The notes: generated from the letters alone by a model not told the origin. A stretch of 64,000 bases of DNA from Clostridia bacterium (GCA_017536205.1 JAFXHX010000009.1:1003-65002); one strand, 5' to 3'. Numbered from the stretch's first letter, positions 1 through 64,000 are shown. Made by a program: numbers and translations.

Positions 1-796
1 GTAACGCCAAATACTCTTTAAAGCCAAGTGAAAGTGTAACGTTAAGTTCACCACCACTTGCCCCGCCAACCAAATTAGGTAGCGAAAGCGCAACGCCTGC
101 AAACGAAACTAGCCCAGATGCAAGCGCCGTTACAGAAAGCGCAATTATCTTTCCAAGCGCAATATGGCTTCGTTTTACGGGGGTAACTAGTAGCGTTGCA
201 ATAGTACCCCTTTCCTTTTCGCCTGCAATCGATTCGGGCGCAACCGACATTGCCCCCACAAACATAAACATTATAAGAAGTAGTGGAACGACCATTGAAT
301 ACATCATTTTAGACATATCTTCTTCGGTTGACACGTCGCTTGATACAAAGTTAATAACGGGAGTATAGTTGTTTGCTGTTAAAATTGCTTGATATATTTG
401 GAATATGTTAGCCGATTCCATTTCTACCGAATTAAAATAAACGTTATAGGTTGCAAGCCCACCGCTTACGCCCGCAGTGTAACTAACGTATAAATCGGCA
501 TTGCCACTTGACAAAAGTTCTAAGCCTTCTTCATCGCTAGAAACCACTTTTTTAGTGTAATCTACAACGCCCGTTAAAGCGTTAAACGCACTATCTGTAT
601 AAAGTTCGTTTTCAACGTTTATAGATATTGTGTAAACGTAATCTTCGCTAGGGCCCATAACGTTACCCATAACGCTACCCATAGTAGAATATAAAACGTA
701 AATTAAAATGCCCGGGAAAAATAGCGCAACAAGCATACGCTTATCGCCAAAAAAGCGTTTAAGTTCCTTTTTAATAACCGTTAAAATATTATGCAT
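1..796 (-). CDS. ABC-2 type transporter permease (NatB-like), truncated by window edge
   Basis: Absent from the ORF track because it runs off the window. My minus-strand translation from the ATG at 796 gives MHNILTVIKKELKRFFGDKRMLVALFFPGILIYVLY... with several hydrophobic spans. Its ATG overlaps the stop of the upstream ABC ATPase (ATGCATAA). Confidence 0.7.
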   Translation of the reverse strand, partial: MHNILTVIKKELKRFFGDKRMLVALFFPGILIYVLYSTMGSVMGNVMGPSEDYVYTISINVENELYTDSAFNALTGVVDYTKKVVSSDEEGLELLSSGNADLYVSYTAGVSGGLATYNVYFNSVEMESANIFQIYQAILTANNYTPVINFVSSDVSTEEDMSKMMYSMVVPLLLIMFMFVGAMSVAPESIAGEKERGTIATLLVTPVKRSHIALGKIIALSVTALASGLVSFAGVALSLPNLVGGASGGELNVTLSLGFKEYLAL

Positions 797-1565
797 CTTC
801 GCCCACCTCCTGTTTGTAAAGGTCAAAGAACACGTCTTCAAGCGAGCGCCCGCTTTTAACTTTTTCAAGGCTATCAGAAAGCACCATTTTGCCGTTTATA
901 ATAATGCCAACGCTATCGCATATTTTTTCAACTAGCGAGAAAATGTGCGTTGAAATTATTATTGATTTGCCTTGGTTTTTAAGGTCGATTAAAAAGTCGG
1001 TTACCGTTTTTGCAGTAATAACGTCTAAACCGTTGGTTGGCTCGTCGAACACCAAAAAGTCAGGGTCGTGAACTAGCGATATAACTAGCGAAACCTTTTG
1101 TTTCATACCCGAAGATAAATCTGCTACCTTAACTTCTTTAAAGTCTTCAATGCCAAACTTTTTAAAAAGTTCGGCTTTTCTTTTTTCGGCAACTTCTTCA
1201 CTAACGCCGTGAAGGCTTGAAAAATAGTCGAACAAATAGTTGGGCGTAAAATAGTCTTCAAGTTTTAATTCGCTTGTCAAAAACCCTATTTTTTCACGCA
1301 CTTTTTCGGGATTTTCTTTTACCGAAGCGCCACAAACGTAAGCGTCGCCCTCGTCGGCTTTTATAAGGGTTGATATAATGCGAAGCGTTGTTGTTTTACC
1401 TGCTCCGTTAGGGCCTAAAAGCCCGTAAATCTCACCTTTTTTTGCCGTGAACGAAAGCCCGTTTACAGCAATTTTAGTTTTTTGTTTCGTCTTTTCAATT
1501 TGTTGTTGTTTTTTAGAAAGTTTAAACTCTTTTTTTAAACCTTCAACGACTAAAACGTTTTCCAT
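789..1565 (-). CDS. ABC transporter ATP-binding protein (NatA-like)
   Basis: Walker A GPNGAGKTT, signature LSSGMKQKV, Walker B LVFDEP. Translationally coupled to the downstream ABC-2 permease. Confidence 0.9.
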   Translation of the reverse strand: MENVLVVEGLKKEFKLSKKQQQIEKTKQKTKIAVNGLSFTAKKGEIYGLLGPNGAGKTTTLRIISTLIKADEGDAYVCGASVKENPEKVREKIGFLTSELKLEDYFTPNYLFDYFSSLHGVSEEVAEKRKAELFKKFGIEDFKEVKVADLSSGMKQKVSLVISLVHDPDFLVFDEPTNGLDVITAKTVTDFLIDLKNQGKSIIISTHIFSLVEKICDSVGIIINGKMVLSDSLEKVKSGRSLEDVFFDLYKQEVGEDA

Positions 1566-1665
1566 TTTTAAACCTATTTCGTTTTAGCAAACGCCAAAAC
1601 GCCAAATTATAATATTCATATTATAACACTCACTAATTTTTGTTTCAAGTTTTTTGTAAACTCTA

Positions 1666-1694
1666 TTGAAAAATATTTTTAAGTGGTGTAAAAT
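1666..1694 (+). promoter_or_regulatory. sigma-70-like promoter TTGAAA-17-TAAAAT
   Basis: Hexamers read directly at 1666-1671 and 1689-1694. An AAGGAG Shine-Dalgarno precedes the ATG at 1722. Confidence 0.5.
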
Positions 1695-1721
1695 ATTTGT
1701 ATCAAATTAAGGAGACTTACT

Positions 1722-2570
1722 ATGTTTAAACCTAAATTATCTGTTTCTGTTGGCTACTTTGGTTTAGAATGGCTTAAAAACGGTGGTTATAAAATTATTC
1801 GCAGAGAAAGCGAGTTTGAAAAAACCGTTAGTAAAATGCAAAAGTGTGGGTTCGACGCTATTGAGTTTGGCACGGCAGGCCCGTGGAACTTTGAAGAAGA
1901 ACGCGAGAACTTCCCCCACATAAAAACGGCTATAAAAGTTATTAAAGACTATGGCATTAACTTTCACAGCGCACACCTTCCATTTTCGCTTTCGTGGTAT
2001 AACATTTCTTCGCTTGATGAAAAAGAACGCCTTAACTCTGTTGAGCATTTCAAGTGGGTGGTAGAGTGTTTTAACGGCGAACTTCCCAACCTTTTCGTTG
2101 TCCACCCAGACCCTGCGCCCGAAGAAGGTGAAGATAGAAAAGCAAAACTATATCAACTCATAAAATCGCTAGATGCTATGTGCGACTATTCGCCCATTCC
2201 CATTTGCGTTGAAAATATGGTTGGAACGGGTATGTTAAACGTTTCAAGCGAAGCAAAAGAAGTTTTAAACGCCGTTAAAAAACTTTATATGACGGTTGAT
2301 ATTAACCACGCTTTATACGAAGACCCCGCCGACTATATTAGCGCAGTTGGCTCACGCGTTAAAAACGTGCACGTTTCCGATAACGACGGTACTTTCGAGC
2401 GCCACTGGTTACCCAAAGAAGGCATTATTAACTTTAACAAAGTTCTTTCTGCGCTTGATAAAGCAAACTATCAAGGAACGCTTACCTATGAAGTTGGCGT
2501 TGGAACTAAATATAGCGTTGAACAAGTTAAAAACAATTACGAAGAACTTATTAGCGACTATAATAAATAA
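1722..2570 (+). CDS. sugar phosphate isomerase/epimerase (xylose isomerase-like TIM barrel)
   Basis: 282 aa. Family-typical pattern (HSAHLPF, VVHPD, ICVEN, DINH, HVSDND). SD AAGGAG upstream. Confidence 0.7.
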   Translation: MFKPKLSVSVGYFGLEWLKNGGYKIIRRESEFEKTVSKMQKCGFDAIEFGTAGPWNFEEERENFPHIKTAIKVIKDYGINFHSAHLPFSLSWYNISSLDEKERLNSVEHFKWVVECFNGELPNLFVVHPDPAPEEGEDRKAKLYQLIKSLDAMCDYSPIPICVENMVGTGMLNVSSEAKEVLNAVKKLYMTVDINHALYEDPADYISAVGSRVKNVHVSDNDGTFERHWLPKEGIINFNKVLSALDKANYQGTLTYEVGVGTKYSVEQVKNNYEELISDYNK

Positions 2571-2571
2571 T

Positions 2572-2599
2572 AAAAGCAAGGCAAATCGCCTTGCTTTTT
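2572..2599. terminator. bidirectional intrinsic terminator
   Basis: GCAAGGC-aaatc-GCCTTGC hairpin flanked by an A-run and a T-run, between convergent genes. Confidence 0.75.
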
Positions 2600-2602
2600 A
2601 AT

Positions 2603-3778
2603 TTAACTATTAAAGCATATTGCAAGGTATGCAATAACGCCCCTTATCAAAACCGATTCGTCAACGCTAAAAAACGTTGAGTGGTTGGGCTCGGTTATTC
2701 CCTTTTCTATATTGTTGGTGTTTAAGAAAAAGTATAGCGATTTTACCTTTACTGCGTAAAGCGAAAAATCGTCTGACCCCATAAGTGGCAAAGAAGTTTT
2801 GGTTACAACGCCACTATCTAAAACGCCCTTTATTGCGTTTACGGCGCTTTCTGCAAGGCTTTCGTCGTTAACTATGGTGTGCGAGCCTTTTATAAGTTCA
2901 AAATCGCAACTTCCCCTATACGCCCTAGAAATATTTTCGGCAACTTGTTTAACACGTTCACCTAAAAACTCTCTAACAGTTGGGTCTTGGCAACGTATGC
3001 TACCTTTAATTACCGCTTTTTTAGGAATAGTGTTGTGGTTTTCGCCTGCGTTTAAACTGCCAAGCGATATAACGGCGGGAGTGCCTGCCGGTATTTCACG
3101 GGCAGTAAGTTCTTCAAGCCCGTTTACTATGCGAGCAGAAATTAAAATAGGGTCAACTCCCCTTTCGGGAAACGCCGAGTGAGTTGCCACGCCGTTTACG
3201 GTAATTGTGAACTTGTTTTTGCCTGCGCTAACGGGGCCTGAAATTATAGATATATCGCCGGGGTTTAAGTTGTTGCCTGCAAGGTTACCAACGTGTAAAG
3301 CGTATATTTCGCTAACGCCGTCTAATGCACCGCTACTTATCATTTCTTTTGCGCCCGTGCTAGTTTCTTCACCCGTTTGAAAAAGTAAGCGCACCGTTCC
3401 TTTTAGATTTTTACGGTTTTCGTTTAAAACTTTGGCTACTATTAAAAGGGTTGCCGTATGAACGTCGTGCCCGCACGCGTGCATTTTTCCTTGCATTATC
3501 GACTTAAACGGAACGTTTGTTTCTTCGGTTGTTTCAAGCCCGTCCATATCGGCGCGAAGCGCTATGGTTTTGCCACTTTTTTCGCCAACAATATCGGCAA
3601 TAATGCCGTGGTCGTTTTGGTTTTTACGGTATTTTATACCGTAACTATCAAGTTTAGAGCAAACGTAATTAAAAGTTAACGGTAAATTACCGCCGAGTTC
3701 TGGTATTTTATGCAGGTCGCGCCTAATTGCAATAAGTTCATCTTCTAATTTTAAAGCGTTGTTTATAACGTCTTTCAT
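2603..3778 (-). CDS. M20 family metallopeptidase / N-acyl-amino acid amidohydrolase
   Basis: 391 aa. HACGHD motif and overall M20D-like architecture. SD AGGTGA. Confidence 0.85.
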   Translation of the reverse strand: MKDVINNALKLEDELIAIRRDLHKIPELGGNLPLTFNYVCSKLDSYGIKYRKNQNDHGIIADIVGEKSGKTIALRADMDGLETTEETNVPFKSIMQGKMHACGHDVHTATLLIVAKVLNENRKNLKGTVRLLFQTGEETSTGAKEMISSGALDGVSEIYALHVGNLAGNNLNPGDISIISGPVSAGKNKFTITVNGVATHSAFPERGVDPILISARIVNGLEELTAREIPAGTPAVISLGSLNAGENHNTIPKKAVIKGSIRCQDPTVREFLGERVKQVAENISRAYRGSCDFELIKGSHTIVNDESLAESAVNAIKGVLDSGVVTKTSLPLMGSDDFSLYAVKVKSLYFFLNTNNIEKGITEPNHSTFFSVDESVLIRGVIAYLAICFNS

Positions 3779-3849
3779 AATTCACCTAAAAATATAATTT
3801 ATTGTATTATACTTCATTTATTTTGTAAAAGCAATAGTAGTTTTAATAG

Positions 3850-4377
3850 TTAAACGCTAGTTTTCTTGTATCTTACTAGCGCAACTATTATTGATATTAT
3901 AGTTAAAACGCTTCCAACTGCGCTAGCGTATGCCCCGCAAAGCATATTATAAACAAACCAACACGGCGCACCTAGTAACGAAACTATTCTTATATGATTT
4001 TCTTTAGTAAACCAAAGCGCAATAGTTTCAAATAAAACGCCTAAAATTGATAATATACCCAAAGGGTTTCCGTTATCTAGTAAAAACATAGATAGTAACC
4101 CAACCGTTACTATTATTAAGTTAACTAAAATTATAATAGGCAGTTTAAACCTTTTAACAAAAGGATGGTTTTTCTTGCTTGCAACGAAAGAAGATGGCAT
4201 TGCCGAAATATCCATAACAGCGCCCGTAAAACTGCCTAAAAAACAGTATTGCAAAACGTAAAAAACCCTTGAAAGTATATTGCAAACTATTATACTTTTT
4301 CTATTTTTAAGTTGAAAGCAAGCAACGTATAAAGTAACCGCTAAAACGCCTGCTATAAGCGATAGTATTTTCCACAT
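3850..4377 (-). CDS. YgjV-like inner membrane protein
   Basis: 175 aa with about 5 TM segments and family-like C-terminal half. Promoter TTGACT-18-TATAAT upstream at about 4395-4430 (minus). Confidence 0.45.
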   Translation of the reverse strand: MWKILSLIAGVLAVTLYVACFQLKNRKSIIVCNILSRVFYVLQYCFLGSFTGAVMDISAMPSSFVASKKNHPFVKRFKLPIIILVNLIIVTVGLLSMFLLDNGNPLGILSILGVLFETIALWFTKENHIRIVSLLGAPCWFVYNMLCGAYASAVGSVLTIISIIVALVRYKKTSV

Positions 4378-4460
4378 AACAACCTTTTAAAGTAACCAAA
4401 TTATTATAACACGCTTTTATTATAAAAGTCAATTTGCATAGTACGTTTTAAACTTTCCAC

Positions 4461-4483
4461 ATTCCCACCCGTTCAAATCCCTC
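4461..4483 (+). repeat. 23-bp direct repeat copy 1 (ATTCCCACCCGTTCAAATCCCTC), tRNA 3'-half-like
   Basis: Identical 23-mer recurs at 4656-4678. Contains GTTCAAATCCCTC, as in the T-loop/3' stem of the adjacent tRNA-Gln, but on the opposite strand. Confidence 0.8.
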
Positions 4484-4655
4484 CATCATCTTATAAATCC
4501 ATTAAAAACGAGCCTTGTAATTGCCGTTATATAATATTTTCGGTGTTGGATTTGCTCCGCAAGGCAAAGCCTTGCTATCACGCCTGGGTGGCAAACAGTG
4601 GGTGACCACTGTTTGTCGGCAACTAACGTAAGTAATTATTTCTTCTAAGTTGCCG

Positions 4656-4678
4656 ATTCCCACCCGTTCAAATCCCTC
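4656..4678 (+). repeat. 23-bp direct repeat copy 2
   Basis: Exact copy of 4461-4483. Confidence 0.8.
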
Positions 4679-4696
4679 ACAGTCTAACAAAACCAT

Positions 4697-4729
4697 AAAA
4701 AAAGAACACCGTGTTGGTGTTCTTTTTTT
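4697..4729 (-). terminator. intrinsic terminator after tRNA-Gln
   Basis: GAACACC-loop-GGTGTTC hairpin flanked by A/T runs, immediately 3' of the tRNA on the minus strand. Confidence 0.75.
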
Positions 4730-4730
4730 A

Positions 4731-4805
4731 TGGCTGGGGATGAGGGATTTGAACCCCCGAATGACGGAGTCAGAGTCCGTAGCCTTACCGCTTGGCGAAT
4801 CCCCA
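4731..4805 (-). tRNA. tRNA-Gln (anticodon CTG), CCA encoded
   Basis: Reverse complement is TGGGGATTCGCCAAGCGGTAAGGCTACGGACTCTGACTCCGTCATTCGGGGGTTCAAATCCCTCATCCCCAGCCA. It folds as a cloverleaf with acceptor TGGGGAT/ATCCCCA, anticodon stem ACGGA/TCCGT and loop CTCTGAC. Own promoter TTGAAC-17-TATTAT lies upstream. Confidence 0.92.
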
Positions 4806-4909
4806 ATTTCCAAACAATAATAACAAATATTTGTTAAAAGTTCAACTAAATTAAACGCCTTTTTAAAAAAACGGCAAAAAATTAAAAAGGCTGGCAAGCG
4901 CCAACCATT

Positions 4910-5518
4910 TTAAATTATTCGTTTAAGTTCTTCATCGCACTCGCGTCGTCCTTTTAAACAAAGGTACATTATTGCAACGTCGAAGCGTGCGTCGTGAAAA
5001 GAAACGTTTTGCTCGTTAAACGCCTTTTTACAAAAGCGTGAAGCGTCGTATGGGTAAACTTCCATAAACTCGGCAACTTCGCTAAGTTTTGGGTATTTAT
5101 AGCCACCCGACCTTCTTTCAAGTTTTATAACGGGGGTAAAATACTTCATAGTATCTAAACAAGCGTTAAACTTAAACTGCTCGCATAGGTATGAATATTC
5201 GGCGTTTAAAAAGCCTATATCAAAATTAACGTTGTGCGCAACTATTAAATCGGCGCTAGCAAAATCGTTATAAATCTCGTTAGAATAGCACGAAAAAGTT
5301 TTCCCGCCCGATAAAACTTTAAGTTTTTCGGTAGTAATTCCGTGCACTAGCGATGCTTCTTTAGGAACGTAATCAACGGCAAAATAAAAGTTTTTGCCAA
5401 CCACCCTATCGCCGTAATCTAAAACGTAGGCAAGTTGAATAATTCTTCCCGGAGTAAGCCCCGTTGTTTCGGTATCGAAGTAAATAGTCATAAAATCCTT
5501 AGCCCGTGTATCGAGCAA
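4910..5518 (-). CDS. DEDDh 3'-5' exonuclease (DnaQ/epsilon-like domain)
   Basis: ExoI FDTETTG, ExoII AHNVNFD, ExoIII HDARFD. 202 aa. Confidence 0.8.
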   Translation of the reverse strand: MLDTRAKDFMTIYFDTETTGLTPGRIIQLAYVLDYGDRVVGKNFYFAVDYVPKEASLVHGITTEKLKVLSGGKTFSCYSNEIYNDFASADLIVAHNVNFDIGFLNAEYSYLCEQFKFNACLDTMKYFTPVIKLERRSGGYKYPKLSEVAEFMEVYPYDASRFCKKAFNEQNVSFHDARFDVAIMYLCLKGRRECDEELKRII

Positions 5519-6158
5519 TTTTTTTAAATAGTAAGTTTATTTGCCCCGAAAGTATTTTTCTTTCATAGGCGTTTGGTTGGCGATTTATAAAGTTTAAAAG
5601 GTAAACTTCAAAATCTTCAACTTCTTTAAGTTCTTCTTCATTAAGGTTTTTAGTTTTAAGTTCTTTTAAAAGCCCTTTTAAATGGCTAACGTTAAGCCAA
5701 CCTGAAAGTTCGCCGTTGCCGTTTAAAACACCGTCGGTTGTAAAATAGGTTTCTACTTTACTAGGCGATAACGTTTCGGCTACTTCTAGTGGTTTTCTAG
5801 GCTTTTTCACGGCTTTTTTTCGCTTTATATCGTAAATTAAATAAAGCGCAGTGCTATAAATTACACAAAGTAGTACACAAATTGAAAGGTAGGTGTAAAC
5901 GTGCCACGCACTAACAAATAGTAGCGATTTATTCAAGTAATCGCTTACCGAAAAGTAACTTTGAACTATTAGCAAAACACACGAAAACAAAAAGTTATAA
6001 ACGTGTGATTTTTTTGGCCTTTTAGTTAGCGAAATTATAAGTTCTATTATAAATATAAGCGTTTGCGAAATGGTTAGCGAAATTATAACGTAAGCAGAAA
6101 AATCGCCCTTTAACGCATTTACTAAATAATTTATTACCGTATTAAAAGTTTCAAGCAT
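5499..6158 (-). CDS. membrane protein of unknown function (about 4 TM N-terminal, soluble C-terminal domain)
   Basis: 219 aa. SD AAAGGAG. Overlaps the downstream exonuclease gene by 20 nt. Confidence 0.5.
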   Translation of the reverse strand: MLETFNTVINYLVNALKGDFSAYVIISLTISQTLIFIIELIISLTKRPKKSHVYNFLFSCVLLIVQSYFSVSDYLNKSLLFVSAWHVYTYLSICVLLCVIYSTALYLIYDIKRKKAVKKPRKPLEVAETLSPSKVETYFTTDGVLNGNGELSGWLNVSHLKGLLKELKTKNLNEEELKEVEDFEVYLLNFINRQPNAYERKILSGQINLLFKKIARYTG

Positions 6159-6199
6159 AATAACTCCTTTTACGGAATTATTTACCTATAACTAATATT

Positions 6200-9100
6200 T
6201 TATACGAAAATCTCGCTCTCTTTTAAAACGTTAAGTATGCAAACGGTGGTTACTTTAAGTTTTAAAACCTTTTCAATAGCCATTTTATAAAGTTCCATTT
6301 GCGTTAAGTACTTTTTCTTAAGGTCGCTATCGCTTTCAATGGTAGAAAGTTTATAGTCTATTAAAATTGCCTCGTTATCTTTAACTGCCAAAAGGTCGAT
6401 AATGCCTTGAATTAAAACTTCTTCAGTTGAAGTTGAAAGCCCAAGTTCATTTGCTGGAACAAGCATAAAAAACTTGCGTTCTTTATACAGTTTATAGCCC
6501 TTAATTTTATCAAAAATGCTTAGAGAAAGTATGCTTTTTACCTTGTTTTCATCAACGGCGTTAAACTGCTCTAATGTAAGTTTACCACTATCTAAAAGCG
6601 CCTGCTTATCGCCTAAATTAAACGAGTAAAAATCAATAAGTTCTAAAAACCTATGATATGCAGTACCCTTTTCGGCGCTAGCATCGCCGTAAATTGCAGT
6701 GGTTTTATAATGCTCGTCATCTTCGCTAGCCCTTACCGCCGAAACCGAGCGTTTAACGGGCAAGTTAACTGCGTTTTCGTGTGGATAAACGTAAGTAAGC
6801 CCACCTTTTATTATTGAAACGAGTTCGCTATCAACGTCGCTACCTGCAACCGAAGTTTCTTTATCATTAACTTCACTTGATAAAAGTTCTAAATCGGTGT
6901 GGTAATACGTATTTATAGCGCCGTTAGGAATAAAGCCTAAATAGTTTTTAACGTCGTATTTATAGTCTAAAACGTTACCGTTATAATCGTTTGAAGTACC
7001 TGTAACTATAAGTTTATATTTAGCACGGGTAAGCGCAACGTAAAATAGCCTTAACTCTTCAACGGCAGTGCTACGCCTAACGCTTTCTTTAATAACCATT
7101 CTTGCAGAGTTTTCTTTCACCGTCATATTTTCAACGTTGAAACTTTGCACGGCTATGCCATAGTCACGGCTATAAATAACGCTACCTGAAAGGTCTTTAC
7201 TACTAAACTGAGCGTTTGCGCCTGCAACTATAACCACGGGAAACTCAAGCCCCTTTGAAGCGTGCATAGTCATAACCTTAACGGTGTCGTCGTCGGTTGC
7301 TTCGCTTATAGCAAGGTTGCTCATAGTGTCTTTAATATGCGCTTCGAACTCGTGCGCTCTAAACTTTTTATCGCCTAAAACACTTTCGGCTAAAAACCTT
7401 TCTATGCGCTTAATTTTAACGCTTCCAAAAGGCGAAGCCATAATTTCGGCGTAGTAACCCGTTTCTTTAATTATTTGCGAAATTACTTCGCCAACACCTG
7501 AAAACTCGGCTATAAGGCGTTTTTTATCAAGCCACTCTAAAAACAAAGCAACTTTTTTGCCAACATTGTCGCTGTAATTTTTAGCCGATAAAACGCACTC
7601 GTAAAAACTCTTTCTTCCACTACTTACACGGTAACGTATCTCTGCAAGTTCGTTTGGAGTAAACTTGAAAAGCGTTTTCATAACCGTTGCAAGCGGAACG
7701 TCACGGTCGGCGCAAACTAGTAGCGATAAAAGGTTAAGAAGTAGTTTTATTTCAGGGTAATCTTGTATTTTAACTTCTACCGTAGACGACACGGGCACCG
7801 AAGCCTTGGTGAGTTCTTCAACTATTTGGCTTGCAAGTTTATTAGTCATTCCACGAAGAAGTATGCAAACGTCGCCAAACCCAACCTTTTTAACCTTTTT
7901 TTCGTCGGGATCGTAATAGTCTTTACCAAGGTTTTCTCTAACTAAGTTAAGCACTAATTGCGCTTCGGGAACTCTATTGTCGCTAGGCGTGCGAAGGTTT
8001 GAATCTATTACCGAATAAACGCCCCTATCTTCAAGCAACTTTTCCTTAACTTTTTTAGTAGTTTGAACTATATGGAGTTCGCTTTCGCCCTCGTAACCTT
8101 GGTAACGTTCGCCGTAAATCATAGGGCTGGTTTTATAGTCCGTTCCACCAAAATCTAAACTCATAACTTCGCTAAAAATGGCGTTTACCGTTTGAATAAT
8201 TTTTTTAGCAGACCTAAAATTGTTATCTAGCGAAATGGGCGTGCCTGCCCCGTTTAAATAATTATAATATTTGTTTACGAAGTGTTTCGGGTTGCACCCA
8301 CGAAAAGCGTAAATGCTCTGCTTGCTATCGCCAACCATAAACAAATTATCGTTTTGAAGGGCGAGCATAATTTTTTCTTGAACGTTGTTAACGTCTTGAT
8401 ACTCGTCTATAAAAACGTATTTATATGTATTTTTAACTTCTTCTTTAACTTCGGGGTTTTGTAAAAGTTCAAGGGTAAACTGCTCTAAATCGTTAAAGTC
8501 AAGTGCATTTTCTTCACGCTTTAAGTTAGCGTAGGTTTTAGAGAACTTTTCGGTAAGATTTAGTAGTTTTACGCAAAGGTCTTTGCTACCGCTTAAATCT
8601 TCGTTCGAGTTAGCGTTAGTAACTTGTTCTACTGCGTTTATTAAACTTGTTTTTATAGTTTTTAACGAAGTTTTTAAAACGTTACTCGCTTTTTCGTTTA
8701 TAATTTTCCCACCCGGCGCTTTTAAGGGCTCTACAATAAGGGCGTAAGCCCCAAAATCATTAACGCTTTTTGTAGAAATTACGCCTTTAACTAGCGTTAT
8801 AAGTTGAGCGCAAAACTCCTTGCGCTTAACGTCTTCACTAAGGAGTGGCAAAGCGTTTTCAAGCGCCGTTTTTACCCATTTTAAAGTGCCTATAACGCTT
8901 TCGTAAATCATTATATTTAGCGACTTATTAGGGTTTTCGTAGTTTTTAAGCGTTTTTTCTAAAACGACGTTTACCCCGCCTTCTTCAATGCAAAAAACGT
9001 AAAGTTTTGCTACTAATAGGCGAAGTTCAAAATCTTTTCGCTTTTTTCCAAAAACGGTAACAAGGTCGAAAAAGTCTTGGTCTTTTTGCTCGTAGAGTTC

Positions 9101-9547
9101 TTCAAACGTTTGCTCCATTGCCGTTTGCTTTAAAACGTCGGCACGGAGTTCGTCTATAACTTCAAACTTGCCGTCAAGTTCAGTAAGGTAAAAAAAGCGC
9201 CTTAAAAGTTTTGAGCAAAACGAGTGTATGGTGGAAACGTCTGCCCCTTGAACTAGCGATAACTGCTCCTTTAACCTTTGGTCGCCCGTTAAGGCGTACT
9301 TTTTAGTTAACCTAGTTTTAAGTTTATCTTTCATTTCTTCGGCGGCGGCTTTTGTAAAAGTTACTGCCAAAACGTTTTCAAGCGAAACGCCGTGGTTTTC
9401 AATAAGGTTTAAAATCCTTTCGATAACCACTCGAGTTTTACCCGAACCTGCAGACGCCGAAACGAGCGCGTTGCCGTGAACGTGATTTATAGCCTTTTCC
9501 TGCATAGGAGTAAAGGTTAATTTTTCGTTGTTTGTATTAGTTGGCAT
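6200..9547 (-). CDS. addA: ATP-dependent helicase/nuclease AddA
   Basis: UvrD-type Walker A ASAGSGKT and a C-terminal PD-(D/E)xK-like IDLL...LIDYK. I prefer the ATG at 9547 (MPTNTNNEK) because GGGGAG lies 5 nt upstream and the addB stop is 1 nt away. Confidence 0.9.
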   Translation of the reverse strand: MPTNTNNEKLTFTPMQEKAINHVHGNALVSASAGSGKTRVVIERILNLIENHGVSLENVLAVTFTKAAAEEMKDKLKTRLTKKYALTGDQRLKEQLSLVQGADVSTIHSFCSKLLRRFFYLTELDGKFEVIDELRADVLKQTAMEQTFEELYEQKDQDFFDLVTVFGKKRKDFELRLLVAKLYVFCIEEGGVNVVLEKTLKNYENPNKSLNIMIYESVIGTLKWVKTALENALPLLSEDVKRKEFCAQLITLVKGVISTKSVNDFGAYALIVEPLKAPGGKIINEKASNVLKTSLKTIKTSLINAVEQVTNANSNEDLSGSKDLCVKLLNLTEKFSKTYANLKREENALDFNDLEQFTLELLQNPEVKEEVKNTYKYVFIDEYQDVNNVQEKIMLALQNDNLFMVGDSKQSIYAFRGCNPKHFVNKYYNYLNGAGTPISLDNNFRSAKKIIQTVNAIFSEVMSLDFGGTDYKTSPMIYGERYQGYEGESELHIVQTTKKVKEKLLEDRGVYSVIDSNLRTPSDNRVPEAQLVLNLVRENLGKDYYDPDEKKVKKVGFGDVCILLRGMTNKLASQIVEELTKASVPVSSTVEVKIQDYPEIKLLLNLLSLLVCADRDVPLATVMKTLFKFTPNELAEIRYRVSSGRKSFYECVLSAKNYSDNVGKKVALFLEWLDKKRLIAEFSGVGEVISQIIKETGYYAEIMASPFGSVKIKRIERFLAESVLGDKKFRAHEFEAHIKDTMSNLAISEATDDDTVKVMTMHASKGLEFPVVIVAGANAQFSSKDLSGSVIYSRDYGIAVQSFNVENMTVKENSARMVIKESVRRSTAVEELRLFYVALTRAKYKLIVTGTSNDYNGNVLDYKYDVKNYLGFIPNGAINTYYHTDLELLSSEVNDKETSVAGSDVDSELVSIIKGGLTYVYPHENAVNLPVKRSVSAVRASEDDEHYKTTAIYGDASAEKGTAYHRFLELIDFYSFNLGDKQALLDSGKLTLEQFNAVDENKVKSILSLSIFDKIKGYKLYKERKFFMLVPANELGLSTSTEEVLIQGIIDLLAVKDNEAILIDYKLSTIESDSDLKKKYLTQMELYKMAIEKVLKLKVTTVCILNVLKESEIFV

Positions 9548-9548
9548 A

Positions 9549-10379
9549 TTACTCCCCACCCTTTTCTAGCGCATTTGAAATAGTTTCTACGCTAACGCCG
9601 TCTTCTTTGCGCTCTAACGAGCCGTTTTCTTCTGAAAACCCACACATTGCAGAGTAACTACAATAAGTGCAAGCCCCCTTGTAAGGAGTTGCAGTTATAT
9701 ACCCGCTTCTAATTTCGTCAACGCACTTTTCACACACTTTTACCGAATATTTTAAGTGGTCGTTAAATTGCTTTTCTGTAAGCGTTTGCGACGAGCCGTG
9801 CACTTCACCGTCTTTAGTAAGGGCAACGTTTACGATTTTCGACCTATCTCGTGGTTTTAAATCTCCGTCGGTTGCCATAATTATATCTTTATCGCAAACG
9901 GTTTTTCCACTCATTGCAGGCGAAACACCGTCTAAAGAAAACTCATCTTTAACGGAATAATAATACGCGCCCGAAGGTTTTTTACCGTCGCCCGTAAAGG
10001 CGTTCATATAAAGGTAAAGTTGAAGTTTATTTCCCGTGTAAAGCCCTTCGGTAGAACTGTTTATAGCGCCCGACTTATAGTCTATAATTCTAACGTAATC
10101 GCCGTAATAATCAACCCTATCAACTGCTCCACGAACGCCCACTTCGCCACCTTTGGCGTTGAGTTTTATTGCGGGAATAGTTTTACCGTTACCAAACTCT
10201 TTTTCAAAATAAGTTGGAACGAACTTCGAGCGTTTTTGGTTTACAAACACGTCGAAACACACCCTTTTCGCTTCTTTTACGGTGCGTTTAAGCTCAAACT
10301 CTAAAACGGGGTTTTGCGCGTTGTATTTGTTTTGCTTATCTTCTTTAATAACGCTTTCTATAATTTCTTCAACGAGCAT
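9549..10379 (-). CDS. addB: AddB C-terminal fragment (nuclease / Fe-S domain)
   Basis: RIIDYKSG nuclease motif and the CTYCSYSAMC cysteine triad of the AddB 4Fe-4S cluster. Overlaps the N-terminal fragment in another frame. Confidence 0.8.
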   Translation of the reverse strand: MLVEEIIESVIKEDKQNKYNAQNPVLEFELKRTVKEAKRVCFDVFVNQKRSKFVPTYFEKEFGNGKTIPAIKLNAKGGEVGVRGAVDRVDYYGDYVRIIDYKSGAINSSTEGLYTGNKLQLYLYMNAFTGDGKKPSGAYYYSVKDEFSLDGVSPAMSGKTVCDKDIIMATDGDLKPRDRSKIVNVALTKDGEVHGSSQTLTEKQFNDHLKYSVKVCEKCVDEIRSGYITATPYKGACTYCSYSAMCGFSEENGSLERKEDGVSVETISNALEKGGE

Positions 10380-12766
10380 ATCTGAAGATATTTATCGCTT
10401 ACCCTATCCATATTTTGAACGTAGCGTTCTAACACGGCGTGAAGTAGCGTTCCCGTTTCGTTGGCTTTAACTTCACCCGTTTCCGTTTCGGAAAGTTTAA
10501 GTATTTTTTGCCCGTAACTTTTAAAAGGGCAAGAGAAAAACGTTTCTAACGTGGTTGCGCTAATTTCCCCAGAAGTTGCGCTTTTAACATAGGCTTTATC
10601 AACGTAAACGTCTTTTTCTTCGTCTTGAAAAAGTTCGTTAGTTTTATCAATTAAATCTTTATAGTTAAGCCCTTCAAGCGCTTCGTAAAACGACGCTACT
10701 TTTTTAAGTGCGTTTTTGCTAGAAAGTTTATATTCGGTGTAAGTCGACGCTATTTCACGAAGGGCAGTTTCCCTTGAAGAGTAAGCGCCAAGTTCATACT
10801 TTTTATATTCTTCAAGCCCGTTTTCAATTCCGTCTAAAATAGCCTGCCTAGTTAAAACGTTTAGGTTGAATATTTTAGTAACGGACTTTATAAGTTCCGA
10901 CTTGTAAACGGCGCTTTGCGCGCTATTTACTAGCGAGTACGATAGTTTAAGTTTATCTTCAAAAGAAGTAAGCGCCATTAAAACGCTTTCACGGTCACGG
11001 TCGTTAACCACTTTTATTTTAGGCTCTACTATAACGTTGAAACCGTCTAAAACGGCAAGGTCGCCGTCGGTTAAAAGCGAGGTGTCGCTCTGCGTAAAGG
11101 GAACGTCGCCGTTAAGCGAGAGGGCGTATAAAACCTTTGCGCCTTTAAGTTTAATATCTTTAAGTTCGCCAACGTAAACGGCGTCGTTTAAAATGGGAAT
11201 TGCACCTACTTTGGTTGCGTTAAACCCACTTAAAAGCACGTTTTTAAAATCAAGCGCAGTAATTTTACCGCCACCCAAAACGTTTTCCATCTCGCTTAAA
11301 ACGTCGTTTATTTTAGGCAAAACGTCGTCGTTAAACTCGGCGCTTACAAGTTCGTTTATAGCGCAAAGTTTTTTAGAAAGTTCTTTTACGTTGTTTTCGA
11401 TATTTAGCGTTTTAATAACGTTAGTTATTGCTTTTATATAATCGGTAACCGTTTTGCACTTTGAAAGTTCTTCGCATAGCGCTATTATTTTAGCCCTATA
11501 CCCTTCGTAAACGGAAAGATTTTCACTCTCGAAAGTAAACGGCTTTTTAACGGCGTATTTAGAAACGGCGTTTTTGTATATGTACGAAATAAACCCGTCG
11601 GCAACTTGTTTGTTTGAAATTAAAACGGCGTGCCCTATAATTTTAACGAACTCTTTAACGGGAACGCCCTTTCTTGCCATATCTAAAAACGATATTATAA
11701 ACTGCGACAAGGGGTGCTCTGCAAGCGACGACTGTTTTTCGGCGTAAAAAGGTATGTTGTAATCTTTAAAAGTTCTAGTTAAAAGCGGTAGCGTTTCTGC
11801 AAGCGAGCCAACTGCTAAAACTATATCTTTATACCTATAACCCGAAAGCCTAACTTCTGAAATTATATCTCTTGCAATAAAGTCTATTTCATCGGCGGTA
11901 TCGTATGCGCGATAAAGCGATATTTTGTCGGTAGTAAAAGGCTTAAAATCGCTTTTAAAAACGTCGTGACTAAAAAGGTATTTTTTAAGCGCTTCTTTTT
12001 CAAAATCTAAACGGGGCGAACTTATTATGCTTGCCCCACCGTCAATTTCTAAAAGCCTGTTTAGCGTTTCGCCCGTGTAAACGGAACTGTTTTCGTCGTA
12101 AGGAACAACTGCGTAAACTTCGCTAGCAACTGTGTTTAGCGCTCTAAACACGTCGAACCTTTGGCGTGTTACGGACGGAAAGCCCGATAAAATTATTACT
12201 GCACCTTTAAGATTAGGGTCGCCTATTACCGTTTGTGGCATTAGCGAAAGGTAATCGTTCCTATCGTAAAACCCACTATTTAAAACGTATTCGCAATAGG
12301 TTTTGTAAATTAAATAAACGTCGCAAAGTTTAGAGCGCAAAGCCCCGTCTTTTAAATGCGTTCCTTCTATAAGCCCGAATAAATCGCTAGGGCTTACTTT
12401 TGCGCTTTTAAGTTGCGAAATAAGTTCGTAAAGGGTAAGCGCCATATTAGGACCGAGCGCCGAGCCTTTAAAACAAGAAAGTTCGCTAGTTTTTTCTGCA
12501 AGTATTTTTCTAATAAGCATAACCGAACTTTGCTCGGAAAGTATTTTATCGCTAGGGCTAACTGAATAAACGTAACGCCTAAACGTAAAAACGTCAACGT
12601 CGAAAAAGCCACCGCCAAGCGCCTTTGCAATTTCAAGTTCGAGCGACAAGTTTATTTTGTCTTCTGAAAAAACTACGCACTTTTTTTGGGCGTCACTTAC
12701 TTCTTTAACGAGCGTTGCCGTTTTTTTAATTATAGATTCGCTTGTGGGATGGGTAAAAATCTTCAA
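10358..12766 (-). CDS. addB: AddB N-terminal fragment (helicase-like domain)
   Basis: 802 aa with AddB-like architecture. It contains the first cluster cysteine context FFSCPFKSYG and ends at a TAG 22 nt inside the next ORF. Confidence 0.8.
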   Translation of the reverse strand: MKIFTHPTSESIIKKTATLVKEVSDAQKKCVVFSEDKINLSLELEIAKALGGGFFDVDVFTFRRYVYSVSPSDKILSEQSSVMLIRKILAEKTSELSCFKGSALGPNMALTLYELISQLKSAKVSPSDLFGLIEGTHLKDGALRSKLCDVYLIYKTYCEYVLNSGFYDRNDYLSLMPQTVIGDPNLKGAVIILSGFPSVTRQRFDVFRALNTVASEVYAVVPYDENSSVYTGETLNRLLEIDGGASIISSPRLDFEKEALKKYLFSHDVFKSDFKPFTTDKISLYRAYDTADEIDFIARDIISEVRLSGYRYKDIVLAVGSLAETLPLLTRTFKDYNIPFYAEKQSSLAEHPLSQFIISFLDMARKGVPVKEFVKIIGHAVLISNKQVADGFISYIYKNAVSKYAVKKPFTFESENLSVYEGYRAKIIALCEELSKCKTVTDYIKAITNVIKTLNIENNVKELSKKLCAINELVSAEFNDDVLPKINDVLSEMENVLGGGKITALDFKNVLLSGFNATKVGAIPILNDAVYVGELKDIKLKGAKVLYALSLNGDVPFTQSDTSLLTDGDLAVLDGFNVIVEPKIKVVNDRDRESVLMALTSFEDKLKLSYSLVNSAQSAVYKSELIKSVTKIFNLNVLTRQAILDGIENGLEEYKKYELGAYSSRETALREIASTYTEYKLSSKNALKKVASFYEALEGLNYKDLIDKTNELFQDEEKDVYVDKAYVKSATSGEISATTLETFFSCPFKSYGQKILKLSETETGEVKANETGTLLHAVLERYVQNMDRVSDKYLQICSLKKL

Positions 12767-12943
12767 AGCCGTTCTCCTTTTTCAAGCATTTTAAACTATT
12801 TGTTTGCCAAACGGGTGGCACAAGTATAAAATACTTGTATATATTGTAACATAAACTGTAATTTTTGAACACATTTTATTTAACTTTCACAAATTGTTTT
12901 TACTTTATTAAAGTTTTGTGCTACAATATTTGCGGAGAGTATT

Positions 12944-13924
12944 ATGAAACGTTTAAAAAAGATTTTAGCGCTTACCTTGGCGCTTGTAACTTCAGTTTTC
13001 TTTACGGGTTGTGGAAGCGCCACCCTTTCTAAAGACGGCAACTATTGGTTTAGCGACCCTTCGGCAAGTTTTAAAGCACTTTATAAAGAAGTTTGCGAGT
13101 ACGACGTTACCGTTACTTCTACCACCTTTTCTTCTAGCACCGAAGTAACTAACCCAAACGGCGTTGTGCTTGAAATAACTTCAGGTAAACTTACCACCAC
13201 GCTTGAAACTCGTGAAGGCGCAGGCTCTAATAGATATTACCTTTACACTACAGTCCTTAACGTTTCGGGAAATTACCGTTTCCCCGGCGAACCACAAAAA
13301 GTTGAGCCGTTTACCGATTCTTACACAACGGTTACCAAGTTTGGCGAAGATTTAGTTCCTATAACCAGCACTAAAACGCAAGATAACAACACGCTTTTAG
13401 TTACCGACCAAGCAGGTTACGGCTTGCTTTCTTACAAATATTCGTACGCTATAAACTACGAGGGCACTAACGCCAACGTCACACTTACCGAGTACGACGA
13501 GCAAGGCGCGCCACACGACACGCAAAACACCTTTAAAAAATATACGAAAGGCGCTTATATTGATAACAACACACTATTTTTAATACCAAGGCTTTATAAC
13601 CTTACTTCAGGTTTTTCAAGAACGTTTAAAACTATCGACGTTTTAGGTAACGTAAATAGAGATATGATGTATTACGTTCCCACCGAAGAAGTTGACGTAA
13701 AGAATATGCCTGCTTACGAACTTAACGGTATAGTTGGCGAACAAGTACCTTCTGCAAGGCTTTCTATTTCAATTCAAGATACTTATTCAGGCGCAGTTAT
13801 GGAGTGCTACTACGCAGTTAACAAAGAAGTTGACCGCCACCGTTTAACTAGGTCGTATATAAAAATTAACGACAGTTTAGGTTATCTTTGCTACACCCTT
13901 AAAAAAGTTACTATAACCGAATAA
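12944..13924 (+). CDS. lipoprotein of unknown function
   Basis: Signal peptide with lipobox FFTGC. SD GGAGAG. Extended -10 TGCTACAAT upstream. Confidence 0.6.
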   Translation: MKRLKKILALTLALVTSVFFTGCGSATLSKDGNYWFSDPSASFKALYKEVCEYDVTVTSTTFSSSTEVTNPNGVVLEITSGKLTTTLETREGAGSNRYYLYTTVLNVSGNYRFPGEPQKVEPFTDSYTTVTKFGEDLVPITSTKTQDNNTLLVTDQAGYGLLSYKYSYAINYEGTNANVTLTEYDEQGAPHDTQNTFKKYTKGAYIDNNTLFLIPRLYNLTSGFSRTFKTIDVLGNVNRDMMYYVPTEEVDVKNMPAYELNGIVGEQVPSARLSISIQDTYSGAVMECYYAVNKEVDRHRLTRSYIKINDSLGYLCYTLKKVTITE

Positions 13925-13956
13925 TAAAAAGGCGTTTACCGAAGTGGTAAACGCTT

Positions 13957-14784
13957 TTAAATTACTTCTTTTATTATTGCGTAAGGGCTTGCCGTTTCTA
14001 AAACGTTTATTAGTTCTTCACTTGTAAGTTCACGCTTATTGCCGTTTGATATTACGGTTACTTCAAGGTGATAATCTTCGCCTATAAGGCGATAAAGCAC
14101 CTTTACAGGCATATTTTCGTTAATTGCTACTCGCTTTATAGTCTTATACGTTTTAACGCCTAAATAAACGCTTGAATACGTTTTAACGTAATCGCTTCCA
14201 CCAAACGAAAAAGCGCCCGCTAATATAAAAACTGCAAACAAAAGTAAACTTATATTTACGCTTGTAAAAAGCGAATATATAAACAAAATAATAAGTGCTA
14301 TTGCAAAGGTAACGGAAATTACTTTTGCAATTTTTTTCGCCTTTTTCCTATCTAGAAAAAGCGATAGCGTTGCAAGCAAAACTCTACCGCCGTCAAGGGG
14401 GTAGCACGGCAAAAGGTTGATAACAAATAGCGCAAGCGAAGAAGTTGCCATAAGTTCTGTGTATGGGTAACTATCTGGAACGAGCCACCAAAGCGAAGCG
14501 CATAAAAGCCAAGTGCAAATATTTATAAAAGGACCTGCTAGCGCAATTATAATTTCATCTTTATATTTAAGGTTTAGCGCATCGCCTTTAATAATTGCGC
14601 CGTAAGGCATTAAAACTATTTTATTAAGTGTATAGCCGTAGCGTTCGCTTGCAAAATAATGGCCAAGTTCGTGAATAACTGCGCTAAAGGTAAACGCCAA
14701 AAAGGAAAATACTTTGCCCGTTACGGCAAAGTATAAACCGAATATGAAAAATAAGGGGTGTATAGTAAACTTTAACCCAGCCAT
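13957..14784 (-). CDS. site-2 protease family M50 metalloprotease (SpoIVFB-like)
   Basis: HELGH zinc motif, NLLPCYPLDGGR motif, multiple TM segments. Confidence 0.75.
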   Translation of the reverse strand: MAGLKFTIHPLFFIFGLYFAVTGKVFSFLAFTFSAVIHELGHYFASERYGYTLNKIVLMPYGAIIKGDALNLKYKDEIIIALAGPFINICTWLLCASLWWLVPDSYPYTELMATSSLALFVINLLPCYPLDGGRVLLATLSLFLDRKKAKKIAKVISVTFAIALIILFIYSLFTSVNISLLLFAVFILAGAFSFGGSDYVKTYSSVYLGVKTYKTIKRVAINENMPVKVLYRLIGEDYHLEVTVISNGNKRELTSEELINVLETASPYAIIKEVI

Positions 14785-15536
14785 ACTATTTGGTTACCCG
14801 ATAACATATAGCCCGTAAGTATAACGTCGCTACTGAACATAGAAACTTTTATTTCATTACTGCTATAACCAACGGGAACGTTTTCATAAACGCTTTCGCC
14901 CGTTTGAGCGTAAACGTTTTCAAGCCCCGATATAACGGTGGAAAAACTGTCGCTATGGCTTACGGTAACGGTATAAAGCCCGTCAACTTCACTAATTTGA
15001 GTAACCGTTCCTGCGCAAGGCGAATAAACGCTACCACCGTCAACCGTCATAACTCCGTCTTGTAAGGTTACGCTCGCCGTTTTTGACGGAGCGTATGCGC
15101 TAAACGTTGTGTAAACGCTATTTCCTAACCCGCCGTTATCGTTAAAAACTGAACGGAATAAAACGTTCATACCACTATCTTCCCAAAAAATGTTGGTAAG
15201 TATTATGCTTACTATTAAAACGAACACGGCAACCACTTGCGCCGAAACTATATCAAACCCACCCTTTTTTACCGTGCTAGTAGTTAAAACTTCGCCTTCT
15301 TCTACCGCTTTTTTAATAACGGGTTTGGTTTTAAGTTTAATTCTTTTTTTAGCGGGCGATTTTAACGGGGTTACCGTAACCGTTTCGCTCTTTATAACAC
15401 TAGGCTCAACCTTTTCGGCGTTCACCTTTTCTATAACTTGTTTTTTAACGTCTTTTTTCCTTTTCTTCATAGGCTTAAACACCACGCTAGAACTGTTAAC
15501 GGGTATTTCAAGCATTTTAACGTAATTTTCGCTCAT
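14772..15536 (-). CDS. single-pass membrane protein with degenerate LytM/M23-like C-terminal domain (SpoIVFA-like)
   Basis: Lys-rich N-terminus, one TM, beta-rich C-terminus. Overlaps the downstream M50 protease gene by 13 nt, as in spoIVFA-spoIVFB operons. Confidence 0.45.
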   Translation of the reverse strand: MSENYVKMLEIPVNSSSVVFKPMKKRKKDVKKQVIEKVNAEKVEPSVIKSETVTVTPLKSPAKKRIKLKTKPVIKKAVEEGEVLTTSTVKKGGFDIVSAQVVAVFVLIVSIILTNIFWEDSGMNVLFRSVFNDNGGLGNSVYTTFSAYAPSKTASVTLQDGVMTVDGGSVYSPCAGTVTQISEVDGLYTVTVSHSDSFSTVISGLENVYAQTGESVYENVPVGYSSNEIKVSMFSSDVILTGYMLSGNQIVWLG

Positions 15537-15667
15537 AACACGTCTCCTTTATCGTTTTTAATAATTTGTATGAAGTTTTTTTAAGGTTTAGAACGAAATA
15601 AAATAAAAAATTACGTTTTTAGTATAAAACGCAAAATTATACGCATTATACTTTTGGGAGGTAAAAC

Positions 15668-15757
15668 ATGAGAAACGTTAAAGATGCAAAAAACTCCAAG
15701 ACTTCTAACACTAAACAAAGTGCAAAGAACACGAAGTCAACTAAAGATTGCAAATAA
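15668..15757 (+). CDS. 29-aa Lys/Ser/Thr-rich small protein
   Basis: Below the ORF-track cutoff. GGGAGG SD 7 nt upstream of the ATG. Sequence MRNVKDAKNSKTSNTKQSAKNTKSTKDCK. Confidence 0.4.
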   Translation: MRNVKDAKNSKTSNTKQSAKNTKSTKDCK

Positions 15758-15758
15758 T

Positions 15759-15860
15759 ATGAAGAAGAAAAGTTTTAAGTCTGCTTTCGACCCTTTAGGT
15801 AGTTATACGGGTATAACCGAAAACGGTGAAAAACCCGTTCAAGATGCAGACGACCTTTAA
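15759..15860 (+). CDS. 33-aa small protein ending in QDADDL
   Basis: ATG lies 1 nt after the preceding stop. Sequence MKKKSFKSAFDPLGSYTGITENGEKPVQDADDL. Followed by a terminator. Confidence 0.4.
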   Translation: MKKKSFKSAFDPLGSYTGITENGEKPVQDADDL

Positions 15861-15874
15861 TTGCAATCAAAAAA

Positions 15875-15899
15875 AGCCCACGTTATCGTGGGCTTTTTT
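15875..15899 (+). terminator. intrinsic terminator
   Basis: AGCCCACG-ttat-CGTGGGCT followed by TTTTT. Confidence 0.75.
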
Positions 15900-16032
15900 A
15901 CGCACTTTTTCTAGGAGTTTTTGAACTCTACCGTGAGTAGAGTTGTTTTTAAAAGTAGTATAGTCCATTTTTATACGGTAGAGATATATTTATATAGTTT
16001 TGGTATATAATTACGATTAAAGGAGGCAGTTT

Positions 16033-16950
16033 ATGAACTATAAAATATTTACAGATTCTTCTTCGGGACTACCAAAGTCCGTAACTGAAAAATATCCACT
16101 TAACGTTATTCCCGTTCCTATGACAATTAACGGTGAAGAAGTTACCGTTAAAAGCGACGACGACGTTTTTTTAAAGAACTTTTATGTAAAACTTCGCGAA
16201 AACGCTAGTATGAGCACTTCTTGCGTTAACAAACAAAGTTTTTTAAATAGATTTACCCCAGCCCTTGAAAGTGGTTACGACGTTTTGTATATAGGCTTAT
16301 CTTCAGGGCTTTCATCAACTATGCAAAACGCTTGCGACGCTAGCAAAGAACTTAAAGAAAAGTTCCCCGCCCGTAGCGTATACATTATTGATTCGCTTAA
16401 CGCCGCACAGGGCGAAGGTATGCTAGTTTACCTTGCGCTTTTAAAGCAACAAGAAGGTTTTTCGGCAAAAGAAGTTTACGACTATATTACTAGCGTTCGC
16501 TTAAACCTTAATAGTTTATTTACAGTTAAAACGCTATTTTACCTTGCAAAAGGCGGAAGAATAAGCAAACTTTCTATGACGGTTGGCACCGTTGTTGACA
16601 TTAAACCCATTATGCACGTTGACGAAAGGGGTAAACTAGTTGCGCCAAGCAAGGTTATAGGAAGAAAACGTTCAATTTCGCAAATTGCCGAAAACTTTTA
16701 TAAATCGGTAATAAACCCCGAAGAACAAACGGTGTTTATAGGCCACGGCGACTGCATTGACGACGCTAAATACCTTGCCGAACTTATTTCTAAAAAGGTG
16801 CACGTTAAAGAGTTTGTATTTAACTATATAGACCCTATTATTGCCGTTCATAGTGGACCTGACACACTTGCCGTTTTTAGCCTTGGAACTTCACGAGTGC
16901 CCGAAAACGCCTTTGTTAATTCAGTGGACTACGTTAGCGAAGCAGTATAA
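16033..16950 (+). CDS. DegV family fatty-acid-binding protein
   Basis: Typical N-terminus KIFTDSSSGLP and length of 305 aa. SD AAAGGAGG. Confidence 0.88.
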   Translation: MNYKIFTDSSSGLPKSVTEKYPLNVIPVPMTINGEEVTVKSDDDVFLKNFYVKLRENASMSTSCVNKQSFLNRFTPALESGYDVLYIGLSSGLSSTMQNACDASKELKEKFPARSVYIIDSLNAAQGEGMLVYLALLKQQEGFSAKEVYDYITSVRLNLNSLFTVKTLFYLAKGGRISKLSMTVGTVVDIKPIMHVDERGKLVAPSKVIGRKRSISQIAENFYKSVINPEEQTVFIGHGDCIDDAKYLAELISKKVHVKEFVFNYIDPIIAVHSGPDTLAVFSLGTSRVPENAFVNSVDYVSEAV

Positions 16951-16963
16951 TAAAAAACGCTAC

Positions 16964-17500
16964 CTACGTAGCGTTTTTTAGTTTTTTGTTGAGTTTATTT
17001 GCAAGCGCAGATGCGCAAATCATTTTAATTATATCAAACGGCAAAAAGGTTATTAAAAGCGTAAGAATAACTTTAAGGTTTAGCCCGCCCGTAGTTACAA
17101 CCGAGCACCACGGCGCGCCTATTAGGTAAATTATAACCGTTCCTACAAAAAAGGCTAGTGCGTAACGCCAAAACCCACTTTTGTTTTTGATAATTAGCCC
17201 CGAAACGAGCGCGCATATAGGGTACGCTAATAAATACCCACCAGTAGGGCCTATTAAAGAGTAAAAACCACCTGAAAAGTTTTGAAAAACGGGAACGCCC
17301 ACTGCGCCTATAAAAAGGTAAACTAAAACGGATACGGTTGCTTGAAAGGGCGTTAACACGGCGCTTGCTAAAAATATTATAAAGGTTGCAAGCGAAACGC
17401 TAACCCCGCTTGGTAAAGGCACTGAAAAAGGCGACACAACGCAAATAAGCGCAGTTAAAATTGCCGTTTTTGCAAGCGCAACTGAAGTTGATTTTTTCAT
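16964..17500 (-). CDS. bioY: biotin transporter BioY
   Basis: 178 aa, 5-6 TM, BioY-like sequence. Overlaps the birA stop by 4 nt. Confidence 0.85.
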   Translation of the reverse strand: MKKSTSVALAKTAILTALICVVSPFSVPLPSGVSVSLATFIIFLASAVLTPFQATVSVLVYLFIGAVGVPVFQNFSGGFYSLIGPTGGYLLAYPICALVSGLIIKNKSGFWRYALAFFVGTVIIYLIGAPWCSVVTTGGLNLKVILTLLITFLPFDIIKMICASALANKLNKKLKNAT

Positions 17501-18234
17501 AATAACGTTAAATCTCCCCCGTGCGCCGTTACTACGCCGGTATCCGTTTTTATTAAAAGTTCGCCTAAACCACCTATATCAATAACCGTGCCTAACGTTA
17601 CGTTATTACCAAAAGTAACCGAAACTTTTTTGTTTATAACAAGCGAATTAGCCTTGTATTCGCTTAAAAAATCAAGCGTTGAAAATGCGCTGTTAAAGTT
17701 TGCAATTCCGTTTAAAAGTAAGGCTATAAGACGGTTAATATCAACTAAAAACCCTTCAAGCGCAAGCGAAGTTGCAATATTAGTTAAGTCGTTTGGAAAG
17801 GTTTTTTGGTTTACGTTTAAGCCTATTCCCACAATTATTTTATCTACCTTGCCGTTTGAAATTGAAGTTTCGGTTAAAATGCCTGCAAGTTTTTTGTTTG
17901 ACACGAAAACGTCGTTAACCCACTTGTATGAATACGGAATATTAAACTCTTTTAAAGCGTTACCTATAACGGTTGCAAAGTAAGGGGTTACGAGTGGAAG
18001 TTTATCAGTAGATATATTCGGCTTTATTACAGCGCTTAAATAAATACCACCTTCACTTGATATAAAGTTACGGTTTTTAGTGCCACGCCCGTTTGTTTGG
18101 CTATTTGCAATAACGGCAAAAATATCGCCGTTACTTTTTATATAGTCCATAGTAGAAGTAACGGTTTTTAAAAGGCAAATATTAAGGGGGCTATTAAGCC
18201 CTTTTTTAATTTGTTCTAAACAAGGCGTTTGCAT
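17497..18234 (-). CDS. birA: biotin--[acetyl-CoA-carboxylase] ligase, group I (no N-terminal HTH)
   Basis: GRGTKNRNFISSEGG biotin-binding loop. At 245 aa it is too short to carry the wHTH repressor domain. Confidence 0.85.
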   Translation of the reverse strand: MQTPCLEQIKKGLNSPLNICLLKTVTSTMDYIKSNGDIFAVIANSQTNGRGTKNRNFISSEGGIYLSAVIKPNISTDKLPLVTPYFATVIGNALKEFNIPYSYKWVNDVFVSNKKLAGILTETSISNGKVDKIIVGIGLNVNQKTFPNDLTNIATSLALEGFLVDINRLIALLLNGIANFNSAFSTLDFLSEYKANSLVINKKVSVTFGNNVTLGTVIDIGGLGELLIKTDTGVVTAHGGDLTLL

Positions 18235-18240
18235 AACTAT

Positions 18241-18269
18241 ATTGTACTAAACCACAAGCAAAAAATCAA
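18241..18269 (-). promoter_or_regulatory. promoter TTGATT-17-TACAAT, 6 nt upstream of the birA ATG (leaderless geometry)
   Basis: Reverse complement of 18235-18269 reads TTGATTttttgcttgtggtttagTACAATatagtt, followed directly by ATG. No SD. Confidence 0.6.
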
Positions 18270-18403
18270 CGCTTTAAAGTAATTTTGTTTGCCGTAGAAA
18301 GCAATTTAAAAGGGCTCCCGAAAATGTTTTTAGAATAAAAAGATTTTTGGGAAAAAGGAGCAACTGCGATATAGCCCTACCCTTAACACTTTAAGGGTTG
18401 AGA

Positions 18404-18664
18404 GTTATAGCAAGTTGCGACGCAAGCCCGCAGAAACAAGCACAAGCAGGCTCGACAACAAGGGGCACACAACTAACCTTTTTGGTTGTAGAAAGTGGCA
18501 TTTTAAGTCGTTAGAGCCAAGCAAGACAAGGCTCGACGGCAAGGCGTTGGGCGTAATTGACCTTGGTGGTCATTACGGTCACGAATTGACGGCAGTTAAC
18601 GCAGTATTGCGACGGCTATAACGAAATAAAAAGCACCGAAAACGGTGCTTTTTATGTCTTAAAA
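18404..18664 (+). repeat. structured intergenic element E1 (candidate ncRNA or MITE-like element) ending in an intrinsic terminator
   Basis: Positions 18500-18632 match 34693-34826 with 4 mismatches by manual alignment. Hairpins: 18552-18577; terminator GCACCG-aaaa-CGGTGC at 18633-18648 plus a T-run. 8-bp closing pair GTTATAGC (18404) / GCTATAAC (18615). Confidence 0.8.
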
Positions 18665-20041
18665 TTAAAGAAGTATTTTTTCGTTAACGTAACTAATAAC
18701 TTCTTCGACTGACATACGAACTTGTTCCATAGTGTCACGGTCACGAAGGGTTACGGTGCCGTTTTCTAAGGTGTCGAAGTCGATGGTTACACAATAGGGT
18801 GTTCCTATTTCGTCTTGACGGCGATAACGCTTACCGATAGAACCTGCTTCATCGTAAGTAACCATAAAGTATTTAGCAAGTTGTTTGTATATTTCTTTCG
18901 CCTTTTCGCCAAGGTTTTTCTGTAAGGGTAAAACTGCAACTTTATAAGCGGCGATTGCGGGGTGGAAATGCATAACTACTCTGGTATCGCCACCTTCTAA
19001 TTCCTGCTCGTCATACGCTTCGCAAAGGGTTGCAAGCATAAGTCTATCTGCACCGATAGAATATTCGATAACGTAAGGAATATATCTTTCGTTAGTGAAC
19101 GGGTCAAGGTAACCCATTGCTTTGCCAGAATATTCTTGGTGGCGTGAAAGGTCGTAATCGGTACGGTTGTGAATACCGTTAAGTTCAGACCAGCCTATTG
19201 GGAAAAGGTATTGAATATCGCAAGCCGCTTTAGCGTAGTGGGCAAGTTTATCGTGGTCGTGATAACGAAGGTGTTCTTCTTTAAAACCAAGCGCAAGCAA
19301 GAAGTCTTTTGCCGATTTTTTGTAATATTCGTACCACTCACCGTCGGTACCTTCTTTACAGAACCATTGATGTTCCATTTGTTCAAACTCGATAGTTCTA
19401 AAAATGAAGTTACCGGGGGTAATTTCGTTTCTAAACGCCTTACCCACTTGAGCAATACCGAAAGGCACTTTAGCACGGGTGGTGCGTTGAACGTTTAAAA
19501 AGTTAACGAACTCGCCTTGCGCAGTTTCGGGGCGAAGGTATATAACGTTAGTAGACTCGTCGGTTACGCCACGCGAAGTTTGGAACATAAGGTTAAAGTT
19601 ACGAATAGGCGTCCAGTTAAACTTACCGCAGTTAGGGCAAGCAACTTTGTGCTCGTCGATATACGCTTGCATTTCTTCTTGCGTGAGTTTATCGGGGTTA
19701 ACTTTACCCTTGCTGTGGTTTTCAATAAGGTTATCTGCCCTTTGGCGAGTTTTACATTCCTTACAGTCCATTTTAGGGTCGCTAAACGAAGCGGTGTGAC
19801 CAGACGCATCCCAAACGCGAGCGTTCATTAAAATAGCGGCGTCTACACCGAAACTGTTTTCGCTTTCTTGAACGAACTTTTTCCACCAAGCGCGTTTAAT
19901 GTTGTTTTTAACTTCAACGCCAACGGGGCCGTAGTCCCAAGTGTTGCCCATACCGCCGTATATTTCGCTACCGGGGTAGATTATACCGCGAAGTTTGCAA
20001 AGGTTAACGATTTTATCCATAGTAACTGCCTTTTTGTCCAT
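18665..20041 (-). CDS. glyQS: glycine--tRNA ligase (homodimeric class II)
   Basis: 458 aa with a typical GlyRS N-terminus ([20 protein letters not shown]). SD GAGGTG. Promoter TTGACA-17-TAAAAT. Confidence 0.95.
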
Positions 20042-20206
20042 AAAGCACCTCGAACGTTATTTTATTTTTATATTTTATATAAAAACCCCACCTTTGTCAA
20101 CAAAAACCCCACTCTTTTTACTAATTTAAAAAATTACCCCCGTTTTTTGTATTGATATTTATAAAAATATGTGATAAAATATACTAAACTAACATTAAGG
20201 GCTTTT

Positions 20207-21841
20207 ATGGAAAACGTTATTGAATCAAAAAACTTTATAGAAGAAATTATAAACGACGAACTTGAAAGGGGCGTTGTAAACGGCGTTCACACCCGTTTCC
20301 CCCCAGAACCTAACGGCTATCTTCACATAGGCCACGCTAAAAGTTTGTGCCTTAACTTTGGCACTGCTAAAAAGTACGGTGGCGTGTGCAACCTTTTCTT
20401 TGACGACACTAATCCTTCAAAGGAAAAGACGGAGTACGTTAACGCCATTAAAGAAGATATTAAATGGCTTGGTTTTGAGTGGTTTGAGATACACTACGCA
20501 AGCGACTTTTTTGAAGATATTTATAACCTTGCAGTTAAACTTATTAAAGACGGTAAGGCTTACGTTTGCGACCTTTCGGCAGAAGAAATTAAAAATACGC
20601 GCGGTACTTTAACAGAGCCCGGCGTTGAAAGCCCTTACCGCAACCGTTCGATTGAAGAAAACCTTAAACTTTTTGAAGAAATGAAAAACGGCGTTTATAA
20701 AGACGGCGAAAAGGTTTTAAGGGCTAAAATTGATATGGCGTCGCCTAACATCAATATGCGCGACCCCGTTATTTATAGAGTTCTTCACGCAACCCACCAC
20801 AGAACGGGCGATAAGTGGTGCATTTACCCTATGTACGACTTTGCTCACCCACTTTGCGATAGTATGCAGGGAATTACCCACTCGCTTTGCACGCTTGAGT
20901 TTGAAGACCACCGCCCCCTTTACAACTGGTCGGTTGAAAACACGGGCGTTAAGCATAAACCACGCCAAATAGAGTTTGCAAGGCTTAACGTAACAAACAC
21001 CGTTATGAGCAAACGTTACCTTAAAAAACTCGTTGACGACGGTGCAGTTGAAGGCTGGGACGACCCAAGAATGCCAACTTTAACGGGGCTTAGAAACCGT
21101 GGCGTTCCCGCAGAGGCGCTTAAAAACTTCTGCGAAGAAATAGGCGTTGCAAAAGCAAATAGCGAAATTGAAGTTTCGTATTTAGAACACTTTATTAGAG
21201 ATTATCTTAACTTTAACGCCGAAAGGGCTATGGCAGTTACCGAGCCTATTAAGGTTACCATTTCTAACTACGAAGGCGAAGAAGACGTTGAGTTTGATAT
21301 AAACCCCAACGACGAAAACGCCGGCAAGCGAAAAGTTAAGTTTACAAAAAACTTGTATATAGACGGCGAGGACTTCTCGCTTAACCCACCACCTAAATAT
21401 TTTAGGCTTAAACTTGGTGGTTACGTTAGACTTAAAAACGCATATATTATTAAGTGTGACGACGTTGTTTTGGGCGATGACGGTTTAGTTAAAGAAGTTA
21501 TTTGTTCTTATATTCCCGAAAGCCGTTCAGGTAGCGACACTAGTGGAATTAAGTGCAAAGGTACTATTCAATGGGTTTCAGAGCCTTACGCTAAAGAAGT
21601 TGAAGTTAGAAAATACGACTATCTTTTAAAAGACGCCGAGTATTCTGGGCAAGATTTTTCAGAGCGCATGAATTACGATAGCGTTCACACATTTAAAGGC
21701 TATATAGAACCGTATTTAGCAACCGCTAACGACGGGGCTTCTTTCCAACTTTTAAGAAAAGGCTATTATAAAAAATCTACTAAAAACGGTAAAATCGTGC
21801 TTGGCGAAATCACTTCGCTTAAAGACGGTTTTAAAAAGTAA
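20207..21841 (+). CDS. glnS: glutamine--tRNA ligase
   Basis: HIGH motif LHIGHAKS and KMSKS-like VMSKR. I prefer the ATG at 20207 (MENVIESKNF) over the GTG at 20171, which lies inside the predicted promoter TTGATA-17-TAAAAT. Confidence 0.92.
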   Translation: MENVIESKNFIEEIINDELERGVVNGVHTRFPPEPNGYLHIGHAKSLCLNFGTAKKYGGVCNLFFDDTNPSKEKTEYVNAIKEDIKWLGFEWFEIHYASDFFEDIYNLAVKLIKDGKAYVCDLSAEEIKNTRGTLTEPGVESPYRNRSIEENLKLFEEMKNGVYKDGEKVLRAKIDMASPNINMRDPVIYRVLHATHHRTGDKWCIYPMYDFAHPLCDSMQGITHSLCTLEFEDHRPLYNWSVENTGVKHKPRQIEFARLNVTNTVMSKRYLKKLVDDGAVEGWDDPRMPTLTGLRNRGVPAEALKNFCEEIGVAKANSEIEVSYLEHFIRDYLNFNAERAMAVTEPIKVTISNYEGEEDVEFDINPNDENAGKRKVKFTKNLYIDGEDFSLNPPPKYFRLKLGGYVRLKNAYIIKCDDVVLGDDGLVKEVICSYIPESRSGSDTSGIKCKGTIQWVSEPYAKEVEVRKYDYLLKDAEYSGQDFSERMNYDSVHTFKGYIEPYLATANDGASFQLLRKGYYKKSTKNGKIVLGEITSLKDGFKK

Positions 21842-21850
21842 GGAGTTATT

Positions 21851-22471
21851 ATGTATATTATCGTTGACGTGTTGGCACTTTTATTCGTGCTTGGCTTAAC
21901 GTTATACGGGCTTAAAGCAGGCTTTTTCAATTCTACTGTCAATTTGCTTTTAGTTATAGTTTGCTTTGCAGGCTCGCTAGTAGCGTCGTATTTTACGGTA
22001 ACTGAAGTTTTTGCTAAATGGGGCTGGCTTGAAGAAATTACGCTATTTTTCCAAGGAGTTTTAGGAAATAGCAAAATACAAGGTGGGCAAGAAATAGTTG
22101 ACCTCGTTGCGTATTACCTTGGTCTTGGGCTTTTAATTATAATTACCGCTATCGTTTACGGCGTAGTTTTAAACATAGTAAGAAAGTTAATACTCGGCTT
22201 GTTTAAAAAGATTAACTCTGTTGCCTTCTTCGGCTTTTTCGATAAACTTTTAGGTTTTATTATTAACTTTGCTTTATCTGCAGGCATCGTTCTTGCAATT
22301 ATGGCGTTCTTTTACGTATTTGAAGAAGGTGGCGTTATGTTCACTTACGCTAACGAAGTAATAAGAGCAAGCGAAGTTTTATCGTTTATTCACGACATCA
22401 ACCCCCTTAACGCATTGTTTAGCGATTTAGGTATTGCAGAAACTCTTACTAATTTATTTACTTCAATGTAA
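21851..22471 (+). CDS. CvpA family membrane protein
   Basis: 206 aa, 4 TM, CvpA-like N-terminus. Terminator AACCGACC/GGTCGGTT follows at about 22474-22500. Confidence 0.5.
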   Translation: MYIIVDVLALLFVLGLTLYGLKAGFFNSTVNLLLVIVCFAGSLVASYFTVTEVFAKWGWLEEITLFFQGVLGNSKIQGGQEIVDLVAYYLGLGLLIIITAIVYGVVLNIVRKLILGLFKKINSVAFFGFFDKLLGFIINFALSAGIVLAIMAFFYVFEEGGVMFTYANEVIRASEVLSFIHDINPLNALFSDLGIAETLTNLFTSM

Positions 22472-22500
22472 AATAAAACCGACCTTTTACGGTCGGTTTT

Positions 22501-22647
22501 TTATTGCGCTTTTTCAGTTTGTTTAACGCTTTCAGTTTTATAGTTTTTTAAAAACAAGTCTTTACACGAAATATAAACGGGCTTTTCTTGGGGTTTTACG
22601 TTAACCGTTTCAAAACACCAAGCGTATAATTTATCAATAAGTTTCAT
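22501..22647 (-). CDS. 48-aa hypothetical small protein
   Basis: Below the track cutoff. AAAGGAGAAACC SD upstream of the ATG. Sequence MKLIDKLYAWCFETVNVKPQEKPVYISCKDLFLKNYKTESVKQTEKAQ. Confidence 0.3.
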   Translation of the reverse strand: MKLIDKLYAWCFETVNVKPQEKPVYISCKDLFLKNYKTESVKQTEKAQ

Positions 22648-22771
22648 AGTGGTTTCTCCTTTTACACCACTATTTTATTAAACTAAATATGCCAAATGCC
22701 TGTCATATTATAAAAGATTTTGTAAAAATATTTATTTTTTTGGAAGTAAAGCACGCCAAACGGCGCGCTTT

Positions 22772-22972
22772 TTAATCTTTTATTTTTTGGTATAACCTAC
22801 AATGGCAAAAACCTTCGAAATTAGGGTCGGCAATCTGGTCGCGAAACTCTTTGCACATACAAACGTTTTCGGGGGTTTTTTGAAGTCTGCACGGGCAATA
22901 CCCGTCTTTTTTCTTTAAGCCTTCACGTATTGCGCTAACGATTTTTTCATCGGGATTAAATATAATTTTCAT
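22772..22972 (-). CDS. ferredoxin-thioredoxin reductase catalytic-subunit-like protein
   Basis: CPC...CMC...CHC cysteine pattern of the FTR beta family. 66 aa. SD AAGGAG. Confidence 0.65.
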   Translation of the reverse strand: MKIIFNPDEKIVSAIREGLKKKDGYCPCRLQKTPENVCMCKEFRDQIADPNFEGFCHCRLYQKIKD

Positions 22973-23024
22973 AAATATCTCCTTTTTTATTGACTAAACT
23001 TATAAAATGTAATACACTTTTTAT

Positions 23025-23501
23025 ATGGAAAGTAAAATTATTTTGAACTACACCCCGTCTTGTAGCGACCTTAGCGTGTACGACGGGTTTTACGTTAATA
23101 GTTTAGAGCACAATTTAAGCCTTTTTATAGGCAAAGAACTGTTTTTTGACGTTAGAAGTTTAAGCGCAAACGATATTATTAGCGCAAGCACTCAACTAAG
23201 CGGACAAAACGCAACTTTTATAGTTGATTCTATTATGCAAGTGGCGTTTATAAAATCGGTAAACCCTAGCGCAAATATTAGTTTTTATTACGAAAAATAT
23301 TCGCCTAACGTTCTTCCCTTTTTAATAACCAACGGGTTTGAAGTTACCTTTAACTACCCAACGCTTGCGCCCGAACGAGTTAACGAAATGCACAGCGCAG
23401 GCATTAAAGTAAACGCAGTTTTTCTTTCTAAAAAAGATGAAGTTGGGGTTTTAAAATACTATAACGTTGACTATATAACGGTTAATGATAGCCTTAAATA
23501 A
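23025..23501 (+). CDS. hypothetical protein (weak GDPD-like C-terminus)
   Basis: 158-aa ORF. The only hint is C-terminal VDYITVND, resembling glycerophosphodiester phosphodiesterase ends. Confidence 0.3.
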   Translation: MESKIILNYTPSCSDLSVYDGFYVNSLEHNLSLFIGKELFFDVRSLSANDIISASTQLSGQNATFIVDSIMQVAFIKSVNPSANISFYYEKYSPNVLPFLITNGFEVTFNYPTLAPERVNEMHSAGIKVNAVFLSKKDEVGVLKYYNVDYITVNDSLK

Positions 23502-23985
23502 GTTTAATTTCACAGCCTTTTCCGTAAACGGAAAGGCTGTATTTTTTTTCGCCTACTAATAAGGTTTGAGTTATTCCCACAAAACTAGGCAAATCTTTTG
23601 TTAAGGCGCTTTTGTTAAAGGCTTTAATAAGACTTTCACGCCTTGTCCACTCGGGGAAAAAATCCTTTTCGCTAACGCCTAAAAAGTTTAGCGTTTTTGG
23701 CAGAACTTCTTTAACAAGTTCAACATCTATTCCAACGCTATTAGTTTTAGAAAAAGCAACTGCAACCACGCCGTTTGAGTGCGAAATTGATATATAACCG
23801 CCTTCTATAACGGGCTTTCCACTTTCTAAAAAAGTTACGGGTGGAAGTTGCTCTTTAAACACCGAATAATACTTTTTTAAAAGCAAACTCCACGCCGTTT
23901 TAGAAAGTGGGGTTTTTGCGTGCTCTTCTATATTTTTAGGCAAGTTAGAAATCTCGACTTCTTTACTATAAGAGTAATATATCAT
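23494..23985 (-). CDS. 4'-phosphopantetheinyl transferase superfamily protein
   Basis: ISISHS...GIDVE and WTRRESLIKA motifs. 163 aa. ATGA overlap with the upstream ATPase gene. Confidence 0.7.
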   Translation of the reverse strand: MIYYSYSKEVEISNLPKNIEEHAKTPLSKTAWSLLLKKYYSVFKEQLPPVTFLESGKPVIEGGYISISHSNGVVAVAFSKTNSVGIDVELVKEVLPKTLNFLGVSEKDFFPEWTRRESLIKAFNKSALTKDLPSFVGITQTLLVGEKKYSLSVYGKGCEIKLI

Positions 23986-26150
23986 TTTAAAATCCTTAAA
24001 GCGTTGGTAACTACGAATAAACTACTTAAACTCATTGCAAGCGACGCTATCATTGGGTTTAAAAGTATGCCAAGGGGATATAAAACGCCCATAGCAAGCG
24101 GAATACCTAGCGCGTTATATATAAACGCCCAAAACAGATTTTGCTTTATTATACGCCTTGTTTTCTTGCCAACTTTAATCGCCTTAGAAACTGCCGTTAA
24201 ATCGCCGTTTAGAAGTATTACGTCGCTTGACTCGGTCGTAACGTCTGCACCCGTTGAAACGGCAAAAGAAACGCTTGCCACGGCTACGGCAGGGCTATCG
24301 TTAACCCCGTCGCCAACAAAGGCAACAACGCCCGACTTTTTATATTCTTTAACTACTTCTGCCTTTTGCTCGGGAAGAACTTCGGCGTAATATTCGTCTA
24401 TTAAAAGTTCGTTTTTAACAAGATTAGTAACAACGTTGTTATCGCCTGAAAGTAAAACCGTTTTAACGCCTAATTCTTTAAGGTCTTTAACGGCTTGTAA
24501 CGACGTGGGCTTTAAGGTGTCGAAAACTTCTATAAAGCCAAGCGTAACGCCGTTTTTCTCTACGAAAAGCACGGTTTTTTTGTTTTCTAGCGCAACTTGC
24601 GCTTTAACAAAAACTTCTTCGCTATAACAAACGAAAGACTTATTTCCTATTTTATAATTATTGCCGTTTACCGTGCCTAAAACGCCTTTACCCGTAACGG
24701 AAAGGTAGTTTGAAACTTCGTATTTAGGCTCGATATAATTTGTAACTGCACTAGCAAGCGGGTGGCTTGATAAACTTTCTACGCTAGAAACTTCTTTTAG
24801 TTCTTCTTCGTTAAGCCCGTAAACCCCACCAACTTTAACTTCGCCTTGCGTAACCGTTCCCGTTTTATCCATAACGCAAACGTTTACTAGCCCTAAAATC
24901 TCTAATACTTCGGCATTTTTAACAAGCACGCCGTTACTTGCAAGCCTACCCGTTGCAACGGTAACTGCAACCGGCGTTGCAAGCCCAAGCGCACACGGGC
25001 AAGAAATTACTAAAACGGATATTGCGCGCGACAAGCAAAAATCGAAAGGCTTTCCTATAATAAGCCAAACTATAAGCGTTAAAATTGAAAGCGCCGTTAC
25101 CGTTGGCACGAATATTCCACTAATTTTATCGGCAAGGCGTTGAATAGGCGCTTTTGACGCTTCGGCATTTAAAACGTAGTCTATAATTTTAGATAAAACG
25201 GTATCTTCATCGGTTGCAGTTACTCTAACTTGCAAATACCCCGAAGTTAACGTTGTTGCCGTTTTAACTTCGCTATTTTCGCACTTATAAACGGGCATAC
25301 TCTCGCCCGTTAACGACGATTCGTTTACCAAGCCTTCGCCTTTTATAACCACACCGTCACACGGGAAGGAATTACCTTCTTTTACAGCAACGACGTCGCC
25401 CACCTTTAAACTTGAAACGCTAACTTCGCTTTCAACGCCGTTTATAATAACGGTTGCAACGTTAGGCACTAGTTTTTTAAGTTTTTTAGTTGCGCTTTCA
25501 GTTCTTTTTTTGGCTTTTTCTTCAAGCACTTTACCTATCGTTACTAGCGTTAAAATCATAGCCGACGATTCAAGATATAAACTGTGAAGGTAAGTGTTTA
25601 TAATTTCTGCGTTTGATACCGTTTTTCCATAAATTATCATAGCAAGCGCAAACACGCCGTAAAGATAACTTGCACCCGAACCAAGCGCCACCAAACTATC
25701 CATATTAGGCGCTTTGTTTATAACGGCTTTAAACCCGTTAATAAAAAACTTTCTATTAAGTATTAAAACGGGGGTTGCTAGCGCTAACTGAATAGTTACG
25801 AGTATTACCGCCCCACCTTCACCCTTTAAAAAGTTTGGAAAGGGAAGTTTAAGCATTTGCCCCATTGAAAAATACATTAAAATTACAAGTAATATAATAG
25901 ATGGAATAAGCCTTGAATTAACGCTTTCAGGTTGAACGCCCACATTATCCTTATATAAATAGGCTTTAAAACCCGCCTTTTTTACAGCAGAAAAAATATC
26001 GCCGTTTGAAAACTCACCGTCAACGACAAGAAGTTTTTCAGTTAAGTTAACGCTTGCGCTAGTAACGCCTTGAACGCGAGAAACGGCACGTTCTACTGCA
26101 TTTGAGCAAGCCGAGCAAGACATTCCTATTACCGTATATTTCTTCTTCAT
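23982..26150 (-). CDS. heavy-metal (Cu+-type) translocating P-type ATPase
   Basis: N-terminal HMA domain GMSCSACS, plus CPC, DKTGT and GDGVNDSPA. I prefer the ATG at 26150 (MKKKYTV) with AAAGGAG upstream. Confidence 0.9.
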   Translation of the reverse strand: MKKKYTVIGMSCSACSNAVERAVSRVQGVTSASVNLTEKLLVVDGEFSNGDIFSAVKKAGFKAYLYKDNVGVQPESVNSRLIPSIILLVILMYFSMGQMLKLPFPNFLKGEGGAVILVTIQLALATPVLILNRKFFINGFKAVINKAPNMDSLVALGSGASYLYGVFALAMIIYGKTVSNAEIINTYLHSLYLESSAMILTLVTIGKVLEEKAKKRTESATKKLKKLVPNVATVIINGVESEVSVSSLKVGDVVAVKEGNSFPCDGVVIKGEGLVNESSLTGESMPVYKCENSEVKTATTLTSGYLQVRVTATDEDTVLSKIIDYVLNAEASKAPIQRLADKISGIFVPTVTALSILTLIVWLIIGKPFDFCLSRAISVLVISCPCALGLATPVAVTVATGRLASNGVLVKNAEVLEILGLVNVCVMDKTGTVTQGEVKVGGVYGLNEEELKEVSSVESLSSHPLASAVTNYIEPKYEVSNYLSVTGKGVLGTVNGNNYKIGNKSFVCYSEEVFVKAQVALENKKTVLFVEKNGVTLGFIEVFDTLKPTSLQAVKDLKELGVKTVLLSGDNNVVTNLVKNELLIDEYYAEVLPEQKAEVVKEYKKSGVVAFVGDGVNDSPAVAVASVSFAVSTGADVTTESSDVILLNGDLTAVSKAIKVGKKTRRIIKQNLFWAFIYNALGIPLAMGVLYPLGILLNPMIASLAMSLSSLFVVTNALRILK

Positions 26151-26284
26151 AATAGCTCCTTTTTTGTTATTATAAACCAAATAAAAGTTTTTATCAAGAA
26201 AAAAATATTTAAAATTACCAATAAAACGGCAAACGTTAATTGTATCATAGGCAAGAAACGCAACTAGCGTAAAGGAGAAATACT

Positions 26285-27421
26285 ATGAAAAAACTTTTAT
26301 CACTTTTTATTTGCTTATGCTTAGCAGTTCCCCTTGCAACGTCGCTTACAGGTTGTAAGAAAGACGATTCTTCAAAGGTTATGAACTTATCGCTTAACCC
26401 ATCCGTTGAATTCGTTTTAGACAGTAACGACAAGGTTGTTTCGGTTAACGCAACTAACGACGAAGGCAACTTCATTATTGCAAACGCAACTTTCGTTGGC
26501 CTTTCTAAAGAAGACGCTACCGAACTCTTTATTGAAGTTAGCGAAGAAAACGGCTTTATAGTAAAGGGAAGTTCTGGCGAAAACGAACTTAAAATAGAAG
26601 TTTCGGGCGAAAGCGCTGAAAAGATTTATAACGACGTTAAGGCTGCCGCTAACGAATACTTAGCAACCCTTGACAACGTTTCTGTTTCTATCACGTTTGA
26701 CGAAACTACCGTTGAAGAACTTAAATCGCTCGTTAAAGAGTGCATGCAAGAACTTACTTCTAAAGAAGTTGACGCTCTTACTGAAGAAGAACTCGTTCAA
26801 AAAATAGAAGAATCAAGGCAAGAAACTAAAAACCTTTACTCTCAAGAACTTAAAGACCTTTACTATCAAGAACGTGCAGTTGAAATACTCAACGCTAAAC
26901 TTGAAAAGGTTAAAGAACTTGCAAGCCAAGGCTCTCAAATGGTATCGTCGTTTGTTAGCACGCTTACTACCACTGCTCAAACTATGATTTCTAAACTTCA
27001 AGAGTTTAAAAACACTTTCGTTCAAAACTACCTTGACCCAAATAGCCAGTATCAAATTAAAATGCAAGAATTCATTTCTGCTAAAAAAGAACTTTTAGAA
27101 CAAAGACTTGCAGGCGCTAGCGAATTTATTTTAAACGCTAAAGAACTTGCTGTTGCCACTGCTGAATCGGCACTTGAAATAGCAAAAGCCGGCGCACAAG
27201 CAGCCATTTCTGCACTCGACCTTGCTATTAACACCGCAGTTACTACTATAAACAACACTATCGACTCGATAGTTAACCTTATCGAAGTTAAGGCAAGCGA
27301 AATTACCACTGCAATAAACAACGCTAAATTAGAAGTTAAGGCAGACTTTAGTACCGAATACGGCGCATACATTACCGTTAACTACTGGAACGGTTTAAAG
27401 CCCGAAACTGAAACGGCTTAA
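26285..27421 (+). CDS. lipoprotein, largely alpha-helical/coiled-coil, unknown function
   Basis: Lipobox LTGC. SD AAAGGAGAAA. 378 aa. Confidence 0.6.
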   Translation: MKKLLSLFICLCLAVPLATSLTGCKKDDSSKVMNLSLNPSVEFVLDSNDKVVSVNATNDEGNFIIANATFVGLSKEDATELFIEVSEENGFIVKGSSGENELKIEVSGESAEKIYNDVKAAANEYLATLDNVSVSITFDETTVEELKSLVKECMQELTSKEVDALTEEELVQKIEESRQETKNLYSQELKDLYYQERAVEILNAKLEKVKELASQGSQMVSSFVSTLTTTAQTMISKLQEFKNTFVQNYLDPNSQYQIKMQEFISAKKELLEQRLAGASEFILNAKELAVATAESALEIAKAGAQAAISALDLAINTAVTTINNTIDSIVNLIEVKASEITTAINNAKLEVKADFSTEYGAYITVNYWNGLKPETETA

Positions 27422-27429
27422 TAAAAACG

Positions 27430-27459
27430 AAAAACTCTCACTTTTGTGAGAGTTTTTTT
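27430..27459. terminator. bidirectional intrinsic terminator
   Basis: AACTCTCAC-tttt-GTGAGAGTT with flanking A/T runs. A near-identical hairpin lies at 46074-46106. Confidence 0.8.
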
Positions 27460-27466
27460 ATTTTGC

Positions 27467-28327
27467 TTAACTGTTTAGCATGTTTAATATTTTGTTTGCA
27501 ACGCTCGATGCGTTTTTAAGTTTTTCAAATATTTCGCTTTCAGTTTTACTTTCTAAATACCCGTTAACTTCTAAAGTAACGTCGCCACTATAACCTATTT
27601 CTTTAAGCGCGTTTATAACGGCGTTAAAGTCTATTTTCATAGTAAAAGGAAGCCCGTGGCAATCGTATAATAAATCGTTATCGTGAATATGCAGTGCGCC
27701 TATTCTATCGGCAAGCGTTTTAATCATTAAAACGGCAGACGTATCAAGCCCTTTCATTTCGGCGTGACCTATATCTAAACACGCAGTAAAATACGGGTCG
27801 GAAACAAAGTCGATATACTCTTTAAACTCGTTATGATGCGAGCAAGCAGCAGTTTTTGCATGCCCTTCGTCGTAATTCCAGTTCCACATATTTTCGGTGG
27901 CTATTTTAACGCCGTGCTCTTTTGCAAAGGGTAAAAGGTCTTTATACATTTGGGCGTTTTCTATAAGCGAGCCGTTGTTGATAGGGTGAACGACGCATAT
28001 TTTAGCGCCTGCTATCGCCGAACATTCTATTGCGCGCTTTATAATTTTGTCGGTCTTATTAAGGCACGTTGGAAAGGGAGCGTGCGCCTGATTGCAAACA
28101 ATGCCGTTATCTTCACCTATTTTTCTTAACCTTTTAGAAAAACTAGCGTAATTATCACTTGCCAAAGTGTGGTCGGTGTATTCTATTAAGCGTATTTCGT
28201 GGTTAAACTTAGTCATAGCAAACATGCTATAGTCCCAAGCTCCAAAGCCCGATTTAGCAACTAATTCTACCGCCCTTTCTTCGCCTATAACTTTTGATAT
28301 TTCACCTATTTCAGTTGACGTAACCAT
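27467..28327 (-). CDS. sugar phosphate isomerase/epimerase (xylose isomerase-like TIM barrel)
   Basis: 286 aa with the family pattern (CNQAHAPF, VVHP, ATEN, LDIGH, HIHDND). Confidence 0.72.
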   Translation of the reverse strand: MVTSTEIGEISKVIGEERAVELVAKSGFGAWDYSMFAMTKFNHEIRLIEYTDHTLASDNYASFSKRLRKIGEDNGIVCNQAHAPFPTCLNKTDKIIKRAIECSAIAGAKICVVHPINNGSLIENAQMYKDLLPFAKEHGVKIATENMWNWNYDEGHAKTAACSHHNEFKEYIDFVSDPYFTACLDIGHAEMKGLDTSAVLMIKTLADRIGALHIHDNDLLYDCHGLPFTMKIDFNAVINALKEIGYSGDVTLEVNGYLESKTESEIFEKLKNASSVANKILNMLNS

Positions 28328-28378
28328 AACCTTTCTCCTTATAGGTATTATAACGCTTTTTTACGGCTTTTTCAATAA

Positions 28379-29926
28379 TTATTTGCTTTTTGCATCAAAA
28401 ATAACGTTGCAAATATCGCTTGCAAACTCGTGTTCGTGCGAAACTAGTATTATTGCGCCTTCGTAAGCAATTAGCGCCTTTTTAAGCGCGTCTTTCGCCC
28501 TAACGTCTAAATGGTTGGTAGGCTCGTCTAAAATAAGCACGTTCGACGGGGTGTTGTTTAAAACGGAAAGTTTTGCCCTTACTTGCTCGCCACCACTCAT
28601 ATCGGTTATAAGTTTAGTTGCAAGTTCGCCTTTAAGCCCAACTTTTGCAAGTTCTTGGCGTTGCTCCTTTACGTTTGCTCTTGGGAAAAAGTGGCTAAAA
28701 TAATACATTGCGTTTTCGCCCATACCATCAAAGTTAAGTTCTTGTTCAAGATACGCTATTTTAGTTGCAACGTGAAAATTAAACGAGCCTTTTCTTGCAG
28801 GTATTTTTCTAAGCAAAGTTTTTATTAGCGTGGTTTTTCCAACGCCGTTAGTGCCCCTTACCCAAAGTTTATCGCTACTTTTAAGGTGGAGTGATATGGG
28901 CGGAATAAGAGTTTTGTCGTAGCCGACTTCAAGGTCTTTTATAATTAGAAAATCTTTACTGTTTAACTGTATATACGGAAAATTAAAAACTGCGTCGTGC
29001 ACCGAAAGTGGCTTTTGCATAACTTCAATTCTATCAAGCATTTTCTTTCTTGAATTAGCCATGCCTGCAGTTGCCGCACGCGCGCCGTTTTTGGCAATAT
29101 ATTCCTTCATTTTTTTAATTTCTTGTTGTTGGCGATTATACTCGTCTTCATACTGCTTGGCATTCATTTCACGCTGGCTTGAAAACTCGGTATAATTTCC
29201 TGAATATTTTTTAATATTGCCGTTTTCTATATTTATAATAAACTTGCACACGCTATCTAAAAACGAAACGTCGTGCGAGATGACCATAAAGGTTTTTTTA
29301 TAGGCGTTAAGGTATTTTTTAAGCCACTCTATATGCTCAATATCTAAAAAGTTAGTTGGCTCGTCAAGAAGCATAACGTCTACTTCTTCAAGAAGTAATT
29401 TAGAAAGCATTACCTTTGCTCTTTCGCCACCTGAAAGCCTTGATATAGGCGCATCCATAAACTCGCTACCTATACCTAAACCACCTGCAACTTTTTTAAT
29501 TTTACTATCTAAATCGTAAAATCCAGCATTATCGAGTTCGTCTTGCATGCGCGACGACTTGTTTATAAGCCTATCAAGTTCGTCTGCATCTAGGGTTTCG
29601 CCCATTTTTTCGTAAAGTTTTTCAAGGCGAGCAGATATTTCATATAAATAATCAAAGGCGTGGCGCAAATATTCTATAACCGTTTGCGTTCTTTCTATAT
29701 CGGCGTGTTGGTCAAGATAACCCCAGCGCATACCAGAAGACTTTAAAACTTCACCGTCGTCTTGCGAAAGTTTGCCTGCAATTATATTTATAAACGTTGT
29801 TTTACCCGCTCCGTTAAGACCAACAACGCCTAAATGCTCGCCGTTGTTAATTTGAAGCGAAGCGTTTTGGAATAAATATCTATCATCATAACGATGGGTA
29901 AGATTTCTTATTTCTAAAATACTCAT
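28379..29926 (-). CDS. ABC-F family ATPase (two ABC domains, no TMD)
   Basis: Two Walker A motifs (GLNGAGKTT, GTNGVGKTT), two LSGGE signatures and an inter-domain linker. 515 aa. Confidence 0.9.
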   Translation of the reverse strand: MSILEIRNLTHRYDDRYLFQNASLQINNGEHLGVVGLNGAGKTTFINIIAGKLSQDDGEVLKSSGMRWGYLDQHADIERTQTVIEYLRHAFDYLYEISARLEKLYEKMGETLDADELDRLINKSSRMQDELDNAGFYDLDSKIKKVAGGLGIGSEFMDAPISRLSGGERAKVMLSKLLLEEVDVMLLDEPTNFLDIEHIEWLKKYLNAYKKTFMVISHDVSFLDSVCKFIINIENGNIKKYSGNYTEFSSQREMNAKQYEDEYNRQQQEIKKMKEYIAKNGARAATAGMANSRKKMLDRIEVMQKPLSVHDAVFNFPYIQLNSKDFLIIKDLEVGYDKTLIPPISLHLKSSDKLWVRGTNGVGKTTLIKTLLRKIPARKGSFNFHVATKIAYLEQELNFDGMGENAMYYFSHFFPRANVKEQRQELAKVGLKGELATKLITDMSGGEQVRAKLSVLNNTPSNVLILDEPTNHLDVRAKDALKKALIAYEGAIILVSHEHEFASDICNVIFDAKSK

Positions 29927-30004
29927 AACTATTAAAATATATAAGATTTAAAAGTTTTAGTCAAGTTATTTGCAAAAAGAGCAAAGTTGTGTTATTATTT
30001 ATTT

Positions 30005-30490
30005 ATGAATAATAAATGCTGTAAAAAATATAAGTTTAAGTTTCCACCACTTTGGATTGTTATTGCGTGCGTTGGGCTTGTAATAGCAATTTCGGCAGTT
30101 GTAATAAACGCTTTAAGGTTTATAGGCTATTTCGAGCGTAACGAAGACCCTGGTGCTTACGGCTATATGTCGCTAATACTTGCTATTTTAATTTGCTTAA
30201 CGTTTATAGTTTTGCTTGTTACGGCAGTAATTAGTTCTTATTACGAAATAACAAGTAGCCAAGTAATTTTGCGTTGGGGCTTAATTAAAAACGTAATTGA
30301 TATTAGCGAAGTTAAAGAAATAAAATATTTAACCGTTTCTAAAAACCTTAACCTTACTTTTAACGACGATAGTTATTTCGTTATAATTATAGGCGAAACT
30401 TGGAAAGAAGATTTTATTAACGAACTTAAAGAAAAGTTTCCTAAAATACCCTTTATTCAAGAAACTGAAGACCCTAATGAAAAAAAGTAA
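30005..30490 (+). CDS. membrane protein with bacterial PH (bPH_2/DUF304-like) domain
   Basis: Two TM segments followed by a PH-like segment (ITSSQVILRWGLIKNVIDISEVKEI). The first ATG is at 30005; the track start is a TTG. Confidence 0.45.
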   Translation: MNNKCCKKYKFKFPPLWIVIACVGLVIAISAVVINALRFIGYFERNEDPGAYGYMSLILAILICLTFIVLLVTAVISSYYEITSSQVILRWGLIKNVIDISEVKEIKYLTVSKNLNLTFNDDSYFVIIIGETWKEDFINELKEKFPKIPFIQETEDPNEKK

Positions 30491-30539
30491 AATAAAAAAC
30501 ACCCACAAGTTTGTGGGTGTTTTCTTTTACGGTTTTTTA

Positions 30540-32033
30540 TTAAACGGCAGGAACGAAGAAGTAAGCAAGGAATAATACAGTTACTATTATAGCAATAACA
30601 GAAACGTTCCAAGTGGGTTTTTCCTTCTTGTCGATAGCGTATTTAACAAGTTTAATAAGGTATTCAAGGGTGCTCATTAAAACGTAAGAAACAAGACCAA
30701 CGCCAATACCTTTAGTGATAGAGTACGCAAGTACCATAACGCTAATAGTTAAGAACGCCGAGGTTGCACCGATAGCATCGCTAAAATCAACAGATTTAAC
30801 GTTGTTTTTCATCATAAGAACGCCAACGTAAACGAGTGCAGATGCAGTAGCGGCACCAGGAATAACTGCAAAGAGTGGCATTGCAAAGGTTGCTAAGAAG
30901 AATAAGCAAGCAACGGTGAACGCGGTAAGACCAGTTCTACCACCAGCCGAAACGCCTGCGCCTGATTCAACGAAAGTAGTAACGGTTGAAGTACCAAGCA
31001 TAGCACCCGAGCAAGTAGCAACGGCATCAGCTATCATAATTTTGTCGTAGTTGCGGGGTTTGTTGTTTTCGTCAGATAATATTCTGTTACCACCACAGCA
31101 ACCAACTATAGTACCCATAGTGTCGAACATATCAATCATGCACATGGTAATTACAAGCATTATAACGGTAAATACTGAAACGCCTTCGGGAAGCAAACCG
31201 TTTTTGAATACGGTAGTGAACGAGAAGAATACACTCTTATCACCAAAGAAGTTAGCCCAGTTTTCCCAGAACTTCCAAGAAATACCATCTTGAGTGCCTG
31301 CAAGAACAGAAAGGTCGGTAACGCCAACGAAGCAACCGATAATAGTAGCGGCTAAAATACCAAAAATAACCGAACCTTTAACGTTAAGTTTATCAAGAAT
31401 TGCTATAACGCCAAGACCTATAAAGCAAACTAATGCGTTAGCTACGTTAATATCGAATTTAGAGAAAAGAATAAGGTCGCCTAAAGTATAAGGATTATCA
31501 ACGATAATTTTTGCACCTTGGAAACCAATATATGCAATGAATAAGCCAATACCAACTGAAATTGCACTTCTTACAGGAACAGGCATACCGTCGAACACAA
31601 GTTCACGGAAGGTTTTTCCGTTAATCTTTATAAGAGTAAGGGCAAGGAATACAAGACCCGAAATTAAAACGAGCATAAACGCTTGACCTAAACTGAATTG
31701 ATCACCGTAAGTAGTAACCGCACCTGCGCCTACTAAACCACCGAGTAACGAGTTAAGACCCATACCCGAAGCTTGTGCAAGTGGCATTTTAGCAACGAAA
31801 GCTAAAAGTAAAGTACCGATAATAGCGCCGAGCGCAGTTGCCATAAATACTGAAGGCCAGTAAGCGTCTGCTCTATTGAAACCTAAAATCTGGTCCGGGT
31901 TAACCGTTAAAATGTAAGCCATTGCAAGGAAGGTAACTAAACCTGCAACGATTTCAGTTTTAACGTTAGTTTGCTTTTCTTCGGCATTAAATCCAAGAAG
32001 TTTAGCAAACTTGGTTTGTGAAAACTTATCCAT
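30540..32033 (-). CDS. NCS2 family purine (adenine/guanine/hypoxanthine-type) permease
   Basis: 497 aa, AzgA-like polytopic sequence. SD AGGAGG. Promoter TTGAAA-17-TAAAAT. Confidence 0.82.
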   Translation of the reverse strand: MDKFSQTKFAKLLGFNAEEKQTNVKTEIVAGLVTFLAMAYILTVNPDQILGFNRADAYWPSVFMATALGAIIGTLLLAFVAKMPLAQASGMGLNSLLGGLVGAGAVTTYGDQFSLGQAFMLVLISGLVFLALTLIKINGKTFRELVFDGMPVPVRSAISVGIGLFIAYIGFQGAKIIVDNPYTLGDLILFSKFDINVANALVCFIGLGVIAILDKLNVKGSVIFGILAATIIGCFVGVTDLSVLAGTQDGISWKFWENWANFFGDKSVFFSFTTVFKNGLLPEGVSVFTVIMLVITMCMIDMFDTMGTIVGCCGGNRILSDENNKPRNYDKIMIADAVATCSGAMLGTSTVTTFVESGAGVSAGGRTGLTAFTVACLFFLATFAMPLFAVIPGAATASALVYVGVLMMKNNVKSVDFSDAIGATSAFLTISVMVLAYSITKGIGVGLVSYVLMSTLEYLIKLVKYAIDKKEKPTWNVSVIAIIVTVLFLAYFFVPAV

Positions 32034-32111
32034 CTAAAAATCCTCCTATTAGTGCTTGTAGCACAAATTATGTTTACATTTTACTACTTTTAAAATTATA
32101 TTTCAACAGTT

Positions 32112-32131
32112 TTGTGAAAAAACTTTCACAA
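32112..32131. promoter_or_regulatory. perfect palindrome TTGTGAAA-N4-TTTCACAA, candidate operator
   Basis: Read directly. Lies just upstream of the -35 of the NCS2 permease promoter. Confidence 0.4.
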
Positions 32132-32193
32132 TTTTACATTTTATTTATATAAAATGAAAAAAGCGTGCTAGGTAGCACGCTTTTAATATTTAA

Positions 32194-33582
32194 TTATCCA
32201 ATAAGTTTAAACTTTATAAGTAAGCCTATAACAGCCGCTATAATAACAAGAACAGGTAAAACGTAAGTTAAATACGGCTTCATCCATTTTTGCACTTTTA
32301 AGCCCTTACCGGTGTTTGCTTCTTTTTCAAAGTTTTCATATCCCCAACCTTTTTTAGTAACGCAGAATAAAACGTAGCAAAGCGAACCAAGTGGCAATAA
32401 TACGTAAGAAACCAAGAAGTCTTCCATATCCATAATATCGCCTATTCCCGGTATTCTCACACCCGACCAAACACTTAAACCAAGAACGCATGGTATTGAA
32501 AGAACTAATATTATAGCGCCCATTATTAAGCACGATTTCTTTCTTGACCACCCGAAAATGTCTTGCGCGCAAGCAAATATATTTTCAAACACGGCAAAAA
32601 TAGTTGAAAGCGCCGCAAACGATAAAAATACAAAGAATAACGCACCGATAAACACGCCAAGGCCTTGCGGTTGAATACTGTTAAATATGTTAGGGAATAC
32701 CATAAATATAAATCCGCCACCTTCGTCAACAACGCCACCATTATAAGTAAAGCAAGCAGGGAAAATAATTAAACCTGAAACGAGCGCAACGAAAGTATCA
32801 AGACCGGTAATCATAATAGACTCGCCAAGAAGCGAACGGTCTTTAGATAAATAACTTCCAAATATTGCCATTGAGCCTATGCCTAATGAAAGCGTGAAGA
32901 ACGCTTGAGATAACGCACCCGCTATAACGTTTGCAAGTTTTGGGAAGGTGTTTACTTTAGAAAAATCTGGAACTAAATAGAACATTAAGCCTTCTTTAGC
33001 CCCGTCAAGCGTGAGCGAATAAATAGCCAACCCAACCATAATAATAAGAAGGGCAACCATCATAATTTTGCTAACTTTTTCGAGACTGTTTTTAACACCG
33101 AATATACAAACCACAACGCCTATTACAACTACTATTGCTACGAATAAAAGTTGCGTCCAGTGGTCTTGAAGCATAAGTGGGAACTGCGCCCCTACTTGTT
33201 CGGGTGTAAGCCCAGAAAACGTTCCGCCCAAAGTTTTAACGAAGTATTGAAGTAGCCAAGCGGTAACGGTTGTGTAAAACATCATAAGCACGATATTTCC
33301 ACCAAAAGCTGCGTAACCGTGAATATGCCATTTTTGACCGGGCTTTTCAAGTTTTTGGTAAAGCATTGCGGGGCTTTTTTGCGACGCTCTGCCAAGTGAA
33401 AACTCCATAGTCATAATGGGAACGCCGAATATTACTAAAAATATAAGGTATATTAAAACGAATATACCACCACCGTATTGACCTGCCATATACGGAAACT
33501 TCCACACGTTGCCAACGCCTATTGCGCAACCTGCCGATAAAAGTATAAAGCCAAGCCTACTGCCAAGTTTTTCTCTTTCCAT
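32194..33582 (-). CDS. sodium-dependent transporter (SNF / neurotransmitter:sodium symporter family)
   Basis: GVGNVWKFPY motif. I prefer the ATG at 33582 (MEREKLGS) with GAAAGGAG upstream. Confidence 0.85.
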   Translation of the reverse strand: MEREKLGSRLGFILLSAGCAIGVGNVWKFPYMAGQYGGGIFVLIYLIFLVIFGVPIMTMEFSLGRASQKSPAMLYQKLEKPGQKWHIHGYAAFGGNIVLMMFYTTVTAWLLQYFVKTLGGTFSGLTPEQVGAQFPLMLQDHWTQLLFVAIVVVIGVVVCIFGVKNSLEKVSKIMMVALLIIMVGLAIYSLTLDGAKEGLMFYLVPDFSKVNTFPKLANVIAGALSQAFFTLSLGIGSMAIFGSYLSKDRSLLGESIMITGLDTFVALVSGLIIFPACFTYNGGVVDEGGGFIFMVFPNIFNSIQPQGLGVFIGALFFVFLSFAALSTIFAVFENIFACAQDIFGWSRKKSCLIMGAIILVLSIPCVLGLSVWSGVRIPGIGDIMDMEDFLVSYVLLPLGSLCYVLFCVTKKGWGYENFEKEANTGKGLKVQKWMKPYLTYVLPVLVIIAAVIGLLIKFKLIG

Positions 33583-33656
33583 AAAAAACTCCTTTCGTGT
33601 TTTTAATAATTTTATCACTAAACGTAAAAATAATCAACACAAATATAATATTTTTA

Positions 33657-34631
33657 CTACTTTGTAAAAAAATTGCTTATTAAAAACCATAAAGCAACAA
33701 GCGCCCCCACCCAACCTATTATAGGATAAACCGTTGAAATTAAGCGTGAAAAACCTATAAAACCTAGCCCGCAAGCACATAAAATCGTTGTAATTTTAGG
33801 CGTTATTTTATTAGTTTTAAGTAGCGCTCCAAGGTGAGAAGAAGCAAGCGAAAAGGCGTTTAAAAGCATAACTATACTTATAAAAATATACAGTGGTAAG
33901 CAAAGCGATTTTATTGCGCACACAAGTGGAAGTTCGGCGTTTAAACACCCTTTAAAACACAATAGCAAAACGGCAACGAGTAGCGATAAAATTAAAAGTA
34001 TTAGCCCCATAGTTATAAGTGAACACGCCTTTTTAAAAGGCGGATTATACGCTTTGTTTTGCTTTTTTAAAACCGATATAGCGCACGCCGAATTAAAGCC
34101 CGCATAAGTGAGTGCCGAAACAAAAACGTTTGGTAAAAACGGGCTTATAGGGTGGTTATTTAAAGTTAAATCTACTTTAAATCCGTTTTTATAAAACGCT
34201 AAAAACGCACAAAATAAAAGCCCTATAAGTAACACGGGAAGTGAAAGTTTTAAAGTTTTAGTTACTGCACTTAACGGCTTAAACGAGTAAAGTAAAATTA
34301 AAATTGAAAAAATAGCCGAGCAAACGTTTTTATTAAAGCCCGTTATATAACTTAACAGTTCGCCAGAGCCCGATATTGTTACGCTTATAATTAAAAAGGA
34401 AAGCGTTTTTTCTAGAATTGAAAGTGAAAAGTTTGTCGTTTTATTTTTAGTTTGAAAACGGGTTATTATAGCGCCACTAAACAAAACGGTTAAAGTGCAG
34501 TTTAAAACTAGCCCCCACACCCAACCTTTATAAGATAAGAAAAAAAGGGCGGTTTCTTTGCCGGACAAAAACCCCACCCCAACAAAAACGAACGCCGTTA
34601 AAAATGCTAAACGTAAAACCCCACTTTGCAT
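33657..34631 (-). CDS. YkvI-like polytopic membrane protein
   Basis: 324 aa, about 10 TM. N-terminal GVGFLSGKETALFF resembles the YkvI family motif. Confidence 0.5.
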   Translation of the reverse strand: MQSGVLRLAFLTAFVFVGVGFLSGKETALFFLSYKGWVWGLVLNCTLTVLFSGAIITRFQTKNKTTNFSLSILEKTLSFLIISVTISGSGELLSYITGFNKNVCSAIFSILILLYSFKPLSAVTKTLKLSLPVLLIGLLFCAFLAFYKNGFKVDLTLNNHPISPFLPNVFVSALTYAGFNSACAISVLKKQNKAYNPPFKKACSLITMGLILLILSLLVAVLLLCFKGCLNAELPLVCAIKSLCLPLYIFISIVMLLNAFSLASSHLGALLKTNKITPKITTILCACGLGFIGFSRLISTVYPIIGWVGALVALWFLISNFFTK

Positions 34632-34688
34632 ATAAAACTATATGCCCACGCATTAACTATTATTCTACCCCATCCACGCCGTATTAAC

Positions 34689-34864
34689 TGATATTTTAAG
34701 CCGTTAGAGCCGAGCAAGACAAGGCTCGACGGCAAGGCGTTGGGCGTAATTGACCTTTTTGGTCATTACGGTCACGAATTGACGGCAGTTAACGCAGTAT
34801 TGCGACGGCTATAACGAAATAAAAAAGCGTGGCATCTAGCCACGCTTTTTTGTGTCTTAAAACT
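34689..34864 (+). repeat. structured intergenic element E2 with its own terminator
   Basis: Near-identical to the E1 core. Its terminator has a completely different stem (GCGTGGC-atcta-GCCACGC, 34827-34845) at the same relative position. Confidence 0.8.
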
Positions 34865-34867
34865 TTT

Positions 34868-35150
34868 AAGCCCGTAGAAACAAGTTAGGCGAGGCTCGCA
34901 ATTTTTGTTAGTTGTAGAAAGTGATATTTTAAGACGTTAGAAGCGAGCGAGAGAAGGCTCGCAATTTTTGTTGGTTGTAGAAAGTGATATTTTAAGACGT
35001 TAGAAGCGAGCGAGAGAAGGCTCGCGAAAAGGTACGGACACGATTGACCTTTGTGGTCATCGGGGTCGTAACTTTGAAGCAGAAACGCACTATCGCGACG
35101 CTTATAACGAAATAAAAGCACCGAAAACGGTGCTTTTATTGTACTTAAAA
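34868..35150 (+). repeat. structured intergenic element E3 (diverged paralogue of E1/E2) with terminator
   Basis: Shares the 5' AAGCCCGYAGAAACAAG with E1, the GTTGTAGAAAGTG..ATTTTAAG module, hairpins with altered but still paired stems, and the terminator GCACCG-aaaa-CGGTGC (35118-35133). Confidence 0.8.
34893..35018 (+). repeat. 63-nt tandem duplication (2 units, 1 mismatch) inside E3
   Basis: GGCTCGCAATTTTTGTT(A/G)GTTGTAGAAAGTGATATTTTAAGACGTTAGAAGCGAGCGAGAGAA occurs twice, followed by a third GGCTCGC at 35019. Confidence 0.9.
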
Positions 35151-36665
35151 TTAGAGGATTTCCAAGTTCTTTTTAAATATACGCCTGAAATCTGGTTGAG
35201 AAGAAAGCGCGTCTTTAATTTCTAAAGTTGCATCGCTGGATAAAACGGTTTTCATAATAACGGAATCACCCAAAACGTCACAACTTAAACTTTCAACGCT
35301 ACTGCTCATAGACCTATCAAGGCTAACGGCTATGCGAAGCATAATGCCGAGTTTTCTTATAAGATCAACGTCTTCTTCACTGATGAACTCTTTATATTTA
35401 ATAAGGTCTGCCATAGAAAAATCGTCGTTTTTATAATTTGATACGACAAGCGCGGCAAGAACTATTTCACGTTGACTAATTCCGTATAAACTAGAGTTTA
35501 AAATAAGGTAACTAGTGTGCTTTTGATAATCGTAATACTTAATACTAGTTCCCGCATCGTGAAGATACGCAGCAACCTTTAATATTTTAAGGGCTTGGCG
35601 TGGGAACTTGTGAAGAACGTGCATTTGCTTAAAAAGTTGAACTGAAAGGTTAACTACTTGTTCGCAGTGCTTTTCGTTACACTTGTAATATTTTACTAGC
35701 GTTTGAAGGCTGTAAGTTAAAACGTCGCTAATAGGTTTTTCAACCGTCATAGGAACGGCGTAGTTAAACATAATGCCTTCACGCAAGCCACAAGCCGATA
35801 TAGTCATTTTTTCAAAGCCGAGATATTTTATAAATGCGTGAGCAACTGCAAACGCAGAAGGTAAAAGGTCGGCACGCTTTGACGAAATGCCCTTTATGCG
35901 CTTTTTCTTATCAAGGTCGAGCGATTTAAGCATTTCGTAAACGGAAACAAACTCTTCAGTTTCGACAACGTAGTTATGAATAAGCGGAAGTTGACACTTC
36001 TTTTTCATTTTAACTATTTTGCAAAGGTTTCTAAAACTACCACCACAACCTATAAGTTGAGTTTCGGGGTCGATTTCTTTAAGCCACTCTATTTGAGATA
36101 ATTGTTCGGTTATAAACTCTTCTATCTTTTTAGCCTGTTCTTCGCCCGAAAGATTATCGCTTGCAAAAAGTTCGGTAAGGGTTACCGCGCCGAACGGAAG
36201 CGTTTCAAAGTGAAGAAGATTGCGCCTATTGTAGTAAATAACCTTGGTTGAGCCACCACCTATTTCTATAATGAGCCCCTTAGAAACGTCCATAGTGTTT
36301 ATAACGCCACGATAAACGTAAGTTGCTTCTTCTTCGGCGGTTAATACTTTAAGTTTAATACCCGTTGTTGCAACTATTTCGTCAAGGAAACTGCGTTGAT
36401 TTTTCGCACGGCGAACTGCCGCAGTTGCTACGGCTATAATTCTTTCTATTTCGTAAGCATCGCAAAGTTTTCTAAACATTTTAAGGGTTTTAATAGTCTC
36501 TGCCACGCGTGAAGGTTGCAAAAACCCGTCCCTTTCCATATCTTGACCTAAGCGAACGCTTTCTTTTAACTGGTCTATAACGACAAAGTGCCCGTCGCCT
36601 AACATTTCGACGATGACGAGCCTTGCGGTATTAGAACCTAAATCGATAATTCCTATTCTTTCCAC
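35151..36665 (-). CDS. Ppx/GppA family exopolyphosphatase / pppGpp phosphohydrolase with HD domain
   Basis: IIDLGSNTARLV and GGGS motifs, C-terminal HD region (YLHDAG). GTG start with a GAGG SD. Confidence 0.88.
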   Translation of the reverse strand: MERIGIIDLGSNTARLVIVEMLGDGHFVVIDQLKESVRLGQDMERDGFLQPSRVAETIKTLKMFRKLCDAYEIERIIAVATAAVRRAKNQRSFLDEIVATTGIKLKVLTAEEEATYVYRGVINTMDVSKGLIIEIGGGSTKVIYYNRRNLLHFETLPFGAVTLTELFASDNLSGEEQAKKIEEFITEQLSQIEWLKEIDPETQLIGCGGSFRNLCKIVKMKKKCQLPLIHNYVVETEEFVSVYEMLKSLDLDKKKRIKGISSKRADLLPSAFAVAHAFIKYLGFEKMTISACGLREGIMFNYAVPMTVEKPISDVLTYSLQTLVKYYKCNEKHCEQVVNLSVQLFKQMHVLHKFPRQALKILKVAAYLHDAGTSIKYYDYQKHTSYLILNSSLYGISQREIVLAALVVSNYKNDDFSMADLIKYKEFISEEDVDLIRKLGIMLRIAVSLDRSMSSSVESLSCDVLGDSVIMKTVLSSDATLEIKDALSSQPDFRRIFKKNLEIL

Positions 36666-36804
36666 TCTAGTTACCTCATAATTTAAAGCCCTTTAAGCGA
36701 GCAAAAGTTTTAGTATTGTTAATTATACACTAAACTTTCAATCTTTTCAATACCCATTTGAAAAAAAATCGACTTTTTACAACTTTTTTAAGGCTTTTAC
36801 AAGG

Positions 36805-37194
36805 TTATGCGCTATATTTTTTAAGTTTTTTGGCTATGGTTGGAGATAAAAATTGAACTACCGAGAGCGCAACTAAAAACACGCCGAACGCACGCTTTAA
36901 AACGCCTGCGTTTATTATTGAAGATAGCACCGAGCCACCTATTGCAAATAAAACGGCGGGAACTATAACGAAAAGTATTCCTTTTAGGTTTACTAGTTTG
37001 TTTTTAAAGTGAAGTATTAAAGAGACTATTGCCATAGGCAAAAACGATATTAAGTTTAGCCCCTGCGCACCGAGTTGCGAAACGGATAAAAATATAGTTA
37101 GAACGGGAATTAAAATAGTTCCGCCACCCATACCCATGCCACCAAGCACGCCAGACAGTGCGCTTGCAATAAAAAACCAAACGTAATTAAGCAT
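36805..37194 (-). CDS. TauE/SafE (TSUP) family half-size membrane protein, second half
   Basis: 129 aa, 4 TM. Gly-rich GGMGMGGG motif at the start of TM1. Confidence 0.7.
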   Translation of the reverse strand: MLNYVWFFIASALSGVLGGMGMGGGTILIPVLTIFLSVSQLGAQGLNLISFLPMAIVSLILHFKNKLVNLKGILFVIVPAVLFAIGGSVLSSIINAGVLKRAFGVFLVALSVVQFLSPTIAKKLKKYSA

Positions 37195-37205
37195 ATGTAA
37201 AAAAA

Positions 37206-37574
37206 TTAGCCTATTATCATTTTAACGCCCGCAACGAGCATAACTACCGCAAATATTTTTGCAAGTGCGCTGGGCTTTATTTTTTTAAGAAGTAGCGCGC
37301 CGACAACACCGCCGACCGTTACCCCAACGGCAACCACTATTAGCGTTATAATTTCCACGTTAAACGAGCCACTTATAAAGTAGGTTACAACGCTAACTGC
37401 AGTTACGGGCAAAATAACGGCTATAGCCGTTGCGTGCGAAACTTTTTCGTTAAATCCTAAAATTAAAGTGAGCATAGGAACTACAATCATTCCACCGCCA
37501 CCACCGAAAAATCCGTTTACAAAACCCGTGACCGAGCCTATTAAAATAAGTAAAGCAATTTTCTTTTTGGACAT
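37206..37574 (-). CDS. TauE/SafE (TSUP) family half-size membrane protein, first half
   Basis: 122 aa from the ATG at 37574 (MSKKKIALL). 4 TM. GFFGGGGG motif. TACAAT -10 lies 6 nt upstream of the ATG. Confidence 0.7.
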   Translation of the reverse strand: MSKKKIALLILIGSVTGFVNGFFGGGGGMIVVPMLTLILGFNEKVSHATAIAVILPVTAVSVVTYFISGSFNVEIITLIVVAVGVTVGGVVGALLLKKIKPSALAKIFAVVMLVAGVKMIIG

Positions 37575-37803
37575 ACTTATATTGTAGTCAGTTTTTAAAA
37601 AATATTGCACCTTCCAGCCTTGAAAAGCAAAAAATTAAGTTCAATTTGCGAAAACGGCGTGTAATTTTGGCGATTTTGCTCTACAAAATTAAAAAATAGG
37701 GCTTGAAGTATTGATTTTTTGAAAAAAATGCTTTATACTTATTTAGAATAAATAAACAAAGTGGGCGCGCGTATATGCTCGCGATTATAAATACGAGGGA
37801 CTT

Positions 37804-40800
37804 ATGTACTTAAAAACACAATTCAAACTCAAAAGATTTTTAATAGCAATGCTCGCAATGATGATGGCAATTATGCTTGCATTTTCGGTTGCGTGTAAAG
37901 CCGACAATGACGACGGTGGCGACGACGATGACGACGATTCTTCAACGACCACCACTATTACCGACTATCAATCGATTAAAAACGGTGACTTTGAGTTTTC
38001 TACGGATGAAAAAACCACTTATCCGTACTGGGCTTCGATTAACTGGTCGAAAAGCGTTGATACCGACGCTACTAACGCACCCGCATCTTCAGGCACTTCT
38101 GGTATAATCGACACTAGTAGCGACGTTTATTCGAAGTTAAGTTCAAAAAACAAACCTACCGATAGCGCAACGGGTAACATTATTAACCCTAGAACGCCTT
38201 ACTATTACGGTTTAGTTGCTAACGAATACGATTACGATGATGAAGACAAGCGTGCTAACGCTCAAACCGCAGGTACTAAAGTTTTAATGATTAACAACAA
38301 GCACCGCGATATAAACGGGCTTGGTACTGCGCAAAAGTTTAAAAGTTCTTCAACCTTAACCGTTTCGGAAGGCAGTTACGCAGTTTTATCGTTTTGGGTA
38401 AACACTATAAACCTTAAAACTCTTAACTCAACCAAAACCCCCGGCGCATACGCTTTATTAACTAGTTCGATAGGTTCTGAAGCGTATAACAAGTTTACGC
38501 TTGACGGAATTAACACAAACGGCGAATGGGCAAAGTTCTCTTTCTATATCGAAGGTTCTGAACTCGGTGCAGTTTCACTCTCGCTTACTTTCGGTCTTGG
38601 TCGTGGTAACGGAACCGACACTAACGACTTCGTTGAAGGTTTTGCATACTTTGATAACGTTACTTTAAAAACCATTACCAAAGCAGAGTACCTTGCAAAC
38701 GTTTCAACCGAATACGATTGCGAATCTATTCCCGAATACGTAAACGCCCCCACTTCTTACGCAGATAACGGCGCAGAGAAAAATTACGCCGACGCTAACG
38801 CTTCGTTATACACTAGCACCGATTACAAGTTCAATTACGCTACTTTAGGCGACGGTGTTACTCAAGTTAACGGCACTATTAGTTACAACGAAACCGACCC
38901 CGGTTACGATTACTCTACTTCAAACTTTACTAAAGTTGGCGCACTCAGCGAGTTTACCAACGATGAAAAAGCAAAGTTTAACGGCGCGTTTGATAATATT
39001 GCAAGCGACATAGCAAACAACCCCTCGCTTATTGCTTTCCACTTTGCAAGACAATCTACTGCAAGTTTTGTATCTGACGTATTATCGATTGAAGGCGATA
39101 AATACGACTATATTACCTTCTTTGCAAAAGTAAATGCAAACAACTCAAAATCAGAAGGCCTTAAAGTTGAATTAGTTGACATTCTTAGTTCCGATACCGA
39201 TAAAGACGTTTCGGCGTTTGCATCTATTACGGCAACCGAAGAACAAGAAAACGGCAGATACGGTGACTGGATTAAGTATAAAATTATAGTTAACAACCCC
39301 ACAGACAAACTTGCTAAATACCAAATTAAAATTACTTTCGGTTACGACGGCGAGTGGAACGACAGTTACGCACTCCAAACGGGTTACGCAGTAGTTGCAA
39401 ACCTTTCAATTACTAGTGAAGTTAACGAAAAGTATTATAGCCTAGCAACTGCAAGTTCAACGGTTTCTAAAACTCAAATATACGGCGTGTACACGTCTTA
39501 TAGCGATATTACGGAAGCCGAAACGGGTAACGACGTTTACAACCTTGCAGTTGATAAAGCGCAAACCTTTGCTATTCAAAACAGGCCCGCAACCAACATT
39601 ACCGGTTACACCTTTAAAGCAACGGATAAATCTAGCGTAGTTCACGGTTTAATAAACAGTAAATACGTTTCTGGTAGCGTTTACGGTGACGGCTCAACCA
39701 CCATTACTAACGTTAACGAAATTACTTCGCTTAACGAAGGCGACAATACCTACGCTCAAGTAATGGTGCTTGATAACAAAGTTAAAACTCAATCGCGCTA
39801 TATTTCAAACAGCAACTACGTTCCCTTAAACGAAATTACTAAAGTTACAGTTAAGGTAAGAGCAACCGGCAACGCCGTAGCAAACGTTTATTTAGTAACT
39901 TCGGTTGTTGGTGAAAATAACGATTACGAAGTTCTTAACTTTAAGCCTGATGATAACTTTAACCAAAAAATGCAAGCAACCGTAACTAGCAGTTCTCACA
40001 CCATAGACGGTTGGACTAACGTTGTGTTCTACGTTGTGGCAGGTAACAAAGATATTCACTTTAGAGTTGAAATTAGAAACGGCGACCGTGATAGCCAAGA
40101 AGGCTCTATCGGTGCAATTTACTCAACTGGCGTTATTTATAACAGAGTTGACGCTTCTAAGTACGCTTCTGATAAAAACGCTTATAAGAAAGACTTTGAA
40201 AACTTATATCAAGGCAACCCCGACAAAGTGGAATATATGTTTACTAATTACGATGAATATAGAAGAGTTCCCCTTGTAACCAAGAGCCTTGACGAAGATG
40301 GAAACGAAGTAACCGAAACTACCTACTTCGAACCTACCGAAGTTTACTTAGGTAACGCGCTCGTTAAGTTCTTCGACTATTCGACTATCGACGTTGAAAC
40401 CGAAGTTGACAACACTTCTAGTAGCGACGATACTACTACCGACACGGAAGACGAAGAAGAAACTTACGAAGTTAACCCAAGCGCAGCACTTCAAATTACT
40501 TCAATAGTAATTGCAATTATTTTAATTGTAGTAATGGCAGTTGTTGTAATTAGAAATATTCTTAAAAAGCGTGCTAAAAAACTTCAAAAAACTCAAGCGT
40601 ACTACGAAGTTGTTTCCGGCTTTGATAGAGATGCAAGACAAAAAGCGTTTGATAAAATTGCTAGTAAGAAACGCAAAATAGCACTTGCTGAAAAGGATGA
40701 AGTTGAATACGACTACGACGAAAGCCAACAAATTGAAGAAGCAGTAGTTGAAGACGTTGAAGAAGCCGAAGAAACTGAAAACGCTAGCGAAGAAATTATT

Positions 40801-40866
40801 ATTGACGAAGTGGTTAACGAAGAAACCGAAGAAACTCAAACTAACGAACCCACTAGCGAAGAATAA
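37804..40866 (+). CDS. large surface protein: lipobox + poly-Asp/Ser/Thr linker + repeated beta-sandwich (CBM-like) regions + C-terminal TM + acidic tail
   Basis: Lipobox FSVAC (Cys31), DDGGDDDDDDSSTTTT linker, NGDFEF motif, TM ITSIVIAIILIVVMAVVVI near the C-terminus, Glu-rich tail. Promoter TTGATT-17-TATACT upstream. Confidence 0.6.
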   Translation: MYLKTQFKLKRFLIAMLAMMMAIMLAFSVACKADNDDGGDDDDDDSSTTTTITDYQSIKNGDFEFSTDEKTTYPYWASINWSKSVDTDATNAPASSGTSGIIDTSSDVYSKLSSKNKPTDSATGNIINPRTPYYYGLVANEYDYDDEDKRANAQTAGTKVLMINNKHRDINGLGTAQKFKSSSTLTVSEGSYAVLSFWVNTINLKTLNSTKTPGAYALLTSSIGSEAYNKFTLDGINTNGEWAKFSFYIEGSELGAVSLSLTFGLGRGNGTDTNDFVEGFAYFDNVTLKTITKAEYLANVSTEYDCESIPEYVNAPTSYADNGAEKNYADANASLYTSTDYKFNYATLGDGVTQVNGTISYNETDPGYDYSTSNFTKVGALSEFTNDEKAKFNGAFDNIASDIANNPSLIAFHFARQSTASFVSDVLSIEGDKYDYITFFAKVNANNSKSEGLKVELVDILSSDTDKDVSAFASITATEEQENGRYGDWIKYKIIVNNPTDKLAKYQIKITFGYDGEWNDSYALQTGYAVVANLSITSEVNEKYYSLATASSTVSKTQIYGVYTSYSDITEAETGNDVYNLAVDKAQTFAIQNRPATNITGYTFKATDKSSVVHGLINSKYVSGSVYGDGSTTITNVNEITSLNEGDNTYAQVMVLDNKVKTQSRYISNSNYVPLNEITKVTVKVRATGNAVANVYLVTSVVGENNDYEVLNFKPDDNFNQKMQATVTSSSHTIDGWTNVVFYVVAGNKDIHFRVEIRNGDRDSQEGSIGAIYSTGVIYNRVDASKYASDKNAYKKDFENLYQGNPDKVEYMFTNYDEYRRVPLVTKSLDEDGNEVTETTYFEPTEVYLGNALVKFFDYSTIDVETEVDNTSSSDDTTTDTEDEEETYEVNPSAALQITSIVIAIILIVVMAVVVIRNILKKRAKKLQKTQAYYEVVSGFDRDARQKAFDKIASKKRKIALAEKDEVEYDYDESQQIEEAVVEDVEEAEETENASEEIIIDEVVNEETEETQTNEPTSEE

Positions 40867-40908
40867 TTAAACTAAAAAGCACTCCAAACGGAGTGCTTTT
40901 TTAATGGT

Positions 40909-41562
40909 TTAGTTTACCTTTATAATATATAAGGTTTTATCTTCTACCTTAAACTTTATTTCTGCGCCAAAAAGATTTGCGCCGTATTCCCTACCGTCTT
41001 TATGATAAGAAGGCCTTGGGTCTTCTTTAAGCGCGCTTATAATTTTGTTTTTCGTTTCGGTTGGAAGTCCGTTTAAAAGATGGGTGTTTTCAACTGCTAG
41101 ATAATAGTTTATAAAATCTTCGGCATAGCCGTTTTTTGCATCCAAGTGGCAGTCGGTAAAAGTAAGATACGGCTTAATATCGTAAATAGGCGTTCCACTA
41201 AGTAGGTCGGCGCCCGAAACGTATAAAACCGTGCCGTTTTCGGTTATTTCTACCCGTTCTAGTTTTACCGAAGAAAGCCCGAGCGAATTAGGCCTAAACG
41301 GCGAACGGCTTGCAAATACGCCAACCTTTTTGTTTCCACCAAGCCTAGGCGGTCTTACGGTTAAACGGTATTTGCCACCCGTTTTATCAAACCCGAAAAT
41401 TAGCCAAAGGTGCGAAAACCCTTCTATTCCCCTAACGGCGTCGGGCGAAGAAAACTCCTTTTCAAAAACTATTTTGCTAACGGTGCTTTCAACCCTACCG
41501 CTTTGGCGTGGAACTCCAAACTTTTCGGTATATTCGTTTTGTATTTTGGCAATTACTTTCAC
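40909..41562 (-). CDS. trmO: tRNA (m6t6A37) methyltransferase TrmO/TsaA-like
   Basis: FGVPRQSG, FSHLWLIF and RSPFRPN motifs of the YaeB/TrmO family. Confidence 0.82.
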   Translation of the reverse strand: MKVIAKIQNEYTEKFGVPRQSGRVESTVSKIVFEKEFSSPDAVRGIEGFSHLWLIFGFDKTGGKYRLTVRPPRLGGNKKVGVFASRSPFRPNSLGLSSVKLERVEITENGTVLYVSGADLLSGTPIYDIKPYLTFTDCHLDAKNGYAEDFINYYLAVENTHLLNGLPTETKNKIISALKEDPRPSYHKDGREYGANLFGAEIKFKVEDKTLYIIKVN

Positions 41563-42602
41563 GCTTCACCCCTTTTAATTTTACGCTTTTCTCTATTTAA
41601 GTGGCGTTCGAAACTCCCGCTATTTATAAACTCGGCTAAACAATACTGTTCAAGAACGGGCACGCTACACGAAAACCCACCAAGCCTTTCTTTATATATA
41701 GATAGTAAGTTATCTGGAAGTATCATATACCCAACGCGCATTGAAGGCGATAAACTTTGAGAGAACGTGTTAATGTAAATAACGTTTTCGGGACTTATTG
41801 CCTTTAAAGTTTTATAGTGATATTTATCGGTAAAAAACTCGCTCTTATAGTCGTCTTCAACTATATAGCCACCACTTTCCTTTGCCCATAAAGCGTATTC
41901 ACGCCTTTTTTCAAGCGTGGCAGTTACGCCCGACGGGTACGACGAATAAGGCGTTACGTGAAGTATTTGAAAGGGCTTTTTAAGTTCTGCGCTCTTAATA
42001 CCGTTTTCGCCCATTTCAAGCGCAAGCGTTTTTGCGCCTTCTTCTTCGTAAACCTTTATAATTTGGCTATAACAGGGGTTTTCAACGCCTATAACTTTAT
42101 CTCTACCAAGTAGTTTAACAACGTTTTCGTAAAGTTGCTCGGCGCCCGAGCCTATTATAACGTTTTTTGGCGAAACGGCAATATCTCTATACCTTACAAG
42201 GTAATTTGCTATTGCGTTTCTTAAAACGGCGCAACCTTCGCTTGGCGCTTTTATAAAAAGTTCTTTATCTTTTTCGCTTATAACCTTTCTAACCGTTTTA
42301 AACCACAACGAATATTCAAAATGCTCGCTTATAGCGGGCGTTTCTTCGCTTAACTTATCAATATGCTTATAATGCACGTTTGGTGGGGTTACTTTTAAAA
42401 CGAAATAGCCACTACGCTCTTTCGGCGCAATAAAACCTTCGGCTTCAAGCATTTCATAAGCCGTTAAAACGGTTATTTGGCTAACGCCTTGAAGGCTTGC
42501 CATATTTCGTTTAGAAGGCAACTTCTCGCCCGCTTTATACACGCCTAAATATATATCGCTTTTTATTTTATTATATAATTCGTAATACTTCTTGCTTTTC
42601 AT
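41559..42602 (-). CDS. MocR-type GntR regulator (wHTH + fold-type-I aminotransferase-like domain), short, PLP-lysine position is Gln
   Basis: N-terminal GntR wHTH (LPSKRNMASLQGVSQITVLTAYEMLEAEGFI). The aminotransferase motif reads TFSQSLSPSMRVGY instead of SFSK...G.R.GY. At 347 aa it is shorter than typical MocR proteins. Confidence 0.75.
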   Translation of the reverse strand: MKSKKYYELYNKIKSDIYLGVYKAGEKLPSKRNMASLQGVSQITVLTAYEMLEAEGFIAPKERSGYFVLKVTPPNVHYKHIDKLSEETPAISEHFEYSLWFKTVRKVISEKDKELFIKAPSEGCAVLRNAIANYLVRYRDIAVSPKNVIIGSGAEQLYENVVKLLGRDKVIGVENPCYSQIIKVYEEEGAKTLALEMGENGIKSAELKKPFQILHVTPYSSYPSGVTATLEKRREYALWAKESGGYIVEDDYKSEFFTDKYHYKTLKAISPENVIYINTFSQSLSPSMRVGYMILPDNLLSIYKERLGGFSCSVPVLEQYCLAEFINSGSFERHLNREKRKIKRGEA

Positions 42603-42603
42603 C

Positions 42604-42661
42604 TGGTATTATAAAAAACTCCGTAATTGATTATTTTAATAATATCACAATGGTATTATAA
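42604..42661. promoter_or_regulatory. two 11-bp direct repeats TGGTATTATAA in the mocR/pdxK divergent region
   Basis: Exact copies at 42604-42614 and 42651-42661. MocR/PdxR regulators bind direct repeats. Confidence 0.45.
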
Positions 42662-42694
42662 TACATTTACAAAAACTTGTAAAGGAGTTTTATT

Positions 42695-43525
42695 ATGGAA
42701 TATAAACGCATTTTAACAATTCAAGACATATCTTGCGTAGGTCAATGTTCGTTAACGGTTGCACTTCCTATAATTTCGGCTTGTGGAATTGAAACTAGCG
42801 TTCTTCCGTCAAGCATACTTTCAACGCATACGGCAGGCTTTAATGGCTTTACTTTTCGCGATTTAGCGGGCGATATGCCGTCTATCAACGAGCACTGGGT
42901 TAAAGAAGGCATTTTCTTTGACGGAATATACACGGGTTATTTAGGTAGCGCCGAGCAGGTTGACTACGTTAAAAATATAGCAAAAACCACTTTAAAACAA
43001 GGTGGTAAGGTAATCGTTGACCCCGCTTTTGCAGATGGGGGCAAACTCTACCCTATATTTAACGACGCTTACGTTTCAAAAATGAAAGAACTCGTTCCTA
43101 TAAGCGACTATCTTCTTCCTAACCTTACCGAAGCCTGCTTTTTAACTGGGCTTGACTACAAAACTGAATACGACGAAGATTATATTAAAAACGTTTGCCT
43201 AAATCTTATAAATATGGGGGCAAAAACGGTGGTTTTAACGGGCGTTTCTTATAGAAAAGGTAAAACGGGCATAGTTGTTATTTCTAGCCAAAATTACTAC
43301 TATTACGAGCACGAACTACTTGAAGGCAGTTGCCACGGCACCGGCGATATATACGCTTCGGCGTTCGTTGGCGCGCTTATGAGTGGAAAAACCCCTGAAA
43401 ACGCATCGCAAATTGCGGCGGATTATACCGTTGAGTGTATAAAGGCAACGGCAGGCGATAAAAACCACTGGTACGGCGCAAAGTTCGAGCCTTGCATTCC
43501 TTATCTTATATCTTTAATAAGATAA
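42695..43525 (+). CDS. pdxK: pyridoxal/pyridoxamine kinase
   Basis: 276 aa with a ribokinase-like PdxK N-terminus (ILTIQDISCVGQCSL) and a GTGD motif. SD AAAGGAG. Confidence 0.82.
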   Translation: MEYKRILTIQDISCVGQCSLTVALPIISACGIETSVLPSSILSTHTAGFNGFTFRDLAGDMPSINEHWVKEGIFFDGIYTGYLGSAEQVDYVKNIAKTTLKQGGKVIVDPAFADGGKLYPIFNDAYVSKMKELVPISDYLLPNLTEACFLTGLDYKTEYDEDYIKNVCLNLINMGAKTVVLTGVSYRKGKTGIVVISSQNYYYYEHELLEGSCHGTGDIYASAFVGALMSGKTPENASQIAADYTVECIKATAGDKNHWYGAKFEPCIPYLISLIR

Positions 43526-43531
43526 AAACGG

Positions 43532-43560
43532 TTGACAAATAAATATTATTGTGTTATAGT
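43532..43560 (+). promoter_or_regulatory. promoter TTGACA-17-TATAGT driving the T-box leader
   Basis: Hexamers read at 43532-43537 and 43555-43560, with TG upstream of the -10. Confidence 0.65.
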
Positions 43561-43566
43561 TTAGAA

Positions 43567-43842
43567 AAATAAAACCTATGAGAAAGAGTAAGTAGAAATC
43601 GTGCGTTTTTGCAAAGAGAGCCACCGTTTGGTGTAAGTGTGGCGTAAAACCCGTTTTTGAATGGACTTTCGAGGGCGAACGGAACGGCTTTAAGCCAAGT
43701 ATGTAAGACGGAGTGTGGCTCTCTAGTAAACAAAGGTCTGCGTATGTAGTACGCAAAAAAGTGGGCGCAAAATGCGCCAAAACGGGTGGCACCACGGTTA
43801 ACAATCGTCCCGAAAAGCGTAAGCGCTTTTCGGGTTTTTTAT
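43567..43842 (+). promoter_or_regulatory. T-box riboswitch leader, Trp specifier (UGG)
   Basis: AGAGA/AGTA stem I elements. Specifier context GAATGGA (TGG at 43662-43664). T-box sequence AAACGGGTGGCACCACGG (43779-43797). Terminator CCCGAAAAGCG/CGCTTTTCGGG plus T6 (43809-43840). Confidence 0.85.
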
Positions 43843-43854
43843 TTAGGAGATAGT

Positions 43855-45222
43855 ATGCAAAAAGAAATACCTTACAAGATTTATCTTGAAGAAAACGAAA
43901 TGCCAAAAAGTTGGATGAACTTAAGGGCTTATATGAAAGAAAAGCCTGCACCCCTTCTTAACGCGCAGACTTTACAGCCCATGACTGAAGATGAACTTTC
44001 AAAAGTTTTTTGCCGTGAACTTGTAAAACAAGAACTCGACGATACTTCAAAGTTTATTCTTATTCCAGAAGAAGTTCAAGACTTTTATAAAATGTATCGC
44101 CCTGCACCCCTCGTTAGGGCTTATTGCTTAGAAAAGGCGTTAGGAACTCCCGCTAAAATATACTATAAGTTTGAAGGCAACAACACGTCTGGCTCGCACA
44201 AACTCAATTCGGCAATAGCGCAAGCGTATTACGCCAAAGAACAAGGCTTAAAAGGCGTTACCACCGAAACGGGCGCAGGTCAATGGGGAACTGCTCTTTC
44301 TATGGCTTGCTCGTACTTTGGGCTTGACTGCAAGGTGTTTATGGTTAAATGTTCTTACGAGCAAAAACCGTTTAGGCGTGAAGTTATGCGTACTTATGGT
44401 GCAAACGTAACCCCCTCACCTTCAACTTTAACCGAAGTTGGCAAAAAAATACTTGCCGAGCACCCCGGCACTAACGGCAGTTTAGGTTGTGCTATTAGCG
44501 AGGCAGTTGAAACTGCAGGCAAACTTGATGGTTACCGTTACGTTTTAGGTAGCGTTTTAAACCAAGTTTTACTTCACCAGTCTGTTATAGGTTTAGAAAC
44601 CAAAACGGCAATGGATAAGTACGGCATTAAGCCCGACGTTATTATAGGTTGCGCAGGTGGCGGTAGTAACCTTGGCGGTTTAATTACCCCGTTTATGGCA
44701 GAAAAACTTCAAGGTAAAGAAGATTACGAGTTTATTGCAGTTGAACCCGTATCTTGCCCGTCGCTTACTCGTGGCGCTTACGCATACGACTATTGCGACA
44801 CAGGCGCCGTTTGCCCCCTTTCTAAAATGAAAACGCTTGGCAGTAACTATATTCCCGCAGCAAGCCACGCAGGTGGATTAAGGTACCACGGTATGACTTC
44901 AACGCTTTCTGAACTTTACGATAAAGGCTATATGAAGGCAGTTTCGGTAAAACAAACTGAAGTATTTAAAGCGGCAGAACAGTTTGCAAGGGTTGAGGGA
45001 ACGCTCCCTGCGCCCGAATCTGCACACGCTATAAAAGTTGCAATAGACGAAGCGCTTAAATGCAAAGAAACGGGCGAAGAAAAAACCATACTTTTCGGGC
45101 TTACGGGCACGGGCTACTTTGATATGTACGCATACCAGCGTTATCACGACGGGGAAATGACAGATTATATTCCTAGTGACGAAGAAATTGAATTAGCGCT
45201 TAAAAAATTACCAAAAGTGTAA
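43855..45222 (+). CDS. TrpB2-type tryptophan synthase beta-like PLP enzyme
   Basis: GSHKLNSA PLP-lysine motif and about 455 aa, typical of TrpB2. The ATG at 43855 has a GGAGA SD. The track start at 43786 would overlap the T-box terminator. Confidence 0.85.
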   Translation: MQKEIPYKIYLEENEMPKSWMNLRAYMKEKPAPLLNAQTLQPMTEDELSKVFCRELVKQELDDTSKFILIPEEVQDFYKMYRPAPLVRAYCLEKALGTPAKIYYKFEGNNTSGSHKLNSAIAQAYYAKEQGLKGVTTETGAGQWGTALSMACSYFGLDCKVFMVKCSYEQKPFRREVMRTYGANVTPSPSTLTEVGKKILAEHPGTNGSLGCAISEAVETAGKLDGYRYVLGSVLNQVLLHQSVIGLETKTAMDKYGIKPDVIIGCAGGGSNLGGLITPFMAEKLQGKEDYEFIAVEPVSCPSLTRGAYAYDYCDTGAVCPLSKMKTLGSNYIPAASHAGGLRYHGMTSTLSELYDKGYMKAVSVKQTEVFKAAEQFARVEGTLPAPESAHAIKVAIDEALKCKETGEEKTILFGLTGTGYFDMYAYQRYHDGEMTDYIPSDEEIELALKKLPKV

Positions 45223-45266
45223 TATTTTTAAGCAATTAGAAAATACTACGCAAAAGAGAAATAATT

Positions 45267-46070
45267 ATGAATACCTTTGAAAAAATTGTTTTAGCGTTAA
45301 GCGCCGAAATGCCAAGGGTGCAAGCGCCGTTTATGCCCTTTCACTTTATAATGTTTGCACTCATTATATTAGCAACGGTGCTAGTGTGCTTAAAGTTTAA
45401 AAATTGTTCAGATAAAACCTTTAGAAAAATACTCTTTATTATTTGGATTATATTATTCGTTTTTGAAATATATAAGCAAATAGTATCGCCGTTTTCGGTT
45501 GTTGACGGAAAGGCAGTTTGGAAATATAATTTTAACGATATTCCTTTCCAGTTCTGTTCGTCTATCCACTACGTTTTACTTCCTATCGTATTTTTAAAAG
45601 ATGGAAAAGTTAGAAACGCATTTATTTCGTTTACTATGACGTTCGTGTTCTTAGCAGGCGCTATGGTTTCTATTTTCCCCGACCAGTTAAGGTCCGATAT
45701 GGCAATAGGCATTTGTATTCAAACTATGGTGCATCACGGGCTTCAAGTTGTGGCAGGTGCGTTTATTGCAGTAAAAATGCGTGAAAAGTACTCTATTAAG
45801 TTTTTCTTATCGGGCGTAATAGTGTTCTTTGGATTTTTAGCGCTTGCGCTTACGTTTAACCTTATATTTAACCCAAGCGTAACAAACGGAAACGTAATAA
45901 ACTTCTTCTATATAAGCCCTTATTACGGTTGCTCGTTACCCATTTTAAGCGAAATTCGCCAAATGGTGCCTTGGGGAGTGTTTATAGTTATATATTCACT
46001 TGGCTTCGTGCTTATATCGTTTGCAATATTTATGGCGTACGTTGGAATTAAAAAACTAAGTAAAAAGTAA
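45267..46070 (+). CDS. polytopic membrane protein (YwaF/TMEM164-like), co-transcribed with trpB2
   Basis: 267 aa, about 7 TM. There is no terminator in the 44-nt gap after trpB2; one follows at 46074. Confidence 0.45.
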   Translation: MNTFEKIVLALSAEMPRVQAPFMPFHFIMFALIILATVLVCLKFKNCSDKTFRKILFIIWIILFVFEIYKQIVSPFSVVDGKAVWKYNFNDIPFQFCSSIHYVLLPIVFLKDGKVRNAFISFTMTFVFLAGAMVSIFPDQLRSDMAIGICIQTMVHHGLQVVAGAFIAVKMREKYSIKFFLSGVIVFFGFLALALTFNLIFNPSVTNGNVINFFYISPYYGCSLPILSEIRQMVPWGVFIVIYSLGFVLISFAIFMAYVGIKKLSKK

Positions 46071-46073
46071 ATA

Positions 46074-46106
46074 AAAAAACTCTCACTTTTCGTGAGAGTT
46101 TTTTTG
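46074..46106. terminator. bidirectional intrinsic terminator
   Basis: AACTCTCAC-ttttc-GTGAGAGTT with A/T runs. Confidence 0.8.
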
Positions 46107-46109
46107 TTT

Positions 46110-46346
46110 TTAAAGGTCTGTTAAAATGGGTTTACCCGTTAATAAAATGGCAATAAGGTCGATAAGCCAAGCGAACGCAACGCCGGGCGCAATCCATAAA
46201 ATACCAATTATAATTTGCACGATACTTCCTTTTACAACACCCTTTACTATACGGTAAACAGCCCATATAATATCAATTGCGGGAATACATAAAATAAGTT
46301 TTACAAGTAAGGGAAGGTTATCCATTTCTTTAATAAATTGTTTCAT
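46110..46346 (-). CDS. small two-TM membrane protein
   Basis: 78-aa hydrophobic ORF with an AAAGGAG SD. Confidence 0.45.
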   Translation of the reverse strand: MKQFIKEMDNLPLLVKLILCIPAIDIIWAVYRIVKGVVKGSIVQIIIGILWIAPGVAFAWLIDLIAILLTGKPILTDL

Positions 46347-46445
46347 ACTACTACTCCTTTTATATTATATGCAGTTTGTTTTAAACTGCTAAACTTTTAT
46401 ATAAATATTATATAATTCCGTTTAAGTTTTGTCAATACGGCTATT

Positions 46446-47678
46446 TTAATTATTTGGCTTTTTATTTGTCGTTTTATAAATAATTAAATAAACTATAAAC
46501 GCAAGTATAGGAAATATTGCGCCTAAAAGCATACCTGCTTTCATTCCAAGTTGTTCTGCCGTTAAATTAAGCGTTTGGGCTAGCGAAGTAAAGTTTTCAG
46601 AAACGAAGTCAACCGCAATCCCTATTGCCTGTGGCCCAAGCGAAGCGCCCATATCGCCACCTGCTGCCATAAAGGCGTATATAAACACGCCGTAAGGCAC
46701 TCTCTTTTCGGCAACGGTTAAACTGCCTGGCCACATAAGCGAAGAAGTTAGCCCCGTTAACGCACACGCCATAAGACCTATAACGGGAACGTTTATAAGC
46801 GCTGCAGTTAAATAACAAACTATTGATAACGCACCGCAAATTGCAAGCATTTTTTCAATGTTTTTGCCGTATTTTGCGTAAAGCGAACGCCCAAGCCCAA
46901 GCATTATTGAAAATAGCGCAACACCGAATAAATCGCCCCATACCTTGTTTATTTGAAGTGCTCGCTCTATAAAACTAGAACTCCACTGCGCCATAGTACA
47001 CTCGGTTGCGCCACCTAAAAATATAGCAATAAACATAAGCCACACTTGCTTATTTTTAAGCATTTTAAGCGCACCTAAAGAACTTTCGGTAGTTTTAAGG
47101 TTTGGAATATTAGCACGCATAAAAAATATAAACGACAAAAGCGGAACGATTGCAATTAAAAGCACTAAATAGTGCCAATTTTTTCCATTAAACACCAAAA
47201 TAAAAAGCGTGCTTATTATAACAACGAACACCGAACACCAAGCGTACATAGAGTGAAGTTTACTCATTTCGTGGTCGGGGTTTTTTGCAGGTATCTCGGC
47301 AATAATAGGGCTTATTAAAACTTCGGCAAGCCCTGCAGAAACTGCAAATATAACCATACCTATAACTAGCCCAACGTAAGCGCTATTTGGAAATAGCATA
47401 GGGTAAACGGCAAATATAACTAAACCTATTATCGTAATTATAGGCATAAGCCTAACGGTTTTTTGAATATTGAACTTATGCGAAAATAGCGAGAACACAA
47501 CGTCTATTAAAAGTTGTGTAAAAAAGAAAAACACAACAAGCGAGCCAAGTAGCGAATACGATATGCCGTATAAATCGCGAAACGTGGTAAATAGTAGCGA
47601 TGGCATAACGCCAACCACCGCCATAGTTGCGCTTCCAGAATAGCACGCAAGTTTAATTTTTCTATACTCTCTTTCCAT
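46446..47678 (-). CDS. MFS transporter
   Basis: About 12 TM. I prefer the ATG at 47678 (MEREYRKIK) because a consensus promoter ends 6 nt upstream. Confidence 0.75.
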   Translation of the reverse strand: MEREYRKIKLACYSGSATMAVVGVMPSLLFTTFRDLYGISYSLLGSLVVFFFFTQLLIDVVFSLFSHKFNIQKTVRLMPIITIIGLVIFAVYPMLFPNSAYVGLVIGMVIFAVSAGLAEVLISPIIAEIPAKNPDHEMSKLHSMYAWCSVFVVIISTLFILVFNGKNWHYLVLLIAIVPLLSFIFFMRANIPNLKTTESSLGALKMLKNKQVWLMFIAIFLGGATECTMAQWSSSFIERALQINKVWGDLFGVALFSIMLGLGRSLYAKYGKNIEKMLAICGALSIVCYLTAALINVPVIGLMACALTGLTSSLMWPGSLTVAEKRVPYGVFIYAFMAAGGDMGASLGPQAIGIAVDFVSENFTSLAQTLNLTAEQLGMKAGMLLGAIFPILAFIVYLIIYKTTNKKPNN

Positions 47679-47684
47679 ACGGCT

Positions 47685-47713
47685 ATTATACAAATTAGTT
47701 CATTTTAAGTCAA
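47685..47713 (-). promoter_or_regulatory. promoter TTGACT-17-TATAAT, 6 nt from ATG (leaderless geometry)
   Basis: Reverse complement reads TTGACTtaaaatgaactaatttgTATAATagccgtATG. Confidence 0.6.
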
Positions 47714-47741
47714 TAAAAAACACGCTTTTTGCGTGTTTTTC

Positions 47742-48668
47742 TCATTTAAAAAGTGGGGTTGAAAAATAGCGTTCGGCAGTATCGGGAAGAACGGTTACAA
47801 CGGTTTTTCCTTCGCCTAAAACCTTTGCAAGTTTTATAGCGGCGGCAACGTTAGTTCCACTTGATATTCCACATAAAATACCTTCTTTAAGCGCTAAATC
47901 GCGTGAAGTTTGAAGGGCAAGTTCATCGTCGATTATACAAACGTCGCTTATAATATCGCGATTAAGTATTTCTGGAATAATACCGTCACCTATACCCATT
48001 TGAAGGTGCGTGCCGATAGAACCACCCGATAGTATTGCAGCGTTTTCAGGCTCGACTGCCCAAATGGTAATATTGGGGTTTTTAGCCTTTAACGCCTCGC
48101 CTATACCCGTTATAGTTCCACCCGTTCCTATGCCCGAGCAAAAGCCGTGTATTTCTTTATTAACTTGCTCTAAAATCTCTTGCCCCGTTACCGAGCGTTG
48201 AATATCGGGGTTTGCAGGGTTTTCAAACTGTTGGGGAACGAAAACGTTTTTATCTTCATTTTTCATTCTAAGGGCAAGGTTTAAGCATTCTTCAATGCAA
48301 AGCCCTATATTCCCGTCGTCGTGAATGAGAATTACTTCTGCACCGTAATGCTCAACGAGTTTGCGCCTTTCAACGGAAACGGAGTCGGGCATAATAATTT
48401 TAACTTTATAGCCCTTTACTGCGCCAACGAGCGCAAGCCCTATGCCTTGGTTACCACTAGTAGGCTCAACGATTATACTGTTTGGAGTTAAAACCCCACG
48501 CTTTTCGGCATCGCAAATCATATTGTATGCCGTGCGAGTTTTTATAGAGCCACCAACGTTGAGCCCTTCGAACTTTACAAGTATTTCTGCCGAGCCCTTT
48601 TCTACCATGCGATTAAGTTTTATAATAGGCGTGTTGCCTATTGCATCTAAAATGTTATTACAAATCAT
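47742..48668 (-). CDS. cysK: cysteine synthase A (O-acetylserine sulfhydrylase)
   Basis: PLP-lysine context GGSIKTR, GTGGTITG loop, 308 aa. TATAAT lies 6 nt upstream of the ATG. Confidence 0.88.
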   Translation of the reverse strand: MICNNILDAIGNTPIIKLNRMVEKGSAEILVKFEGLNVGGSIKTRTAYNMICDAEKRGVLTPNSIIVEPTSGNQGIGLALVGAVKGYKVKIIMPDSVSVERRKLVEHYGAEVILIHDDGNIGLCIEECLNLALRMKNEDKNVFVPQQFENPANPDIQRSVTGQEILEQVNKEIHGFCSGIGTGGTITGIGEALKAKNPNITIWAVEPENAAILSGGSIGTHLQMGIGDGIIPEILNRDIISDVCIIDDELALQTSRDLALKEGILCGISSGTNVAAAIKLAKVLGEGKTVVTVLPDTAERYFSTPLFK

Positions 48669-48738
48669 ACCTATATTATATTATCATAAACGAATAATTT
48701 TTACAACTAAAAAGCCCGACTTTTTGTCGGGCATCTTA

Positions 48739-49494
48739 TTACAAAAGGTTTTTCCATTTATCAAACTCGAACGCAACGCCGTTAGCGTGGTGCGCATCGC
48801 TATTTATAACGAGTTTTCCACCCGCTTTTTTAATATAATCGATTATATCTTTAGAGGGGTATGGCTTGCTTTTATACCCCCTTGATATAACGCCCGTGTT
48901 AATTTCAAAAGGCACGCCGTAACTAATAAGTTTATCAACTGCCTTTTTATAGGCGTTTATATAGCGTGGGTGCGAAGTTGAAAACATTTTATCGTTTTCG
49001 TTAAACTTCGTTATAAGGTCTATATGCCCTATGATATTTGCGCCTGTTTTTTCTACAACGTTTGAAACGAGTTCGTAATAATGCTCAACTGCCGATAAAT
49101 AGTCGCCACCAAAAAAGTCGTTAACGATTTTAGTAAAATATTCGGGGAACTGGTCTATCGTGTAGTAACTTTCATTAAAACAAAAATAATGCACCGAGCC
49201 TATAACGTAGTCGTAACCCTTTCTTTGAGGGCTAGAATAATAGTCTTGTTCAATACCACATAAAACCTTAATTTTACTAGCGTATTTAACTTTTAAAGCG
49301 TTAACTTCGCTAATAAACCTTTCTTCTTCGCTTGGGCTTATAGAAGTTTCTTTATCGAACGGAACGTAAGAGTGGCATAAAACGCCTATTTCTTCAAGCC
49401 CTTTATCTATTGCCGAAACAACCATTTCTTCTGGGGTTGACTTTCCGTCGCAATAAACGGTATGGGTATGTAAATCGCGTAAATGTGTTTTCAT
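48739..49494 (-). CDS. histidinol-phosphatase HisJ family (PHP domain)
   Basis: DLHTHTVYCDG metal motif. I prefer the ATG at 49494 (MKTHLRDLH). Confidence 0.78.
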   Translation of the reverse strand: MKTHLRDLHTHTVYCDGKSTPEEMVVSAIDKGLEEIGVLCHSYVPFDKETSISPSEEERFISEVNALKVKYASKIKVLCGIEQDYYSSPQRKGYDYVIGSVHYFCFNESYYTIDQFPEYFTKIVNDFFGGDYLSAVEHYYELVSNVVEKTGANIIGHIDLITKFNENDKMFSTSHPRYINAYKKAVDKLISYGVPFEINTGVISRGYKSKPYPSKDIIDYIKKAGGKLVINSDAHHANGVAFEFDKWKNLL

Positions 49495-49500
49495 AATTTT

Positions 49501-49529
49501 ATTATAGCATAAACGCTTAATATTCGCAA
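49501..49529 (-). promoter_or_regulatory. promoter TTGCGA-17-TATAAT, 6 nt from ATG (leaderless geometry)
   Basis: Reverse complement reads TTGCGAatattaagcgtttatgcTATAATaaaattATG. Confidence 0.55.
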
Positions 49530-49555
49530 ATAAAAACAAGGGGTTGCCCCCTTGT

Positions 49556-50401
49556 TTAAAAGTTTAAAGTAAGCAAAAAGTCCTTTGCCTTTTCAACGTC
49601 TTTTTCAGGCGTGTTGCCTACTTCACGTTCAATTGTGAAATAGCCGTTATAGCCTATATCTTTAAGCGCTTTTATATAGCCATTCCAGTCAACGTCGCCC
49701 TCGCCAAGTGGCATTTCTTTAAAGCCACTCAACGCATTAAGCGCATCAAGCCCACCAACTGCAAAGGCGTGATAAACTTCGGTTGGGTCTTGATTTTTAT
49801 CTAGCATAACGCCGTCTTTTGCGTGAGTGTGAACGATATAGTCTTTTAAAACGTAAACGCCCCTAACTGCGTCTTCCCCCGTTACCATAGTAAGATTTGC
49901 AGGGTCGTAGTTAACTCCAACGCCACCTTTTGTATCTTTTAAAAACTCAAGTAGCGTGTCAACCTTTTCAGGCCCCGTTTCTATTGCAAGTGTAACCCCA
50001 CGCTCCTTTGCGTAAAGCCCACACTCAGTAAGCGCGTTTAGCATAGTTTTATAGCGCTTATTCGTTTTATCTGCGGGAATAACGCCTATATGCGTTGTTA
50101 CAACGCTAGTTTTAAACTCAACGGCAAGGTCTATAATTTTTTTGGTTTTTTCAATGCGCTCTTTATTATCCTTTTCTATTTCAAAGCCAAACCCACCCAT
50201 ATCACCGCATAGCGCCGATACTTCAAGGTTATATTCTTTTAAAATATCTTTATATTTTTGCTTAACTTCGGGAGTTAAGTTTTCGGGTGAAAAATCGCCC
50301 ACCGTTGCGTATATTTGAACGCCGTTAAGCCCTAATTCGTGCGCCGTTTCAATGGCGATCATATGAGTTTTAAAACAGTGTGATATAACGCTTATTTTCA
50401 T
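49556..50401 (-). CDS. sugar phosphate isomerase/epimerase (xylose isomerase-like TIM barrel)
   Basis: 281 aa with the family pattern. 4-nt overlap with the upstream gene. Terminator ACAAGGGG/CCCCTTGT downstream. Confidence 0.72.
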   Translation of the reverse strand: MKISVISHCFKTHMIAIETAHELGLNGVQIYATVGDFSPENLTPEVKQKYKDILKEYNLEVSALCGDMGGFGFEIEKDNKERIEKTKKIIDLAVEFKTSVVTTHIGVIPADKTNKRYKTMLNALTECGLYAKERGVTLAIETGPEKVDTLLEFLKDTKGGVGVNYDPANLTMVTGEDAVRGVYVLKDYIVHTHAKDGVMLDKNQDPTEVYHAFAVGGLDALNALSGFKEMPLGEGDVDWNGYIKALKDIGYNGYFTIEREVGNTPEKDVEKAKDFLLTLNF

Positions 50402-51240
50402 AATATTTCTATCTCTACGTTGGGGGTTTTAGTTGCTTTTATAGCGTATCCACGAAGGCGCATTACTTCAAGCGTTTCTTCGGGGTTAAACGAAAGCGTT
50501 CCTTCTTCAAAATATCTTAAAACGTCGGCAATAAGGTTGTCAAAGAAAGGTGAGTTAACGGTAATAAACTCGGTGTTTTTACCTTCTATGGTAGCGGAAA
50601 ACGCAAACGGGAAAAACGGCGATTGAAGTATTTTAGCGTGCCTGCCGTCGGCATAATTTATATCAAGCCACCTTTGGTCGTTATAGCCGTTATATTTAAC
50701 CGAACTTGCGCCAAAACCCATCATTTTAACGGTCATTTCAATCATATGAATAATATATTCTTCATAGTTTCCACCGCTACCCATTACAAATAGAGTTTTT
50801 GCCTTGCCAGCGTACTCATCAAGTTCAGTGGCGTAACGGAGCGCAGAACTAGTAAAGAACTCAACGCCGTTCTCTTTTGCTAATTCAAATATTTTAACTG
50901 CAGTTTCGTAGTCGGGCGCAAAAGTTTTGTCAATGTAACCACCCCTTTTGCACTCGAACATCTGTTTAGCGTATTCAAGGTGTTTTTCGGGGTTAGACGG
51001 AGCAAGTAGCATAATAAAGTCTGCCTTTTTACAAAGTTCTTTAATGCTATCGCACTTTATAGCCCCGTATTTTTCGCACCACTTCTCGGTTGTAATGCCG
51101 TTTGGGTTATTAGTTTCTGCCCAAACGTATTTAACAACGAAGTCCGTTCCGTTTTTTTCGTTATAAGCCTTTATAAAGTTAGGGTACTCGTTAGCGTGCC
51201 ACTCATCTATAAAATAATCGATAAAACCTATAGTTTTCAT
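50398..51240 (-). CDS. Gfo/Idh/MocA-like protein with degenerate nucleotide-binding motif
   Basis: 280 aa with oxidoreductase-like layout but no clear GxGxxG. 4-nt overlaps on both sides. Confidence 0.4.
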   Translation of the reverse strand: MKTIGFIDYFIDEWHANEYPNFIKAYNEKNGTDFVVKYVWAETNNPNGITTEKWCEKYGAIKCDSIKELCKKADFIMLLAPSNPEKHLEYAKQMFECKRGGYIDKTFAPDYETAVKIFELAKENGVEFFTSSALRYATELDEYAGKAKTLFVMGSGGNYEEYIIHMIEMTVKMMGFGASSVKYNGYNDQRWLDINYADGRHAKILQSPFFPFAFSATIEGKNTEFITVNSPFFDNLIADVLRYFEEGTLSFNPEETLEVMRLRGYAIKATKTPNVEIEIL

Positions 51241-52292
51241 AAGGTAATCTCCTTGTTCTTTTCAGCCGATTCGTAAAGTGCGTCTAAAAGTTTCATACTT
51301 TCTAAAACGTAGTCTATATGGTTTTTATCTTTAACGCCAGACTCTATTGACTTTATAAACTCAACAAGTTCTTTTTCATACATATCGGGAATATCGTATT
51401 CGGGCTTTTCTTCGCTCAAATCGGCGCCGTTCCAGAAAGTAAACTTTCCACCGTAATCGAGCCTTGCGCCACCTTTATCGCCCAAAAAGTCGATATACAT
51501 TTCGTTTTTGTTAACGTTTTGCGCCCAAGCGCCGTTAAAGGAAATGTTTGCCTTATCAGTTCTAACGTAGCCACTAATAAAGTCGTCAACGTCGTTAACA
51601 CCCGTTTCAAAGTTAGCAGTTTCTTCAGCCCACATACTTTCGTACTTATAAGCCTTTAAGTCTTTTGCCATTTCTGAATATGCGTTTGCGCTAACGGTTT
51701 TAAGTTTCGCACCACCTAAAACGTATAAAATAAGGTCTAAAAAGTGAATGCCCCAGTCGATTAAAACGCCACCACCCGATTTAGATTTAGTGGTAAACGC
51801 ACCGCCAAGACCGGGTATATTTCTAAAACACCTAAAATTGCAGTAAACGTGATACATATTACCAAACTTGCCGTTTTCTACCCATTCTCTAAGCATTTCA
51901 ACCGATTTGTTGTGGCGATTACAAACGCCTATGTTAAGCATTTTGCCTTGCTTTTCGGCTTCTTCTGCCATTTCTTTAGAAAGGGGGTAGTTAATGGTTA
52001 TGGGCTTTTCACAAAAAACGTGTTTACCTGCCCTTAACGCATCCATAGTAACGGTGTAGTGAAGGCTATTTGGCGTGCATACGCAAACGGCGTCAACTTC
52101 AGGGTCGTTTAAGCAAACTTTATAGTCTGATACAACTTTTTTTATTGAAGGAAAGTCTTCCTTAGCCTTTTCGGCATTTGCTAAAATAACGTCGCACGCG
52201 TAAGCGATTTCAACGTTTTCAATTTGAGAAAGTGATGGAAAATATTTAGAATTACTAATTCTTCCGCAACCTATAACTGCAACTTTAAACAT
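51237..52292 (-). CDS. Gfo/Idh/MocA family oxidoreductase
   Basis: Rossmann VAVIGCGRIS, EKP motif (FCEKPI). SD AAAGGAG. Promoter TTGAAC-17-TACAAT. Confidence 0.85.
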   Translation of the reverse strand: MFKVAVIGCGRISNSKYFPSLSQIENVEIAYACDVILANAEKAKEDFPSIKKVVSDYKVCLNDPEVDAVCVCTPNSLHYTVTMDALRAGKHVFCEKPITINYPLSKEMAEEAEKQGKMLNIGVCNRHNKSVEMLREWVENGKFGNMYHVYCNFRCFRNIPGLGGAFTTKSKSGGGVLIDWGIHFLDLILYVLGGAKLKTVSANAYSEMAKDLKAYKYESMWAEETANFETGVNDVDDFISGYVRTDKANISFNGAWAQNVNKNEMYIDFLGDKGGARLDYGGKFTFWNGADLSEEKPEYDIPDMYEKELVEFIKSIESGVKDKNHIDYVLESMKLLDALYESAEKNKEITL

Positions 52293-52426
52293 AATTAACT
52301 CCTTTTTATTTTATTGTATAACTATTTAGCGTTGCGTTCAAGTAGTTCGTTTTGTATAAAACATATCATTATTTTAGATTTAAGCGTTTTTTAAGCAAAA
52401 TAAGGGCTAATTTTAATGTTTTATTA

Positions 52427-52455
52427 TTGACACGGATATTATGCTACCTTATAAT
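52427..52455 (+). promoter_or_regulatory. perfect consensus promoter TTGACA-17-TATAAT, 6 nt from the ATG at 52462
   Basis: Read directly. The track start at 52441 lies inside the spacer, so it cannot be on the transcript from this promoter. Confidence 0.65.
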
Positions 52456-52461
52456 ATAGTT

Positions 52462-53328
52462 ATGGAAATAACTGCTAATTACCACGTTAACAACTACTAT
52501 CTTAAAAGCCCGCTTGAGTTTAAAGATTTACTGCTTTACCAAATAGGCAGAAAATATTGCCGTGAAGGCGACGTTACGCCTAGGCACGTTCACGATAAAC
52601 TTTTTGAACTTACTATCGTTAAAGGTGGTAGCGCAACGCTTATAACTAACGGCGAAAGGTTTAGAATAACGGCAGGCTATATTTACCTTTCCTTTCCTTA
52701 CGAAATACACGAAATACACGCCGACCAAGGCGAAAAGTTCGATTACGACTTTTTTGCCTTTTACCCAACCAGCCCGCAACTCGTTGCCGATTTTGAAAGC
52801 ATACTGGCTAATCACAATAGCCCAAGCCTTAGAACTTTTGCCGACGATAAAGTTTCTTCACTTATTGACTTTGCTTTAAGCGAATTTCCCTTGCAAGATA
52901 GCGAAAGCGAACTTTTAAACGGGCTTTTTTATAGCGCGCTTACTTATATCGTTCGCGATTTTAACGGCATATCTCGCCCAAAGTTAAGCGTTTCGGGCGC
53001 AGAAATTATTTGCATGCAAGTTATGAATTATATAGACACGCACCTTCTAACCATATCTACCCTAACCGAAGTTGCAGAAAAGTTTAACTATAATTATAGT
53101 TACTTATCTTCGCTTTTTAAAAGCACAACGGGCAAAAACCTTGCCGATTATTTTAGAAGCAAAAAACTTCAAACGGCAAAAGTACTACTTACAACGGGCA
53201 AAAAGAGCGTTACCGAAACGGCTGTAATATTAAACTATTCTTCGCCGTTTGCATTTACCAAAGCCTTTAAAACGGCGTTTAACGTTTCGCCAAAGGAATA
53301 TGCTAAAAGCAAAAAAGCAAGGAAATAA
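52462..53328 (+). CDS. AraC family transcriptional regulator (cupin + HTH)
   Basis: N-terminal cupin-like domain and C-terminal AraC HTH pair. Start moved to the ATG at 52462 because of the promoter. Confidence 0.82.
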   Translation: MEITANYHVNNYYLKSPLEFKDLLLYQIGRKYCREGDVTPRHVHDKLFELTIVKGGSATLITNGERFRITAGYIYLSFPYEIHEIHADQGEKFDYDFFAFYPTSPQLVADFESILANHNSPSLRTFADDKVSSLIDFALSEFPLQDSESELLNGLFYSALTYIVRDFNGISRPKLSVSGAEIICMQVMNYIDTHLLTISTLTEVAEKFNYNYSYLSSLFKSTTGKNLADYFRSKKLQTAKVLLTTGKKSVTETAVILNYSSPFAFTKAFKTAFNVSPKEYAKSKKARK

Positions 53329-53339
53329 TCCTTGCTTTT

Positions 53340-54230
53340 TTATTTAGTTTCTATTTTTAATAATTTTTTTGCATTTTCTCTTGCAATTTTATCGTAAACT
53401 TTTTCGCTTATATAATTTTCATCTAGCATTTTGTTCATAAAATCGGTTTGACCGATATAATCGTCGTGATAACAGATATCAGAGCCGTACATAATTCTAT
53501 CTTGAAACTCGTTTAAGAACTTTTTAGTGTAGTTAAGGTTTCTTTTCATAGCGCCAAGCCCACTTCCTGCCGACAAATCAACGTATAAGTTTTTATACTC
53601 GCGCATTAAACTAAACACTGCGCCCTCACCGTCTATATCGTAGGTGGGCCAGCCGTATCTATCTTCAGGTTTGCGTAAAGTGCCAAACTCTGCCCAAAAG
53701 CCGGGACCGTGACCTATAAATATAAGATTAGGGAACTTTTCTAAACACTTTTTAAGTTTTATTAGCCCCGGCTCGTCGCTAACGCCGTAAGTTCTATCAG
53801 GGTCTGAATACATATCGAATAGGAGCGGGAGTTCCATTTTTTCGCTTGCCCTATAAAGGTTTAAAAGTTTAGGGTCGTCAAACTCCATTTTAGGCAATAC
53901 TTCACCCACGCCAACGCAACCTTGATTTTTAAAAAACTCAAGCAACAGTTCAAGTTCAGAATCTTTCGAGTTGCCTATTGCACGGGGGTCTACGTTGCAA
54001 AAGGGAACGTATCTGCCACCCGATTCTTTAGCCATATCTATAACTTCACCAACCGATTGTGGTTGATACTCTTCGGCGTTGACAAGGCACATAAGCGCAC
54101 CACCTGTAATTCCAAACTTTTCGTGAGCACGGTAAAGTTCTTCTTTATTAGGAAACATTATTCTTCTTGCTTCGTTAATAAACGGATATTTATAATAGTG
54201 CGTGTGTATATCAAAAAAATTATTTCTCAT
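53340..54230 (-). CDS. amidohydrolase family protein (Amidohydro_2-like metal-dependent hydrolase), paralogue 3
   Basis: DIHTH metal motif. Shares FCNVDPRA and GVGE blocks with 58595-59509 and 61131-62042. Confidence 0.72.
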   Translation of the reverse strand: MRNNFFDIHTHYYKYPFINEARRIMFPNKEELYRAHEKFGITGGALMCLVNAEEYQPQSVGEVIDMAKESGGRYVPFCNVDPRAIGNSKDSELELLLEFFKNQGCVGVGEVLPKMEFDDPKLLNLYRASEKMELPLLFDMYSDPDRTYGVSDEPGLIKLKKCLEKFPNLIFIGHGPGFWAEFGTLRKPEDRYGWPTYDIDGEGAVFSLMREYKNLYVDLSAGSGLGAMKRNLNYTKKFLNEFQDRIMYGSDICYHDDYIGQTDFMNKMLDENYISEKVYDKIARENAKKLLKIETK

Positions 54231-54242
54231 AAAAATCTTAAA

Positions 54243-55172
54243 TTATTTCTTCTTTTTCTTTTCTTCGGCGCGCTTGTCGTTAATAATTTTCATATGCTCT
54301 TCGGTAATAAGCGTAACGCCGTTTTCTTTAGCCCAACTTACGCAACCTTTTAAAACGAGTGGTAAAAATACCCTGGGAACGCCTAAAACGGTTTTTAACG
54401 CTTCGTCGGTAAACTTAACAACGTCGTCAACTCTATCGGCAGCGTACCTAACCGATTCAAGCGACGCTTGGCGCATTTGAAGAAGTTCTGCGCGCATTCT
54501 TGTTTTTCTGTGATACCAGAAGTTCTTGCTATCGCGATAGCCGTAGTCAACGGGAAGTGGCGGAAAATCTTTTGCCTTAACGCCGTTAATAATTGCATCG
54601 CTATACTTTTTCTTCATAAGTATTTTATCTATTTTTAAAATGAAGTGAGCGCCAAACTTACTTGTTATGCCGTTGAAATCGTGATAAGGTGGCTCGTAAC
54701 CGTGGAGTTCGCCCGCTTTATCTTTATCGGCACCGTCAAGTTCCCTAACCCAAGTGCACTCTATAACTTCAATAGCGTCACTTAAAACATAGGGGCGCTT
54801 TTCGCCCGTTTCTTCTTCAACAAGCCCCGGTTCAAGTTTAAACTTGCACTTTGGCATTTTTTCGCTTGGCTTATCGCCCGGCCACGAAAGTTTAACTGCT
54901 TCTTTAAAGGTTTTGGGGTTGTCGTCTATAAAACTGATTGCGCACTTTCCCGTTCGTAATATGTTTTGAGCGGTGTTTGACGAGTTACGGCAAGAAAGTA
55001 GCATTGCGTAATAATCTTTTCCCGCAACGTAATAAGGTTGAACTAACGAATACGGACCACAAGTTGTGCTTCCGTCTTCACAAAGAGTGCTTATAATTAC
55101 CGTTGGCATAGGAAAAAATAGCGACGTTTGGTAAAAGTTATCAACAATTCTTAAGTTCTCAAAACTACTCAT
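54243..55172 (-). CDS. flavin reductase-like (FMN-binding split-barrel) domain protein with extra C-terminal domain
   Basis: FPMPTVIISTLCEDGSTTCGPYS resembles the Flavin_Reduct core. ATG at 55172 with an AAGGAG SD. Confidence 0.5.
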   Translation of the reverse strand: MSSFENLRIVDNFYQTSLFFPMPTVIISTLCEDGSTTCGPYSLVQPYYVAGKDYYAMLLSCRNSSNTAQNILRTGKCAISFIDDNPKTFKEAVKLSWPGDKPSEKMPKCKFKLEPGLVEEETGEKRPYVLSDAIEVIECTWVRELDGADKDKAGELHGYEPPYHDFNGITSKFGAHFILKIDKILMKKKYSDAIINGVKAKDFPPLPVDYGYRDSKNFWYHRKTRMRAELLQMRQASLESVRYAADRVDDVVKFTDEALKTVLGVPRVFLPLVLKGCVSWAKENGVTLITEEHMKIINDKRAEEKKKKK

Positions 55173-55246
55173 AATATACTCCTTTATATAGTAATAATAT
55201 TTTACCATTTATATAGAAATAAATCAATAGTAAATTGAGTTTAATC

Positions 55247-55275
55247 TTGACAATATTTACCGTTTTAGCTATAAT
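55247..55275 (+). promoter_or_regulatory. perfect consensus promoter TTGACA-17-TATAAT, 9 nt from ATG
   Basis: Read directly. No SD between the -10 and the ATG at 55285. Confidence 0.6.
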
Positions 55276-55284
55276 AAAACTACT

Positions 55285-55896
55285 ATGAGTAACGATATGA
55301 ATATTGTTTGTTTAGATTTAGAAGGCGTTTTAGTTCCCGAGATTTGGATTGCTTTTAGCGAAGCAACCGGTATTGCTGAACTTAAAATTACCACCCGTGA
55401 AGAACCAGACTATAATAAACTTATGAATTATAGAATAGGCATTTTAAAAGAGCACGGATTAGGGCTTAAAGAAATACAAGACGTTATTTCTACCATTAAA
55501 CCACTTGACGGGGCAAAAGAGTTTTTAGATGAACTTAAATCAATTACCCAAGTGGTTATTTTGAGCGACACGTTTTATCAGTTTGCAACCCCGCTTATGA
55601 AACAACTAGGTTACCCCACCATTATGTGTAACACCCTTGAAGTTGCAAGTTCAGGCGAAATTACAGGTTTTAAAATGCGTTGCGAACACAGTAAACTTTC
55701 AACGGTAAAAGCCCTTCAATCGGTTGGCTTTGAAACTATTTGCGCAGGCGATAGTTATAACGACCTTGAAATGATTTTAAACAGTAAAGCAGGCTTTTTA
55801 TTTAGAAGTACCGATAAAATTAAAAAAGATTATCCAAATCTTCCTGCATTTGAAACTTATAGCGAACTTTTAAACGCTATTAAAAAGGCATTATAA
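55285..55896 (+). CDS. thrH: ThrH-type phosphoserine phosphatase / homoserine phosphotransferase (HAD)
   Basis: CLDLEGVLVPEIWIAF... closely resembles the Pseudomonas ThrH N-terminus as I recall it. 203 aa. Confidence 0.75.
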   Translation: MSNDMNIVCLDLEGVLVPEIWIAFSEATGIAELKITTREEPDYNKLMNYRIGILKEHGLGLKEIQDVISTIKPLDGAKEFLDELKSITQVVILSDTFYQFATPLMKQLGYPTIMCNTLEVASSGEITGFKMRCEHSKLSTVKALQSVGFETICAGDSYNDLEMILNSKAGFLFRSTDKIKKDYPNLPAFETYSELLNAIKKAL

Positions 55897-55957
55897 AAAG
55901 TAGGCAAAAGCCTACTTTTTTATTGAAAAGTTACGGGAAAAATGCTACAATTTATAT

Positions 55958-56413
55958 ATGAAAGTTAGTAAAATAGAAAGTTTTAAAATAGACCATAACA
56001 AACTTGAAGTTGGCATTTACGTTTCTAGAATAGACGGCGATATTACAACTTACGACCTTAGGACCAGAAAGCCAAACTTCGGCGATTATTTAAACACTGT
56101 TACTATGCACTCTGTTGAACATATGCTTGCAACCTATTTAAGAAGTTCTAAAATAGGTAAAGACGTAATTTATTTTGGGCCTATGGGTTGCAGAACGGGT
56201 TTTTATTTACTTGTTAGAAACGCAAGTAACGAAGAAGTTTTAAACGAAGTTAAACTTGCCCTTAAAAAAACGATAGAGCATAACGGCAAAATGTTTGGAA
56301 ATACAAAAATTGAGTGCGGAAACTACAAGTGTCTTTCTCTAAAACTTGCAAAAATAGAGTGCAAGCGATACCTTGATGCGCTTAATTCAAAACAACACGA
56401 CTTTAAATATTAA
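55958..56413 (+). CDS. luxS: S-ribosylhomocysteine lyase
   Basis: HSVEHMLA metal motif, GPMGCRTGFY, 151 aa. Confidence 0.9.
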   Translation: MKVSKIESFKIDHNKLEVGIYVSRIDGDITTYDLRTRKPNFGDYLNTVTMHSVEHMLATYLRSSKIGKDVIYFGPMGCRTGFYLLVRNASNEEVLNEVKLALKKTIEHNGKMFGNTKIECGNYKCLSLKLAKIECKRYLDALNSKQHDFKY

Positions 56414-56443
56414 AAAAGAACCGACTGCTGTCGGTTCTTTTTT
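56413..56443. terminator. bidirectional intrinsic terminator
   Basis: GAACCGAC-tgct-GTCGGTTC with A/T runs. Confidence 0.8.
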
Positions 56444-57230
56444 AATAAATCATAATGTCTAAATAATCAACTATTTTTTCTTTTACAACTTGCACCGTAT
56501 ATTCATTTAAAAACTTAGCGTTTTTAACGTTTCGGCAGTCGTACTTGCAATCTTCTTCGCTTACGTATTCAATAGTAATAGTTAGCGGAAGTTCCATTTT
56601 TATGGGTTTTATTTGGCCACGTTTTTTATAACCTTTTGAAACTGCGTTATAAATGCTATTAAGCGCTTCTTCTTCGCTAAAACAAGTTGCGCTATCACGG
56701 CTATTTGCAATTTTAACTACTGCTGTTTCAAGGCCGTTATAGAACGATTTTGCTTCTTCGCAAGCGGCTTTATCGCCACTTGCTGCAACGCAAGGCACGT
56801 TATACACACCTGCATACACGCCCATTTGCGCTGTTTCACCCACCTTAATTCCGTTATAGTACCACCCTTTGATGGCTTCCCATAATTGAGTATGGTCGAA
56901 AAACGCATTTTCGGTTTTTGCCATTGCGTGCGTGCCTATCATAACGAAAGCATCAATCTCGTTCATATAGGGAGTAAGTTCCCAAGTAGGCAGTTGCACG
57001 GCACGAGAATCAAGCATACCTTTTATAAAGTTTTTGCCTGAAGCGTGCCCATCAACAACGTAAACCTTATCGGCACCACTATCAAATAGTGCACTAACTG
57101 CAACGTTTGTTTCTTTCATTAAACGCTCGGTTGCAAGTTTATATCCGTTAGACGTTTCGTCTATAACCATTTGCATATTAGAAACGTTAGAAACGCCTTC
57201 TAAATCGGTAATAATTAATGCGCTAGCCAT
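56442..57230 (-). CDS. M55 family metallopeptidase (D-aminopeptidase DppA-like)
   Basis: N-terminal ITDLEGVSNV and overall Peptidase_M55-like pattern. 262 aa. Confidence 0.6.
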   Translation of the reverse strand: MASALIITDLEGVSNVSNMQMVIDETSNGYKLATERLMKETNVAVSALFDSGADKVYVVDGHASGKNFIKGMLDSRAVQLPTWELTPYMNEIDAFVMIGTHAMAKTENAFFDHTQLWEAIKGWYYNGIKVGETAQMGVYAGVYNVPCVAASGDKAACEEAKSFYNGLETAVVKIANSRDSATCFSEEEALNSIYNAVSKGYKKRGQIKPIKMELPLTITIEYVSEEDCKYDCRNVKNAKFLNEYTVQVVKEKIVDYLDIMIY

Positions 57231-57232
57231 TA

Positions 57233-58582
57233 TTATTTACTCTCTTGTTGGTTAGCAGCGTTTTCAGTACCGTGCCATCTACCACCTTGTGCCTTATCAA
57301 CGTCACCTTCAAGAAGTTGTTCGTAGTTTTCGGCAACTTTTCTAAATGCTTTTGAATAAGCGTCGATAATTTCTTTATTAAACTTTTTAAACCAAGGAGC
57401 AGATACGCAATATTTCTTTTCAGATGGGTTAACGGCTTCGTCGTCTTTTCTAACGTCACGGTCGTTGAACGCAATACGGGTTGGCTTACCATTGTTGAAT
57501 AAGTCGAATTCTTTAAAGAACTTGTGGTTGTGTAAGCAGAAGTTTGCGCCTTCCCAAGCACCGAAAGTGCCACTAAACTCTGCAGTTAACGCTTCGCAGA
57601 AACGCTTTGCAGATAAACCACCAAACTTTTCAGGATAGTAAGCAAAGTGTGGAAGGTAATAACCACCCATGTGCGAGCCTTCTTCACGGTTAGGACGAAG
57701 TGGCTTTAAGCCTTCGATATCGGCAAGTGAATCGTAGAAATAGTCCATTGCCTTTCTAATTTCAGCAGTACGTTCGTCAAAGTATTTGAGTTGACCTCTT
57801 GCAAGAACTGAAGATACTTGGTTTGCCCTACCTTTGCAACCACCTAAACCGATGTGGTAGTAACCTTTAATTTCTTCGGCTTCAATAATGTTTTCGGGGC
57901 TATTTTTACCATAGTGACCAAATGCTAACGCACGTTCGTAAAGTCTTCTATCGTCGGTAACAACCATACCAAGTTCGCCTGCAGCAAATACTTTCATACT
58001 CATCATACTCATAGCGGCGATGTGACCAAACGTACCAACTTTTTTGCCTTTGTATAATGAACCGTGTGCGTGCGAGCAGTCTTCAATAACGTAAAGGTTG
58101 TGCTTGTTAGCAATTTCCATAATTCTATCCATATCGCAAGGATAGCCAAGGTAGTGAACTACAACGATTGCCTTAGTTCTTGGAGTAATGCACCTTTCAA
58201 GGTCGTCTGGGTCCATAGAAAGCATATCATTAATGTTGCAGAATACTGCCGATGCGCCAAAGTTAGCCGCTTGCGAAACGCTACCCCAGTAAGTTTTGGT
58301 GGGGCAAATAATTTCGTCGCCAATACCAAGACCGATGGCGAACATTGCTGCAGTTATCGACATAGTACCGTTGGTGTATGCGCAAGCGTACTTTCTGCCA
58401 ATCCATTCAGCGAATTCACTTTCGAACTTTTCAGTTATATCTTCGTAAGAGAACTTGTTAGCCTTAACGACTTCAACAACGTTATCTATATCTTCTTGGG
58501 TGATAATGGGCCACTTAAACATTTCCTCGGGCGCTTTTTCAGTAACAACAGGCGTACCGCCTAAAAGTGCTAATTTTTCCAT
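57233..58582 (-). CDS. DegT/DnrJ/EryC1/StrS family PLP aminotransferase, copy 1
   Basis: LALLGG..P N-terminus, PLP-lysine context SMMSMKVFAAGELG, 449 aa. Confidence 0.82.
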   Translation of the reverse strand: MEKLALLGGTPVVTEKAPEEMFKWPIITQEDIDNVVEVVKANKFSYEDITEKFESEFAEWIGRKYACAYTNGTMSITAAMFAIGLGIGDEIICPTKTYWGSVSQAANFGASAVFCNINDMLSMDPDDLERCITPRTKAIVVVHYLGYPCDMDRIMEIANKHNLYVIEDCSHAHGSLYKGKKVGTFGHIAAMSMMSMKVFAAGELGMVVTDDRRLYERALAFGHYGKNSPENIIEAEEIKGYYHIGLGGCKGRANQVSSVLARGQLKYFDERTAEIRKAMDYFYDSLADIEGLKPLRPNREEGSHMGGYYLPHFAYYPEKFGGLSAKRFCEALTAEFSGTFGAWEGANFCLHNHKFFKEFDLFNNGKPTRIAFNDRDVRKDDEAVNPSEKKYCVSAPWFKKFNKEIIDAYSKAFRKVAENYEQLLEGDVDKAQGGRWHGTENAANQQESK

Positions 58583-58594
58583 ATTTCTCTCCTA

Positions 58595-59509
58595 TTATTC
58601 TTCAATATTTAATAACTTCATCGCGTTGCCACGAACGAATTTGTAGTAATTTTCTTCGCTTATGTACTTGTCTTCTACCATACGGGTAAGGAACTCGTCA
58701 TACTCGAAGGGGTGAACGTTTGTTGCAGCGCAAACGTCTAAACCGAAAAGTACTCTATCAGAGAACTCTTCAATAAACCTTGCAGCGTGGTCTTTATCAC
58801 GCATTAACGCGCCCATGCCACTACCTGCAGACATATCGCAGTAAAGGTTGGGAAGTTCACGAAGCATTTCGGTTACTCTGCCAACGCCCTTTATGGGGGT
58901 AAGTGGCCAACCAAGCCTTATCTCGTCGTCACAGTCGCCAGATATTTCTGCCCAGAAAGTTTGCGAGTGACCAAGTATTTTAAGGTCGGGGTGCTTCTTC
59001 ATCATTTTTTCTAAACGGGGAAGACCTAAATCATCTCTAATTCCGTAGTAACCATATTTATCTTTAATGGTTGCAACGTGAATAGTTACGGGCATATCGC
59101 ACTTAGCACAATGATAAAAAAGGTTATCCATTAAGGGGTCGTCAATAGGCATATGAGCCGTAAGTTCACCAAGACCTTTTGCGCCTAAGTTTTTATAAAA
59201 CATAAGTTGTTCAGACAAATTAGCGTCTGGCCTGTTGCCGTGCGCCCTTGGGTCGACGTTACAAAACCACATAAACCTATCGGGGTGCTTGTCTGAAAGC
59301 AATTTCGCTTCTTGGTTAGTAAGCTGATAAGAGTGAACTTCGGGCGAAACGAGTGGTAAAAGTAAACCTTTTTCAATATTGAGCTTGTCGTATATTGCTA
59401 AAAGTTCATCATCTTGAATCATAGGTGCTAACGAGTTAACCCCGTCTGGACACAAGTGTTTGTACGGTGTAACGTGTGCGTGTATATCAATCTTTTTAAC
59501 TTGCTTCAT
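58595..59509 (-). CDS. amidohydrolase family protein, paralogue 1
   Basis: DIHAH metal motif. 304 aa. SD AAAGGAG. Confidence 0.75.
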   Translation of the reverse strand: MKQVKKIDIHAHVTPYKHLCPDGVNSLAPMIQDDELLAIYDKLNIEKGLLLPLVSPEVHSYQLTNQEAKLLSDKHPDRFMWFCNVDPRAHGNRPDANLSEQLMFYKNLGAKGLGELTAHMPIDDPLMDNLFYHCAKCDMPVTIHVATIKDKYGYYGIRDDLGLPRLEKMMKKHPDLKILGHSQTFWAEISGDCDDEIRLGWPLTPIKGVGRVTEMLRELPNLYCDMSAGSGMGALMRDKDHAARFIEEFSDRVLFGLDVCAATNVHPFEYDEFLTRMVEDKYISEENYYKFVRGNAMKLLNIEE

Positions 59510-59534
59510 AGTTTTCTCCTTTTTACCTACAAAT

Positions 59535-59598
59535 ATTATAGCATTACTAGAAAATATATCAATGGAATATTTTGCTACCTTGTAGCACTATATTGCTA
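59535..59598 (-). promoter_or_regulatory. promoter TTGATA-16-TATAAT plus two 14-nt direct repeats TAGCAA(T/A)ATA.. spaced 21 bp (candidate AraC-type operator)
   Basis: Sense strand reads TAGCAATATAGTGCTAcaagGTAGCAAAATATTCCATTGATA... 36 of 40 nt are identical to 62093-62132, at the same distance from the start codon. Confidence 0.6.
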
Positions 59599-59705
59599 TT
59601 TATTACTATTATATATAGTAATAAGGTTATTATTGTTTTAAAAATAGGGGTAAAACTCCACTTTTACATTAAACTTTATATAGCTTCACTTTTTTTAATA
59701 AAATT

Positions 59706-59736
59706 AAAAAGAACCGATAAAAATCGGTTCTTTTTT
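59706..59736 (-). terminator. intrinsic terminator between the two cassette copies
   Basis: GAACCGAT-aaaa-ATCGGTTC with T-runs. Confidence 0.8.
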
Positions 59737-59755
59737 CGTTTTAGTTAAACGCTAT

Positions 59756-61111
59756 TTATTTTTTCTTTTTTTGTTGGTTAGCAGCGTTTTCAGTACCGTG
59801 CCATCTACCACCTTGTTCTTTATCTATGTCACCTTCAAGAAGTTGTTCGTAGTTTTCAGCAACCTTTCTATAAACTGCAACGTAAGCATCAATACGTTCT
59901 TTATCAAACTTTTTAAACCAAGGAACTGAAATACAATATTTAGTGTTTGATTTATTGATTGATTCGTCAAGCTCACGAACGTCACGGTCAGCAAACTCTA
60001 TACGGGTTGGCTTACCGGTGTTGTATAAGTCGAACGTTTTGAAGAATTCGTGATTATGTAAGCAGAAGTTTGCGCCTTCCCAAGAGAAGAATGCACCGTT
60101 AAACTCTGCTCTTAAAGCTTCACAGAAACGCTTTGCAGATAAACCCTTGAATTCATCGGGATAATAAGCAAATTGTGGGCAATAGTAACCACCCATATGT
60201 GAACCTTCTGCTTCGTTGCAACGAAGGGGCTTTAAGCCTTTAATATCTGCAAGTGAATCGAAGAAGTAGTTCATTGCCTTTCTAATTTCAGCAGAACGTT
60301 CGTCGAAGTGTTTAAGTTGACCTCTAGCGAGCGCTGAAGAAACTTGGTTTGCTCTACCTTTGCAACCACCTAAACCGATGTGATAGTAACCTTTAATTTC
60401 ATCTGCAACTAGAATGTTTTGTTCGTTGTTAAGGTCGTAGTGACCAAACGCTAATGCACGTTCGTAAAGTCTTCTATCGTCGGTAACAACCATACCAAGT
60501 TCGCCTGCAGCAAATACTTTCATACTCATCATACTCATAGCGGCGATGTGACCGAAAGTACCAACTTTTTTGCCTTTGTATAATGAACCGTGTGCGTGCG
60601 AGCAGTCTTCAATAACGTAAAGGTTGTGCTTGTTAGCAATTTCCATAATTCTATCCATATCGCAAGGATAGCCGTGATAGTGAACTACTACGATTGCTTT
60701 AGTTCTTGGAGAGATTAAACGCTCTAAGTCGTCCGGGTCCATAGAAAGCATATCGTTGATGTTGCAGAATACTGCCGAAGCACCAAAGTTAATTGCTTGC
60801 GAAACGCTACCCCAGTAAGTTTTGGTGGGGCAAATAATTTCGTCGCCAATACCAAGACCGATAGCGAACATTGCTGCAGTTATCGACATAGTACCGTTAG
60901 TGTATGCGCAAGCGTACTTTCTGCCAATCCACTCAGCAAATTCATCTTCGAACTTTTTGGTAATGTCCTTACCCGAAAACTTGTTGTTTTCAACGATATC
61001 CATAACTGCATCTTTATCTTCTTGCGTTATGATGGGCCATCTAAAGATTTCTTTATCGGTAGCTAATTCTTGAAAGCTAGGACTGCCACCTAAGAGTGCT
61101 AATTTTTCCAT
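59756..61111 (-). CDS. DegT/DnrJ/EryC1/StrS family PLP aminotransferase, copy 2
   Basis: Paralogue of 57233-58582 with the same motifs. 451 aa. Confidence 0.82.
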   Translation of the reverse strand: MEKLALLGGSPSFQELATDKEIFRWPIITQEDKDAVMDIVENNKFSGKDITKKFEDEFAEWIGRKYACAYTNGTMSITAAMFAIGLGIGDEIICPTKTYWGSVSQAINFGASAVFCNINDMLSMDPDDLERLISPRTKAIVVVHYHGYPCDMDRIMEIANKHNLYVIEDCSHAHGSLYKGKKVGTFGHIAAMSMMSMKVFAAGELGMVVTDDRRLYERALAFGHYDLNNEQNILVADEIKGYYHIGLGGCKGRANQVSSALARGQLKHFDERSAEIRKAMNYFFDSLADIKGLKPLRCNEAEGSHMGGYYCPQFAYYPDEFKGLSAKRFCEALRAEFNGAFFSWEGANFCLHNHEFFKTFDLYNTGKPTRIEFADRDVRELDESINKSNTKYCISVPWFKKFDKERIDAYVAVYRKVAENYEQLLEGDIDKEQGGRWHGTENAANQQKKKK

Positions 61112-61130
61112 ATTTTTTATCTCCTATTTA

Positions 61131-62042
61131 TTATTCAATATTTAATAGTTTAATCGCGTTGCCACGAACAAACTTATAATAATTTTCTTCGCTTATATAC
61201 TTGTCTTCTACCATACGGGTAAGGAACTCTTCATACCTGTATTGATGAGTGTTAGAAGGTGCGCAAACGTCTAAACCGAAAAGCACTCTGTCAGAGAACT
61301 CTTCAATAAACCTTGCAGCGTATTCTTTATCGCGCATTAACGCGTTAAGACCACTGCCTGCAGAAAGGTCGCAGTAAAGGTTGGGAAGTTCACGAAGCAT
61401 TTTTACGATTTTACCGTCGCCTTCAACTTTGCTGTTCGGGTAAATAAACCTAGTTTCTTCGGTAACGTCGTCACCAAGTTCAGACCAAAACATTTGTGAG
61501 TGACCAAGTATTTTAAGGTCGGGGTGCTTATTCATCATTTTTTCTAAGCGTGGAAGATGCAAATCGTCTTTAATGCCGTAGTAACCGTATTGACTGCTCA
61601 TAGGCGCAATGTGAATAGTTACGGGCATATCGCACTTAGCACAATGATAAAAGAAGTTATCCATTAAAGGGTCGTCTGCAGGAATATTAGCGGTTACTTC
61701 GCCAACGCCTTTAGCGCCTAAACCCTTAAAGAACATAAGTTGCTCAGATAGTTCTGCCTTTGGGTTGTGGCCGTAAGCCCTTGGGTCTACGTTACAAAAC
61801 CAAACGAACCTATCAGGGTGCTTATCTGAAAGGAGTTTCGCCTCTGCACTCGTCGTTACGTACGAGTGATATTCAGGGGAAACAAGTGGTAATAAAACGC
61901 CTTTTTCAATATTGAGTTCGTCGTAAATTGCAATAAGTTCGTTATCGTCAACCATAGTGACTTTTGAAAGCATTGCGTTAGGACATAAGTGCTTATAAGG
62001 TGTAATGTGTGCGTGAATGTCTATTTTCTTAACTAGTTTCAT
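61131..62042 (-). CDS. amidohydrolase family protein, paralogue 2
   Basis: DIHAH motif. I prefer the ATG at 62042 (MKLVKKIDIHAH) with an AAGGAG SD. Confidence 0.75.
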   Translation of the reverse strand: MKLVKKIDIHAHITPYKHLCPNAMLSKVTMVDDNELIAIYDELNIEKGVLLPLVSPEYHSYVTTSAEAKLLSDKHPDRFVWFCNVDPRAYGHNPKAELSEQLMFFKGLGAKGVGEVTANIPADDPLMDNFFYHCAKCDMPVTIHIAPMSSQYGYYGIKDDLHLPRLEKMMNKHPDLKILGHSQMFWSELGDDVTEETRFIYPNSKVEGDGKIVKMLRELPNLYCDLSAGSGLNALMRDKEYAARFIEEFSDRVLFGLDVCAPSNTHQYRYEEFLTRMVEDKYISEENYYKFVRGNAIKLLNIE

Positions 62043-62067
62043 AACCCACTCCTTGTTGTCTATAATA

Positions 62068-62132
62068 ATTATAGACATTACTTAAATATATGTCAATGGA
62101 ATATTTTGCTACGTTTTAGCACTATATTGCTA
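62068..62132 (-). promoter_or_regulatory. promoter TTGACA-17-TATAAT plus duplicated direct-repeat operator
   Basis: Sense strand reads TAGCAATATAGTGCTAaaacGTAGCAAAATATTCCATTGACA-17-TATAAT. Confidence 0.6.
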
Positions 62133-62209
62133 CTAGCACCCTTTTAAACGGTTATTTTAATGCCATTTAGTCTTAAAATGCTCCATTTTGCTATTTTTGT
62201 TAAATTAAA

Positions 62210-63070
62210 TTATTTAGAGTTTCTGCTTTTTTTAGGCGATATGCCTTTATGCTTTTTATAGCAACGGCAAAAATAACTTTTATCTTCAAACCCACACTTT
62301 TCGGCGATTGTAGATATTGTTTCGTTGCTATCTTTAAGCATTATGTCCGCAATTTTAAGCCTGTAACTAATTAGGTATTCAACGGGACTAACAGCCATAA
62401 CTTTGTTAAACACACGGCAAAAGTGATACTTGCTGATATTACAAATGTCGGCAAGTTCTTCAATGGTAATTTTTTTGTTAAAGTCGGCGTGTATTTTAGA
62501 AAGCGCAGGCCTTACGATTTCGGCTTGCTTTAAGTTAAGCCCTTCTTTTCTTGATTCGTTGCCGTTAACGTAATCGCGAAGAAGAATTACGAAAAACTCT
62601 AGCATCAACGCGCGAACTACCAAGCGATAATGCTCTGATTTGCGTTGCATTTCATCAAAGGCACGAGATATAAGCGTTTGAAGCCTTTCGTCGTTTTTAA
62701 TTAGGTTGTTAAACTTTTTACCGTCTTCAATTAGTATTTTTCTTAAATCAATCGAATTGCCTATTAAACTGTTAAAATCAACGGCAACTACTATTGAATA
62801 ATATCTTATAGGAGTGTTGTTTATATTAACGTTAGCGTGTATTTCATAGGGGTTAATAACGATTATATCGCCTTTATCGGCGTTATAAATATCGTTGCCT
62901 ATCATAATTTTAGAGCCCGTTTCGTAATAGTATTTAATTTCTATTTCTTCGTGGAACGATTTGGGAAAATTGCTTACTAGTTGGTTTAAAACGACTATTT
63001 TAAAATCGTCGCTTGAAAACTCTATACGCTGACGTTCTGCAACTTGATTTATAGCATCGTTTTTCTTCAT
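62210..63070 (-). CDS. AraC family transcriptional regulator
   Basis: Cupin-like N-terminal domain and AraC HTH C-terminal domain. ATG at 63070 (MKKNDAINQ); the track start is a GTG. Promoter TTGCAT-17-TATAAT at 63101-63129. Confidence 0.82.
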   Translation of the reverse strand: MKKNDAINQVAERQRIEFSSDDFKIVVLNQLVSNFPKSFHEEIEIKYYYETGSKIMIGNDIYNADKGDIIVINPYEIHANVNINNTPIRYYSIVVAVDFNSLIGNSIDLRKILIEDGKKFNNLIKNDERLQTLISRAFDEMQRKSEHYRLVVRALMLEFFVILLRDYVNGNESRKEGLNLKQAEIVRPALSKIHADFNKKITIEELADICNISKYHFCRVFNKVMAVSPVEYLISYRLKIADIMLKDSNETISTIAEKCGFEDKSYFCRCYKKHKGISPKKSRNSK

Positions 63071-63164
63071 TAAAGCCACCCTTGTAATTTTATTACTATT
63101 ATTATAACAAAACTAACGTGTATATGCAATAAAAAAAGCAATTTTGTGCTATTTTTTAACAAAA

Positions 63165-63188
63165 AAGCAAGGCAATCGCCTTGCTTTT
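63165..63188 (-). terminator. intrinsic terminator
   Basis: GCAAGGC-aatc-GCCTTGC plus a T-run. The stem is the same as in the terminator at 2572-2599. Confidence 0.75.
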
Positions 63189-63190
63189 AA

Positions 63191-64000
63191 TTATTTGTTA
63201 ACAACGTTTTGTGGGTTACCGTTTATAAAGCACTCTACGTTTTTAGCCGCAACGTTTACAAGGCGTTGGCGAGTTTCTTTACCTGCCCAAGCAACGTGTG
63301 GAGTAATATAGCAGTTTTCTATGCCGAAAAGTGGGCAGTTATCTTGCATAGGCTCAACCCTAATAACGTCGTGGCACGAAGCCCTAATAACTCCGTTTTT
63401 AAGTGCCAACGCCAAAGCGTTTTCGTCAATAAGCCCACCGCGAGCAGTGTTAACAAGTATAGCCGACTTTTTCATCATAGAAAGAGTTGTTTCGTTAATT
63501 AAGTTTTCGCTATCTTTAGAAAGTGGAAGGTGAAGCGATAACCAGTCGCTACGTTTAAACACTTCTTCGCGCGAAACGAACTCATATTCACTTTCTTTTT
63601 TAGTGCGTGAGTTTATTATAACTTTCATACCGAGCGCAGTTGCAATTTCGGCAACGCGTTTACCGATAGTTCCAAAACCTATAATTCCAAGTGTTTTGCC
63701 TGATACTTCGCTAATATCGTATGGGTAATAGCAAAAGTTTTTGCACTTTTTCCAGTCGCCGTCGTTTACCGACTGAATATATTTTCCAAGTGAGGTTGCC
63801 GTGTATAAAATAAAGGCTATGGTTGACTGTGCAACCCCTTCAGTTGAGTAAGCGGGAACGTTGCAAACGGTTATTCCACGCTCTTTTGCGGCATCTATAT
63901 CTATATTATTATAGCCCGTTGCAAAAGTACCTATATATTTAAGGTTTTTGCACTCGTCCATAACTTTAGCGGTAATAAGGGTTTTGTTAACGATAACCCC
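63191..64000 (-). CDS. D-isomer-specific 2-hydroxyacid dehydrogenase, N-terminus beyond window
   Basis: NAD motif GIIGFGTIGKRVA, plus NTARGG and TPHVAW. The reading frame stays open to position 64000. Confidence 0.85.
   Translation of the reverse strand, partial: GVIVNKTLITAKVMDECKNLKYIGTFATGYNNIDIDAAKERGITVCNVPAYSTEGVAQSTIAFILYTATSLGKYIQSVNDGDWKKCKNFCYYPYDISEVSGKTLGIIGFGTIGKRVAEIATALGMKVIINSRTKKESEYEFVSREEVFKRSDWLSLHLPLSKDSENLINETTLSMMKKSAILVNTARGGLIDENALALALKNGVIRASCHDVIRVEPMQDNCPLFGIENCYITPHVAWAGKETRQRLVNVAAKNVECFINGNPQNVVNK

What the first reader, a model, noticed from the sequence alone, without database searches (positions are those of the whole stretch)
57233..62132. Tandem duplication of a promoter-amidohydrolase-aminotransferase cassette with mosaic identity
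Two consecutive units each consist of an operator/promoter, an Amidohydro_2-like hydrolase and a 450-aa DegT-type PLP enzyme. Unit 2 spans 62132 down to 59756 and unit 1 spans 59598 down to 57233. The aminotransferase pair is roughly four-fifths identical in protein by eye, but identity is very uneven. Positions 57930-58147 and 60456-60673 (218 nt) differ at only 2 positions in my alignment. High identity continues for about 490 nt, then falls in the flanks and in the hydrolase genes. That mosaic suggests an older duplication followed by recent gene conversion, or strong constraint on the PLP core. The unit 2 cassette has its own terminator (59706-59736), so the two units are separate transcription units. 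The first is extended by an M55 peptidase gene.
Basis: seen in the sequence. Interest (0 to 1): 0.6.

Follow-up and report, generated by a model that had tools for sequence, protein, structure and literature searches.

The report
Tandem operon duplicate with gene conversion
An uncultured gut Clostridia bacterium carries two head-to-tail copies of a two-gene sugar-amine enzyme operon, and parts of one gene have been copied between them recently; this is real and well supported, but it is a well-known kind of bacterial genome evolution.

Summary
Two head-to-tail units lie on the minus strand, 2526-2534 nt apart. Each has an operator and promoter, an Amidohydro_2 hydrolase and a 450-aa DegT-type PLP enzyme. 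The PLP genes are 83.8% identical in DNA and 82.7% in protein; the hydrolases are 74% identical.

The mosaic is gene conversion, not constraint on the PLP core. In two blocks, synonymous divergence between the copies is 0.17, against 0.98 in the rest of the gene. Orthologues show no synonymous drop in those blocks (0.86 against 0.91). Segment trees switch accordingly. Outside the blocks AT2 falls outside a clade of AT1 plus five orthologues (99-100% support). Inside them AT1 and AT2 are sisters.

Syntenic relatives have one unit, orthologous to unit 1. Unit 2 is therefore an older or foreign copy lying between araC and unit 1.

An independent k141 contig matches the window exactly over 10.2 kb. 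Three other assemblies show "converted" or chimeric states, but one is a k=55 graph cycle, so these are most likely assembler artefacts.

The substrate is unknown; an AraC-induced amino-sugar or aminocyclitol pathway is probable. The scan had not noted this conversion on other DNA. Interest is modest: a clean new example of a known process.

The parts
62210..63079 (-). AraC-family regulator gene immediately upstream of unit 2; presumed activator of both units
   Evidence: Pfam HTH_AraC, HTH_18 and AraC_binding. An AraC gene sits directly upstream of the AH-AT unit in L034, L031, G014, G025 and G009.
62068..62132 (-). Unit 2 operator and promoter: direct repeat TAGCAATAT / TAGCAAAAT spaced 21 bp, abutting the -35; TTGACA-17-TATAAT
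   Evidence: The repeat is conserved in both units and upstream of the AH gene in five related loci.
61131..62042 (-). AH2, Amidohydro_2 TIM-barrel metal hydrolase (303 aa from MKLVKK; the ORF can extend to 62078)
   Evidence: Pfam PF04909, E = 7e-16. 74% identical to AH1. All family-invariant residues are kept.
59756..61111 (-). AT2, 451-aa DegT/BtrR-like PLP enzyme
   Evidence: Pfam PF01041, E = 2e-69. Falls outside the clade of AT1 plus its orthologues in unconverted segments.
60456..60673 (-). Conversion block B in AT2, partner of 57930-58147. Encodes the PLP-binding Asp (IEDCSHAHG) and the Schiff-base Lys (SMMSMK)
   Evidence: 2 differences in 218 nt. dS 0.14. The Lys and Asp align with those of PDB chains 2c7t and 7l7x.
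60795..60931 (-). Conversion block A in AT2, partner of 58269-58405
   Evidence: 2 differences in 137 nt. dS 0.20 over gene nt 181-360.
60674..60794 (-). Unconverted stretch between the blocks, partner of 58148-58268. This is the segment that other assemblies collapse onto one copy or the other
   Evidence: 22 differences in 121 nt. L027 and L029 differ from the window only at these sites and at the two-site pair 60554/60557 (L029 at the AT1 partner sites).
59771..59857 (-). Short high-identity block at the 3' end of AT2, partner of 57245-57331
   Evidence: 95.4% identical. The segment tree puts AT1 and AT2 as sisters, 84% support.
59706..59735 (-). Intrinsic terminator after AT2, inside the 157-nt spacer that has no copy in the other unit (59599-59755)
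   Evidence: 13-bp stem followed by a T run. -18.7 kcal/mol, z = -5.3.
59535..59598 (-). Unit 1 operator and promoter: the same direct repeat; TTGATA-16-TATAAT with an extended TG
58595..59509 (-). AH1, Amidohydro_2 hydrolase (304 aa), orthologue of the single AH gene in relatives
   Evidence: Pfam PF04909. 83.6% identical to L031 and 74.3% to L034. AF2 model pLDDT 92; nearest folds are Amidohydro_2 decarboxylases and lactonases.
57233..58582 (-). AT1, 449-aa DegT/BtrR-like PLP enzyme, orthologue of the single AT gene in relatives
   Evidence: 93-95% aa identity to G027, G001, G034, L034 and L031. Clade support 95-100%.
56442..57230 (-). M55 (DppA-like) peptidase gene, starting 2 nt after the AT1 stop codon; third gene of unit 1
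   Evidence: Pfam PF04951, E = 1e-49. The same AT-M55 linkage occurs in L034, G027, G001 and G034.

Best explanation
The locus holds two paralogous, AraC-controlled operons in tandem. The order on the coding strand is araC, then operator/promoter-AH2-AT2-terminator, then operator/promoter-AH1-AT1-M55.

Unit 1 is the resident copy. It is orthologous to the single unit found at the same place in related species. Unit 2 is a more divergent copy lying between araC and unit 1. It is either an old duplicate kept only in this lineage or a homologous cassette brought in from an unsampled relative.

After this lineage split from its sampled sister species, homologous recombination between the two PLP-enzyme genes copied sequence from one to the other without reciprocal exchange. 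That is gene conversion. It left at least two blocks that are nearly identical even at silent sites: gene nt about 178-314 and 436-653 of AT1. A shorter block lies at the 3' end. Older and fainter homogenisation extends through the middle of AT and the 3' two-thirds of AH.

The converted blocks encode the PLP-binding core, the part most conserved in the family. That part offers the longest identical stretches for recombination to start in, and conversion there changes almost no amino acids. The N-terminal segment, residues 225-240, the C-terminal domain and the hydrolases stay diverged. This fits two enzymes with related but different substrates.

Shown here: the duplication, the mosaic, the silent-site and tree incongruence, and the single-unit state in relatives. 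Inferred: RecA-type recombination as the mechanism, co-regulation of both units by the one AraC protein, and a catabolic role on an amino sugar or aminocyclitol.
For: - Duplication and coordinates.
- dS AT1-AT2 is 0.17 in the blocks against 0.98 elsewhere (Fisher P = 3e-10). The orthologue control shows dS 0.86 against 0.91 (P = 0.9).
- Permutation tests: the longest identical run of 116 nt was never reached in 20,000 shuffles. Using synonymous codons only, the best-scoring segment (65 codons with 2 differences) gave P = 0.003.
- DNA identity between AT1 and AT2 in the blocks is 96-100%, above AT1 against its orthologues (86-93%). Outside the blocks the order is reversed.
- Quartet site patterns: 18:6 in favour of AT1+AT2 inside the blocks, against 18:50 outside (Fisher P = 6e-5).
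- Segment trees: for gene nt 676-1250 and 1-174, AT2 falls outside AT1 plus five orthologues (100% and 99% UFBoot). In the blocks and the 3' end, AT1 and AT2 are sisters (80% and 84%).
- Single-unit syntenic loci: L034 reads 2-Hacid_dh...araC-AH-AT-M55-luxS-HAD, and L031 has the same core. Their genes are closer to unit 1 than to unit 2 (AT 94-95% against 81-83%; AH 74-84% against 62-71%).
- Assembly check: contig k141_593320 of ERZ28018841 is identical to the window over 10,245 nt. The longest shared run, 116 nt, is below 141.
- The catalytic Lys and Asp are present and lie in block B. AH metal-ligand-type residues are invariant in both copies.
- The operator repeat is conserved across both units and five related loci.
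Against: - Copy number and the exact sequence of the blocks therefore rest on two concordant short-read assemblies, which may come from related samples.
- The direction of conversion is unresolved. AT1-orthologue dS in the blocks fits AT1 as donor only weakly, because everything is similar in this conserved core.
- dS estimates near or above 1 are saturated and rough.
- AH and AT disagree on the age of the duplication. AH1 and AH2 are closer at silent sites than AH1 is to its orthologues (dS 0.87 against 1.7-2.3). 'Old duplication' is thus firm only for the AT flanks.
- Co-regulation and the two transcription units are motif-based only.
Confidence: 0.85

Rival explanations
1. Strong purifying selection on the PLP-binding core alone keeps the two copies alike there, with no DNA exchange between them.
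For: The blocks coincide with the most conserved part of the family. Even the 71%-identical orthologues of G014 and G009 are 88-90% identical in DNA there, and dN is low in every comparison.
Against: Selection on the protein does not protect silent sites. Orthologues have dS 0.5-0.9 in the same blocks, while AT1-AT2 has 0.14-0.20, with runs of 36 and 27 degenerate codons carrying no synonymous change. The trees change topology inside the blocks.
Confidence: 0.04
2. The mosaic, or the tandem copy itself, is an assembly artefact: paralogous or strain variants collapsed or mis-threaded by a de Bruijn assembler.
For: - Such artefacts do occur at this locus. L027 and L029 differ from the window only at paralogue-distinguishing sites flanked by shared runs of 68 nt or more.
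- L030 is an AT1/AT2 chimera with an exact 55-nt terminal overlap, which marks a k=55 graph cycle.
Against: - The window state is reproduced exactly in a contig named in k141 style, a naming I take as MEGAHIT's from my own knowledge. All shared runs (116 nt at most) are shorter than 141.
- Collapse needs shared k-mers on both sides of a variant. Flank-level divergence (about 75%) could not have been collapsed into 98-116-nt perfect runs.
- All four full-length assemblies examined (window, L026, L027, L029) carry two units with distinct flanks.
Confidence: 0.06
3. A recent in-place duplication followed by fast, asymmetric divergence of unit 2. The similar blocks are simply the parts that have not yet diverged, so no conversion is needed.
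For: - AH1-AH2 dS (0.87) is lower than AH1-orthologue dS (1.7-2.3).
- The AH 5'-half tree puts AH1 and AH2 together (77%), with a long AH2 branch.
- dN/dS between the paralogues is about 0.18, against 0.07 for orthologues.
Against: - In the AT flanks, silent-site divergence between the paralogues (dS 0.96; third-position identity 54-68%) exceeds that between AT1 and its orthologues (0.69-0.79; 62-82%).
- AT2 lies outside the orthologue clade with 99-100% support. Faster protein evolution cannot produce that.
- A neutral clock cannot give dS of about 0.1 and about 1 side by side within one gene.
Confidence: 0.05

Closest known systems
Concerted evolution and gene conversion between bacterial paralogues (for example duplicated tuf genes and rRNA operons; survey in PMC6053082, Commun Biol 2018)
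   Same: Paralogues in one genome are more alike than orthologues over defined segments. Tree topology switches between segments. Silent sites are homogenised.
   Different: Here conversion is partial. It is limited to blocks of about 140 and 220 nt in one gene of a two-gene unit, and it lies in an accessory catabolic-type operon rather than a core translation gene. The copies have otherwise diverged to 83% identity. The named examples (tuf, rRNA) are recalled from general knowledge; only the title and abstract of PMC6053082 were seen.
BtrR / StsC-type L-glutamine:(2-deoxy-)scyllo-inosose aminotransferases (PDB 2c7t, 5w71) and the DegT-family sugar aminotransferase 7l7x
   Same: Fold-type I DegT family. 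The Schiff-base Lys and the PLP Asp align. The alignment to BtrR runs to residue 340, including the C-terminal 'kfgglsa..fce' segment.
   Different: AT1 and AT2 score far below every NCBIfam equivalog cut-off (best is PseC, 171 bits against 423). They have about 110 further C-terminal residues that were not matched. They sit in AraC-controlled, catabolic-looking operons with an Amidohydro_2 hydrolase, not in antibiotic or glycan biosynthesis clusters.
Amidohydro_2 (ACMSD-like) TIM-barrel metal enzymes: gamma-resorcylate decarboxylase 2dvt, LigW, LigI/LigY/LigJ, sugar lactonase 4dlf
   Same: Pfam PF04909 match. HxH at strand 1, with further invariant His and Asp residues. The AF2 model (pLDDT 92) matches these folds at Foldseek probability 1.0.
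   Different: Only 14-18% sequence identity and TM about 0.6. There is no sequence-level PDB hit and no NCBIfam model. The reaction type (hydrolase, lactonase or decarboxylase) cannot be assigned.
Class II AraC/XylS activator sites (araBAD, rhaBAD type)
   Same: Two direct repeats about 21 bp apart, the proximal one abutting the -35, downstream of an araC-family gene.
   Different: Binding was not tested. The consensus (A/G)GCAA(T/A)AT is specific to this gene family in gut Clostridia.

Membership tests
Gene conversion / concerted evolution between paralogues | Paralogues are more similar to each other than to orthologues over a bounded segment, and the reverse holds outside it | tested here: met
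   DNA identity 96-100% (AT1-AT2) against 86-93% (AT1-orthologues) in the blocks; 69-84% against 84-94% outside. Segment trees agree.
Gene conversion / concerted evolution between paralogues | Homogenisation reaches synonymous sites and is not explained by a local low mutation rate or by constraint | tested here: met
   dS 0.17 against 0.98 for the paralogues; 0.86 against 0.91 for AT1-G027. Synonymous-only permutation P = 0.003.
Gene conversion / concerted evolution between paralogues | Non-reciprocal transfer with an identified donor and recipient | tested here: inconclusive
   AT1-orthologue dS in the blocks equals that in the flanks, which fits AT1 as donor. The core is so conserved that the alternative differs little. 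No unconverted AT2 orthologue was found.
Gene conversion / concerted evolution between paralogues | Both copies physically present in one genome (not an assembly artefact) | tested here: inconclusive
   Two concordant assemblies, one of them a k141 contig, support it.
DegT/DnrJ/EryC1/StrS PLP aminotransferase family (PF01041) | Pfam match above the gathering score | tested here: met
   239 and 235 bits against a cut-off of 19.8.
DegT/DnrJ/EryC1/StrS PLP aminotransferase family (PF01041) | Schiff-base lysine and PLP-pyridine aspartate conserved | tested here: met
   SMMSMK aligns with the 'QQGK' Lys of 2c7t and the 'QDK' Lys of 7l7x. IEDCSHAHG aligns with IEDCAQ(S/A)HG. Both copies are identical in this stretch.
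DegT/DnrJ/EryC1/StrS PLP aminotransferase family (PF01041) | Assignment to a characterised equivalog (PseC, WecE, ArnB, DesI and others) | tested here: not met
   All NCBIfam hits are far below their cut-offs.
Amidohydro_2 (PF04909) | Pfam match above the gathering score, and a TIM-barrel fold with N-terminal HxH | tested here: met
   44 and 59 bits against a cut-off of 26.4. H10 and H12 are invariant. The AF2 model and Foldseek agree.
AraC-type activated operon | Regulator binds the repeats and activates transcription in response to a ligand | not testable with these tools
   Only the conserved repeat geometry and gene adjacency were seen.

The most novel reading that the evidence does not exclude
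The alternative states seen in other assemblies of the same strain are real rather than artefacts. In L027, AT2 carries AT1 sequence across 60554-60794. In L029, AT1 carries AT2 sequence across 58148-58268. L030 is an AT1/AT2 hybrid. If real, conversion and unequal exchange between the two units would be going on now, in both directions, within a gut population. They would be shuffling a 121-nt segment that changes four residues (A106I, C130L, T132S, L145H) next to the active site. A related possibility: both enzymes are co-induced from identical operators and have an identical dimer core, so they might form heterodimers, and conversion would keep that interface matched.
Probability: 0.15. Interest if true: 0.5.

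Novelty: new member of a known kind. Interest (0 to 1): 0.3.

Why it matters
This is a clean, quantified case of partial gene conversion between diverged tandem operons in an uncultured gut Clostridia genome. It has single-unit syntenic relatives for comparison.

It shows how the conserved cofactor core of an enzyme can be homogenised while the likely specificity-determining parts, and the partner hydrolase, keep diverging.

It also gives a practical warning. At such loci, short-k metagenome assemblies produce false 'converted' alleles, chimeric proteins and circular-looking contigs, and these then enter protein databases as distinct sequences.

The AH-AT pair is widespread in gut Clostridia and has no characterised member. 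The operon's substrate is therefore the more valuable open question.

Tried and rejected
- I first read the 24-site differences in L027 and L029 as strain polymorphism for conversion tracts. I rejected that as the main reading for four reasons:
  - L029 would need two adjacent events in opposite directions on a background with no other SNP in 13.7 kb.
  - Only variants flanked by shared runs of 68 nt or more are affected.
  - All the odd states come from one study.
  - L030 from that study has a 55-nt terminal overlap with period 2526, which marks a graph cycle.
- A JGI metagenome scan with a 50-mer from the shared run found nothing.
- No orthologue of AT2 or AH2 closer than unit 1 was found among the 37 other genomes of the genus or the 5.8-billion-protein set. 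The donor question and the choice between an old duplicate and an imported cassette stay open.
- Composition does not mark unit 2 as foreign (GC3 36-40% against 39-42%).
- A literature search for a characterised AH + DegT + AraC pathway returned nothing relevant.
- No PDB sequence hit for AH1. The fold search gave only the superfamily.
Full report
**1. What is there**

On the minus strand of 56.4-63.1 kb the genes run in this order:
- araC-family regulator, 62210-63079
- AH2, 61131-62042
- AT2, 59756-61111
- AH1, 58595-59509
- AT1, 57233-58582
- M55 peptidase, 56442-57230

AH1 and AH2 match Pfam Amidohydro_2. AT1 and AT2 match DegT_DnrJ_EryC1 with E about 1e-70.

The repeat finder and a MAFFT alignment show two head-to-tail units. 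Spacing is 2526 nt in the AT genes and 2533-2534 nt in the AH genes and promoters. Homology starts at the operator (59598 / 62132) and stops at the AT stop codons.

A 157-nt spacer (59599-59755) has no counterpart in the other unit. It holds a strong hairpin followed by a T run at 59706-59735 (-18.7 kcal/mol, z = -5.3).

Each unit has a near-consensus promoter, 12 of 12 and 11 of 12 matches. Each promoter is preceded by a direct repeat, TAGCAATAT ... TAGCAAAAT, spaced 21 bp and abutting the -35. This repeat is conserved upstream of the AH gene in five related loci, which supports an AraC-type activator site. M55 starts 2 nt after the AT1 stop codon.

**2. The mosaic**

AT1 and AT2 are 83.8% identical in DNA and 82.7% in protein. 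AH1 and AH2 are 74% identical in protein.

Identity along the AT genes is very uneven:

| AT1 coordinates | Length | Differences | Identity |
|---|---|---|---|
| 57930-58147 | 218 nt | 2 | 99.1% |
| 58148-58268 | 121 nt | 22 | 81.8% |
| 58269-58405 | 137 nt | 2 | 98.5% |
| 57245-57331 | 87 nt | 4 | 95.4% |

The 5' 175 nt and gene nt 850-1250 fall to 60-80%. The longest perfect runs are 116, 98 and 68 nt. With differences placed at random, a run of 116 nt was never reached in 20,000 permutations.

**3. Conversion or constraint**

Synonymous sites decide this.
- By the Nei-Gojobori method, AT1-AT2 dS is 0.17 in the two blocks and 0.98 in the rest of the gene (13 of 88 against 91 of 167 synonymous differences; Fisher P = 3e-10).
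- Using only codons that encode the same degenerate amino acid, the best-scoring segment has 65 codons with 2 changes (permutation P = 0.003).
- The control is the orthologues. AT1 against the 94%-identical gene of sister species G027 has dS 0.86 in the blocks and 0.91 outside (P = 0.9). G027-G001 has 0.49 against 0.45.

Silent sites in the PLP core therefore evolve freely between species. Only the two copies within this genome are alike there.

DNA identity shows the same pattern. In the blocks AT1-AT2 is 96-100% identical, above AT1-orthologue (86-93%). Outside the blocks the order is reversed.

Quartet site patterns switch from 18:50 outside the blocks (AT1+AT2 against AT1+orthologue) to 18:6 inside them (Fisher P = 6e-5).

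IQ-TREE segment trees agree:
- For gene nt 676-1250 and 1-174, AT2 lies outside a clade of AT1 plus L034, L031, G027, G001 and G034 (100% and 99% support).
- In the blocks and in the last 100 nt, AT1 and AT2 are sisters (80% and 84%).

This is the signature of gene conversion after the split from the sampled sister species.

**4. History**

The genome is 1.39 Mb in 14 contigs and about 94% complete. It has only these two copies of the AT gene.

Among the 37 other genomes of the genus, no genome has a closer relative of AT2 than AT1 itself. Three arrangements were seen in relatives:
- L034 (GCA_054275735.1) is syntenic and has a single unit: 2-Hacid_dh ... araC-AH-AT-M55-luxS-HAD-araC-Gfo/Idh/MocA. 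Its AT is 94% identical to AT1 and 81% to AT2. Its AH is 74% identical to AH1 and 62% to AH2. L031 has the same araC-AH-AT core (AH 84% against 71%; AT 95% against 83%).
- G027, G001 and G034 keep only an AT1-like gene plus M55. These sit next to glycerol-3-phosphate-dehydrogenase-like and FAD-oxidoreductase genes.
- G014, G025 and G009 have araC-AH-AT. In G014 and G025, which were checked, three Gfo/Idh/MocA genes follow.

Unit 1 is therefore the resident orthologue. Unit 2 is an older or imported paralogue inserted between araC and unit 1. Composition does not distinguish these two options.

The two genes give different ages for the duplication. AH1 and AH2 are closer at silent sites (dS 0.87; third-position identity 64%) than AH1 is to its orthologues (dS 1.7-2.3; 48-55%). 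This is most marked in the 3' two-thirds of AH. I read this as older conversion events layered under the recent ones. The estimates are saturated, so this step is an inference.

The direction of the recent events is unresolved, with a weak lean towards AT1 as donor.

**5. Is the assembly right**

Other assemblies stand in for them.
- Contig k141_593320 of ERZ28018841 is identical to the window over 10,245 nt. I take that naming style to mean MEGAHIT with k = 141, from my own knowledge. Every shared run (116 nt at most) is shorter than 141, so such a graph has no ambiguity between the copies.
- Three contigs from one other study differ in a telling way.
  - L027 equals the window except at 24 sites, all in AT2 at 60554-60794, and each carries the AT1 base.
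  - L029 equals the window over 13,768 nt except at 22 sites in AT1 (58148-58268), each carrying the AT2 base, plus 60554 and 60557 in AT2, each carrying the AT1 base.
  - L030 is a 2581-nt contig carrying AH1 and a hybrid of the AT1 5' part and the AT2 3' part. The switch lies inside the 68-nt shared run. The first and last 55 nt of the contig are identical, so it is a cycle of period 2526 in a k=55 graph.

Only variants bracketed by shared runs of 68 nt or more are affected. L029 would also need two opposite events on an otherwise SNP-free background. I therefore judge these states to be assembler artefacts, with about 75-85% confidence, rather than ongoing conversion. The proteins derived from them (P0001, P0129, P0122) sit in public clusters as if they were distinct alleles.

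**6. What the genes do**

*AT1 and AT2*
- Both keep the Schiff-base Lys (SMMSMK) and the PLP Asp (IEDCSHAHG). These residues lie in block B and align with those of BtrR (2c7t) and 7l7x.
- The alignment to BtrR-type inosose aminotransferases runs to residue 340.
- All NCBIfam equivalogs are far below their cut-offs.

*AH1*
- It has no PDB hit by sequence.
- A confident AF2 model (pLDDT 92) matches Amidohydro_2 decarboxylases, lactonases and hydratases at 14-18% identity.
- The HxH motif and the other family-invariant residues are kept in AH1, AH2 and the third paralogue at 53340-54230.

*Genomic context*
- The AH-AT pair is adjacent in several species of the genus, usually behind an araC gene. 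In G014 and G025 it sits next to Gfo/Idh/MocA dehydrogenases.
- Thousands of AT homologues and more than a thousand AH homologues occur in uncultured Clostridia.

My inference is an AraC-induced pathway. In it a dehydrogenase-made keto-sugar or inosose and its amine are interconverted by the AT, and the AH performs a hydrolytic or related step. An earlier scan note on another gut Clostridia locus reached a similar reading (e1-3014751); I treat that as a lead, not as support. The substrate is unknown, and a literature search gave nothing.

Differences between AT1 and AT2 cluster in residues 1-59, 225-240 and 285-420, and in the hydrolases. That fits two related substrates, but it is untested.

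**7. Verdict**

The constraint alternative is rejected.

Gene conversion between bacterial paralogues is well known (for example PMC6053082, title and abstract seen). This is a new, well-documented example, not a new phenomenon.

The by-products may be more useful than the finding itself. One is the demonstration that short-k assemblies create false alleles at this locus. The other is an uncharacterised, widespread AH-AT enzyme pair.

Noticed in passing
L030 (ERZ28653940 scaffold_74328, 2581 nt); also L027 and L029: Public metagenome contigs from one study carry collapsed or chimeric versions of this locus. One contig has a 55-nt terminal overlap, which marks a graph cycle of period 2526. The resulting proteins (P0001, P0129, P0122) are stored in protein clusters as separate sequences.
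   Followed up: yes
window 58595-59509 against 57233-58582, compared with L034 and L031: Two adjacent genes of one operon show very different divergence from their orthologues. AH dS is 1.7-2.3 while AT dS is 0.7-0.8. Either AT has a much lower silent-site rate, or it has been exchanged between species more recently than AH.
   Followed up: partly
window 56442-57230: The M55 peptidase is only 47-57% identical to the syntenic M55 genes of G027 and L034, although the adjoining AT1 is 94% identical. This suggests replacement or very fast change of this gene.
   Followed up: no
window 56402-56443 and 59695-59736: The terminator after unit 2 and the terminator between luxS and M55 are 74% alike (AAAAAGAACCGA...TCGGTTCTTTTTT). 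They may be remnants of one unit end or members of a small repeat family.
   Followed up: no
window 62185-62193: A third TAGCAAAAT copy lies between the araC stop codon and the unit 2 operator. The motif is enriched in the window (10 copies against 3.1 expected). It could be an extra half-site.
   Followed up: no
window 53340-54230 and 49556-53328: A third Amidohydro_2 paralogue (about 36% identical to AH1) and a second araC gene lie nearby. That araC gene sits with Gfo/Idh/MocA, xylose-isomerase-like TIM-barrel, PHP, PALP and MFS genes. In G014 and G025 the Gfo/Idh/MocA genes follow the AT gene directly, so these clusters probably belong to one pathway.
   Followed up: partly
L021 (G027:C11) 8104-12480: In three sister species the AT1-like gene has no hydrolase partner. 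It sits instead with a glycerol-3-phosphate-dehydrogenase-like gene, a 605-aa FAD oxidoreductase and a DeoR regulator. The same enzyme is thus wired into a different operon.
   Followed up: no
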